The position numbers were made by a program, and so were the translations under genes. From Amphiscolops sp. MND2022 (Eukaryota), in contig OZ076409.1 in the NCBI GenBank assembly GCA_964187785.1, positions 68,326,001 to 68,390,000 of the forward strand: a DNA stretch of 64,000 nt. The letters run 5' to 3'. The stretch's first letter is position 1; every line of letters starts with the position of its first letter. The notes beneath the pieces were generated by a model. That model ran no database searches. It was not told the origin of the DNA and worked only from the letters and a program-made list of their open reading frames with translations. Shown piece after piece: positions 1 through 64,000 of this stretch.

Positions 1-1134
1 ACCGCCTGCACAGTTTTGTCAGCATTGGTGATCCCAGTGTCAGTTGCCACCTCCACGTACTCCACTTCGTCACGAGTAGAAGTACCCCGACAGAGAGTGA
101 CCCGAACAGTTGGAGGACTGGCAATAGTAAAGGATCGTCTCAAAACTGGCGATAACATAGACACTGGAGCCCGCATAACGGGAGAGCTTGTACCAGTCGG
201 ACACAGATCTTGGAAGAACGAGGAAAGATCAAGCTGGGGAGGTCCTCCCTGAGTGCTGACATCAACACTGTCACCACCGAAATCACCGGTCCCAATTCCA
301 ACGGAGTGTGTGATGGGACGTGGTCTTGGTGCATGAATCGGCGTGGGACCTGTAAATAGAAAACCAGTAATCAAACGACGAAGATTGGAGAAGAAAGTGC
401 GCGTAAGCCGCGCGAAGAAGGAAGATCGAAGAGAATTCATCCCAAATCCATCTTCAAAAAATGGAATTTGCGATGAATCAACCAAGGACTGCGAGTACAT
501 ACAGCACATCTAAAAGTCATCTCGAGAATGAATTACATGGCTAATCGACCGCAAAAGGCACTACATGAAGATGAGATGGAAACATCGGAATTACATCGGA
601 GTGCCCGGACGACGCCCTACTAGAAGAGAAAATTAGAAAAGGAGTCAACTCACTGAATTGCTGTATACTGTCTTGCAGCATGTCCCGCAAGTAACGGTCG
701 TACCACCCGAGGTAATACTTCCGAGGGAGGCATACCAAGGAAAGTGGTCTAAAACACCAAATGGAAGGAGTCAGCGTCTGGTTGGATTAGGAAGGAGGAA
801 CGAGAGGATTGTGGACTGAATTGAAAAATCTGGAAGGACAGTACTTACACTGCGGCAGATACGGGACATTAATTGGCTGACCAATCTGTTGATCAGGCTC
901 AATCTGGGGTTCAGCAATAGCTGGCTGGACTGCTGGAGCTTCTTGCGGCGGCACAGTTTGAAGGGTTGTTAACTCAGATACGATGCCAACAGAATGGACT
1001 GAGTCAGCTGAAGCAAGATGTGTTTTCAGTACCTAGTTGTCCCTAGTCCGTTTGTGAAAGAAAAGGAAAATAGTGCACTTACTTTCTGTGGCCTCGGTCT
1101 CTGGTAACGAGTAGACTGAATGGATGTCTGACAT
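1..1134 (-). CDS. 5' exons of a spliced antisense accessory gene inside LTR element A (runs off the window edge); product unknown, P/S/T-rich
   Basis: Phase-compatible exons: ATG 1134-1083 (MSDIHSVYSLPETEATE, donor GTAAGT), 1007-849 (acceptor CTTCAG, donor GTAAGT), 748-654 (TTTTAG/GTGAGT) and 349-1 (acceptor TTTACAG, 116 open codons GPTPIHAPRPRP...KTVQA). The join between 654 and 349 is unresolved. Confidence 0.6.
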
Positions 1135-1663
1135 CTTGAAGAAAATTGCAATCAACAATCTGAAAAGGAAGGGAAGAGAGTGAAGGAAGGAACGAAATCG
1201 AAGAACTCAGGACAGGAATTTGATCAGTAATTAAATGGCCTGATCAACCATGATTACGAGGATACAAATTCACGAGAAAAATATCAAAGAGCGCGAATGC
1301 AGCTTGAATGCCAGGGTAAATCAAATACTTGAATTTAAACGATGGAAAATCGATGAAAAACTCTCCGATTTCAAAGACTGACTACACTCTTTCTTCCCAG
1401 TTACAACCAGTTCAAAAACTTCTCAGAAAAATGGATCGTCCACTCTTAGGACTTGACTACAAAAGCTTCAAGTATTTGATTTGTTGACAGCTGCCAGTCT
1501 CAGATCGATGTCGATGAAGTTGAGCGGAAAACGCGCAAAGGAAATCGCGGCGATTTTCAAACCGACTAAACGAAAGACGGTTAACGGATCGGATGAGAAT
1601 GTTATTGACAATCGGTTGGATTTCCTCCAGTCAGAAAATTCAGTCCTCAGCCAATCAAGACAA

Positions 1664-1870
1664 GCAGTGGTTGCTATGGCGACGATTCATCTTTTCCTCA
1701 TCGCTGAGAAGTCAGGCAGCGGAAGCGACAACGGCGGTTGCTATGACAACAATTCATCTCTTTCCTATCGCGGGAATTTGACAACAGAGCAGCGGCGCCA
1801 GTCTATGCTAAGTCAACATCGATGCCTCGCTGAGTAAACAATTTATCGTCCATTCATCTCGAGTAGTTTC
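1664..1870. repeat. Degenerate ~65-70-bp tandem repeats (about 3 copies)
   Basis: Recurring gcagtggttgctatggcgacgattcatcttttcctcatcgctgag / ggcggttgctatgacaacaattcatctctttcctatcgcggg-like units. Confidence 0.5.
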
Positions 1871-2984
1871 TAGCAGACAATTGGCGGCGCCACTTTACTG
1901 CCATATTGTCAATGAAGCTAACAGTAGTATTTACTCAGCGTAGGCGGTCCGAAGAAAAATTGAGATTTTCACCGAATTTATCAGCAGACCGATCTCCCAT
2001 GAAAAGGCATGACAACCAATAAAATGCAGATCAGCGGACATTCGGTGGGCCAAGAACTAGAGTTGCCGCGTCGAGAAATTTTAACCGAAATCACCCAGAA
2101 TGAAACCAGATATGACGATTGCCGAAAGTCCTCTTCTCAGAGAAGATTTACATAGGACAGAACAAACGAAGGACATGCCAGTTCAGAACTAACGAAGGAC
2201 ATTTTCTCCCCAACCGAACGAAGGAAACAGTCGAAGCCAACGCCGAGACAACCATCTTCTGCACATTTGGCCCCTGCACTCTCAATCCAAATCCTACCCC
2301 GGGGAGTGTCATGCCAGCATGATGGAAATATAATCTACTAAACATCTGTAATGTAAATAATATGTCTTATGTACTTAGATATGGGCAATATGATGTCATA
2401 TAATAAGAGCCATGGTTGTGAGCAACCCTACGTTACTTGTACTTAATCCCCATTTCTCCCATGAGTTTGAGTTATATACATTTACTTAATACTGAGCGCT
2501 CTAGTTCCGGTGTCCGCATAAATGATCTTGCCAAAAATGGCCTTGAATGTGCTATATTTCATAAATATAGGTTTGTCACGACAAGGGAGAGAAGTTTTCC
2601 GGTCAGACTGGACCAAGAGATATTGAAAGTAATGAGATGTATAGCTTCTACTAGCTCCCCGCCTCAGGACTTGTAGTCGTGACAACACTTTCATAAAGTT
2701 CATCGTTAGTCCATCAGCGGATTCAACGATGAACCCAATTTGTTTTGAATGAAGTTCATCGCAATTTCATCTCCGAAATTGCGGGTGAACAACGATTGGG
2801 ACTTTAAACTGATTTTCATCACTTATCTATCAGCGGATTTTATGGGACTTTATTTTAGTTACTTCATCTTAATTTCATCGGTGTATTTCATTTAGTAACT
2901 TCCAGTGTGCTTCTCATTTCTTGAGGACAGTAAACGCATCCCTTATTCATCTACTGACTAGTAAACAGAAAGAAAGAATGAGAA

Positions 2985-3485
2985 AGTACATCCCTAATTC
3001 ATCCAAAAAGAGTGAAGGTGCTGATTTATCTGATTTGTTTGGTAAATTCATCCTTAATCCATCCCGATTTTTATCTGAACTGGAATTTGCCGTTTTAGTG
3101 GACGAGTTCATCCCAAACTCGTCGCTAATTTGATTTGCCTTAGAATTTGTTGCTCTATTAGCTGAGTTCATCCTAAACTCATCGCTAATTTGACTCGCAC
3201 TGAAAACTGCTGTTTTATCTAATGAGTTCATCCTAAACTCATCTCTGATTTTCCTTTGCGCTAGATCTAGCAGTTTATCGAATGAATCCATCCTAAACTC
3301 ATCGTCAATCTAGTTTGTACTGGAAATTGGTAATTTATGGAGGAAGTTCATCCCTTTACCATCGCCATTTAAAATAGTGTTGATTTTTGGGCGAGAAAGA
3401 CTACATTTCATCGCGTATCTATCCTCAATTTCAGAATATCGATTTTAATGCTAGAATCAACTGGAAAACATCGTTTTCCTATCTC
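2985..3485 (+). repeat. 60-bp tandem array (~9 units) with core TTCATCCTAAACTCATC
   Basis: The core falls at the same column of consecutive 60-nt lines from 2941 to 3421; looser copies at 2698-2880, 3870, 4015-4105 and 436. Confidence 0.85.
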
Positions 3486-4149
3486 GCAATGCATTTTACC
3501 TTAATTTGACTTGAAATCAGTGTGCTATTGAATACTTTGAATTCATTTTCGTTGCTAGAGAGACCATTGTGGCATGTGCAGGTAAATATGACACTGTAAA
3601 GTGATGATTAACTACCATTTACACATATGTAGATTGATCATGATGCTTGGCCACCCTGCGGCAGTTCACAACACCGGTCACGTGACTTACCAATTAGCAC
3701 CAACCGGCAGTAGCCAATGAGAAGAGGCTGGTAAGAGATTTAGCGCCTTACCAGCCTGAAAAGACACGTGAACTGCTGTAGTTTAAGCCGCCATTAGAGA
3801 TTACTGAGACCGAATTACGATAAGTTACCGTATAGTTTGATATTTCACGCCAGAAGTTTACTTGAAAAGTACATCCTTAATTCATCTCTGAAACCATAAC
3901 ACGACTACCTGAGTAATTTCGAATGAAAAATCTACATTACGATGAGAACCGGATGAACTTTTCTACCTACCTCTGCTAAATTCCTTCTGATCACTTGATA
4001 CTTGTTTATTTGTACAACTCATCTCTAATTCATCTCAGTTCAAGATTAATGAATTCGAGATCGCATAATCAGATATGAAACAGCAAAATACATCCAAATA
4101 ACATCTCAGAAAATCTAGTCTTCACTCACAAGTCTTTTCACTTATCTAC

Positions 4150-4457
4150 ATGAATCAGGACCAAGGAACTGTACTCAGAAGCGGTAGAGTCATTGATTCC
4201 TCATCAGAAATAGAATCTCCTGCAGATCCAAACATGGCCCAGGCAAACTCGAATGATTCTGACACCAACGACAGTTCAGATATCTCTTCCCAGTTATCTG
4301 AAATAAAAGAGTTATGAACGCCGAATTAACGAGTTGCATCAAGAGTTTAGTCAACTGAAGTACTTAATGATGGCGATTGTAAGCAAGAACAGTAGCGAAT
4401 CTCAGCCATCTAGCTCGAAAGGTCCTTCAAAGCCGGCCCAACAGCATGGGTTCGACA
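4150..4457 (+). pseudogene. Gag-like N-terminal leader encoded in the LTR of element A (one frameshift)
   Basis: MNQDQGTVLRSGRVIDSSSEIES...SSQLSEIKE/fs/YERRINELHQEFSQLKYLMMAIV...QQHGFD: S/D-rich plus coiled coil, open to the LTR's last base, like the Gag leader of the complete element. Confidence 0.5.
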
Positions 4458-5695
4458 ATACTGGTTACCAAAACGAACAACAAAGGAAAACAACTGTTGT
4501 GAATTAGGACTCATTCATTACACCGGCCTTACTGACGCATTGATGAAGGAATATTTCGTTGAAGACTGTTCTAGACTCCGGAAAACGGAACGTTGCTTCC
4601 GTGAAGCTCAAAAATTAAGTCTGAAGGAAGTAATCAGTAAGATGACGAAGACCATTTCAAGAGAATGCTCTGAATCTCTGAGGTAGAATTCGATTACGCC
4701 CTCCAACAAACACTACAGTACAGAAACACGGTATTCGCAAATGTAGGCGGCGATATCACATACTGCTACTGATTCCCAAAAAGCATTCTGTTTCCTGGAA
4801 GACATGTTAGCTATTTTCGACAGAAAACGGACAGAACCTTGAATTTCGAGTTTCTGGCTCGGCTAGATATTTTTCCATTGCAAAAACAATGTTCAGTCGA
4901 TGACAATAGAAAAGTAGTTGAATAGATACTCACAACAACGTATAAAAACAACATTTTTCTAAAAAGAAACAAAAGACCCTGTCTTATCATAAACGAATGT
5001 GGAATCGAGGCGACCGCAAAAAGTCAACACTATGACAAACAATCTCAGCACCAAGAACCGAAAAGAAGATAACCTTTTTCAAAGCAAAACAACACACAGC
5101 AAAAGACATCAAAAACGACAAGAATAAAACCGACAGTATGCGAAAAGTTATTCGTGAAAATGGTGTTAATGGTATTGAAACGAAATCAGACAGACAGATT
5201 TTGACGCATTGAAATCAAATAAAAATACTCTTCTAAAGTTAGCACAATTTTATCCTTATCATTAGAAGTTAGTAAAAAAAACTTGGTACGGCGTAAACAC
5301 ACCATGGTAGCCATTCTGTGGAAAGTACAAGGAAACAAAACAATTCAGTCGATTGTAACCGCCAGTATGTTCCTAAACGTCAATGCAGAAAAAAAATCAA
5401 ATTAGGAAAATTCGCATTTTAGAACACTTTGAGTTTACCTATGTAAATGCTAAATGTCAATCATTGAGCAATACAGTTGTGACTCCGGAAAAAAACAGAG
5501 CCTCGAAATATTACAGTGCTCGTTTAACACCATGGATAGTTAGACATTCACACTTACACCAATCCGTACAATTCAAAGCCGGTTAAAATAATATTCGAGC
5601 AGAAATCATGAACAAGAATGCGAATACAAAAAAACATTGCCATTGAATGCATTCCGGAAATGAGAAAAAATTACAGACAGTTGAATGTGATTAAG

Positions 5696-7004
5696 TGTCA
5701 CAACCTCACTCTTGCGCTGGTGCCATTGGGCAATTCTTAAGTAATCTCGAACTCCCAAACCCGATTTCCAGAAGTTCATGAATTTTAGATGGTCAACAAG
5801 GACTACCAACTATTCCCCCAACTTATACTTTAGTCATGTAACTTCATTTTTGTTAACCTACTTTTATACTGAGTTCAGCTTTACCTTGTTATACATCTGA
5901 AGTATTATAAGCGTAAATTTCATTCATCATTACAAACTAAAATGACTCATAATACTTTTTCACGCAGTTTGTGAGAGCTAATTTTATGCTGATATGTGGA
6001 ATTTGAATGAATTATACGTCACTATGCGGATCGAGGTGTGACAACTATACGTCACTATGCGAATCAAGGTGTGGTGACTATGCGTCACTATGCGGTTCGA
6101 GGACTGACGAGTATACGTCACTATACGTTTCTTCCGCCAAAGTACTACTATGCGGTACTATGCAGTTCGAGATATGACGAATATACGCTATTATACGTTT
6201 TTTTAGCTGAATCAGCTATAATTTGGATGTTTAAGCTCATATGCTGCTAATTAACATGTGAAATACCTTTGTGCACTAATCCTTTTCATTTTCTAGGATT
6301 CTTTTGTCTCTATAATTGTGATTTGAGTGTCATGCAAAATGGAATTGTGTGATATAAATAGAATGATGACATCCTGATGTAACTCTATTTATATCTTTTT
6401 AAACGATGATACCTGTGAAAAGTAGTGTCATACTTTTAATTTTGACACCATCAGTGCAGTTCTAAAACCAATCATTCAAAAGTAACTTCAATTGAAAGCA
6501 GTAACTCTCAAAAGAAACTTCCCATCTGCCATGTAAATCAATTTTCATCAATTTTGCTTACCAATTGAACTTTGCTCCATCAAAAGAATGCAAAGAAGTT
6601 CAACTATTTATTTGCAACAAAACCTTGTTTTCACTTGAATGAGATGGGAAACAGAAGAAATAGGAGGTCTCAAAGACTCGATAACCCCACACCCGAGAGA
6701 AAACCAGCAATATTGAAGTAGAAACTCCAAATCAAGATATGAAACGAACGGAAGGCAAAATGAACAACTTTCGGTATCCGAAAAAGTACAGTCTATAGGT
6801 GTTCACTCATCAAATAACGAAAACTCAGATTCAGGATTCAGAAGAAGATGATCATCCCCTAAGAGCCTCTAATATGAGTGAATTAAGAAATCCTGCTAAA
6901 CAGTTTCACTAAAATGAGCTAGACCTAGACGAAACAAGTGTCTCCGAGGAGGTCCTTTGAGGAGTGTCCTTCAAATGACGTCTCTGAGGAGGAGGATTAT
7001 CACA
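5696..7004 (+). mobile_element. Solo LTR of a sister family of the 8003-24636 element
   Basis: Starts TGTCACAACC (cf. TGTCGCAGCC) and ends with the same GAGGATTATCACA; flanked by TTAAG/TTAGG (4/5 TSD match); holds a decayed MGNRRNRRSQRL leader at 6644 and the same 33-bp motif array. Confidence 0.85.
6012..6198 (+). repeat. 33-bp tandem array with core TATRCG-TCAC-TATGCG
   Basis: Cores at 6013, 6046, 6079 and 6112 (exact 33-bp spacing), then two decayed copies. Confidence 0.9.
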
Positions 7005-8002
7005 TTAGGCGACATTATTAAAACATCCCTTCAGACATGCTTGAATGCGGAACAAATTTGAATATGCGTACCTGATCTATCTCTTTTTGTTAATTTTGAA
7101 AGCCAAAGAAGAGCAGAAAAATAGAATTATCAACCTCAACAAAGCAATGTTGACGATCAATGTCTACAAAATTTGACAAATTTCGATTTTGTCGTAGTGG
7201 AAGAGAAAATCAAGACATTTTGCAAGATACACCGAAGAAAAAATACCAGATGAACCAAATTTAAACATATCTACTAATCAATTGAAGCGAATTCCAAACG
7301 ATGGAAGTTTTCACCAGAGCAAATTGAGAAAATGGGAGAAACCTTACATGAAGTGTGCAACAAGTAGCGTGCTAAAGAAGAATGAAAACTTAAACTCGCA
7401 TGGCAAAACCTTCGAACCAAATTTTATTCGTTAAATCCTTGCAAACTCCAAATAAAAGCTCTACTGGCTAAGATGTATTCCTATTAGAGCCAATCGAGAA
7501 ATGCTCCGTGTATGCAGCATTCAACAAAATAGTTAACTGTAGGATTCTTTGATAGTTTGAAAAAAGAAAACGATTGCTACCCGGAAAATGACACTCAGAT
7601 AGGCAATTGTCTCCAGTTAGTACTCTACGTTAATGGTGTTATGAAAAATACTTAAAGAAAATAATAATTGAAAGCTACTAGCACCGATCAAAGTAGTGGA
7701 AGAAACCCTCATCCGGTAGTATCGCAATTTGGTAAAATGTTGATTAAGAATTTGACCACAAAGCGATTTTTGGCCAACAGGGAAAAGGATCCAGAGACCC
7801 GGTAATACAAGTTCATATCAAAATGAAAATTCTTCCGCCAAAACGACAATGGATAGATTACAGCACCACAAAGACCTCGACACTGAAAATGTACAAATCT
7901 AGATCTACTACGAATCAACTGTCGGCCTAACAATCGATCTATGGCTTCGAAACTAATACCACTACGCCCGAAAGCAGGGCGATCAAACAGAAGGAAAGAG
8001 AA

Positions 8003-9677
8003 TGTCGCAGCCCCAGAGATGCGATGGATCCGGAGTGCATCAATGAAAGATAAACAACGACCCAAACAAACACTCCAAATACTGATACATTTGTTTTTTC
8101 TTTTACTTCACTCTAATCAAGTCATGAAGATTCTAGATATATAACTTTGTAATTGAGTCATTTCGAGACTTTTGAGTTAGTAAAATAACGTCATTAATGC
8201 AGGAAGGCGCTAAAATACGTGATTCATTACAAATGTTAGAGTGAAACCTTCTTTCCTATGAATTTCGTTCACATTATGCGTCATAGTGCTGTAATTGGTA
8301 TGATGTACAAGCGTTAAAAGTCGCTTTTGAAGTAGTATGTATGCGTCATTATACGTAAATCTGAATCATGCATATTCGGCATTGTGCGTTTTTGACTATA
8401 CGTTGATACACATTATTAGATAAACTGAAGGTGCGGCATTGGACGCTTTCATGATGAAATCATACGTCGTTAAGCAGCTTTTGCGATGCCGTATATACGT
8501 CATTACGCAATTTTCACAACGCATGTGCAAATGGTTACATTATGTGTATTATGAAGTATATGCGTTATTGTTCATTAATGAATATTGATGTATATGCATT
8601 ATATGCGCTATCATGCGGTAAGTGGTGTACCGCATATACGTCACTAGACGTTTTTAGCTATATTCTTGCCATTTTGCACTTATGCATCATTTGACTCATT
8701 TAATAATACTTGAAACGCTTTAGACAGCATCTAGCATTACTTTCCTAGGGTTTTACGGTCCCTTGATAATATTTAGGGTGTCATGGCAGCATAACTTGAA
8801 GGATATAATTAGAATGATGTGAATGTGACGTTATGCTATTTTTAGTTCTTTAAACAATGATATCAGTAAAAACGATCGTCATCTTTTCTATATTTTTGGA
8901 AAGGCAGATCTGAAGGGACCTTTTTCATTCGTGATTTCATTCACCCACCAAGCAGTTGCTCACATTTCAACCTGACTTTTGTACAAGCAATTTTCTGGCT
9001 TACATCTTGTTTCATCACTCGAATTGTTTTGAATAATTCTCTCGAATAAATTCAAATTCTTCCCCAACAACTATAATACGATTTTCCTTTGAGAAGAATG
9101 GGAAACAAAAGGAGTAGAAGGTCCAGGAGATTGGCTACCCCATCTCCAGAAAGGGGCCCCAATGAAACTCTAGTAGAAACATCAACCCAAGGTAATATTA
9201 CTTTAACTAATACAGATCCTAACACCCAGGAAAACTTGGATGATGTTGGAATCAGGAGTCAATTGATCGAACCTAGTCAGTTAAGTAATGAAATCCAATC
9301 GTGGACTGAGAATTTTGAGCAAAAGAACAATGATAGGATTGCAAAAATGAGAGAAGAGATGGAGAATAAGTTAGACGCAATTCTGAAAGAAATAAAGTCC
9401 AACAAAAGTGTGTCTACGGTAACAAACCCGAGATCTGAAGAGAATACTATACAAAACATGCAACCTTCGGGATCCAAAACAATCGGGTCTATTGGAGTAC
9501 ACGCATCTTATAACAATAATTCAGACTCAGAAAATGAAGATTATCCTCTTCGGGCTTCTAAAATGAGAGATCTCAAACATCCTGCAAAACCTATATTTCG
9601 AAGTGAGTCCGACGTAGACGTAACAATCCATTCCGACGAAGAGTCTGATGAAGAAAGCCTAGATGAGGATTATCACA
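8003..9677 (+). repeat. 5' LTR (1675 bp)
   Basis: Direct repeat of 22962-24636; about 11 substitutions and no indels found by eye. Confidence 0.97.
8270..8660 (+). repeat. Degenerate TATRCG-N4-TATRCG motif array in the LTR (also at ~23230-23620)
   Basis: e.g. TATGCGTCATTATACG at 8340, TATACGTCATTACGCA at ~8495, TATACGTCACTAGACG at 8635. Confidence 0.75.
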
Positions 9678-10834
9678 TGGTGACAGGAGCTAACAAACAT
9701 CTCCATAGACAAAGTTCACAAAATTCTCAACCTTTGAATGATACCATTGGATCCCGCGCAGGCCGCCCAACATCAACACTCACGGAAACACCCTCTGACC
9801 CAGTAAATCAAATTGCCCAGGCAATGGAGAAACTAGCAAACAAAAACACACCGCAATCACTTTTCCACCCGAAAAATACATTGACATTCAACGGAAAAAA
9901 TGAGAAAAATGAAAAATTCGAATACTTCGAAGATTTGTTCCATACAACACTCCGAATGCAGCCAAACCTAACCGAAGACATGAAAATTAATCACTTCCAC
10001 GCCCACCTTAGAGGTTTGGCCTTAAAAATTTTCAAAAACATACAAAGAACCCCGACTACAACCCTCGAAGATATTTTGAAAGTCTTTCGTAGAAAATATG
10101 TAAAACCAGAATCTAGTGCCTCAGCTAAGCACCGATTCAATAGACTTTTTTTCGACCCCGAAAACCAAAAATTACCAGACTTCCTTGAAGAACTCCAAGA
10201 GAGTGCCGAAAAAGCGTTCGGAGACAACACACAACAGATGATAGAGAATTTACTCTAGGCAAAGATGCCCCCACACCTCAAAAAATCCATCAATCAAGCC
10301 TATCTTGAGAACGGCACATATGACCAGATTGTAAAACATCTCGAGAGGGAGATGGAACTAAACGGTCTGGAAGCAGATGAACCATCGGTCAAAACCCAAA
10401 TGACCGTAACTAAAAAAGAACAAAAAGTGGAAAAATCGACCAAAAAGCAAAGTGAAAACTCTAAAACACAAACTCCAAAAACAGTGCCTAACAAGACAAT
10501 CAAAAATGACCAGTGCCGCTACTGCAAGGAGGCGGGCCATATGATGGCTAACTGCCCCAAGCTAGCAAAACGACGTAAACTTGAAGAGGACCCGGATGCA
10601 GAAAAATGTGAAAACTGCAATACACCAGGTCATGAAGAAGAAAACTGCTACTTCGGTGCCAATATGGAAAACCGACCACCGAAGTGGAATCTCACAGAAG
10701 CTCAAAAGAAAGTCATCGAAGCTTACAAACAAGCTAGAAAACCCATAAAACCAAAAATAGAACGACCTCAACAATCCTCTTCCAAGGATTTAAACTCGAA
10801 ACGCCACGCCTTACCAACCAAAACGCCCAAATAA
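9098..10834 (+). CDS. gag: Gag (starts inside the LTR; one in-frame TAG at 10256-10258; two CCHC zinc knuckles)
   Basis: ORFs 9089-10258 and 10265-10834 share a frame (ENLL*AKMPP); capsid-like region LTFNGKNEK...FRRKY; knuckles CRYCKEAGHMMANC and CENCNTPGHEEENC. Confidence 0.9.
9678..9690 (+). promoter_or_regulatory. Primer-binding site TGGTGACAGGAGC (tRNA-Leu-like, tentative)
   Basis: TGG immediately follows the CA of the 5' LTR; resembles the Leu-type PBS TGGTGTCAGGAG. Confidence 0.8.
10786..10795 (+). promoter_or_regulatory. -1 ribosomal frameshift site GGA-T TTA AAC
   Basis: Heptamer T TTA AAC (10789-10795) is in the Gag frame; the -1 frame is open from here (FKLETPRLTN...) into pol. 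Confidence 0.85.
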
Positions 10835-13800
10835 CACCTCAAAAACCACAAGACGACTGGCAGCGTCAAGTGGAAACCATAAATATCCAACTTAAACAAC
10901 TGACTACAGAACCAGACTACACACATCAAACATCTACACACTCAGACAGTAATCAACTTCCACAAGAATCCTACTATGACCTCATGAGAGATGCCCCTGA
11001 CAAGTATCTCTCAGACAACATCCAAACCTCTCCTACACTTACAGAAAATTCACCAGAAATGTACCACCCGAGCACTTTCTCTTGCAATGAACAAAAACAA
11101 CCCCTTTTAGACGAAGATATCACAAACCACATCCAGTTTGACAAGGAACGCAACCTGTCATACTTACCTATGTCAACCTCCCTAACATTGAAACGAAAAC
11201 GCCACATGTACTACATGCCAATGGACTTCGAAAAACTTACACTTGATGGACTCATTGACACAGGAGCCCTGACTAGTGCAATCTCTGAACAAGACCTAAA
11301 CAAAATCAAATTAATTGCCAATGAAGCAATAAACGATACTGGTCCACCACCAAATTTTCAAATTATGGTAGCCAATGGTCAACTAGAAGTACCAATCGGC
11401 ACAGTACTACTTGAATTCGAAGTGGCTGATTTCATGTTACGAGAAAATTTCATCATCATGAAAAACCTACCAAACCCACTCATTGGCCTCTGTTTTCTTC
11501 GCAGAAACAATGCAGTTTTTGATGTCACACAAGGCATTTTAACTTTTCCATACCTCTCAATGCAACTAAAACCAGACACGCAAGTAACAATGCGTCAGAC
11601 AACGCCATTATTTACTGAAAATACATACACCCTTCAACCAGGCGAAACTCTCGCCATAGCAAGCAGAATGCCCCACCTGTTGGACCACGACGCAACAGGA
11701 ATAGTCACACCTTCACCACAATTTGAAAATCATGACAGCATTTTCATCACATCGTCACTTAGTACGGTCAACAATAATGCTATCGGGTACCAAATCATCA
11801 ACTTTTCAGAACTTCCATATACAATAATCTGTGACACCCACTTAGCAGACTTCAAAATCCTCACACCAGAACAAATAAAACATATACAACCAGTAGATCC
11901 AGCGATGTTGTCATTCATGATACAACACGAAGAAACAACCGAGATCTACATAAATGAACTACTGAAAGTTCCTTCACAAAACCCCGAACAAGAATCCTAT
12001 TGGTTCCCGACACCAGAAGAACCAGGGGATCCTACAACGTACACCCCAATCCAACAACGAATTTACAATGAACTCCTTGAGCTCAAAGAACTTGAACAAC
12101 TCAACCCACAAGACAATGAAAAATCAAGAAAAGCTTTCCTTACGAATTTTGACTGGACAGACACAACGCTCAACCCAGAAGAACAAAAACAAATCGAAGA
12201 AATCCTCATCGAATTTCACGATATTTTTGCCAGACATCGATTCGACATCGGCACCAATCGTGAATTCAAAGTCAAACTCACACCAAACGACGATCGACCA
12301 GCATAGAGCCAAAGTTTACCAACACCAATCAACCTCAAAGATGATATCACGGTAGAACTAGCACTTCTACACAAATATGGCATTATAACAACCTTACCCT
12401 TTTCAAAATACGCCAGTCCAATTTTTGCACAACGCAAACCAAATGGACGCCTCAGACTACTTGTAGACCTCAGGAAAATCAACAATTTAATCACTGAAGA
12501 TTACATCAATAATAATCACCCGGTAAGCACATTGTCGGATGCAGCACAACATATGGCAGGCAAGAAACGTTTCTGCAAATTAGATTGCTCCCAAGCCTAC
12601 CACTGCCTCCAAATGGCAGACTACCAATCTATTCAGATGCTTGCTTTCAATTTCGCAAGCCGAACCTTTGCTTATCGGCGACTCGCCCAAGGACTTAGCA
12701 GATCTCTCTCGGCCTTTTCAAGCTTCATGAGGGAGTACCTTGATAAGGCGATCAAGGCCGACCAATGTGCCCAGTACGTCGATGACATTGGTATAGCAGC
12801 AAACGACTCAAAACAGTTATGCGCCAACATCAGGACGGTCTTCGAATGCATCCGAAATGCTGGTCTGAAACTCACAATGTCCAAATGCCATTTCGGAGTT
12901 AAGCAAGTTGACTTTCTAGGCCGCACAATCATACCTGAAGGCGTCGCTCCTCAAGCTGACAAAGTCAAAGACTTCTTGTCAAAACTGAGATTTCCCAAAT
13001 CCAAAAAAGCACTCCAAAGGTATATCGGATTCTTAAATTATTACCGCAATTACATACCGAGACTTTCTGAACGGTTATCCCCGTTCTTCAAACTTCTTAA
13101 AGAAACCTCGAAATTCTACGTACCCACGAATTTGGTAGAAGACTTCACCAACCTGAACAAACTACTCGAAAACTCTTGCCAATTAGCATTGAGACAACCT
13201 CTCAAAGACAAACAACTCATAGTCATGTCTGATGCAAGCTTTACAGCAGCTGGATATGCTATCATGATAGAAGACGACCCCAACCAAAAACTCCAGTCCA
13301 AACGCAAAACCTATGCACCTATAGCATTTGGCTCGAAAACCTTTAACCCAACACAAACAAAACTGTCAATCTATGCGAAAGAATTCCTTTCCATATACTT
13401 TGCTTTTGTTGAATTTGGACACCTCATGTGGGGAAGCACCTTTCCAGTCATAGTATTCACCGACAACAGATCTGTTACTCGCTTTTTCCAAGCAAAACTT
13501 ATTCCTCCAGCACTATGGAACGCATGCGATTACGTCCTGCAATATAATTTTGTAATTGCCCATGTTGCTTTTTCAATGAATACTGCGGCAGATTTCCTAT
13601 CCAGAACGGAAGTCAACCCAGTCGAAAAACTCGAAATGAGCTTAAGAAATGATATCCAAACGAAAGCAATAGAAGTCAATATACAATCATCGGGTACAGT
13701 GGAAGAAGAACAAATCTACATCCTCCCTGATGACGAAGTTGATGAAAACCAACTTTGGAAAGAAAAGCAAAACGTGAGAAACCAAGCTCAAAATGAAACT

Positions 13801-15669
13801 CACAATGACCCAGAAAACAATGTTACTGAACTTCAACAATTCCACAAACCGACATCAGGCCTAAACACTTGCTCGGTAGGACATTTCCGAGACAACGCCA
13901 GAATCCGACTCGAACAAAACAACGACATTGTACTTCGGAACCTCAGAGCCAAAATAGAAGGCAACACTTTTGATGAAAACGACTTAGCATCTGACTACAG
14001 ATACCAGCATTACCTCCAAAATATAACCAGAATCGAAATTAAGCAAGAAGTTCTAACGAGGAAATACTACACAGACACTGGAACCACCTCGCATTATCAG
14101 ATTTTGCTACCAACACAACTCCTAGAAGGACTACTCCAAGCCTTACATGGACACAACTCGAACCATCCGGGTATCACAAAGATGATACAAGAAGTGAGAC
14201 AAAAATACTACTACCCTTGCATCGCAAAATACATTAAAAAATGGGTAAGTAATTGTCAAACCTGCATACAAACCAAAAGGATCAATAACGACCTCCTCAG
14301 GACCGAACTACTCAATTGCCCGGAATATGACCTCGGCCCTGAAGACATCCTTCAAATGGACATTCTTCCAAACCTACCACCCAGCGGTGGATATGACCAT
14401 ATAATCACAGCGATCGATGTTTTCTCTCGATACCTGTTTGCATATCCAGTGACACGCATCACTGCAACATCAGTAGCCAGAGTCATAATGGACATATTAT
14501 GCAAACATACATACCTTCCGACAACAATCATCACAGATCTTGGCACACAATTCAACGCTCAAGTAACCCATGAAGTTACAGCTGTCCTAGGCGTTGAACT
14601 AAAACATGCAACAATGAAACACGCTCAAACAATAGGACTTCTGGAAAGAACACATGCTTCAGTCAAAACCCAACTCAAAGCAGCAACTGGAGAATTTCGG
14701 CATAACTGGCATAAATTTCTCCCGTTAGCTGTACTAAACCACAATACAACTTATCATGCGTCGCTTGGTTGCGAGCCTTCACGTGTCTTCCATGGCCGCA
14801 TACCACACAACATACTGGACTATAAATTAGGATACAATCCTAATCCGAAATATCAACTCCAAACCGACGTTGCAGAAGAAATACAACGACGAATGAAAAT
14901 ACTTCTAGATCGGACCAAAAAGAACATAATGCAATCTTATCTCAAGTACAAAGCCTATTATGATAGCAAAGCAAAAGCATCACCGTTAGAAACAACGGAC
15001 TACTGCTACATTTTAAACCCGAAAGCTGACACACAAGGAACAAAAATACCGTTCCGGGAATTCAGATGGCAGGGTCCGTACAAAGTCGAAAAAGTCCTTC
15101 CTAATAATAACTACATTGTTAGGAGACTAGGTACAAACAAAACACAACTCTTACATAGAATCCGGTTGAGAAAATTCACGCCGCAAACACCTTTAGCCGA
15201 TATCTTTGTACGAGAATCTGATTGGCAGAAAGATGATCAAATGCCAGTGGCACACGACGACTTATATGCCCAATCATGGAACACAAATTTTGGGCCTAAC
15301 CCTTTTGAGGAAAGCCCTCCAGATTATACGCATAATACTGATGACATTGAATATGTACCCGTTGAAGTACCTGAAAATAACCCCCCTCCCTCCCCCAAAA
15401 TTCCGAAAAACAGCGGGGGGAGCCCAGTGGAACAGCCCACTGAACGCGAAGAAGAAAACCATAATGAAATCCAGCAAGAAATTCAAGATGGTGATACAGA
15501 AATCTCCCAAAAAACCCCAAAAGATAATACACCAGAACGACAAACTCAAAAAACCCCAGAAAACCCACAACATACCCCATTGCAAGAAGAACCCATAAAT
15601 ACGCGTAGTGAAAAATACAACTTACGTCCTAATCCCAACCCAAACTACTCAGATTCTTACAGATACTAA
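10789..15669 (+). CDS. pol: Pol: aspartic protease, dUTPase-like spacer, RT, RNase H, integrase with GPY/F motif; one in-frame TAG at 12304-12306
   Basis: LIDTGA; KPNGRLRLLVDLRKIN; YVDD; SDAS...KE...FTDN; H-H-C-C zinc motif; D,D,E core (MDIL, TDLG, LERT); WQGPYKV. The frame continues across RPA*SQSL. Confidence 0.95.
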
Positions 15670-15846
15670 AAAACTACAACCCAGAAACTATCTTCATTCT
15701 CATTTTTTCCTTCTAGTGCAGACTTTCATATGCATCCACACACCAAGTCACCTGTAATCAGGTGTAGCTATTATAAACGATAAAAACAGAACAAAATGTA
15801 ATACAAACAAAACGAAGTAAGTTTACAAGAATCACAGAAAGTTCAT

Positions 15847-18800
15847 TTAATTCTTCTTGCCTTTAGGCACTTTCTCTTTTGGTCCTTTCGTGGCAGAAGC
15901 AACTACCTCACAACGAGGTACTGCCAAAGTAGCTTTCCCCAAGAAAGACCTGGGTGAAAGAGATCCAGTACTACTGGTTGATCCACTTCTGCGATCAGGG
16001 TCACTCTCAGTAGGTAAACACAAAGTTTCTGGCCTTGCAACAGCTACCCGATACGAGGACTCAAGTCTGTTCAATAAATTCTGCCTTCGGGTTGCCCCTC
16101 CTTTCAGAAAATTCCAAATCGAGAATTTCTTGTCACGAGTTAAATCATGACCCCTCCCCAGCAGTCGGAATACTCGGCTGACAGAACGAGTGTCTCGATA
16201 TAAACTAGACACATTTGGTACTGAACTATAGGACATCTGTAGGCTGTGGACACAAGATTGAAAGGTCCCCTTATCAGATTCGAGCTCAGGGATCGGAACC
16301 ACAAAAGGTTCTGGGGAACTAAACAGAGGGGGTAAACTGAGACTCGCATACCGAAAGAGTTGATGCAATTCACGACGGTTTTGCAGCTCGTAATGACTGG
16401 CCAAGAAATGAAACCAATCAGCAGTATCAACAACGCGCATGGACCGCAACTTGGTAACGAAAGCCCGGTACTGGCTCACAGCATTGGCTTTGTCACTGAC
16501 GGTTATCCACCCTTTCACAAGGAAATGACTCGAAAGGTATTCTATAGCCGAAGTGTAATGCTCTTCAGTTCCGTCCAAAATAACAGCCGAATCAAAACTG
16601 GCTAATCCGCGCACTAAGTCTGATTTGATGATGTCATGAGATAACAGAATTCCACAAAAGGATTTGCAAAAGGCGATCGTTTGCTCAATAAACTTGCTCG
16701 GTCTAGGCCGTTTGCTACTCACCACAAGACGGTGGTAGTCAGCATTTAAGACGAATTCATCGGGCGTTTTGAACGGTAGATCAGCTCGACTCAAATCAAG
16801 TTTAAGGAAATGGTCCCAATCAGAAATATCCCCAAGAACACTATCTGGAAGGATATTCTGCAACTGACTGTACACAAATACGGCGAATTGATTGTACAAT
16901 CTGAACCCCGAACCAAACTGGGATGTAACTTCAGAGAAGGCGGAATTGTCTGAAACATAGCCAAATTACTACTAAAAGATCGAAAATGCACCAAAGGAAC
17001 GTGATTACAACGATGAAAACAGAAAAGTACACGTGTTCTACGCTATTATGCGATTTTTCATATTCATGCTACGGCGTTATACGGCTTTGGAATACTGATC
17101 ACACGGCATCATGCGGAATTCAGAATGTAGACCACTCGTTATCATACGTTTTCTGACCATGCGGCATTATACTGAAATTATATTGGCGGTTATGCGTCAT
17201 CATACTGAATTCAAATTCCAACCATGCGGCATTATGCTTAAATCATATTGGCGATTATGCGTCATTATACTGAATTCAAGTTCTAGCCATACAATAGTAT
17301 ACTGAATTCATATTAGCGATCATACATTGTTATAATGATTTCAAGTTTTCACCACGCTGTGCTATACTGAGAATATAGTAGCAATTAGTCATCACTATGC
17401 TGACTTTGGAATACAATGGCGTCATGATACTGAAATTAATGTACCGCATATTCGTCACAGCGCATATGTTGGATATCAATTATACGTCATTATGCGGATT
17501 TGGGAATGACGAGTAATCGCTATTCCTCGGAAAAGAAGAAACCCCTGTAGGTGAAAATTGAAAGAAACTAAAGTCAGGAAAACAACACGTGCTTCTTGAA
17601 ATAACAATGTTGACTGCAAAAGACGCCGAGATACAACAGAAAATGAAATCCTAAGGTTGTATCCGAAGGTGCGGAAGAATTAACTAACTAAAAACCTAAT
17701 GAAAGAATTATGGAAAACACCAACACTGATCCAAGATACAGCGGATGATGAACAATCTCGCGAGGTAGGCTGTGTCGAGCCGAAAGCACTCGTCTAGTGT
17801 ACTAGGCTGTAACAGAGATAAAACTAAATTAGGGCGGTCCGCGAGAGCAACTCTGAAACTTCGAAAAATACCAACTTCTCTCATATGAAATCTGTATGTA
17901 GGCAGTCGGGACATGCGGTTTAGATGCTCCAATACCATATCCCAGTGGCTAGATAGAGTTTCAATCACAATAGAAGCCTCGGACAGAGTATATGTGAGAT
18001 CAAGAACACACTAAAGCGCAAAACTGCTGTGGAATTAGAGACCTAGGAATGAACTATAAAATGTGCTAGGTAAAAATACTACCTTATGAAGTACAGGAAG
18101 TGCCTGAAGCCATTCACGATCCAACGCCGTGCGCAGTTTCATATGAAGGTAGTCTAAGATGGTCCGAAAATCATGTCTTTCCAAGATTTTAGAAGTGGGT
18201 AAAGAAAGACATCTCTCAAGCTCCTTGGGTCCAAAACTGTTGGTGGCGTAAGGACGTAAATTTCCAGGCAAAGCAGAAATGAGACTGCTGTCTAATCGGC
18301 CAGGACATCCAATTAAACAAATGCAAGATGGCGCAGTCTCAAATAAACTAAGGAACGAGGATATAACTGTCAAGAGGCGCTTAGGCACTAGTAACCCTCG
18401 AGGACCAGATCCAAGGCAAACCTGATGGTATACGTTGCCTGACCAGAAATTGATGTACACATCAGTTGAAGTGTGTACAGTGAAAGGACAAAGAAAACAC
18501 TCCGGAGGAAGAGATGGCCGTCACACTGTAATTGAGCAGTTCCCGGAACATGTAGACTAGTATTGCCTGTAAAAGAAATAAACATTACATGATGGAATAA
18601 TGGAAAACTTTATCAGATTACCCTGCTGGGGTAAAGAAATACTCACAAAGATCCGATGTTTACTCCAAATGTAGGGTGAACTTTCCTCGCATGCGGGCGA
18701 GAGTTGGACCAGCTCATTCCAAATGCCGATGAGGCTATCCACGTGCCCACCATAGCGTAAGCCTTGCTCAAGGATACTGATTTGTGCAAGGACGTCTGCG

Positions 18801-20414
18801 CTAGGGCTAGTTGACGAACTCAAATCGGGCAGTTTGTCCTGTCGCACCAACAAACGGCAAATGTCCAATTGGGGCGTAATCGGGTGGGTCTCCTTAGCGA
18901 TCCGTTTAGCTTCTTGCAGGGGAAGCCCAGCCAATTCATTCTCATACCGATCAAATAGTGGCATTCCCGGGATCTCCAAACGGATCCTGTGTTCCTTGAT
19001 AAAGTGGCTCTCCGTTCGGTAGTGGGAGAGTAATTCGAGCACTCCTCTACTCATTAGAGAGAGTTCAACCCGGCACACGCGGCACCACCACTTGTAAGGA
19101 TTCTTGTGCCGGTCAAGAGGGCCGGTGGCAAAAAACTTCAATACAGGATGTTTTCTCATCATACTGGATTTCAAAACGTATCTGGGGCGTTGTCTCTTCC
19201 CTTTCGTAGCGGGAATGTCCTCGCAACTTGAATACAATCCAGTTTCATCCACCAGTAGGGGAGCATTACTAGTGCTCGGAACGTTTTGTAAACGTCTGAC
19301 GGGTGAATGGGGAGGGTTTTCTATTACACTAATCTGTATTCCGTCGGTGTTTCCTTCGGGATTCTCAGCAAAGGCAGATTGCGGGATTCTCCCTAACACA
19401 TTAGTTAGTGCCAAAATTTCCTGTCTGGTGACTACGATGCTTTGTCTAGTGGTGGCAGAACTTTTATTAGTCAATATGTCAGCCGGCCGGCTATCATGTG
19501 TCGTGTCCATTTCCTCCTCAGCTTCAGCATGTTCATTTGTTGGGGGTGGGTGCAAATTTTCTGGGTTCATCGGGGTATCTTTTCCTGTCAAAAAAGACGT
19601 AAATCTCGGGGAAGTAGTTTGAGCAGTCCCGGTGAAGTTGGGTTCTTCCTCTGTTATGGGATTGGATGTGCCGGATAGATCTTTTACCATCATTGTTGAC
19701 AAATCTGGCAATGGAGAGTTATTTCCTTGGCTGACAACACGCGATGCAAAAGTCCCAGTTGCTCCAACAACTTGTACGCTTTCATCATCTCCATCCCCAG
19801 TTTCCGAATCATCGATGAAAAGTAATGACGGGGAAATTGATGTGTCTAGTTCAAGAGCAGTCTCCTGGACAATACCGTCTTTATTCAAAGAAGGGTCTTT
19901 AGTGACAAATTTGTCGGGAGTAAGGATGTGGCGAGTTGGAGTTGAGATGATGCTAAGGGGAGTGTAAACTTTAGCTGGAGACTTCTCAACTGCCTCGGCG
20001 GCAGACTCAGGGTGAGCTGAAACAAACCAAGATTTCTGTTGATGGACAAAAGTGAACGAAATGTGTTGTTTTCCGTGAGAAAGGCAATCTGAAACCGGAA
20101 GTAAGTTCCAGAAGTCTTAATTGAACGGAAATGACTCGATTTCAAACCGGAAGTGGATACGCTTCTAAAAGTTCGAGACTAAAATTGTGATCGAAGACAA
20201 GTAGATCAATCTTCTTGGTAGCCTGGCCAGCTATCCAATTTGAAACCCTACCTGATCAGGAAAAAAAATCTGAAGAAAACCGAATAGTCCAAATCAGAAA
20301 ACGAAACTAAAACTCACCAGAAGTGCTCGCTGCGGGAATTTGGGAACTCATTTCAATGAGCTGTTGCTGTGGGGCTGATTGTTGTTCGTTTGTCTGTTTG
20401 TTGGGGGAGTCCAT
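15847..20414 (-). CDS. Spliced antisense accessory gene (~1110 aa): low-complexity N-terminus, BED-type zinc finger and degenerate hAT-transposase-like body; one +1 frameshift near 18470
   Basis: Exons 20414-20318, 20016-18647, 18566-18083, 18010-17725 and 16949-15847, joined by GT-AG introns in matching phases (1,0,0,1). Zinc finger WWCRVC-x16-H-x5-H near 19000-19095. The fourth donor (GTTGGT) is the least certain. Confidence 0.75.
17040..17500 (+). repeat. ~33-bp motif array inside the last intron of the antisense gene
   Basis: Alternating CATGCGGCATTATACT / TATGCGTCATCATACT units; perfect core TATACGTCATTATGCG at 17481. Confidence 0.85.
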
Positions 20415-20869
20415 ATCTCGGAAACTTGAATTCCAAGTAACTAGGACGCTGGAGCAGGAAAGAAGGTAACCACGGATGAGAATAAACAAGTATGATGATC
20501 AGTACTATGCTCTAGTCGGAATTAAAATGAGAAATGAAACGATAATCTACAAATGAACTGACTATAAATATGAATTACCGATGTTAAATTTGAAAACGCG
20601 AATTCAAAAGACTTGGAAATAGCTGAAAATTTCAACAAAAGGCGTGGCGTACACAAAACAAGGCAAAAAGCAAATGAAATATGCAATAGGAAAGTACCAA
20701 AAAGTGTACTTTAATCTGATTGGTCAATTAAATTGTCAATCATTTCTGCCAGAATGGTTGATTACGTAATTCACGTCATCTTGGACAGTGAATAAACAAC
20801 AAACATTGAATAGGCTGCTTTGCATTCACATTATTATGGCCAGCAGCAAGATTCTGGACTGCCGGTATA

Positions 20870-21260
20870 CTTATACGGCAGTATGCGGAGCTACTATGAA
20901 CGCATATACAGCACTATGCGAAGAAAGAAATATACGTGTACGGCGGTATGCGGAATAAATATGAGCGCATACACAGCAGTATGCGGAAAAAGAAATATAC
21001 TTATACGGCAACACGCGGAGTTATTATAAACGCGTATACAGCAGTATGCGGAAAGAGAAGTACAATTATACGGCAGTATGCGGTATTATCAAGAAAATAC
21101 AGAATACAATGTACAAAGTTCCAGACGGGGTTATGCTGCGCTACATGGATCTACTACGAATGTATACACAACAACGTGCGGATTCACAAAACAACAATGT
21201 GCTATAGCGCGAAACTACCACGGATACAGGCAACATACATATTGAACTATAAAGGAGTCC
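20870..21260 (+). repeat. ~33-bp motif array between the antisense gene start and the sense accessory ORF
   Basis: TATACGGCAGTATGCGG at 20872 and ~21067, with variants every ~32-34 bp. Confidence 0.85.
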
Positions 21261-21949
21261 GGAGAATAAGCTGAAGTATTACGGGATGTGATGCATGACA
21301 TTGCTACTACACACAGAAATGTTAAAGAAAGCAGTCAGAAGGGCCAGAATTTTGTTGGGCCTCTTTAAGACAGTAAACAAACCCTTAAGTAATTGCTGAT
21401 TACATTGCGCTTATAGAATAAAACTTATAAAAAAAGACATGAAAACTGACATTTGTTTCAATATGCTTGCATGGAATTTGATTTCAAATATTTTCTGCCG
21501 GAAAACTAGATTGTTAGTCATGTAAGATTGGATATATTTCCTTTATTTTTGCTCATTCTCATAATGGGAAGAAGAAATCATGTAACCCTTTGATGATGAT
21601 TATCATTTTGTTTGAAAGCTATTAAATCGGCTGAGGTGCCGCCAAAAGAGAGAAGAAAAGCAGGCATCCATCCTAAGAAACACCTAAACTAAATTTGTTT
21701 ACATCGAGTTAAGAGGAATCTCGGTGAGCTACATGAACTGAAATCCTAGAATCGAGAAGGAAACCAAATAAGGAAGTTGTGAAACCCTAAGAATCATGAC
21801 ACTCACATTTTCCGCGGGTTTTTGTTGAAGAAAGAAAGGGATTGGGAAAAATATCACCACACGGTCTATAATAACTTGAGATTCAGTTGCTCCTAACTTC
21901 AAAACCTAGTCCTCTACTGATCAAGAATTCATAAGTACATCTTTAAAGA

Positions 21950-23005
21950 ATGAATCCAGCACATTTTAACATCACTGAAAATTTGAGTTACTCACCCATT
22001 TCTCCTGAAGTGGTTAATATATCAAGCGAATCTGGCGAGGAGTTCATCGTAGAACCTGGCAACATCGCACAGATCGATGAAAGGTTCAGGATCAACACGA
22101 TGGGTTCCAATATGATGTCCGCTTTCGTGGGCTCAGCAGCGGCTGTTTTGTTCCCTCAGCCGAACCCGATCAATCGACAAGAGACTGTTGACACTGCAGG
22201 TTCCAGCATTGAAAGAGAAATCATGGAGCTAATTGAAGAAACCCCACTCTCACCTTCTGCTTCTCCTTTGTCCTTCATAGACTCGGAATTTGAAGAAGTG
22301 AATATGTCGCCAAGAGATTCTCCTGTAGTGTCTGAAGAACGAGTAAATAACTATGGGCGACCCGTTGCAGCTATTTTACCCACACCAAGGATAGTAAGAC
22401 AAAGATCAGATGAAGTGGTCAGGCCAATACCAACGTACCCTCCGAACTTCTTACAGGAATCATCCCATTTTCATCAAGTTAACTCGGTCGATACCAATAA
22501 TCAAGGAGCTGTAATTCCCCCGTTGTCTGAGGCAGGAATTACGCACTTACAGACCGTGCCGGCTCCTACAGAACCGCAATACCCAATAATGGGAGACATC
22601 ACACCAATGGTGATACACTTGCCTCCTAGATCCATGGTAGATGTCTCCGCCAACTTTATTGGATCATCTCAACAATTTACCCAATTTGGCTTTCCATTCA
22701 GCATTCTACATAGCTCCGACGTTCCAGTGATGGCGCCCAGTGAGAGACAAACCTTCCGGTTGTTTCCTACAGTTATGCCTAATGTCTCAGGATATTGCCA
22801 ATGGTGCGGCCGTACCTTCGATCAAGTTGCTTTGGAAACCTTGGGAGACTATCTCGGAGCAACAGCTTATGACGGGGAGACGGTCAGGGATCGTGGAGTG
22901 AGGTCAAGAGCTTTTATCGATGGTTTTGAAGCTGCGTTATTTATCTTTAAAAACGCGGGACTGTCGCAGCCCCAGAGATGCGATGGATCCGGAGTGCATC
23001 AATGA
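21950..23005 (+). CDS. Sense accessory ORF (351 aa), S/P-rich with a C-terminal CQWC-containing domain; not env-like
   Basis: Intact ATG-TGA ORF with no signal peptide or TM stretch visible; crosses the PPT and ends 44 nt inside the 3' LTR. Confidence 0.75.
   Translation: MNPAHFNITENLSYSPISPEVVNISSESGEEFIVEPGNIAQIDERFRINTMGSNMMSAFVGSAAAVLFPQPNPINRQETVDTAGSSIEREIMELIEETPLSPSASPLSFIDSEFEEVNMSPRDSPVVSEERVNNYGRPVAAILPTPRIVRQRSDEVVRPIPTYPPNFLQESSHFHQVNSVDTNNQGAVIPPLSEAGITHLQTVPAPTEPQYPIMGDITPMVIHLPPRSMVDVSANFIGSSQQFTQFGFPFSILHSSDVPVMAPSERQTFRLFPTVMPNVSGYCQWCGRTFDQVALETLGDYLGATAYDGETVRDRGVRSRAFIDGFEAALFIFKNAGLSQPQRCDGSGVHQ
22949..22960 (+). promoter_or_regulatory. Polypurine-tract-like sequence AAAAACGCGGGA
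   Basis: One base upstream of the 3' LTR TG. Confidence 0.65.
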
Positions 23006-24636
23006 AAGATAAACAACGACCCAAACAAACACTCCAAATACTGATACATTTGTTTTTTCTTTTACTTCACTCTAATCAAGTCATGAAGATTCTAGATATA
23101 TAACTTTGTAATTGAGTCATTTCGAGACTTTTGAGTTAGTAAAATAACGTCATTAATGCAGGAAGGCGCTAAAATACGTGATTCATTACAAATGTTAGAG
23201 TGAAACCTTCTTTCCTATGAATTTCGTTCACATTATGCGTCATAGTGCTGTAATTGGTATGATGTACAAGCGTTAGAAGTCGCTTTTGAAGTAGTATGTA
23301 TGCGTCATTATACGTAAATCTGAATCATGCATATTCGGCATTGTGCGTTTTTGACTATACGTTGATACACATTATTAGATAAACTGCAGGTGCGGCATTA
23401 GACGCTTTCATGATGAAAACATACGTCGTTAAGCAGCTTTTGCGATGCCGTATATACGTCATTACGCAATTTTCACAACGCATGTGCAAATGGTTACATT
23501 ATGTGTATTATGAAGTATATGCGTTATTGTTCATTAATGAATATTGATGTATATGCATTATATGCGCTATCATGCGGTAAGTGGTGTACCGCATATACGT
23601 CACTAGACGTTTTTAGCTATATTCTTGCCATTTTGCACTTATGCATCATTTGACTCATTTAATAATACTTGAAACGCTTTAGACAGCATCTAGCATTACT
23701 TTCCTAGGGTTTTACGGTCCCTTGATAATATTTAGGGTGTCATGGCAGCATAACTTGAAGGATATAATTAGAATGATGTGAATGTGACGTTATGCTATTT
23801 TTAGTTCTTTAAACAATGATATCAGTGAAAACGATCGTCATCTTTTCTATATTTTTGGAAAGGCAGATCTGAAGGGACCTTTTTCATTCGTGATTTTATT
23901 CACCCACCAAGCAGTTGCTCACATTTCAACCTGACTTTTGTACAAGCAATTTTCTGGCTTACATCTTGTTTCATCACTCGAATTGTTTTGAATAATTCTC
24001 TCGAATAAATTCAAATTCTTCCCCAACAACCATAATACGATTTTCCTTTGAGAAGAATGGGAAACAAAAGGAGTAGAAGGTCCAGGAGTTTGGCTACCCC
24101 ATCTCCAGAAAGGGGCCCCAATGAAACTCTAGTAGAAACATCAACCCAAGGTAATATTACTTTAACTAATACAGATCCTAACACCCAGGAAAACTTGGAT
24201 GATGTTGGAATCAGGAGTCAATTGATCGAACCTAGTCAGTTAAGTAATGAAATCCAATCGTGGACTGAGAATTTTGAGCAAAAGAACAATGATAGGATTG
24301 CAAAAATGAGAGAAGAGATGGAGAATAAGTTAGACGCAATTCTGAAAGAAATAAAGTCCAACAAAAGTGTGTCTACGGTAACAAACCCGAGATCTGAAGA
24401 GAATACTATACAAAACATGCAACCTTCGGGATCCAAAACAATCGGTTCTATTGGAGTACACGCATCTTATAACAATAATTCAGACTCAGAAAATGAAGAT
24501 TATCCTCTTCGGGCTTCTAAAATGAGAGATCTCAAACATCCTGCAAAACCTATATTTCGAAGTGAGTCCGAAGTAGACGTAACAATCCATTCCGACGAAG
24601 AGTCTGATGCAGAAAGCCTAGATGAGGATTATCACA
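22962..24636 (+). repeat. 3' LTR (1675 bp)
   Basis: Direct repeat of 8003-9677, followed by TSD GAGAA. Confidence 0.97.
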
Positions 24637-27600
24637 GAGAACATCTAACAAACATCATTTCGGTTGTAAGTCACAAAGCAATCATTACTCGACGGAAAAA
24701 AAATTATAATGGTTACAAAAGTTCCAAATTGAAATTACCACAGCAAACTTCAACCATCAAGTGCGAACAAATAAATTGGTCTATAACTTTTATTTTTGGA
24801 GTGACTTTATCTGGAAAAGTTTCTTCAAGAGAGCAATTCTTTTTCGGAACAACCTAGCACAAACATTACATAATAAGAAAGATCCAAATAAATATATGAG
24901 AGGAAAAAAATGACGTTACTTTACTGGAAAGTTTGTGAATGAATTCGAAAATTTTCAATTTGGTTAAAATGTTGGAAGAAATAATAAATAGTTAAAATTA
25001 AAATTAAATAGTTTTAAATATTAGTTAATCAAGACGCCCGCTGAGCAGCGAGATATTTTCCGCCCCAAACTGTTCTACAACTACATAAATTTGAGGCTCA
25101 AGAATAGCCAAAGCAGCCATAGCCTACAAAAACGCAAAGAAGTTCAAATAAAAAAATGCTTTTATTCACTCTAGCCCATTTTTAAAGGACACTGATATTT
25201 TTATTTCTGCGATAGCTGGCCAATTTTCTTTTTTTTTTCTGGCGCTATGCGACTTACCGAGTAATGAGGAAGTTTTCGATAAAATTTTTTTGAAATTATT
25301 TTTCGAAAAATCATTTTTCTTAATTTTTAGTTTTGGAGATTTTCTGTAAAGGAAATAAAGTTTCTCCAGCTTGAGGGTGAACTCTTTGTTACTTTTGATC
25401 ATGTGGAACTGATGAAATTTCTTATTGATAGTGGAAAACACCTCATTTCTGTTTTTTGGCTCCGTGTGTCTTTCCTACACTTTCCTTTGGTCGAAAGGTA
25501 CTCCCTTGTTTTTCAGCAGATTTCAGCTTGCTTGAGAAAAGTAGTTTTGCGAGCTGAATTATGTTTCGCCATCATAGGACTCTGACAAAATTTTTTTTAA
25601 TTGGTGTTTTTTGGAAATCTGTTGGTAAAAAAGTGGTTTCCGAGGCTGAGGCGTATTTATTGGGGTAATTTTTGACACTAAAAAAATAGAAAAAGGCTGA
25701 CCTAGGTCTTTTGCATTTTTAAAAAACCTAGTTTCAATCTGAGGAAACTTTCTAACATGAATCTAAAGAAGTCTCTTCAGGCGTAAGCCTACTGGACACC
25801 GAGTTTAATTGTTTTTGATTGCTCAATCCATTCTAACCCACGAATTAGCCTGAAACAATTTCCTTTGGAAGGTGTACTCCGTATCTTGTGATTTTGCTTG
25901 GAGGTTATTGAATATTAAATATTGTACAATTAAAGTCGAAATTTACCTTTTCGGGAAACTTTTTTGAAAGTTGCGCAAACAAACTTGCTTGATATTTTCT
26001 CGAAACACCACCAATTGCTACACGTTTTGACACCTTTGTTGTAAATTTGATGAATTTCATCCCACTTTTTTTCCCAAATTGCATTTGAATACCCTATTGG
26101 TTCAACGCTCAGGCGAATGAAAGTTCTTTTCTTCAAAATTTTTCGTGCTTTGAGCAAAAATTGGGATTAGTTTGTCAAAAAAAGTGCTTTTTGTTGTTTC
26201 ATGGACTTTGGGAGTGAGCCACTTCCAGCGAAAATTGAATATATATCTTCAAAATTGCGTACTGGATACCTGGATTAGTTATTTTTGAGTTTTCAAGATC
26301 ATTTTGTGCAAGGAAGTAGCTCAATAATTGTACGAAAACTGCCAAAAAATGTTCGAAAAATCTGAAAATACTCAAATATTGCATTATTGGGTCGTTCTGA
26401 GGAAACATTCCGCCATTAAAAAATCCCAATTTCGTTTTGAAAAATGTGCTGTGGACCTAGTTTTATCATCTGGAGCGTTTCGAAGCTTTTGTTTCACCAA
26501 AATTTTCTGATTCAAAAATAAAAAAAACTGAAAATGTCCGAAATTGGCAAAAAGGTTGGCTCATTGAGTTTTTTTGCGGTCAATTTTGACCAATTTTTAA
26601 AACCGAAGTCCGCAACTATTTTTCAAAAAGCCTACTGGATTATGAGTTCAATCTTTGTTAAACGATTGCCAACATTCTGACTCCAAATCGATTCAAAATT
26701 TTCACAAGTTGCACAGAAACAAACTTGTTGAAATTTTTTGATCCAATTGGAGTCATTCGGAAGTATTTTCGAAGCAAAACACTCCAACGTTCTCTTCAAA
26801 AAATTAATACATAGGTCATTTTTTTATTGTTGGTTGTGTTGGAACTTATAACGAAATGTATCGGAAATTGTACGGAAATAGCATCAAAAACGACAAAATT
26901 ATGAACAATTTTCGCCACATTTTGACAATCTCTTGACGAAAGCTCACTGAAACAAAAAGTTGTTAGGGGTTTTCACATTCTAGTCCACGACGTCTATCAA
27001 TAGTTTGGACAAAAATTCAACAAAAATGGTAAAAATTGATTTTTTTGAATTTTACTCTCTTTCGATGTCAATTTCAAACAATTTTTCTTTGATAAACTGC
27101 ATTTATCTCTTCTCTAAGCATACTGGAGAACACACTCTTTCCTTTTTGGCCCTTCTCAACATTCCCATCCAAGAAATTTGTCAAAAGTTCGGTAAAAAAT
27201 GTAAAAAAAACTTTCAAAACTTAAAAATTTAGGTTTTTTGTGATTTTCGGTGTAAATTTGAGACATTTCTCATCCCAAAAAGTGCAATTGATTCTCCATA
27301 AAAAACTACTGGACCACGAATGCTTACCTTGATGAAGGTTTTCAACACTCGAATTCACGAAGTCTGTCGAAATTTTGACAGAAAATGCCCAAAACTTCAA
27401 AAATAAGAAGGTTTCGAGTTTTTTGTCAATTTCGTTGTCAAGAGGAGACACTTTTCAATAAAAAACTGCATTTATCTCTTCATAAAAGACTGTTGGACAA
27501 CAATATTTTACTTTGATGAACGTTTTCAAAATTCCAATCCACGAAGTTTGTCAAATCTTTTCTACAAAAAATCCGAATTAACTCTGCAAAATGGGAAATG

Positions 27601-27649
27601 TTCCGTTTTTTGTCTTTTTCGGTGTCAATTGGAGATTTTTCTCATTAAG

Positions 27650-30370
27650 AAAGACATTCGTCTAGGCGCTGATGTGCTTGAAGAAGTAGTCTTAGATAAT
27701 CGAATCAAGGTTGATGATGTCGTCGTACGTGAAACTCGTTTTGGCTGGATTGTTTCTGGGCTTGTTCAAACAGCAGAATCGGAGAAGACTTCTCAAATTT
27801 TAGCCAATACATCACTAATTGCATCTTCAAGCTGCACCGGGGACCTAATTTCAAAATTTTGTGAATTAGAAACTGCGCGATAGAAACCAACTTTCAAGTA
27901 GAGAGAAGGTAGCTGATTGTCAAATTGAACAAACCACCGAGCGTACAGATGATGGCCGAATCATTTTTGCGTTGCCTTTTCACAAAATATAGAAAAAACA
28001 GGAGTTAGTAAAGCTGTTGCGATGAAACGTTTCCTCGACGTAGAGGATAAACTTTTGAGCAATAAAATACTGCACGTAGAGTACAGTGTGTTTGGGAAAA
28101 ATTCAACGACTTGGTCATTTTAAAAAATGCCTGAAAAAAATATAGAGATAAGAAATTGTTATTACCTACCACACCACTACTGCGAATGCAAAGACTGCTT
28201 CAGAAATATTCTTAACCGAGAGTCTCATGGTAGGTCCTAAACTCCAGAATGACCTTTTTGATATTCTGATTTGAGTTTGTTAGTTCAAATTAGGACTGAG
28301 TGGTGCTGTTTTTGCTCGTATGTATCGATAAGGCCAACCAAAAACTTCGTGATTCTAACCGACTGTTACGGCTATTCAGTCCAAAAAAAAGATTTTCAAA
28401 CGTACTGTATGGCAAGAATAATGTATGGCATTGCAAGTTCTTCTTATCATTCAATCCGGTCACAGTTACAATGTGCAAATGCTCATGACACACCAAGAGA
28501 AACGTCAAACTCTATTCGAAGGGTATTTGTTGTCGATGACATTTTAACGGAAACGCATACTGAAGAGTAAGCTAGACAACTCCAGACAAGTCTGATTTTC
28601 ACTTTGAAAAAAGGACAATTTGATATGAGGTAGAGGACATGTAGTGAACCGCAAGTCACATTGTCTTTACCTCCGGAAAAATGTGAGGTCAATAGGGACC
28701 ACGACTTCCTGCAAGACACACGCACGATTGAGATATTTGGATTGTGTGGAATCTGAAGTTTGACGGATTCCATTTCAAAGTCAAAGAAACAAACGAAACA
28801 GTTCCGATTTCGGCAATGGCACCGACCCACAAAACTGCAAATCTTGAGTGACAGCAACGATCTTTGACCCATTGGGAATGCTGTCGCCAAAAAATCATCG
28901 GGTTGGAAAGCTTAGTGCAAAAACGTTTGGGTCGCCAAACTGGATTTGGATGACAATTTTCCCAACGATTTGGCAGGAAAATAACTAAAATAGAGGTCAA
29001 AGCTGATTGATCTGAGAAACAAAAACTTAGCAAGGTATTCTCAAGGAAAAGCAAACAGATTCAATTCCAATGCTTGTCTTTTGTGACGCGTCCGAGATTG
29101 GTTATAGTGCTTGTTTCTATCTGGTTGCCCAAGCCAATAAGGGCCGGCGGATAGCAACTCTGCTATCTGCTAAAGCTTAAGAGGCGCCTTTAAAAGCACA
29201 GTCAATTCCTCGTTTTGAACTTTGTTCAGCACTACTTGGTTCTAACAAGTAAAAGCAGTCTCAGAAAGTCTCAGCATATTAAACAATTTGACGCATGGAC
29301 GGACTCGACAATAATGTTAAGCTTGCTGGCGGCTGAAGCCAACTGCTGGTCAATGTTTGTAGACAAATGAGTTGCGAAAACTCAGGAAATGATTTTTTGA
29401 AATGGGGTCGAGTAGGAATGCATAACAACCCAGCTGGAACTGCTTCAAGAAGTATTGACACATCGAATTTCAAAATTTGTTCATTGCGGTGATCAGGCCC
29501 TGGATGAATGGCTACAGAAAAGTTTCGAGAACTTTTTGTCCGCAAGGCACATGTGGAGAACAGAAACAGTGTGCCAGGACAACTCGAGCGCTTGCAATAC
29601 AAATTCAAGAAACACATTACCATAACGGTGTTGCAATCAACCTATGTGAGCAAACCTCCAATCGGAAAACGCGCCGGATAATTATCCAAATCAGGCGATT
29701 GATGAATGTAAACACAAGAAAACTTTTATCAGCAAATTTGCAACGGCAAGGAGCAGCACAAACTTTTTTCCAGTGAAATTAAAACCCTAGAGAAAATGCA
29801 CAAGGAAGCCCGAGAGGTAAACTAAGTAAACTTTATCTGTTTTTGCATTAAAGAATTTTGTTTGTTGGTGACCGCCTAGCTAAAGCTGCACTTCCAGACA
29901 AAACTATGTATCCAAGACTCTTTCCTGAGAAGACTGAATTAGCAAGACTGGTGTTTTTAGACGCTCCTCATTCCATTTGACGTGGTGGAGCCAGACAAAT
30001 CACAAGTCGAATTAGATCTTGCTTCTGGATACCGGGTTGCAGAAACCATGTCTGCAAATGAATTGTATATAGAGTGAAATGTTCGCGTTTCATTACCAAC
30101 AACAAGGAGTCTCTAAGTGTGAGTTACCGAAATAACGAAAGAGCGTACCGTCTAGAGCAATTTAAGAAGTAGGAATACACTTTGGGGTCCTCTTTACCAG
30201 CAATTTCCGAATCTTGAAACCAACAATGCTTATCTAGCGTTATTTGTTTCCTTTGCGAAAAATGGTGAACATTTGGAGATTGTATCAGACCTAACCAATG
30301 CTTATATTGCCGCATTACGACGTTTCACTTTACGACGTTCACAAACGAAACTCCGTTACCACCTATATGG
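27650..30370 (+). pseudogene. Decayed BEL/Pao retrotransposon pol
   Basis: Fragments LGADV...ETRFGWIVSG, YYLPHH, LMVGPKLQNDLFDIL, YGIASS, VDDILT, FCDASEIGYSA, IPRFELC, FWIPGCR and LEIVSDLTNAYIAALRRF; many stops and frameshifts. Confidence 0.85.
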
Positions 30371-31639
30371 AAAAAATTCTGGTCACATGATCTGTTGCTT
30401 TTTTGGAGTTCATAAGGTTCAAATGAATCAAAGCGGCGGTGTATGTTGGGGAGATTTTTCTGGGAATCAAAGTTTTTGATTTTCGATTGCTGTTCGAAGT
30501 TTCGGGATTTATTATAATTGTTATCAAATAGCTTTTCGTTCGCAAAAAGTTTCTCAATACACATATTACTATTTCATGATATAATTTTGCAATTTCATGT
30601 CTGTTTATGGTTGTTGCCTTCTGATATGTTGTTGTTGATAAAATTTATCCTAAAGTTCTGGGCCCAACTTGATGAGTAGCCAATATAATTTGAGTATATC
30701 ATTGTAATGCTCAAACTTTACTCGTCAAACTTAGTCACTTCGTTAGGTTTCACGTTGCCCCTAGGAAGACCCTATTTTTTTATTGGAAGTTCTCGAAAAG
30801 TTTACTCTTTTTTTCAAGAATCTTCCTTTTTTTCTGTAATGACAGAGCATTTAGAGCATTGAAAGTTTGCAGCGTTTGCCAGTTAGTTTTTTTTTCTAAA
30901 TTTCCAATTGATTGTGTTTCAAAACGTTCTCTAATCGAGCCATATTTGTGTTTCAACTCTGAGTCACTAGGAACCAAAATCTTCCATAACGTGAAAGAAT
31001 TTGGTTGTAGCTCTCAGAGAAAATCGTCTCAGGATATAAAACTGATGTTTCTTCAAAGTTGGAATAAATTAGTTGCTTTTGTAAGGACAAGTTAGTCATA
31101 TCAACACCTGTCATTGCAAAAGAGTACCCGATCAGAGGTTGCTTTGAAAAAACAATTGTAGCAGGCACTGTTTTTACCGGTCCCAACGAAATGTACCAAA
31201 TTCATGAGATCCAATAAACCAATATCACGAATAATTGCGTTCCTATCAGTTGCTTGAAAACCCAAAAGCTACCGGCTTCTCAGTTTGAGACCCCCTTCTT
31301 TTTCAAAAATGCAAGACATTTTCTCTGGGTTCGCGAAAGTATCGTCCTTCATTCTCTGGAATTCCAAAATGATCAGCCGATTTGGTTAGATGAATTGTTG
31401 ACCAAAGGGTCAAAGAGCTTCGGCAAAATATTTATTGGACCGTCTATTGATTTTGATAAATTGTTGACCAAACGTTCGAAGAGCCTCGGTGAGAACATAA
31501 TTGACTTAATGTTGTGGTCATTTGGCTTAAAATATTCATGCCAAACGACTCAACAAAAAAAACCATGTGAATTTCAGCCAAGTGACTTGTGACCCTTACG
31601 AAGTGTGAATTTTTTCCTTGTGATATTATGAAAAACGAC

Positions 31640-32806
31640 GATCGACAGTTTTAGCATCTTTCCAAACAACTGCTCCGCGTTCAAAACACCAACGAAAGAT
31701 AAACTTATTGTTCTTGGTTCAACGCTTGGCTCGACTTTGCAGGCAGGCTTACTAGAAAAGAAAATTATTAAACTGGAAAAGGTTAATGAAATTGTGTAAA
31801 AACTGGATCCTCATAATGGTTTTTTATGTTGGAACATTGCTTCAGTATGCCGAAGTTGTAAAATTTCTTGAGCACCTGTACATGTTTTATTGATCAAGCT
31901 CCCTTAGAAAAGTATGACAAAATTGTACGCGACGTTTTCTCCAAGGTGTGTAGCGCGACCTTCGATGATATTTCGAGTACTCAGCTGGCTCTGCCTGCTG
32001 AAATGGGTGATCTTGGGGTTTCATCTGCATTTATATTACCACTTCCCAAATTTTGGCTTAAACTTTTGGTGCGAGTGACTTTCTCAAGACCATTTTCGCG
32101 GGAACATTCGAAGGTGTGTCGTCCACGAAAGGGCTTAAGAAAAGGCTGAGTTCGACTAAGGAACAGCAAAGTCCTCTCGATGGAACCCAGAAAAAAACGG
32201 ACCCAACATTTCTACACCAAAATCGCCCGAGGATTTCTAATTTAATCCAGTTAATAGAATGGATGACAAACGTTCGAAAAATTTGAACACTTATAAAGGT
32301 ATATTCGGGTCTCAAAGGCTGAACGTTGTTCCTTGTAAGACCGTAGGCTTGCAATTCGATGATCAGCAGCTCCGGAGTTTGATTGGTGTTCCTCTCGTGG
32401 CCATCATATGTGTTGCGCATACGTGTCACTGTGGTAAAGAAGTTGAACGGGACGGTTTACACGGTCTTTTTTTGCACCAAGATTGCTCGTCGCTTCTCAC
32501 GTCATGCTACCCAAATCTCTTGTAAGGCAGACGTTGGGATCTCTCGGCTTGACTTCAATGCTCGCCCCGCGTGGACTGTACCGAATTGATGGCAAATGCC
32601 TAGACGCTGTTACGATGATTCTTTGGGAAATGGGTGAACAGCTGGTGTGGGGTGTCACGGTTGTGGATGCTCTTGCACGCAGTCGCCTGAATCAAGGCTC
32701 CTTATGCAACGCCGGAACCACCGCCCACCAGGCTGAAGCGCGTAAAATTGAGAAGTATCAGAAATTAATAGAAAATGGATACATTTTTCAACCAGTGGCC
32801 TGTTAG
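31640..32806 (+). pseudogene. 3' part of a CRE-like non-LTR retrotransposon (RT thumb, CCHC finger, restriction-like endonuclease), decayed
   Basis: QLALPAEMG(G/D)LGV, HTCHCGKEVERDGLHGL, PRGLYRIDGK.D...W.VTVVD, AEARKIEKY...YIFQPVA. Confidence 0.75.
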
Positions 32807-33665
32807 GTCACTAGACAAAGGAAAATCATTGCATCAAATTTTCAATTGAAGTCAATAACATTAAGGGCACTGAAATGCAAATTAAAATTAACATAAGATA
32901 AAAAATACGATGTTAAATTAATACGAGACGAAGTGAAACCTCCCCCAAAGGAAGAAACAATCATTTGGCTACAAAACCTTTGAACCGTGCATTGGGTTTG
33001 CACACCCTTCCATATCTACTGACATTAAGTTCGGTGTTGCAAAGGCGATCACATCACGACATCTGATCGTAAGCGTCTGGGATATCGTTCAACTTTTCTT
33101 CTGTCGTCTTATAAGGCTCTGGAGGTTGGGAGATTTGTAGCAAGATTGTAGGTAGACTTTCCGATGGGGCATTTAATAATTTGTCTTGTGCTATCAAGTA
33201 TGGTCCGATCATCATTCTGCGGATTTATCCAATCAGTGTTTGTCCCCTTCCGAACCAGATATGTTGCCGGAATAGCAGATTTTTCAGCAGCTGCCCTGTA
33301 AAATTTTGGCTGGCCAATTTTAAAGTCAACAACAGCTGGTAATCTTAATATATTTCCAAACATCAATCAGGCAGGGGTGTCACCATGTGGGTTGTTCGTT
33401 TTTCTGTGGGTAGAAAGGGTTCGTTGAAAAACCGAGTGGAAGGTTTCGAAGTCTGACTCTCAAATCAGGTTTCCATGCCTTCAGGGCCTTCTTTATAGTT
33501 TGATGCCTTAGATTGGGATGCGTACTGAGAATATTTCACCTTTTTACACCCTTGAATTTCTAGCGAATGTGTGATTTTACCAATAGTGAATTCTTTAGCG
33601 TTATCAGGAACCAATGAGTATGGAACATTAAATCGAGCAAACTCCGACGAAAAACACTTTGTAAC

Positions 33666-35600
33666 ATCCGGTCACAGTTACAATGTGCAATTGCTCATGG
33701 CAAACCAAGAGAAGCGTCAAACACAGTTCGACGGGTAAATGTTAACGATGACATTTTAACAGCAGCGCTTACTGAAGAGGAAGCTAGACAACTCCAGACA
33801 AGTCTGATTTGCACTTTGAAAAAAGGACATTTTGATATGAGGTAGTGGACATGTAGTGAACCGCAAGTCACCTTGTCTTTACCTCCGGAAGTTTGGGGGG
33901 ACAGTAGGGACCGCAATTTCCTGCAAGACACACGCACCATTAAGACATTTGGATTGTGTAGAATCTCAAGTTTGACGGATTCCATTTCCAAGTCAAAGAA
34001 ACAAACGAAACAGTTTCGATTTTGGCAACGGCAGCCACCCACAAAACTGCAAATCTTGAGTGACAGCAACGATCTTTGACCCCATGAGCATGCTGTCGCC
34101 AAAAATCATCGGATTGGAAAGCTTAGTGCAAAAACGTTTAGGTCACCAAGTTGAATTTGGATGACACTTTTCCCAACGCTTTGGCAGGAAAATACCTAAA
34201 ATAGAGGTTAATGCTGATAAATCTGAGAGGAATAAAACTTAGCAGGGTATTCTCAAAGAAAAACAAACATTCAATTCCAATGCTTGTCTTTTGTGACGCG
34301 TCCGAGATTGGTTATAGCGCTGGTTTCTATCTGGGAGCGAAGCTGATAAGGGCGGGCGGATAGCAACTCTGCTATCTGCTAAAGCATAATAGGCTCCTAT
34401 AAAAGCACAGTCATTTCCTGGTTTTGAACTTTGTGCAGCACTACTAGGTTCTGGTCAATAAAAGCAGTCTCTGAATGTCTAGCAAATAAAAACAGTTTTA
34501 TGCATGGACGGACTCGACAATAGTGTTAGGCTTGCTGGCGGCTGAAGCCACTTGCTGGTGAATGTTTGTAGCCATATGAGTTGCAAAAACTCATGAAATT
34601 GATTTCGTGAAATGGGGTTGAGTAGGAATGTATAACAACCCAGCTGACATTGCTTCAAGACGTATTGACACATCGAATTTCAAAAATTGTTTATTGTGGT
34701 GATCAGGCGCTGGATGTCTCATTACGGAAAAATTTCGATAACTTCTGATCCGCGAGGCACAAGTGGAGAACAGAAACAGTGTGCTACGGCAACTCGAACG
34801 CTTGCAATACAAATTCAAGAAACAAATTATCATAACGGAGTTGCAATCAACCTATGTGAGCAAACTTCAAATCGGAAAACGCACCAGATAATTGGCCAAA
34901 TTAGGCCATTCAATGAATGTAAACACCAGAAAACTTTTATCAGCAAATTTGCAACGGCAATAGAGCAGCAGGATGCTTTAGAAGTTTTACTATGCCAGGA
35001 GCAGCACAAACTTTTTTCCAGTGAAAATAAAATCCTAGAGAAAGTGCACAAGGAAGCCACAGAGGTAAAATAAGTTAACTTTATCTGTTTTTGCATTAAA
35101 GAATTTTGTTTGTTGGTGGCCGCCTAGCTCAATCAGACCTTCCAGACAAAACTAGGTATCCACCATTGATTCCTGAGAAGATTGAATTAGCAAGACTGGT
35201 GTTTTCAGACGCTCCTCATTCAATTTGACGTGGTGGAGCCAGACAAATCACAAGTCGAATTAGATCTTGCTTCTGGATACCGGGTTGCAGAAACCATGTC
35301 CGCAAATGAATTGTATATAGAGTGAAATGTTCGCGTTTCATTACCAACAACAAGGCGTCTCTAAGTGTGAGTTACCAAAATAACGAAAGAGCGTACCGTC
35401 TAGAGCAATTTAAGAAGTAGGATTACACTTTGGGGTCCTCTTTACCAGCAATTTCCGAATCTTGAAACCAACAATGCTTATCTAGCGTTATTTGTCTGCT
35501 TTGCGAAAAATGCTGAACATTTGGAGATTGTATCAGACCTAACCAATGCTTATATTGCCGCATTACGACGTTTCACTTTACGACGTTCACAAACGAAACT
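33666..35600 (+). pseudogene. Second (duplicated) copy of the BEL/Pao relic
   Basis: Colinear with 28454-30370. Confidence 0.85.
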
Positions 35601-36859
35601 CCGTTACCACCTATATGGAAATAATTCTGGTCACATGCTCTGTTGCTTTTTTGGAGTTCATGAGGTTCAAATGAATCAAGGCGGCGGTGTATGTTGAGGA
35701 GATTTTTCTGGGAATCAAAGTTTTTGACTTTCGATTGCTGTTCGAAGTTTCGGGATTTATTATAATTGTTATCAAATAGTTTTTCTTTCTCAAAAAGCTT
35801 CTCAATACACATATTACTATTTCATGATATAATTTTGCAACTTCATGTCTCATTATGGTTGCTGCGTTGTGTTATGTTGTTGGTGATGAATTTTACCCTA
35901 AAGTTCTGGGCACTTTACGATGAAGTAGCCAATAAAATTTGAGTATATCATTCTAATGCCCAAAATATACTCGTCAAACTTATCAATTCCTTAGGTTTCA
36001 CGTTGACCCTAGAAAGACCCATTTTTTTATTGGAAGTTCTCAAGAATTTAACACTTTCTTTCAAGAATCTTCATTTATTTTCTGTAATGACAGAGCATTG
36101 AAAATTTGCAACATTTGCCAGTTAGTTTTTTTTCTAAATTTCCAATTGATTGTGTTTCAAAACGTTCTCTAATCGGGCCATATTTGTGTTTCAACTCTGA
36201 GTCACTAGGAACCAAAATCTTCCATAACGTGAAAGAATTTGGTTGTAGCTCTCAGAGAAAATCGTCTCAGGATATAAAAGTGATGTTTCTTCAAAGTTGG
36301 AAAAAATTAGTTGCTTTTGTTCAGACAAGTTAGTCATATCAACACCTGTCATAGCAAAAGAGTACCCGATCAGAGGTTGCTTTGAAAAAACAATTGTAGC
36401 AGGCACTGTTTTTACCGGTCCCAACGAAATGTACCAAATTCATGAGATCCAATAAACCAATATCACGAATAATTGCGTTGCTATCAATTGCTTGAAAACC
36501 CAAAAGCTACCGGCTTCTCAGTTTGAGACCCCCTTCTTTTTCAAAAATGCAAGACATTTTCACTGGGTTTGCGAAAGTATCGTCCTTCATTCTCTGGAAT
36601 GCCAAAATGATCAGCCAATTTGGTTAGATGAATTGTTGACCAAAGGGTCAAAGAGCTTCGGCAAAATATTTTTTGGACCGTCTATTGATTTTGATAATTT
36701 GTTGACCAAAGGGTCGAAGAGCCTCGGTGAGAACAGAATTGACTTAATGTTGTAGTCATTTGGCTTAAAATATTCAAGCCAAACGACTCAACAAAAAAAT
36801 CTATGTGAATTTCAGCCAAGTGACTTGTTACCCTTACGAATTGTGAATTTTTTTCTTGT

Positions 36860-38015
36860 GATATTATGAAAATCGACAATCGACAGTTTAGGCATCTTTC
36901 CAAACAACTGCTCCGCGTTCAAAACACCAACGAAAGATGAACCTATTGTTCTTGGTTCACCACTTGGTTCGAGATCGCAGGCAGACTTACTAGAAAAAAA
37001 ACCTATTGAACTAGAAAAGGTTAATGGAATTGTTTAAAAACTGGATCCTCATAATGGTTTTTTATGTTGGAACATTGCTTCAGTATGCCAAAGTTGTAAC
37101 ATTTCTTGAGCAAGTGTACATGTTTTATTGATCCAGCTCCCTTGGAAATGTATGAAAAAAACGTACGCGACGGGTTCTCCAAAGTGTGTAACGCGACCTT
37201 CGATGATATTTCGAGTACTCAGCTGACTCTGCCTGCTGAAATGGGTGGTCTTGGGGTTTCGTCTGCATTTATATTACCACTTTCCAATTTTTGGCTCAAA
37301 CGTTTGGTGCGAGTGACTTTCTCAAGACCATTTTAGCGAGAACATTCGAAGGTGTCTCGTCCAATAAACGGCTTGAGAAATGGCTGAGTTCGACGAATGA
37401 ACAGCAAAGTCCTCTCGATGGAACCCAGAAAATGTGGACATATCCGTTTTCATTTAATCAACTTTATAGAATGGATGACAAACGTTCGAAAATTTTGAAC
37501 GCTTATCAAATAAATTCGGGTCTCAAAGGCTCAAAGTTGTTCCTTGTAAGACCGTAGGCCTGAAATTTGATGATCACCAGCTCCGGAGTTCGAATGGTGC
37601 ACTTTTTGTAACCAACATATGTGTTGCGCATACGTGTCACTGTGGTAAAGAAGTTGAACGGGACGGTTTACATGGTCTTTTTTTGCACCAAGAATGCTCA
37701 TCGCTTCTCACGTCATGCTACCCAAATCTCGCGTAAGGCAGACGTTGGGATCTCTCAACTTGACTTCAATGCTCGCCCCGCGTGGACTGTACCGAATTGA
37801 TGGCAAATGCCTAGACACTGTTACGATGATTCTTTGGGAAATGGGTGAACAGCTGGTGTGGGATGTCATGGTTGTGGATGCTCTTACACCCAGTCGCCTG
37901 AATCAAGGCTCCTTATGCAACGCGGGAACCACCGCCAGCTAAGTTGAAGCCCGGAAAAATGGGAAGTATCGCAACTTAATTGAAAATGGAAACATTTTCC
38001 AGCCGGTGGCCTGTC
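36860..38015 (+). pseudogene. Second copy of the CRE-like relic (third fragment at 38260-38383)
   Basis: Colinear with 31640-32806; LVWDVMVVD motif. Confidence 0.75.
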
Positions 38016-38377
38016 GGGTCACAAGATAAGGGAAAATCATTGCATCAAAAGTTCAATTGAAGTCGATAACATTAAGAGCACTGAAATGCAAATTCAAATA
38101 AATATAAGAATAAAAAACACGATGTTAAATTGAAACGAGACGAAATGAAATCTCCCCCAAAGGAAGAGACAATCATTTGACTACAAAACCTTTGAACCGT
38201 GCTTTGGGTTTGCACACCCTTCCATATCTCTTGACGTTAAGTTCGTCAAGAATCAAGGCTCGCCTGAATCAAGGCTCCTTATGCAACGCGGGAACCACCG
38301 CCCACCAGGCTGAAGCGCGTAAAATTGAGAAGTATCAGAAATTAATAGAAAATGGATACATTTTTCAACCAGTGGCC

Positions 38378-41300
38378 TGTTAGGTCACTAGACAAAGGAA
38401 AATCATTGCATCAAATTTTCAATTGAAGTCAATAACATTAAGGGCACTGAAATGCAAATTAAAATTAACATAAGATAAAAAATACGATGTTAAATTATTA
38501 CGAGACGAAGTGAAACCTCCCCCAAAGGAAGAAACAATCATTTGGCTACAAAACCTTTGAACCGTGCATTGGGTTTGCACACCCTTCCATATCTACTGAC
38601 ATTAAGTTCGGTGTTGCAAGGACGATCACATCACGACATCTGATCGTAAGCGTCTGGGATATCATTCAAGCTTTCTTCTGTCGTCTTATAAGGCTCTGGA
38701 GGTTGGGAGATTTGTAGCAAGATTGTAGGTAGACTTTCCGATGGGGCATTTAATAATTTGTCTTGTGCTATCAAGTATGGTCCGATCATCATTCTGCGGA
38801 TTTATCCAATCAGTGTTTGTCCCCTTCCGAACCAGATATGTTGCCGGAATAGCAGATTTTTCAGCAGCTGCCCTGTAAAATTTTGGCTGGCCAATTTCAA
38901 AGTCAACAACAGCTGGTAATCTTAAGGTATTTCCAAACATCAATCAGGCAGGGGTGTCACCATGTGGGTTGTTCGTTTTTCTGTGGGTAGGAAGGGTTCG
39001 TTGTAAAAACGAGTGGAAGATTTCGAAGTCTGATTCTCAAATGAGGTTTCCATGCCTTCAGGGCTTTCTTTATAGTTTGATGACATTAGATTGGGGCGCG
39101 TACTGAGGAGATTCCACCTTTTTACACCTTTGAATTTCTAGTCAATGTGTGATTTTACCATTAGTGATTTTTTTAGCGTTATCAGAAACCAATGAGTATG
39201 GAACTCTAAATCGAGCAAACACCGACGAAAGACACTTTACAACATTTTCAAATGGGCGATCACCACAAACGAAGGGTTCGATCCATTCAGATCCCGCGTG
39301 AACTATTATCAGAACGTTGCCAACTTACTGTATTCGGGCCCAGTTCATGTAAAGTTGTTCAAACGGTGCAACTTCGGGCCATGTTCCGATTGATTTAACA
39401 ACACGAGGTCGAAGTTTGTTCACGTAGTGTAACAACATTCACCTAGTTCTCAAAATTGAGGCTCATTCCCGGTCACCAAGATGTGAGCTTCATTTCTTGT
39501 TGCAATCATATCTCCATGGGTTTCGTGAGCTCTTTTGATAACGTTTCTCGGAGGCATAAATGGCCTTGTACCCTTATACACTAGGTCATTCTCGAAAGTT
39601 AGGAAGAAAATGTGCCAGTTTTTTGGAAGGCACTTCTTGTTGTGAACAGTCCGACCATTTGCCACTGAAGATACGCTTCATAGCTGTCTGAATCAGTGGA
39701 TAGGTTGAACAATCGACTTCGGGATTTATTGATTTTGCCTGCAGGTTGGAAACTTGACGTCACTGTAATTATTCGTCGCTTCAAGCTGATCGGTTTCGTT
39801 GATTTGAAATTGGAGACGGCTCAAGGCATCTGCATGTAGAATTTTCCGGCCTTCCTGGTAAACAACATAGTCGAAAACCAACAAAGCTATAGCTCATCTG
39901 CGAATTCTCGCTGAGGCGGTCTTGGTGATCTCTTTGCACGTGGAGAAAAAGAACTCTGTGGTTTATGGTCAGTGATTAGTTTGAAATTAAGTCCCGGCAG
40001 AAATTGTCGTAGACCACCGATGACATTTACTAGCCCATTGCTTCATTTTCAATATTAGAATAACGCGATTCAGCAGCCGGCAACCTCCCTGACACGTAGA
40101 TCACCCGATGTCCTTCTTGTGACACAATTCCGCCTATGGCAATTTCTGATGCATCGGTTGTCACAAAGGCACCCTTTTTTGCCAATAAGGTTGAACCAAT
40201 GGCTTAGATGCTATTTTTTCTTCAGTAAATTGAAACCGTTTGGACAATTCGTTGTCCATTTGACGCTTGTGTCCTTTTTTGTAATTCCGAGATCGAGCTC
40301 AATTTAGATGTGAAATTAGGGGTGAACCTTCTAATGAAAATAACTACTCTACAGAACTGTTTCACTTTTTGACAGTGGACGGTGGCAACATGTTCATAAT
40401 TTTATTGACGTTTCTATTTTCTAGCTTTATGCCTTTTGCTGAAATGGTGTATCCAATACAAGATTTTTGTTCGGTGATTGTACTGGATTTTGTTGCAATG
40501 ATCGCAAAGTTTTGTCTTTCAATCCATCTCCCATCGCTTGTAAGTGCTTCTTGCATTAACTTTCTTTTCCAAAACCGAGGAGGTGTACTAAAAGATGATA
40601 ATTCCTGTCAGAACCTTCGAGGCCTCCTCGGTTCTCTCTTGGGGGATGGCTGAAGAATTTTTGATACCTTGTTGAAGCCTCTTGACCCGGTACAGTCCTT
40701 GAGTTGTCCTAATGGTAGAAATCTTCTAGATTTGGTCATCTAATTGGCTTTGATAATATGCTAATGACATTCGATATTTGCAAAATCTTTGGCAACACTC
40801 ATTTTGTGAACTAATGTTTCCGTGTCAGGCAATGGGTAAGCCTCTGTCTTTTTTATGTCAACTACAGGTGAAGCATTCATCACCCCACCAGGTTCGACTG
40901 GTTATATGAGTCCCTGAGCTTCCAGCTTGGCCAATTCGTACGTAACTTGATCTTGTGAGGCTAAGGGGACAATCCGAGCACGGCAAAACATGGGTTTGGC
41001 ATCTGGTTTCAGTTTCATTGCCGCAGGTTTACATTTCATGTCTGGTGAAGGTGCAGTGAGGTTCAAATCTTCTAATTGATTAATTTGGTTGATAGGTTGA
41101 AATGTGTAATGTCTCTTCCAATTAGGTCGCAACTTTTCAGTTTCAATTACAGCAACTCGAAATTTGTACTTGCGTCCTTTTTTTGTTATTTCACAGTGCA
41201 ATGACCCCTCGTGTCTCATTAAGTGCCCATCATTAGCTTCAATGAATTGCTAATGTGACGTTAGGCTGGGTGAGCACAATTTTACCCACTATTCCGTAGC

Positions 41301-42250
41301 AATTAATGTGATCGAAGATCCTGAGTCATTCTGCATTTTAAGCTGATGTCCAATAGTTTCAATTTCTTCCCATTCACGAGCAGGCTGATCAAGATTCACT
41401 TCTTCAACAGGTTGCGTAACGTACATTTCTTAAGCGCTTGTTTTGATAACCTGTTAATCAGTCATGTCAGAGGCGTGATTCACGTTCTTTCTTCCTTCCT
41501 TACGCCATGCCACTTCGCTCAGTGTTGCAACAAAACGTCTCAAAGTGCCCTTACGTTTTGCTTGAGTTGCAGACTTTGTTGATGGCTGGGCATTCAAACC
41601 TTTGGGGGCCAGGCTTCGCACCACATCTAGCTCATTCTGAAGGTCTTGTGCTGAATCTGTTTCTGACGAAAATGCTACAATTTTAGAAGACGTTGTTGAG
41701 TCAGGACCTGATGCAAACTTTATTGGCTCAGATCTATTTCGGAGTGTTTGTAGAAGCTCTTCCACTGTCAATTTTCGTTGAGACCTAGTGGGTCTACAAA
41801 GTTGATTTTTATATTCTTCCAAGCCTGCCAAAAATTGCGGTCTAATCAGTTCCGTCTCAGGATCTGCGGATGTGTTGACAGTTACGAATTTGCAGTAACG
41901 AGCAGTTTGTCTGAGTCTAGCCAAAAAGTCAGTTCCAGTCTCATCACTCCCTTGAGCAGTGTCTAATCTTTCGGCTGGTTTCAAATATGCAACTTTTTTC
42001 GCTTAAATATCAGCGAATAGCAGGTAGCTCTGAGCACAATCAAGCTAGAAATTTTCTTCAGTGCTTCAAGGCCGACTGATAAATATTAAAGATTTGGTAG
42101 TCTTTCTCCCGTCCAGTTGTCGGATCCGCTTCTAAATCCTGCTTCTCTTCAACTCTCTCCTTTGCTTTGAGAGAAGTAAGCCACATCAATGCATTTAGGC
42201 ATATCATGGTTCTTCAAGATTCAACAGGATGCGTTCCATTTTAAGTTCCA
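38378..42250 (-). mobile_element. Decayed Ty3/Gypsy element (gag-PR-RT-RH-IN); its integrase end is duplicated at ~32800-33665
   Basis: FLARLRQTARYCKF, DSGSSIT, KLKPDAKPMFCRARIVPLA...LEAQGLI, YPLPDTET, DASEIAIGG...AESRYSNIE and an H-H motif; PPT-like TTTGGGGGAGG at ~38517-38527 next to a possible ~140-bp LTR. Confidence 0.8.
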
Positions 42251-42803
42251 GTCAACTCTCGTCATGAGAAACTGAATTCTTCATAGAACTCGAATTGACC
42301 AAAGAGATATATACAACCATATGTCAATTTTCGTTTGGGATCGATAAAACGATGAAATTTCTTTCAACAGACTTCAAATCAAATTTAGCTCCGAAAAAAT
42401 TATTCCTCCTGAGAGCAAAACCGAATAAATTCACATGTATTTTACTAACTCAGTTTGAGTTCGTCACTTGATTTTCTTCGTTTTTGGTCGATGGATTTTT
42501 AAAACCTTTTTCGGGTTCTTCGTTTTTGATCACACAACTGAGAAAAGATGTAGCTCCAACTTGTGACTTAGATGTATTTTTTTCAGTTCCAACTTGATCG
42601 AAGTGTTTTTTCTTTTTCGCGCTGTCAATATCTTGTTTACGTGTATTATGGTGATCCCGGTGGACTTCAATTCATAAAGATGTTTTCACTTCCTATGCGT
42701 TAACAGTACACGATCGCAGCAATTCTTGGCTTCAAGGCTCTTATCTTCATCAGATATCCTGAATCTTCTGTTTATTTCAACTAACTGTTTCACGGCCAAA
42801 TTC

Positions 42804-43003
42804 NNNNNNNNNNNNNNNNNNNNNNNNNNNNNNNNNNNNNNNNNNNNNNNNNNNNNNNNNNNNNNNNNNNNNNNNNNNNNNNNNNNNNNNNNNNNNNNNN
42901 NNNNNNNNNNNNNNNNNNNNNNNNNNNNNNNNNNNNNNNNNNNNNNNNNNNNNNNNNNNNNNNNNNNNNNNNNNNNNNNNNNNNNNNNNNNNNNNNNNNN
43001 NNN
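42804..43003. other. Assembly gap (200 N)
   Basis: Run of N. Confidence 1.
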
Positions 43004-44776
43004 GATTCGTTTTGAGATCAATGAGTGAGACGGCAATCTGTCAGTGAAGGATTGAATCAAACCCGAAGCAGTTAATGTAAGACTTCACGAGATGAGCAAC
43101 TAGTCTCCGATTGTCCCATCAAAACAGTAGTGTGACCCCAGTGATTCGATCGCTCGATACAATTCAGATTAGTATGGTATCTAGCTGCAGGACTAATCAC
43201 TCAGACCACACTGCCTGCTTGAATTGAAGTTCTCGTCTCAGCGTTACCGGGCGGTCAATTTCAACACAAGAAGCAACAATGTTTAAACGGTAAAAATTTG
43301 ATAGTTTGCGGCCAATAATTTTGATACAAATATTTTCCGTTTTAGAGTCGGGCTTTGGAAAAGTGATTTTAAGTTGTTTTTGACGTAGAGTTTATTAGAG
43401 TACACGTTCAGAAAGGTTTCTGGAAATTGTTATAAAAATGTTTCAACAAGTCGACCTCAACTGAAAATACATGGTTTGCAAAGGTTCATGAAAACTACTT
43501 TTGCTCCAGGATTCACAAATTTCATCTCGCGATTCACAATGAAAGTGCTAGCAAAAACAACAAATTCTTGGTCACTCTGTAGGGCTATTAATTCACTTTT
43601 TTTTGCTGTGGATTTCCAAACCAGTACTCAGATGTTGCAAGTCAATTTTTCTTCTTCGTATTCAATCATACACACCAACAACAGCAGCAGCAATTCAAGT
43701 TCTTCTAAGCAGAACAGACACAGCAATCCCAGTTTAGCCACTGTTCTGATACATTGCGATCGCTGTATACAAGTCAGATCAATTCGAACAAAGCTACAAG
43801 ACCAAACTCTGAGCAATGAGACTATTTACTTTCACGTTTTCCTTTTGAGCTTTCAAAACTCAATTTTCATTCAAAGAGTCGAGATGCTACATCTCCATAT
43901 CCTCTTTTCACCAAAACTCAGGCTCTCTCCGCTCATCGACACATAGCCTTCTCCATGCTGCTCGTATTGGAGTTGGTAGAATTGATAGCTTGATTGCAGT
44001 TCTCAGTATTTTTCTTTGCGTAGTGAAATCAGTGACGCAATGTACAATTTGTTGCTATGCACTTTTTGTTGATTGTCTGACACCAACCGAAAAAACATTC
44101 AGCCTTGGTGCAGTCACGATGCTCGCAGCAATCTGCATGGAAAATCAGGCTGTATTTAGCGAAGAAATTTTCACCTATTCGCTCAAGTATTGTAACGGTG
44201 AAGTTTTCTGCAAACAGAAAATTTAAACAAGGGAACGTTGGATATCAAATCCGTGGCAGCACAATCGGACGACCCTTAATCACTCGTTTCAAAACCTAAC
44301 TTGATTTGTTTTTGTTGAAAATGTTGACAGGTGTGTGCGCCGGAAGTTTTCTGAAACTTGCTGACAATTCAGTGAGATGAACATGAGCGAGTTTTCGTCA
44401 AAATGAAATTATCGCGAGTTTCTAAAAGGTTCACTGCTTGCTTGTGCAGCACAAGATACCGAAAAAAGAATAATTCACTGAGTTCACACAAATATTTTCA
44501 AACATTCAAAACAACGAAAGAAAATTATGTTGAAAGAAAACTCTATAGCACAGAAAACGAATTAACTGCTCCTCACCAGTTGAACATCCACAACCAATAA
44601 TTAGATCAAGCTCCTAAGTCCTGAAATTGCTCACTGGATTATTTTGCACTATGTGTTCTCTGACTAGAAAAGTTTGAAATTAAATCTTTTACTTTCCCGG
44701 GTTACACATGAAAATCAGTGTTAATTAGTTGCTAATTAAGTGTTTGTGATCGATGTTAAAATGTTCAATTTCTTCA

Positions 44777-45397
44777 TTAGTTTTGTTCTTCGAGTTTCCA
44801 GCACTTGCGGCACATTGTGATGAATTCGTTTTCACCACCAATTGTTATTTCTTCTGGTTGCACTAATGTTCGATGCCTTGTGAAACAACTTTTCTCTTCC
44901 GAACACAAACCACAAATAGCGGTCAACATCTTAATTGATTCAACTTTGGGTAGGAGATTGAGAATTTTTTTGAAGCCCTCTCTGCGGTGATTACCAATCA
45001 ATGCCGCGACGACGACAATTTTCCCTGCCATAGCCAATTGGTCACACATTTCAACAATGTCATCGAAAAATTGTCCTTCGTCAATGCCTGAAACGATTCC
45101 TCCTGAGCAATTGTTCAGAAAAAAGAATGGAAAAGCAAGGTACCACAACTTACCTACAACGTCATATTGCGACATTTTTTCGTAAACTGCATCCAGTGTC
45201 AATGTCCCAATTGCTTCAAGTGATTGCCCGTCGTGAGAGACAACATGCGGGGAGCTGTATCTCAAGTCACTTGCGTATTTGACCACGACGCAGGATTTTT
45301 CACGATGACTATAACGTTTGACCCGTCTGAGAAGCTCAGTCGTTTTCCCGCTAAACATAGGGCCAATAATAGCTTCAATCGATCCGGATTTGTTCAT
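44777..45397 (-). CDS. TK1: Thymidine kinase, TK1 type (184 aa; exons 45397-45154 and 45087-44777)
   Basis: GPMFSGKTTEL P-loop, KYASDLRY, GIDEGQFF, zinc site CGLC...CRKC and IGG; a 66-nt GTAAGT...TTTCAG intron splits VVG/IDE. Confidence 0.93.
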   Translation of the reverse strand: MNKSGSIEAIIGPMFSGKTTELLRRVKRYSHREKSCVVVKYASDLRYSSPHVVSHDGQSLEAIGTLTLDAVYEKMSQYDVVGKLWYLAFPFFFLNNCSGGIVSGIDEGQFFDDIVEMCDQLAMAGKIVVVAALIGNHRREGFKKILNLLPKVESIKMLTAICGLCSEEKSCFTRHRTLVQPEEITIGGENEFITMCRKCWKLEEQN

Positions 45398-45544
45398 TGC
45401 GTGTTTGTTGCAGAAATTCGTCCAACAGCGTTTATAGTCAAAAAGTGTTATGATAGTAGAAACGGTTTCTATTTGAGTCAGGTTTGGTTTTATCAATTCC
45501 GAGATCCGTTTGTTTCACTTCCAATAGACAACGTAGAAATGTTA

Positions 45545-45805
45545 GGTTGATTCTTTGTTGATAGTGACTATTAGGATGAATAGAAACTTCAAAGTTCATT
45601 TTGAAAGGGAAGTTCGTTTGATTTGTCAAGATAGTTTCAGTTTGTTTATATCAGCAGACCTAGTTGAATCAACTCGCTCAGGTTTCAGTTGATTCTGTAA
45701 CGATATTGACCACTATTAGGATGATTAGAAACTTCTAAGTTCAACTTGGATTGGAAGTTCGTTTGAGTTGTCAACATAGTTTCAGTTCGTTTCTATCACC
45801 AAACC
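45545..45805. repeat. Two diverged ~143-bp-period direct repeats upstream of TK
   Basis: gttgattct...actattaggatga.tagaaacttc.aagttca...gaagttcgtttga.ttgtcaa.atagtttcagtt occurs twice. Confidence 0.75.
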
Positions 45806-45806
45806 A

Positions 45807-47513
45807 TTCGATCGATCTTTCAATATACAGTACCATACTATCGGACTAAAGTAGCTAAGATTCAATGAACAGAGCCGTATAGGAGCGTTGTTCGATCTAT
45901 CTTTTAATATACAGAACCATATTATAGGTCTAAAATAGTTAAGATCCGATGAGCACGGCCGTATTGACTTATATTCGATCTATCTTTCAATATACTTTAC
46001 AATATTTCTAAAGTAGCTAAGATTCGATGAACACGGTCGTATCGGAGTTATATCCGATCTGTATTTCAATATACAGTTCCACAATATAAGTCTAAAGTAG
46101 CTAAGATTCGATGAACACTTTCGCATAGGACCTTTGTTCGATCTACCTTTGTTCGATCTATACAGTATCATATTATAGGTCTAAAGTAGCTATGATTCGA
46201 TGAACACGGCCGTATAGGACTTCTATTCGATCTATCTTTCTGTATACATTACTTTACTAAACTTCTAAAGTAGCTAAGATTCGATGAACACGGAAGTATC
46301 GGACTTATATCCGATCTATATTTCAATATACAGTTCCACACTATAAGTCTAAAGTAGCTAAGATTCGATGAACACTTTCGTATAGGACTTATGTTCGATC
46401 TATCTTTCAATATACAGTACAATACTATACGACTAAAGTAGCGAAGATTCAAAGAACAAAGCTGTATAGGAATCATTCGATTTATCTTCCAAAATGCAGT
46501 ACCATACTAGGTCTAATGTAGGTAATATTAAGTGAACACGATCGTATGGGTTTCTTATTTGATCAATGTTTGTTTATACAGTACCATATTATAGGTCTAA
46601 AGTAGCTACGATTCAAAGAACACAGCCGTATAGGACTTATGTTTGATCTATCTTCTACTATACAGTACCATATTGTAGGTCTAAACTAGCTAACATCCGA
46701 TGAACACGGTCGTATAGGACCTATATTCGATCTATCTTTTATCTTTCAATATACATTACTATACTCTTTCTAAAGTAGCTAAGATTCAATGAACACGATA
46801 GTATTCGACTTATATTCGATCTATTTTTCAATATACAGTTCCATACTATACAGTAGCTAATATTCGATGGATGAACACTTTCGTATAGGACTTATATTCG
46901 ATCTATTTTTCATTATTCAGTACCGTACTACACGTCTAAAGTAGCTAAGATTCAATTAACACGATCGTATAAGTTTTATATTCGATCAATCTTTCAATTT
47001 ACAGTACCATACTATAGGTCTAAAGTAGCTAAGAATTAATGAACAAAGTGGTATAGGACTTGTATTCGATCTATCGTTCAATATACATTACTATACTATA
47101 TTTCTAAAGTAGCTAAGATTCGATGAACACGGTAGTATTGGACTTATATTCGATCTATTTTCTGAACACGGTCGTATTGGAATTTTATCCTATCTATTTT
47201 TCAATATACAGTTCCATACTATAAGTCTGAAGTAGCTAAGATTCGATGAATACTTTCGTATAGAACTTATTTTCGATCTATCTTTCGATATACAGTACAA
47301 GACTATACGACTAAAGTTGCTAAGACTCATTAACACAGTCGTATAGGACTTACGTTTGATCAATCTTTGAATATACAGTACCATATTATAGGTCTAAAGT
47401 AGCTAAGATTCAATTAACATGATCGAATAGGTTTTTCATTCGATTAATCTTTCAATATACAGCACCATACTATATGTCTAAAGTAGCTAAGATTCAATAA
47501 ACACGGTCGTATA
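45807..47513. repeat. 84-bp satellite, ~20 units
   Basis: Unit AAAGTAGCTAAGATTCGATGAACACGGTCGTATAGGACTTATATTCGATCTATCTTTCAATATACAGTACCATACTATAGGTCT; anchors at 46183, 46267, 46351 and 46435. Confidence 0.95.
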
Positions 47514-50500
47514 GCTGCAAGTTTGTGCATGTTTACAGCTCTTTAACTGAAATTATTCTCAGATTCTCATTGCACTTTTTCGGCTCCCGAGTCGAGATTA
47601 TTCTAAGTCAGAAAAGTCAATTTTGACGTATAGTAAATGAAATTTGACAGCCGAGTGATAAAATATACAGAATTTGACAGTTCAAACAAAATGATCTTTG
47701 ACCTTTCTCACTCTCAGCTGATAATTCTAGCTACCGAAGTTTCATGTTAGCAAAAGTTGCAAAGGATTCAAAATCTACCTAAACCCCCCCCTTTACTCAC
47801 TACTTACACATCGTGTGATTTTTCAATTGATTTCTTGAAGGAAACAAGGTAACTTAGCTGATGAAAACCTCGAAACGTTTACAGTCATAAATCTTCTTTT
47901 GACTAGGAAGGTTTTAAGAGAAAGTATGAGGGATGGAATTCTCGAGGAATGTGGGGGATTGGGTTGGTTTGACCTGGAAGAAGGATGCCGTCTACGATGA
48001 GCAGCAAAGAAGCATGTAGAACAATGAAATTGAGATATTTTCCATTAATCCACCGCACCCCGCCCACACAGTAGGTGCTCAGAAGTTAATTCCTCCCATT
48101 CCGCACAAGAGCGTATTCAAGTATCAGTGAGAATTATAAAGTGCTGAAGTTTGAATGTCTGAAATTCTGATCAGTTGACTGCTTAACTGAGATCATTCAT
48201 TCCACCAACCAATCCAATTTCACCTTGAGCAAGCAATCCAGCTGACTGAGTAAATACGTGGGATTCGGGTGTATTAATGGAAAATATCACCATTCCATTG
48301 CTGACAATTTAGAATAGGTTGAGAGAATTCTCATTAGCCCACTGCCAGAGCACGATGCTTGTTTTGCAGCTCTATGGGCCACAGTCTTCACGCCAGTGAC
48401 GTCAACGAGCATTTCAATAAGTTCGGATCAGTTGTGCAAGTCGAAGATTACGGATTACCCACCGGTCAACATGATCGCATCATGTGAGTTGAGTTGTACA
48501 TATATCCACAAAGTAAGGCCATCATAAATCGCGGAGTTCACTCTCATATTGATTGAATAATGTCGCTAAATTTGCCTTGAAAATTGAAATAATTCAGTCA
48601 TTTTGTCATGCGATTTTTTAGTTTTTCTAAAAGGAAGGTTTCTACCGGGACAGTTAGCTTCCGATCAATTCAAAAAGGAGCTGTCTTCAATGGAAATTTC
48701 ACCGGTGATCAAATGAGAACAAAAATGCGATCTTTCTAAATTTGATAAAATAGTTGATTGACTGCTCTCTAAATGTGAAAGACGTGTCCTTTTTCATATT
48801 CTGATCACTCATTTTTGACGAGTAAAACCACGCTCAGTATCATGACCTTTTGACTACAAAATCTCCTGTGAGTTTATACTGGCCTAACTTTCAAACGCAT
48901 GGATCTGCGCTTTAATTCAATCGCCCCGGCTCTGATTGATGGTTTTGTTGCAGAATCTTACCTGGACATTACCTAGTGGAGTTTGCATACGCCTTGGGTC
49001 TAGAATCCGCTCTCTGTGGTGGCAAGATCCAAAAGATCAATAGCGTGTTGGGGCACTCGGTGAATGTGAAACTGTTCAAAATGACCAGTCATCTAGAATC
49101 CATCATCGCTTCAAAGACCCTCAACTTCAGAATGAAAAAACTCACTAACGGCAAAAAGAACCATGCACCGCATTCTATTTCTAGAGATTCCATTGACTCC
49201 AACAACAATCTTTCTTCTGCTTAGAATGAAACTACAACCACTTGCTGCTGTTTTATATGATTGCTTTTTTCTGCATTGTCTAGGGACTTCGCTTTTTTGA
49301 AGCGTTGAAATTCGTTGTCTAAAATACCTAATTTGTTTTGGGATTCGATTTTCATAGCGTTTTTAGTCAGCGTCTAATGAAAAATTATAGTGACCTTTCG
49401 TCGCGTTTTTTCAATCCTGTCAAAGTGACCATAAAATTTCTACAAAGTTTAAAATTGATTGAAAGGGTCTGCCCCTTCCATTCCAACATATTTTGAAATA
49501 CGTATTCGGATTGAACAGTGTTATTTTCTGCACTGTGCGACTTTTTTCAAAAAATGAATTTTCCAGTATGATCCGTCTTGGTTTTTCAAAACTTTTGAAT
49601 CGGAAAAATAGTTTTTAAGCCCAAAAGGGGTCCTTCAGTTATCTCGCGTGTCTTTTTAGGAAAATTTTCATTTCAGAAAAGGTTCTCGGTTTGGCTCTTT
49701 GATGTTTCTGGTCATAATACATGAAAGTAGCTGTAGTTTTTTGTGTTTCTAAACGCTTTGGTAAAGTCATTCACCAATTTTTTCTTCGAATTTTCGAAGT
49801 CTCTCTTGGTGATTTGATTTTCTGCCTGTAATACTGAGTTGGTGATATTTGAGTTCATATTTTTGTGTATTTGTTACTTGAAAGAGCTTTGACATGTTAA
49901 TGCTTTTTGTTGATCTTGAATTCTGCAAACCTTGGCAAACGTCAGGGTTTTGACATCGCTAATTTTTTTCGCTAATCGCTAAACCGCTAATTTTAAATTC
50001 TCTTTCGCTGAAAATTTTTCAAACTATCGGATGTTCGACTTCAAGTATATATTAAAATTGAATGATAAATTGAATTAGTTTTTGCGAGAAAAAAGACTAG
50101 AATTTTTCATACTGTGTGGGTTTTAAAGGGCATGAGTTAAAGGGCCGCTAATTTGAATTGCTAATGAAATCGCTGAAAAATTCGTATACCTGTAATTTGC
50201 TAATTAGCGGTGTCAAAACTGGCAAACGTTTTCATTTGGACGTGGCGGTTGTTTCGACTTAAAAGTTTTGTAGATCAATCAACTTCGCAAGCTGTATTTT
50301 GAGCCGAATTCAAAATGCGTTTTGCGGAAAACGAGCCATTTTGAAATGCTTTTTTAAAAGTTAGAATTTTCTCAGTTGCCACTAATCGCCATGAAAACTA
50401 AATTATTGAAAACTGACTTTGATTTTACTTTATGGAATGCGAAACTGTTGAAATTATGATGATGGGGAATTGATTGTTCAACCAGTTAAACGTTTTTTTT

Positions 50501-50629
50501 TCTAACCAACTGAGAAGTTGAAACGGAGCTATCGACTGTTTGCCTGCTCTTTTAAGTAAACACGTTAATTTGGAGTGTACTGAGTGATTATTACGTTGTT
50601 TGGAACTGCATTCACTGTTTGTTTTTTAG

Positions 50630-53600
50630 GAAAAAAGAAAGAAAAAGGGAAGACTTTGTCATTAGATGAGTTCAATAGTCAACACGATCCAAAGAACAAC
50701 ACATCTGCTCCTAATAATGAAGGTTCTTGGGCTGATATGGCTCCTTTCGACCCCAAAGCAATGTCTGACAGTAAGTGTTGAATTGACTTCGAATCCTTTT
50801 TTAAAGATAACTTTCTGGTTTCCGTTCTGGTTTTCGAAAGTGTTCAGATTGGCGATTTACTGTGGTTCTGCCAGAATTTTATCTGTTGAAAGTTTTTTCG
50901 TGCGTTTTTAAAAGCGTCTCAAAGGATCGGCTGTGAGGAATTAATTATTAATCTCGATGGTGATGTTCTAGAAAAGTTCTGGGAAAAAGATGATAGATCG
51001 TCTGGATATGGACGAAGCGCCCCCGCAGAAGTAGACTTCTCCAAAGTCCCCGATGAGCCCCCTTTCAAAGCCTTTATCTCCAATGTGTCCTACTCTGCCA
51101 CCCGCGAAGACCTCAGAAGTTACTTCGGAGGCAAAGACGAGGTTGGTCAACTTTTTCGCTCGAATGGCTTTATTTTTAGGCCACCTAATTTAATTCACTT
51201 TTGTTGATGTACGATCATTTTTGGTGGGATCTTTAATTAGCTAAATCGATGATCATCGGTACGTCATGTCCACTGAAATTTTCTATCTAATTTTTCAAGT
51301 GGGCCTCGTTTAAACATTAACTGCTCCAGCAATGAGTCATCAATTAGTTTTTGTTGTTTTAGATCCGAAGCCTGTACATGAGTCAGAACGATGAAGGAAA
51401 CTTCCGGGGCTCAGCTAATATTGAGTTTTTCACTCGCGACAGTTTATTACGGGCTCTGCAAATGCACGGAGATGTAAGATATACTTACTCCATTTTGTTA
51501 CCGTAGCAAGGAAGCTCTCGGGCTACTTTGTTTCCTGCAAATTAGACCTTGGTGAAGAGGTTCTACATGAAACACTGAAAACTGAGTAATATCAAGTTCC
51601 CACAAGCTAGTCCTTGGTGATATCAGAATTGATGATTTTCAAAAACTAATTTGCGCTTGTCAAGTGGATTGTTCAGTTCCCTGTGGTCGAAAGAGATCGT
51701 ATACTTTCATTGTCTGATAGTTTCTTGTCTGAACATAACTAACCGCAATAACCTGGTTTCCAGTAGAAAAGTTATCGACGACTTCAATTTCCCCAGTTTT
51801 TTGTGAGATTTTTTTCGATGGCATCCAGGTAATCGCGAAAAAGCTCATGCAGCCGTCTTAGTAATCAAATTGATATCGTGTGAAACGTGACAAAATTTGT
51901 GCGAAGTTTAAATTTAAAAGCTGGAAGCTCGACGAATTGAGGCTTGAAACTGAATGTTGAACTTTCTAGACTATGCTGGGCCGCCAAATCCGTGTGGAAG
52001 TATCCACAAGCCTGGGCGGTAGGAGCGGAGGACGGGACAATGCGGGTGGTGGCCGCGACGGCCGGGATGGCAATTCATATCGACAACGAACAGACTACAA
52101 CCCCGTGGGAGAGGTCTCGGACGACTCATGGTCCAGAGGCGAAGACTTCCGAAGACCGACATCCAGAGGTGAGAAGACAAGCGAAGCACAGGGAACGAAA
52201 TTTTGAAGCTTCATTCTTGTTACTTTTTTCCACTTATGAGAAACTTGAAGTTTTGACATTTATACGAGACAAAGTGCAGAAAGTTATTTCAAGTTGTTTT
52301 TGTTTTGAGCGCTAGTTGCGTATAGATATGCGTAATCTTTTCCCCCTCAACAATCGGGAGTTTATTTATGCTGTTTCTGCTACCAAGAATCCTTAGGTCC
52401 CATCGCACTGCTTCCATTATTGAAACTTTTTTGAGTGATTGTATTTACACATGTACGTATAAAAGTTCTTTTTTTAGATGACCGAAGCGATGTTTTGGGT
52501 TCATCTTCTGGTGGTGGCGGCGGCAGATATGTTCCTCCAAATAGACGCAGCAATTTCTCGCCCACTTCAAACGACTTTTCCAGGCAGCAGCCGTCGTCAC
52601 AACACTCCTACTCCTCTGACCGTCAGAATGATGACAACCGAGATGACGGCCCTTATAGATCTCGCGGTGCTCAAGACTACGATAACTCCAGTAACTATAT
52701 CAACAAGTGAGCTCTACGATGTCCTTTTGATAAGCTTTCATAGAAATCTACCGGAGCCAGGCTAAATTTGGAATTAAGGAGGCGGTTGAAAAAGTCCTTT
52801 TTTGATGTAGAAGTAAGTTGTAAGGTTTTAACTGACAAGCTTTGAATTTCGGAACGAACATCTAAAGCTAATGACGTCATAATTAATTGAAGACCGGAGT
52901 CTTTGCTTTCAGATAACTAATGTGGTTACATTCAGATTCCATTTGAACGTGCTAATAGTGAACATACGGGGTTTTTGTGAATCTAATGAGAAAAGTAAAT
53001 TGCAGTAACTTCAAACGGAAAATGATTTGGGTTTTGGAAATTGAATTATTATTTGAATGAAGTATGGATTTTTAGCAGTGTATGTAAAATTTTTGTCAAT
53101 ATCAGGAAAATCGTTATTTCCTCCAGAAATTCATTTCGAATAAAGGCTCCATTGAATAGGATGTTTTCAAATTTGGAAGATCCAAATTATTAAACTCTAC
53201 GGAGAGCTCAAATCGATTTCAGAGGTTCGTGAAAAATTTGAATGGAATATCGGAACGTATTCGAAATGACTTCAAAGGCCACATGTTCGTTTGGGTTATT
53301 TCAAAATTTGAGAAAAACGGAATTTGGAGCATAAAAACGACGACCACAGATTTCTCAACTCCAAATCGAAATGTTCAGATTTTTTGCAGAGCACTTGATG
53401 CTCGCTGAGAGGCTTCTTGTATTCTCAACATTTTCAGATGTTGAAGTTTCGACGCAGCTAAAGCGCAAAGATAAAACCATTTGAACCCAAAATCACGTAT
53501 AAAATAGATTATTCTAAATTCTCTGAAAAGAGCAGGTTTTTGCAGATGAATCCAAAGTATGGTGCAGATTTCGTTCGTTGACAGTGTTTTGACTGACAAA

Positions 53601-56600
53601 AAAAATGTGGGTATTGGACAAAAATCCCAGTCATCAAAATGACAAGTACTTGTTCAGAACAAGTTCAGAATGACTCTCCGAAACAAAATATCAATGTAAA
53701 AAGATCGTTTTGGTCTGGAATCTTACAAAGTGCTGTCATTGGTCCATTCTGGTTTTGTGATGATATGATAGCGCTCATCCACAGTCGGTTAATACAGAAT
53801 GGTACCTTCAGACGCTTAGTGAAAAACAGTTTTCGATTGTTCGTGCAAGAAGAGATGCACGACGAATGTGATTCCTACAAGTCGGGGCAACAGCCCATTG
53901 CACCAACGAAGTTCTCAATGAATGAAGAAGAATTTGGTGAGAGGATCATCGTTTGTCGGATATATGGCCTGCTGTCACAAAATTTGAACCCGTTAGACTT
54001 CCGGTTCTGAGGATATGCAACACAAAATGTATATCTACGGAACCATATTGACCTTCCTATACTACGGGAATGCGTTCTCTCAAACAGTCACGCCATTGGA
54101 GGCAAAGAAATCCGTGAAAAATTTAGTAAAACGACTGCATAAATACATTGATGGTCATGGACTTGTTTTTGTCTGATTTGTATTATTTTATACTATGATG
54201 AAAGTCCATATTTCAGATATATTCATGCCAAGTTTCATATTGTTGCGTTTGTTAGATCACAATTTATGGCAATTCTCGTTTCTGATTGGTTTCACAAATA
54301 CCCTTACTGTATGATAGCTTAGTTAGATTTATTGCTTGATTTTCACTACTAGCAACAGCAGTCGGTCCTCAAATGGTGGCCCTCCTCGGGACGACAACTA
54401 TAGAAGCTACGACAGCAGAGAACGAGATCGATACCCTGACGATAGACAGCAACAGCATAGCAACTCTTCCAGGGACTACTACTCTAGCGATAGACGTTAC
54501 GACAACAGCGACCGAGACGCTAGAGGGGGAGCACCTAGAAGGTGCAAGCATGTACCTTTATCATTTAACCTTCGTTACTTAAACTGTTACAAAAATACTT
54601 TTTAAAATGAACAAAATAGAAGTCTCATTGAAAATATCCACAAAAATATATACTGCTTCGAGAAATGAGCACCAAATCCGAATGAGTCAATTCTCTTCTG
54701 TGAATGCGCAATGAATAAGTCTATTTTTGCTAAAAAGTGTAGTGCCAAAAAGATTTTCATTAGGCTCGAATCTTTTCCGCGCTTCAAGGTTTTCCCCGTT
54801 GCTCCATGGTGAAAAATGAAATATTCCGTGACCACTTCTTTGAATTGTTTGACAATTTTCTTGGTTCATAAAATTACGAACTAAACATCTTGGCTGGTGA
54901 TTTTTGTGTTACCATCTGGTGGTATTTTGCTGCAGGTACGATGACGATCGATCTAGATACAACGATAACCGCAGTGATAGGTACTACAATGACGACAGAG
55001 ACCGTGATAGTTACGGTGACCAGAGGCAGCAACGAGAGGGCGGCGACCGGTACAGAGATTACCCGTCCAACCAACGCAGAGACGATTACATGGATGATCG
55101 CCAAGACTCAAGCGACTACGGTGGCTACCGGGGCAAGCCCACCAATTACGACGGATACGATGATGCCTACAATAATACAAGTAATCACAACAATTCAAGG
55201 TCTCGGCGCAGCACTGAGTCGGATTACAGTTTGAAACAGCAAAACAACAACCGAGACATGCAGTCGTCTACTGGAGCACGGAGTGATGTCAACGGACGAT
55301 CAGCTGAGACTAACAGTGACGGGTACGGAAAGTACCGGATGAATTCCGGGGGTGGCGGTGTTGACGACAGTTTGTCTAATGATGGTCATCGAAGTAGAAC
55401 ATATTCCCAGAGGAGCGACCATTTCGAAAACAGCCCGAGGTTAATTTTCATGTGATAGAGTTCTTATATCTTTTGTTATTTCGCTCATTTGCAAAATGAA
55501 ATCAAATTGTATTGAAATTAGATTGCCAATCTAATTTCAATACAATTTGATTTTATTTTGCAAATGGCTGAAGTAATGAGATCTGTTGACCTATTTACTT
55601 ACCATCATTCAAACAAGTCACTTGTAACTTATGAATCTTTTCTACTAACTACAAAAGTCTTGAACTGATGAATCTTTTCTACTAACTACATAATTATGCG
55701 ACTAAACTGAATTAGTCTGGAATGAAAAGAAAAGAATCGCGGGATTGTTAGTCGTCGCTTCATTAAATATAACGAAGTGACCATAATTGTAAAACTTCTA
55801 CAAAATGCCGAAGTCATTCAAAGGTTCCTCTTTTCCAATTTAAACATATATATTTTTTCGGATTTCAACCGATATGTGGGTTCACTTTCGACACCTGACG
55901 ACTGTTTTTGGAAAATATTTTTCCACCAAAGTTTTTGACATTTTCATTGACATTTTGCAAAGGCTATTTTCAGCACTGAGAAACCATTTAGCATTTTGAA
56001 AGATTTTTTTCAAGCCCTAAGAGACTTCAAGCCCTTCTAGTTTTTTCACTGCATTCAGCGATTCCGAAAATTTAATTGGTTAAAAAATAAATTGCAGTTG
56101 AATTCACAGATAATTGATGTTCTGAATTTTGCTCAAGACCAATAAAATAAAGTAAGCGCGTGAGAATGGGTTTTTCGTGAGTTTGATGCTCTTTTCGTGA
56201 GTGATACTTTCACTTTTTGACATTTTCGTGTCCTTTTGCTATTTTTGAGCCTTAGATATGGCGCCGATTTATGCCGTTCCCGGCTTGTTTAGCTCTTGGT
56301 TGATTTTTCCACAGAGAAATATGAGAAATATGAAAAGTTTTTGGAGAATTGGATTGATTCATTTTGCAACATACTTCTCTGAGACTGCTGATTTTCTCAA
56401 CTCTAGAAGGAAACTGAACCGTATCGAATGTTTTATCCCCAATGAGGTTAATTCGTCATTCTGTCGTTCAAACTCTTGCAAATATTCCACCATGCTTTTA
56501 GTGCCTCTGTTGATCGATTCAAATTTCGAGTACGCCTCAAAAATTCTATCAGTTTCGTCTTGTCCAAATGACAATTTCAGTTTGTCTAGTAATGTTTTGA

Positions 56601-59600
56601 GGCCCTCATCTTTATTAAGATCTTCGGCTTTGATTTCAAGTGCAATCTCGCGTTTTCTTCCAGTCAGAGTAAGTGCGACTACTGGTTCCGCGTTTCTTTT
56701 TATCCAGTTCTGTTATTAACGCACATAATTCCATTTCGGACTTCCATTTTTCGAATGACTCCCCATCTTCCCATAGTGGTGGGGTTTTCAAACTGCAGCT
56801 TGACGCCATGTACCTCCTGCTACCATGAAAACAATATATATTAAAACCCCACCACAGACATCTACAAAACTGAAATGAAACACAATGAAATGTCACAATT
56901 ACTGGATGATGAACAACCTGTCAGTACAATAATAGCTATTATTGCGTTGAATCTGTTGTTCTCAAATCAAAGTAGGGTAATCTACGTAAACTCAATAGAA
57001 ACTCTTGAATATTTCTCAAACACCACGGTGTCTTGGTTTTGCTATAAAAGTAAATCATCAATATTGTTTTTGCTAGGTATACTTTGGAGGCGGACGAAAA
57101 ACGCTATCATGAAGAAGGAGGAGTTAAAACAGAATACGAGGATGAGAGATACACGGGACAGAGGGAGCCGAGAGAGCGACAGATGTCTGAGAAGGAACGA
57201 GAGTACGAAGAGCGATACGAGAGATACCAAAACGACATCAGAGAAGACAACAATCGACAGTATGATAACAGGTTACTATATTGAATTAATCAAAGAAAAG
57301 CTCTGTTGAACTTTTTTCCGTTTCTGGAGAGATTTGCCAGTATTTTATCCCAAATTTTCCGATGTGATTTTCAGAAAAATAAGTCTGGAATTCAATAGGG
57401 TTACCATTAATAGGTTTTACCTTTTTGATATTTCTACGTAAGCTGGAATATTGTTGTAACGCGGTCAGTTGAGTGTCTTGTCCGTCTTCATTCAAAAGTC
57501 TAGTCTAACTCTCTTAGCAGCAAGTGGGAGACTCTCATTGACATGAAGCGAACTAGTCTAGTCGTTCGCTGCGAGCTTCGCCTGAGTTCAGATAAGAATG
57601 GAGAGGATTGTTACTGGTAAACTCCGGCAACCTCGTATGTGAAAAACAGGTTTTTCGTAAATATCTGTAATTATCCAATATGGAACAAAACTCAGAGAAA
57701 CGAAAACAAAACAGATCATCAACTCCGGCTCACATTATACATCTCGACAGACTGTATTAACCTTAACTTGGCCACTGTGCCAATTTTGGCACGTTTAGTT
57801 TCTGCAAATTCTAAACGCACCAGCTGATTGTATGGTAAAGAAAACTCTTGAATAGGATTTTCAGACGATATTGCATAGCATTCGGCGCTTTTTCTAGGAA
57901 TATTGACATGATGACTCCGAAATCCAGAAAATGACCAAAAAATCAAAAAAATGAGTGCAGATTTTCCGTTTTCCCAGTTTTCGTTTGTGACCCTTTATCC
58001 CACTGGTATCAACATTGGGTCAAAGCGGCCCCAGCTTCTTTTGAAACATGCTGAAAAACAATCAGAGACACACTGCGTGCAAAGTTTTGGCGCAAAGTCG
58101 GGAGCCAGTGCGCCGACGCCGCACGCCAGCGGAGGACTTCGTATAAAAAAATTTGCGCGCATGGGGTCCAGCCCAGCAGTTTAAAATTTGATTTGAAAGC
58201 CCTGATGCTCCTCTTTCGAAAGCTCTGTGAATCGTTTGTCGGACTTGAATAGTTTAGGAGATATTGCGGTTTGAAGTTTAAGCACCCGATTTTTGGATGG
58301 ATCCAAAATTTTCCTGGTCAACTTAAGGTTAAACTTCTGGAAAAAACATTGGCAATCTCGTATGTGAATTTTTTCCAGACTAGTTTGTTCACACCTTTGT
58401 TGGTGACGGAGCAAAAAATGGATATTTTTTAACCCCAATCGACCTGGGCGTTTTTGAAAATTTTCGAAAAATTTGCTAAAAAAAATTTCAATCATCAATA
58501 TCTCCACAACTACGCGTACCAGAGGAACGAAATATAGCGTGTTTGAAAGGTCTGATATTGGGCGTTCGTTTTGGTCAGGTGAGCCCCTGTCGCTGTGCGC
58601 CCCTTCCTTCAGAATTTTAGTCTCTCTTTCCGGTACCGCGGCTTCGCGGCAGTTCCGCACTTCGTGCGGCCCGCTGCGCGGGGGCTTGTAGTAACAACAG
58701 AATATTATAGGGGTTTGTTGCACCAGGACTTGTTGTGGAAAGGTATGTGGTTGGTTTTTTCTATTGATCAAAGACTTGAGAAAACAGGATTTCGTCAAAA
58801 TCTGTATTTTGAGAAAATATAACTTTTGTGCAAAAAACCAATTTTCCCAGCTTTGGGGATATATTTCTTTTTTCTAATGCTTGTGCCATTCAAATCAATC
58901 TAGGTACCAATTACTTGTTGAAAGGAAACTGCTAGAGAAAATGGGCTACTGGCAAAAGGAATCAGAATTTGGAAAAAAAGGTAGGCTGCTTTAAAGTATA
59001 ACTAGGTTCATTGGGGTTAAATTACAACCTGATAGGATGTCAAGGTTGCTCCACTGGAAGCGATAACTTGAACAAGTCGCTTTGGGAGAGACATGACAAG
59101 TTTTTCACCTCTTCAATTTCTAGACTGTCCCAAACTGCGATTACTGCTTCTTTGAGCTTTTCAATAGTGTCGTAGCATTTGCCACCGGCATTAACTCATG
59201 AAGTAAAATGCCCCATAAATTTTTATTCGGGCTGCAGTCCGGTGACCATGTAGGCCACTCTTGAATACTGACGTCATGTCGTTTTCAGAACCTTTGCGTC
59301 AAAGCAGACATGGAGTATTTTATCTTGCATGAGTATATAGTCGGACCGGTTGAAAGGGAACTAGCATTCAGTTAGAATAATAATCAAAGTCCATTGACTG
59401 CTCGTAAATGTAATAATGTGGTATTCAGAGATTTTTCTTTCTAATTTTGGTTCATTAATACCTAGTGCAACCAGGTCCATTCAACCAAATGCGTTTTTCA
59501 TCTGTGAAAGTTATCTTCTTGATATCCAACTCGTCGCCTGTTATTTTGTTAATGGTAGTTTTGACCCACTCAAGGTGTCTGCTTTTATGACTCACAGTTG

Positions 59601-62600
59601 GGGCTGGAGTTTTGACACAATTCACGTGTTTGTAGCCGTTTGTTTCTCGTTTAAGATTGTTCCAAATATAGTTATAGCTCCGACCCAGCGCTTCAGCTAT
59701 CTCTGGTAATGCTTTTGCCACCCTATGTGAGCCGGTAAATTTTCGCAGTTCCAAATTTGGTAAAAGCGTTCTTCTTTTTGACATCTTGAAATGTTTACGA
59801 GGTAATAATTTTCTCGCCAGTATATTTCAATTCTAAAAAATGCAGAAGTAAAATTGAAAGTATGTGAACAATTGAACTTCGAAATTTTGTTTTTCGCAGA
59901 CAGATCGCCGATGTTTTTTAGACCGGAAGTGTGTAACTGAACCAAACCGGATATGTGATCTTCTCTGAGGTTGAAGCTCATGAATTTTTCTTCAATTGTA
60001 TTTTCTGAGGTTTTCGTAAAATGGAAACTTTCACACTGATTACCTAAAATCTGTTTTTGACGTACATTGCCGAAGTTTAATTCTTTCCTTCAAGTTACAA
60101 AAAGCTGAAAACCAAAATTTGGTTGCTTTTGATCAAAATGGGTAAGTTTGCTCTTTTGCAAAATATAAAGTTTTTCACTCGATTGAGTTTTTGGCTGCCG
60201 TAGTTTTTTAAAAAAATGAAACAATTTTGGTGTATAAAAGTTTTTCTTGAGCTTGTTTCATACAATACTTTCGTATATATGTCCCCGATTTGAAATCAGT
60301 CATATTGCAGCTTCCAGTTCTAGCTCTGAGGATCATTTTTGTTCGGAACGAAGTTTTAGTAGGCCTTTCTGAAGAAAAGTGCCCGACTCCTACAATGGGT
60401 AGTTGTTTTTCAGCTACGTATTGTCCACTTTTTTGTTCGTTTGTTCAACTTGAAATACGAATGTCCAAAATATACTCGAAACATCAGAACCTCGTCCCAA
60501 ACCATACCGACGTCCAGAACGTCGAAAACATACTAAGGATCCTCCTTTAGCTATTTTGGTGTTTTCAACTTTTTTGGCAAAAAATTTTCTAAAACTTTTT
60601 GACTGCACCAAAGTGTCCCTTTCAATTTTTTCCTGGCTTGTTTCTCATTTCAAACGAAATTTGTAACCTGAAAGATCGCGATTTATCGCGCCATTTGTAA
60701 AAAAAAACAAGCCAGGAACAACTTCAGCCTGTGGGAACTTTTTTCCCCACACTTTTTGGATAGTTCAAAAAAGTGAACTTTGAAAACCATTTATTAACGT
60801 ACGTCTGGTTGCAAAAAGGGAAGAATTTAATTCAAATAAAAAAATCAATTCAAAGAGAATTCACAGGGGCTTCTACGTTCAACTGCTTCCGCCACTTGCC
60901 GGGTTCAGCTCTGACGCTCTGGAACATGGCGATCTTCAGTATCGTGTAGAGTTTACTGACCAGCACCGGGAAACCAACCACAAACGGAATTTTTCTTTAA
61001 AAATGTCAAAACACCAAATTAAGCCAGTCAAAGGTAAATGGGATACCATTCAAATCACTAAGTCCGTTCGGAGGTTATTGTAAACGAAACTGTGTATGAG
61101 GGCTTTTTCTGATTTGCTCGTTTTCTTCCGAAATAAAATAGCCGCTGAGTGCAATTTAGATAGGAAAATTGCTTGCGCTCTGCTTTCATGCTGCTCTACG
61201 AAAATGATTAAGTGATAAGTAATTTGCGTTAGTTCTAAGATGCTTAGTTGCTTTGAAGTCGTTAAGGCGACGAAATTTGATGGTAATTTCAAGGGCGCAA
61301 AAAATTTTCATGCTGAAACAATGTATGTGAAGTTCATCAACGAAGTGGAACACATTGATTGATGTTACTTAGTTTCATTGTAAGCCAGGGCTTGCAGTAA
61401 CGACACCAAATATCTCACTGGAACGCTGATTTAAATCCGATAGCGGCGTAGTTCCGAGCAGCTCGTGAGTGCATATTTGGGGATGCAAATCCTTCGAGAC
61501 TGAGGTTCACACTGTGCCTCTGCTTTGAACCCCAAAGTAACCACATATTTACGATGACTAACACGCGGCAATGGGTCAGCTACTTGTACTTGCCACGTAA
61601 AGCCAACAACGGCTACCGTTTCGAAAAGATTTTTTGAATTACAAGTGAACGTATTATTACTGGAATTGGAGGTAGAGATTTTTAACCGTGCGATGAAAAA
61701 ACATTGTTGTGGTTTCAGGTCTCGTACTAACAGCGGTAGTGGGTCTAACTATGACAGAAGATACAACAACGACAACAGAAATAGCAACTATAGAGATGGA
61801 AACCGGGGCGGAGACCGCGGCAGTGGAAGGCCAGGAGGTAACTACGGTGGATATGGCAGGAACGAAGGTGGGTACAATAGGAATACGGACAGACGAGACG
61901 ACAGGGACCGAGGGGGTTACGATGGGCACAGGGGCGGGGGAGGATTCAACAGGAACAACCCCAGAGACGATCCCTATCAGGATAGATATGATAGCAGATC
62001 TGGTTATGATGGATACGATAAACAATCCGAAGGTAATGTCATGCATACATTCTTTTCATTGCTTACAAGTTCTCAAGTGTCTCTGCTTCGGTGCTTTGTA
62101 CAGGAATTTTTCAGGAAGCTCGCAATGTTGGATCTTGGTTTATAAGTTACAGGAAGTGGAAATTGTATTGATTATTTTCGTGTTTTTTCGATTTTCCTAT
62201 ACCTTCGCGATTGTTGAAGGTGATAGCGAAAGTCTTTCTTCAGGAGCTTTACCTCCACGGAAGCGTCTGGAGCTGAAGCCTAGGACGGTTGCCGATCCTC
62301 CAGCCTCCATGCCAAAGGCAGCTGAGAACAGACCCTCGTCCATATTCGGCAACGCCAAGCCAGTGGACACGGCCCAGAGGGAACAGGAACTAGCTGCCAA
62401 AAGGGCCGAGAAAAGTGAGTATCGAAGAAATCAATGTCACCGTTTTTAAAACGAGTTTAGTTAGTTTTTGAATGGTTTAGCTTGTTTCCTACACTCCCAT
62501 GATACTGAGAACTTCCCGAAGAGACTCTCTTAAAACTGGATCAGACGTTGCGCCTTAAAAATTTATGATGTTCGAAAAATGTGATAATTCAGAACCCCAA

Positions 62601-63430
62601 TAATCATGTGAAATTACATAGAACAAAATGTGTTCATCCCGTGTGGCGAAACCATGGAATGGGTGATGGATGATTGTTGCGTTATATTGAATCGAAGTGG
62701 AAATTGTGTTTATTCAGGCCAGCAGCTGTCATCTCAAAGAGGGGGTTCAGGGGTTTCATCTGGCGGCCCTGGTACAGGGGGCAAAGGAAGGGGCAGGAGT
62801 GACGTATACCAACCGCCAATGCGAGGAGCAGGCGGAGTCAACCCTGTAAACAGTCATGCCTCTTCCAAAAGTGCTCATTACAACTCCAATGCCAACATGA
62901 CCGGAGCAGGTGGTGGAGGACCTCGATCTAACTTTGGCGGTCCATTGAGTCCTGAAAGCCCAATGGACAACGTAAATATTTCCTTGATCACCTCAAATAG
63001 AAAACATTGCTTCTTTGGTAGTGCTTCTAAGGCTTGACAAGACACACCGACTGTGAAATGGAGAATATTTAATAATAGAATTGACGCTAAACCAATACTA
63101 CACGCTCATTATTTCTTAGTTTTCGAAATTTAAGTTAAAAAAAATTAGTATAAAGTTGACTTGGTCAAAATTTTGTTCCAGGCTGACGTTTTGAAGTAAA
63201 TTTGATGAATCAGGTGTTCATAATACTGTTTCTCGACTTCTATGTATCGTCTTTCGTCTCCATTCCGTTGCATCATGTTATGAGTACTCTATCCCCACCT
63301 TTCAATTTTTTACGGGGATACTTATCAAAATGTATATCTTTGAAGATAATGGTTCAACTTTTACTCTTTTATCCAGGGCGTGATCAACAAATTCGCCGTA
63401 TTGAATACGGACGACGACGACGATCAGTAA
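50630..63430 (+). CDS. EIF4B: Eukaryotic translation initiation factor 4B (>=843 aa; first coding exon not established, candidate 49721-49760)
   Basis: Phase-consistent GT-AG exons 50630-50770, 50972-51141, 51363-51473, 51970-52168, 52478-52706, 54353-54541, 54936-55439, 57077-57271, 61719-62032, 62244-62414, 62718-62971, 63377-63430. Motifs KKEKGKTLSL, SWAD, RRM (PPFKAFISNV...RGSANIEF...GRQIRVEV), DRYG region, RLELKPRT, SIFGNAKPVDT, NKFAVL. Confidence 0.9.
53100..54170 (+). pseudogene. Tc1/mariner-superfamily transposase relic in an eIF4B intron
   Basis: FADESK, WSGI...VIGPFWF, QQPIAP, EEFGERII...SQNLNPLDF..GY...VY. Confidence 0.6.
55486..55566. repeat. Near-perfect palindrome, 40-bp arms with a 1-nt centre
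   Basis: catttgcaaaatgaaatcaaattgtattgaaattagattg-c-caatctaatttcaatacaatttgattttattttgcaaatg; one mismatch. Confidence 0.95.
56359..56928 (-). mobile_element. 5' fragment of a Copia-type LTR element (short LTR, iMet-like PBS, frameshifted gag) in an eIF4B intron
   Basis: ...TTTTCA then TGGTAGCAGGAGG, then MASSCSLKTPPLWEDGESFEKWKSEMEL...TELDKKKRG/fs/...REIALEI...LLDKL...AYSKFE. Confidence 0.65.
59030..59790 (-). pseudogene. Tc1/Tc3-like transposase relic in an eIF4B intron
   Basis: HTH (EIAEALGRS), HKSRHLEW, ITFTDEKRIWLNGPG, WPTWSPDCSP, SLPKRLVQVIASSGA. Confidence 0.75.
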
Positions 63431-64000
63431 TGGTTGTGCTCTGAAACAAAAACCAACAAACACTATTTTGTAATAACACCCCAGGAAGCAATGAGAGATT
63501 GGTGCCCTCCGTGGATTTTACACCATCATGACCGATCGCTCTGAGGAGCTGCTTTCTAGCTCTGCTTCCGGAACTGTTTGCGAAGCTAACTTCTGTTGTA
63601 CTTCTGGATTATTTGATAGGTGTAATTTGATGACAACAGTGATTGTTTTTTTTTCGTTCTTCTTCCGCCATGTGCCCACCTCGGACCTGTAAATAACGTG
63701 AATAAATGTGAACTATACTACCCTAGACGACACTTTGTCCTACACTATCAACCGCCCCCGAGACTTTCTTCTGACTTGCGTATATATAAAACAGACCTTC
63801 AATCATTTGTATAAGGACCGTGCTCTGCCGTTCTTCTGCTGACGACAGACAACCGACTGTAATCAAGATGAAGTTCTGGCAGCAATAGCACGTTGTCGTT
63901 GTTGTGATAGAAGAAACTTATTTTTGGTGATTTTGTGATTTTTTCTAATTAGAGTTTGTTTAAAGTAGCTAATGACTTTTTGATAGCAGAATGTACCACG

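Follow-up and report, generated by a model that had tools for sequence, protein, structure and literature searches.

Antisense accessory genes and tandem arrays have been known in LTR retrotransposons for decades, but, in the accounts cited here, their origin and function have not (PMC7264820, PMC11963269). The locus analyzed in this work raises this question for an element that carries both features, and an earlier note on this DNA had proposed that its paired-motif arrays are target sites of the element's own zinc-finger protein, i.e., that the protein and the arrays constitute a self-recognition system.

The retrotransposon and its neighbors

The element is a 16.6-kb Ty3/gypsy LTR retrotransposon at 8003-24636 of the window, that is, of the whole 64-kb stretch of DNA analyzed (Table 1). 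It has paired LTRs that differ by 11 mismatches, a 5-bp target-site duplication (GAGAA) that precedes the 5' LTR and follows the 3' LTR, gag, and a pol gene with the PR-RT-RNaseH-IN order. The Pfam matches follow in the order RVT_1, RT_RNaseH, Integrase_H2C2 and rve; those for gag and protease are weak. The PBS-like sequence has no tRNA match, the purine tract of the element is weak, and no family was found for the sense accessory frame. A search for related DNA loci in contigs of metagenomes, viruses and prokaryotic genomes found none, the sole locus returned (L001) being a false match over a bacterial-type gene, and a DNA pattern of two motif units had no matches in viral contigs. Upstream of the element lie a solo-type LTR remnant of a sister family, the 5' end of which was not found, and the LTR-like end of a neighboring element.

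Table 1. Features of the window, in order of position
Feature	Positions	Strand	Remarks
LTR-like end of neighboring element	2307..4457	+	boundaries drawn from one copy
Sister-family solo-type LTR remnant	6006..7004	+	60-65% identical to the element's LTR; decayed gag start
Motif array, six units	6013..6197	+	in sister-family LTR remnant; ends 156 bp before TATA box at 6353
5' LTR	8003..9677	+	TG...CA, 1675 bp; start of gag inside its 3' part
Motif array, 5' LTR	8275..8650	+	ends 154 bp before TATA-like box at 8804
gag	9098..10834	+	capsid-like region, zinc knuckle; in-frame stop 10256 (window copy)
PBS-like TGG... sequence	9678..9690	+	abuts 5' LTR
pol	10738..15669	+	PR-RT-RNaseH-IN; in-frame stop 12304 (window copy)
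Predicted exon 5	15847..16949	-	all-helical; weak alignment to Hermes 367-609
Motif array, 33/65-bp period	17037..17496	+	between predicted exons 4 and 5
Predicted exon 4	17708..18010	-	100-aa frame between exons 3 and 5; likely start of hAT insertion domain
Predicted exon 3	18083..18566	-	predicted RNase H-like core, catalytic Asp not conserved; frameshift near 18470 in window copy
Predicted exon 2	18647..20016	-	disordered N-terminus, basic stretch, BED-type CCHH finger (~19004-19090), then helical region
Predicted exon 1	20318..20414	-	ATG, phase-1 GTGAGT donor; from sequence only, phase-compatible with exon 2
Motif array, 33/65-bp period	20872..21137	+	between divergent starts of antisense gene and sense frame
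Sense accessory frame	21947..23005	+	352 aa, Pro/Ser-rich, one CxxC; ends within 3' LTR
3' LTR	22962..24636	+	TG...CA
Motif array, 3' LTR	23234..23609	+	same as 5' LTR array; pattern and matrix matches

Phased arrays of a paired motif

The paired motif TATRCGNNNNTATRCG (TATRCG-N4-TATRCG, at most one mismatch) has 20 matches in the window, compared with a mean of 0.17 and a maximum of 1 in shuffled sequences. All 20 are on the plus strand; six fall within the solo-type LTR (6013-6197) and 14 within the element, the latter all in non-coding parts, whereas the remaining 39.7 kb, the neighboring element, the satellite described below and gag-pol contain none. Thus, the arrays that the earlier note had reported in the solo LTR, in both LTRs and in the 17-kb and 21-kb regions are indeed present, in one orientation and outside gag-pol. 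A matrix scan of the window yields 60 motif matches vs. 6.9 in shuffles, and looser leave-one-array-out matrices give 1-5 scattered matches in gag-pol that form no array. The lags between half-sites peak at 33 (21 pairs), 10 (18 pairs) and 65 bp (18 pairs), in agreement with the reported units of ~33 bp with hexamers 10 bp apart; in gag-pol, no lag exceeds two pairs. The higher-order 65-bp units reflect recent duplication. Within the 64-kb window, the arrays are dense, confined to the element and the sister LTR, and located in non-coding regions.

Some details of the initial description had to be adjusted. The array reported at 20870-21260 exists but ends near 21137. The motif had been called CpG-containing, and a CG is found inside a hexamer in 34 of the 40 array units, i.e., frequently but not invariantly, the core common to all four distinct arrays being YATRC.

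Across arrays, with unit registers set by hand and partly from the matrix, identity is 0.62 in the cores and 0.32 in the spacers, against 0.26 by chance, so that, across these arrays, cores persist while spacers diverge, as had been claimed. When a matrix built from three arrays is run on the fourth, it recovers 6, 7, 11 and 9 forward sites, 100-155-fold over background, and the cores of the 20872-21137 array match those of the solo-type LTR array at 0.85. The difference is weaker in the element's own LTR array, the most eroded one (within-array identity 0.39 in cores vs. 0.31 in spacers). The LTR arrays lie ~270 bp from the U3 end in both LTRs of the element, and the distance from the last array unit to the TATA box is 154 and 156 bp, respectively, in the element's LTR and the sister LTR, which are ~60% alike.

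The neighboring element has a paired motif of its own, YTCATC-N5-YTCATC, with a 60-bp period. It contains 17 matches to the YTCATC pair (0.22 expected) and none to the TATRCG pair, compared with one and 14, respectively, in the main element; between the two elements, the presence of one motif nearly excludes the other. With its own motif in the same layout, the neighboring element is a natural control. The 2.3 kb of its interior inside the window have no match to the antisense-type protein. A related paired motif, with six exact copies of YATRC-N5-YATRC, is found in an 84-bp satellite (45806-47512) that is unlinked to the element.

A predicted hAT-derived protein encoded in antisense

The antisense gene is predicted to be spliced and to encode a protein of ~1,100 aa, well beyond a lone zinc finger. 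Homologous protein clusters number 101 for exon 2 and 88 for exon 5, and the exons and junctions are kept in 88, 101 and 47 clusters. The motif at the end of exon 2 is present in 65 of the 101 homologues, and in 59 of these 65 the next residue is V, as if the GT donor were read through; the conservation of exon 5 begins at the predicted acceptor. The 17037-17496 array, which had been assigned to an intron of this gene, does lie between predicted exons 4 and 5 and probably is intronic, although no splice donor was found downstream of exon 4.

Conservation within the protein is highest in the finger (mean identity 0.79 vs. 0.54-0.56 elsewhere), each of the C/C/H/H residues being present in 58 of 59 aligned rows, and the BED region of exon 2 is unbroken in the window copy. 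Divergent fingers are also present among the homologues, one of which (P0379) passes the Pfam zf-BED cut-off (22.0 vs. 20.6 bits) while three more of the 25 tested match weakly. The window's own finger and its 58 close homologues score below this cut-off, with any match at all in one of these 59 (E 1.1). Homology across these sequences points to a BED-type finger, as had been suggested. Given that the finger is near-invariant over 59 aligned families and that the motif recurs in a sister LTR of ~60% identity, its description as family-specific is retained at the level of the clade and abandoned at that of the single family.

The AlphaFold model of exon 3 has the RNase H topology (mean pLDDT 55.6, ~80 for the first 50 residues). 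Foldseek places Hermes chains first and second (E 3.4e-3 and 6.9e-3, both above 0.001; prob 0.99), and VIA aligns model residues 1-103 with Hermes 158-264 (Z 6.0, rmsd 3.5, 98 aligned), with retroviral integrases (Z 7.3-7.7) scoring above Hermes (5.8-6.0). For the exon 5 model, the alignment with Hermes 367-609 ranks third of 48,161 (180 aligned, Z 4.9, rmsd 8.3), a score within the range of unrelated helical proteins; this alignment would make the domain order colinear with Hermes. The Atlas neighbors that have a family are DUF4371 / FAM200-ZBED5 RNase-like proteins (0.87-0.92). Foldseek found no match for exon 5, Pfam no hAT family for exons 3 and 5, and sequence-profile searches of the PDB nothing relevant, Hermes included. 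Taken singly, each fold score is weak. On these models, the antisense protein is predicted to follow the hAT layout, with a BED finger, then an RNase H-like core and, at the C-terminus, a Hermes-like part.

The catalytic columns in the exon 3 alignment were located by means of the span that the structural alignment covers and the Hermes numbering of catalytic residues, the third position being the least secure. The first Asp column contains Q in 27, E in 3 and D in 2 of 41 sequences, the second D in 14, G in 13 and N in 11 of 41, and no CxxH motif occurs in the homologue alignment. Accordingly placed, the catalytic residues are predicted not to be conserved, and the DDE triad and CxxH of an active hAT transposon would be lacking. 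Terminal inverted repeats were not detected either: among 141 inverted 11-mer pairs around the antisense gene, none is flanked by an 8-bp duplication at up to two mismatches. The literature searched yielded analogues but no ORF of hAT derivation within a gypsy element; the family may nonetheless be recorded in Repbase, in subscription journals or in supplements.

A possible self-recognition system and its alternatives

We hypothesize, with about even confidence for and against, that the element captured a hAT transposase that is now catalytically dead and that probably binds the arrays through its BED finger, so that the element's own promoters are switched on or kept open. Under this scenario, the retrotransposon would have domesticated the transposase and its catalytic residues would have been lost, leaving binding without cutting. 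The BED finger would recognize the paired-motif arrays in the non-coding parts of the element, and a hAT-type oligomer could offer several fingers to half-sites that, at distances of 10 and 33 bp, lie roughly on one face of the helix. Binding might then act on the promoters in the manner of Spm TnpA or VANC. The antisense orientation would allow an intron-containing gene to survive retrotransposition because its introns should not be spliced from the sense genomic RNA. The least certain part is the output, namely, activation or anti-silencing, not repression. By analogy, the BED domain of Hermes is described as a cooperative, in-phase binder of short subterminal repeats (PMC10368747), the TnpA and AtMu1 transposases as activating their own copies through dense motif clusters (10.64898/2026.08.24.746577), and VANC motifs as tandemly repeated within introns as well as in intergenic and terminal regions (PMC5735166).

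The anti-methylation role that the earlier note had attached to the CpG finds no support. The observed/expected ratio is 0.78-0.83 for CpG and 0.76-0.92 for GpC in the element's genes, and none of the 11 LTR differences is a CpG transition. A VANC-like mechanism by demethylation is not favored, because there is no CpG-specific depletion; nor does the composition indicate that CpG is heavily methylated. The self-recognition idea itself is strengthened by the homology of the finger to the BED type, the hAT-like predicted gene, the conservation of the cores and the second LTR element with its own paired motif. A bolder extension, which we put forward tentatively, is a radiation of gypsy elements with a private self-recognition code, in which an ancestor domesticated a hAT transposase, inactivated its catalytic site and used it as its own transactivator, and each clade's BED finger has co-evolved with the clade's own phased paired-hexamer array (TATRCG 10 bp and YTCATC 11 bp apart).

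Multimerized sites for host factors are common in the U3 of LTRs, and the arrays could be enhancer repeats for a host transcription factor, of the bZIP/CRE type or a host BED protein, with the hAT-derived protein playing another role. The CRE half-site CGTCA occurs in 13 of the 40 array units, and the related motif of the unlinked satellite is compatible with this explanation. However, CGTCA is found in none of the seven units of the 20872-21137 array, despite the close match of its cores to the solo array, which rules out a CRE/ATF-only reading of that array. Moreover, the motif is missing from the other 39.7 kb, the neighboring element has a different motif in the same layout, and it would be left unexplained why the accessory protein is most conserved in its BED finger. 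We consider a host factor unlikely to be the main reader.

Alternatively, the protein might bind the arrays but repress the element, as copy-number control, or, in the way that hAT oligomers organize transposon ends, arrange the ends of the cDNA for import into the nucleus or for integration. The presence of arrays near the U3 end of both LTRs is suggestive of such a role, as is the retention of the whole transposase body at ~55% identity across families, which exceeds the needs of a simple activator; for the antisense ORFs of plants, proposed functions include nuclear roles in retrotransposition, according to the cited text (PMC7264820). Nevertheless, two arrays are internal, one of them between divergent gene starts, and the distance from LTR array to TATA box is fixed, so transcription fits better than end handling, and we regard this alternative as rather improbable.

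Finally, neutral tandem expansion with the gene as a relic of a nested hAT insertion and its leftover subterminal repeats appears very improbable: plant Retand elements are described as commonly having tandem arrays, of no known function, in the interval from pol to the 3' LTR (PMC11963269), the 65-bp units are recent duplications and the window copy has stops and a frameshift, but the arrays also occur within LTRs, spacers but not cores are near chance across arrays, the exons and junctions are retained in the homologous clusters, and a nested hAT insertion is rejected by the lack of any inverted pair with an 8-bp duplication.

Comparison with known systems

If the proposed capture is correct, the route on which a transposase loses catalysis and becomes a transcription factor would extend to a case where the domesticator is a retrotransposon, not the host, and the product would be a transcription factor that derives from a DNA transposon and is borne by a retrotransposon. 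The accessory gene combines a traceable predicted origin in a hAT transposase with a DNA-binding domain of the type that reads short repeats, a candidate motif and an adjacent negative control, which makes the long-standing question accessible to direct test; some 100 natural families are available for the study of protein-DNA co-evolution.

The closest functional parallels are Spm/CACTA TnpA and the AtMu1 transposase, which, like this element (by prediction), involve a transposase-derived non-catalytic protein and dense clusters of short motifs confined to related families (10.64898/2026.08.24.746577). However, TnpA comes from a DNA transposon's own transposase and uses HTH domains, whereas the protein here has a BED finger and is predicted to be of Class II (hAT) origin, although its carrier is a Class I element; in the main text of that preprint, neither 'LTR' nor 'retrotransposon' occurs (10.64898/2026.08.24.746577). 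VANDAL elements share the tandem motifs in introns, intergenic and terminal non-coding regions, with none reported in exons, and their families, too, differ in motif (PMC5735166). VANC, a fast-evolving accessory protein of MULEs, is described as going back to a host protein related to MAIN (PMC13547354); in contrast, the finger of this element is near-invariant within the clade, and its composition shows no methylation footprint.

The plant Retand, Grande and RIRE2 elements resemble this one in the long region that runs from pol to the 3' LTR, in the antisense ORFs with predicted DNA binding and in the family-specific tandem arrays, but TRP28 (PF04195) of Retand is given as plant-only and of unknown origin, and a motif common to LTR and internal arrays, as found here, is not described in these accounts (PMC11963269, PMC7264820). 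The proteins of the present element have no match to TRP28.

In the order of its predicted domains, with the BED finger first, the RNase H-like core next and the helical C-terminal region last, the antisense protein would agree with Hermes-type hAT transposases and with ZBED, FAM200 and DUF4371 proteins, and domesticated hAT-derived proteins are described as having kept DNA binding and lost catalysis (PMC10368747). The candidate sites differ, being direct repeats 10 bp apart here and an AAGT quasi-palindrome in Hermes (PMC10368747). The element also differs in lacking terminal inverted repeats around the gene and in the keeper of the hAT-derived protein, which is the host for ZBED, FAM200 and DUF4371 and would be a retrotransposon here.

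Paired-motif arrays and the element that carries them

The paired motif TATRCG-N4-TATRCG, with at most one mismatch, has 20 matches in the 64-kb window, all on the + strand, against 0.17 expected, so the arrays described in the earlier note are real. Six matches lie in the sister LTR, a solo-type remnant to the left of the element, and 14 in the element itself, a 16.6-kb Ty3/gypsy retrotransposon with arrays in and beside it; another 39.7 kb of the window contain none. Distances between half-sites show peaks at 10, 33 and 65 bp, and no comparable peak was found in gag-pol, where the note had seen no arrays. Its claim that cores persist while spacers diverge also holds: across 40 units of four arrays, with unit registers set by hand, between-array identity is 0.62 for hexamers, 0.47 for the 4-bp middle and 0.32 for spacers (chance, 0.26). 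Erosion has gone furthest in the array of the element's own LTR (core 0.39, spacer 0.31). To check for selection bias, a matrix from three arrays was scanned on the held-out fourth, yielding 6, 7, 11 and 9 forward sites versus 0, 1, 0 and 0 reverse ones, at 100–155 times the outside density; these looser leave-one-out matrices also give 1–5 scattered gag-pol matches. In both LTR families, the final array unit ends 154–156 bp upstream of a TATA-like box.

The two element LTRs differ at 11 of 1675 positions, and a TGG-starting primer-site-like sequence directly follows the 5' LTR. The window copy, with in-frame stops at 10256 and 12304, is young but defective; its host is eukaryotic, probably an animal. 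Because gag starts inside the LTR, its frame includes the candidate primer-binding site. In the sister LTR (60–65% identity to the element LTR; right end at 7004, 5' end sought but not found) the layout is alike, with a gag start inside the LTR. Between pol and the 3' LTR, a 7.3-kb interval holds the antisense gene, a spliced gene on the - strand, and a sense frame for which a Pfam search returned no family. CCAAT-like and palindromic ATTACGTAAT / CACGTCA sites separate the start of the antisense gene from the 21-kb array; they suggest an internal promoter driven by a host factor.

Features of the element, the neighbouring element and the rest of the window
Feature	Position	Strand	Remarks
Neighbouring element, 3' part	1-4457		cut by left edge; LTR-like part 2307-4457, boundaries inferred; gag-like start seems within LTR too
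YTCATC arrays	3043-3418; ~3870-4035		60-bp period (first array); internal copies 436, 1686, 1842
Element LTRs	8003-9677; 22962-24636		TG start, CA end, GAGAA on either flank
gag	start 9098		inside 5' LTR; first ~190 codons within LTR (9098-9677 and 24057-24636)
pol			PR-RT-RNaseH-IN
Predicted exon 5, antisense gene	16949-15847	-	splice signals
Predicted exon 4	18010 to about 17711	-	splice signals
Predicted exon 3	18566-18083	-	splice signals; frameshift near 18470 in window copy
Predicted exon 2	20016-18647	-	splice signals
Predicted exon 1	20414-20318	-	splice signals
CCAAT-like and palindromic sites	20690-20790
Sense accessory frame	21947-23005	+	352 aa, Pro/Ser-rich, single CxxC near end, extends into 3' LTR
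Degenerate repeat	26968-27652		~184-bp period
Tandem duplication	28454-38610		~5.2 kb, ~90% identity, plus partial copy; short 66-bp-period repeats at 31386, 36624
Assembly gap	42804-43003		200 N
Thymidine kinase ORF	44777-45514	-	intronless; Pfam TK E 1.6e-48; closest Atlas clusters mainly viral or bacterial, which does not establish origin
84-bp satellite	45806-47512		directly upstream of thymidine kinase frame; unit with paired-motif look-alike (TATACA-N4-CATACT type), 6 exact YATRC-N5-YATRC
Hairpin	55476-55576		50-bp arms, near-perfect, 90% complementary

The neighbouring LTR element is a natural control. Its motif, YTCATC-N5-YTCATC (lags 11, 49 and 60 bp), has 17 matches there, internal copies among them, against 0.22 expected, one match in the element and none elsewhere in the window; conversely, TATRCG-N4-TATRCG has none in the neighbouring element. 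Given these separate motifs, the two adjacent LTR elements share a common layout written in different letters. The 84-bp satellite may derive from a related array.

The antisense gene and its probable hAT origin

The five predicted exons encode ~1,100 aa in total. Exons 2, 3 and 5 have 101, 47 and 88 homologue clusters, all of them from ENA assemblies and some with more than 40 members, and a broader profile search found 382 representatives. Conservation ends where the junctions were predicted: V follows exon 3 in 39 of 39 rows and thereafter the top residue reaches at most about a third, and exon 5 homologues are conserved from the predicted acceptor onward. Contigs of equal size pair matches to exons 5 and 2 (12 times), 5 and 3 (8) and 2 and 3 (6), which suggests that the exons travel together. 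No good donor was found at the exon 4-5 junction and the exon 4 frame closes with a stop, so the gene is possibly split there.

A hAT origin, suggested by motif patterns, was tested. ESM Atlas neighbours with an assigned family (DUF4371 / FAM200-ZBED5 RNase-like) offer a lead only. The predicted structure of exon 3 has the RNase H layout (three strands, helix, strand, helix); Foldseek places Hermes chains at ranks 1 and 2 (E 3.4e-3 and 6.9e-3, prob 0.99), and VIA aligns model positions 1-103 with Hermes 158-264 at Z 6.0, although it scores retroviral integrase cores above Hermes (Z up to 7.7). For exon 5, the model matches Hermes 367-609 at rank 3, with 180 residues aligned (Z 4.9, rmsd 8.3), a match that is weak alone but colinear. 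The zf-BED cut-off was passed by one of 25 tested homologues, with three weak matches besides; among close homologues, one of 59 matches (E 1.1). Taken together, the evidence makes a hAT origin very probable.

The catalytic positions, placed using Hermes numbering and motif patterns, are not conserved, so that catalysis is predicted to be lost. The first strand ends in S/A, L/Y/F, then Q (Q 27, E 3 and D 2 of 41), the fourth in D, G or N (14, 13 and 11 of 41), the likely third position is E in 2 of 54, and CxxH is absent from the homologue alignment. None of 141 candidate pairs forms an inverted repeat with an 8-bp duplication around the gene. The BED finger is the best-kept region (mean pairwise identity 0.79 versus 0.54–0.56 elsewhere), and more distant families have clearly distinct fingers.

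Candidate self-recognition and known systems

Binding of short subterminal repeats by the BED domains of Hermes is cooperative and demands precise phasing; hAT proteins that have been domesticated retain the ability to bind DNA but seldom the catalytic activity (PMC10368747). We propose that the antisense protein would be produced from the internal antisense promoter, that several of its fingers would bind the phased half-sites, and that it would act on the promoters in the LTR and the interior of every clade member, also in trans, an arrangement from which defective copies like that in the window would benefit. Binding of the arrays by this protein is likely. Recognition by a host factor, set beside the separate motifs of the adjacent elements, appears unlikely, and a neutral reading, given cores that persist between arrays, is very improbable. 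Activation or anti-silencing as the outcome has, overall, about an even chance. We do not favour demethylation as the route: element genes have a CpG o/e of 0.78–0.83 (GpC 0.76–0.92) and the host flank 0.98, and CpG transitions account for 0 of 11 LTR differences. Within this one 64-kb window, the earlier proposal of self-recognition by the element's own finger protein is supported in part and extended.

Our literature search, which covered sources other than Repbase, most subscription journals and supplements, found no gypsy element reported to carry an ORF of hAT origin. In the passages covered, a giant-element review mentions no LTR element that has captured a transposase (PMC6431247); exchange of the plant mobile domain between gypsy elements and MULEs is known (PMC5418596). 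In build, the element resembles plant Retand elements, which combine an antisense ORF with arrays (PMC11963269, PMC7264820), but it lacks the TRP28 domain and is thus no member. Transposases and the transposase-derived TnpA activate their own copies via dense motif clusters (10.64898/2026.08.24.746577), and VANC acts on motifs arranged in tandem within non-coding DNA (PMC5735166). Unlike those systems, the element is not a DNA transposon, nor is it an active hAT; in its working, if confirmed, it would be akin to TnpA and VANC.
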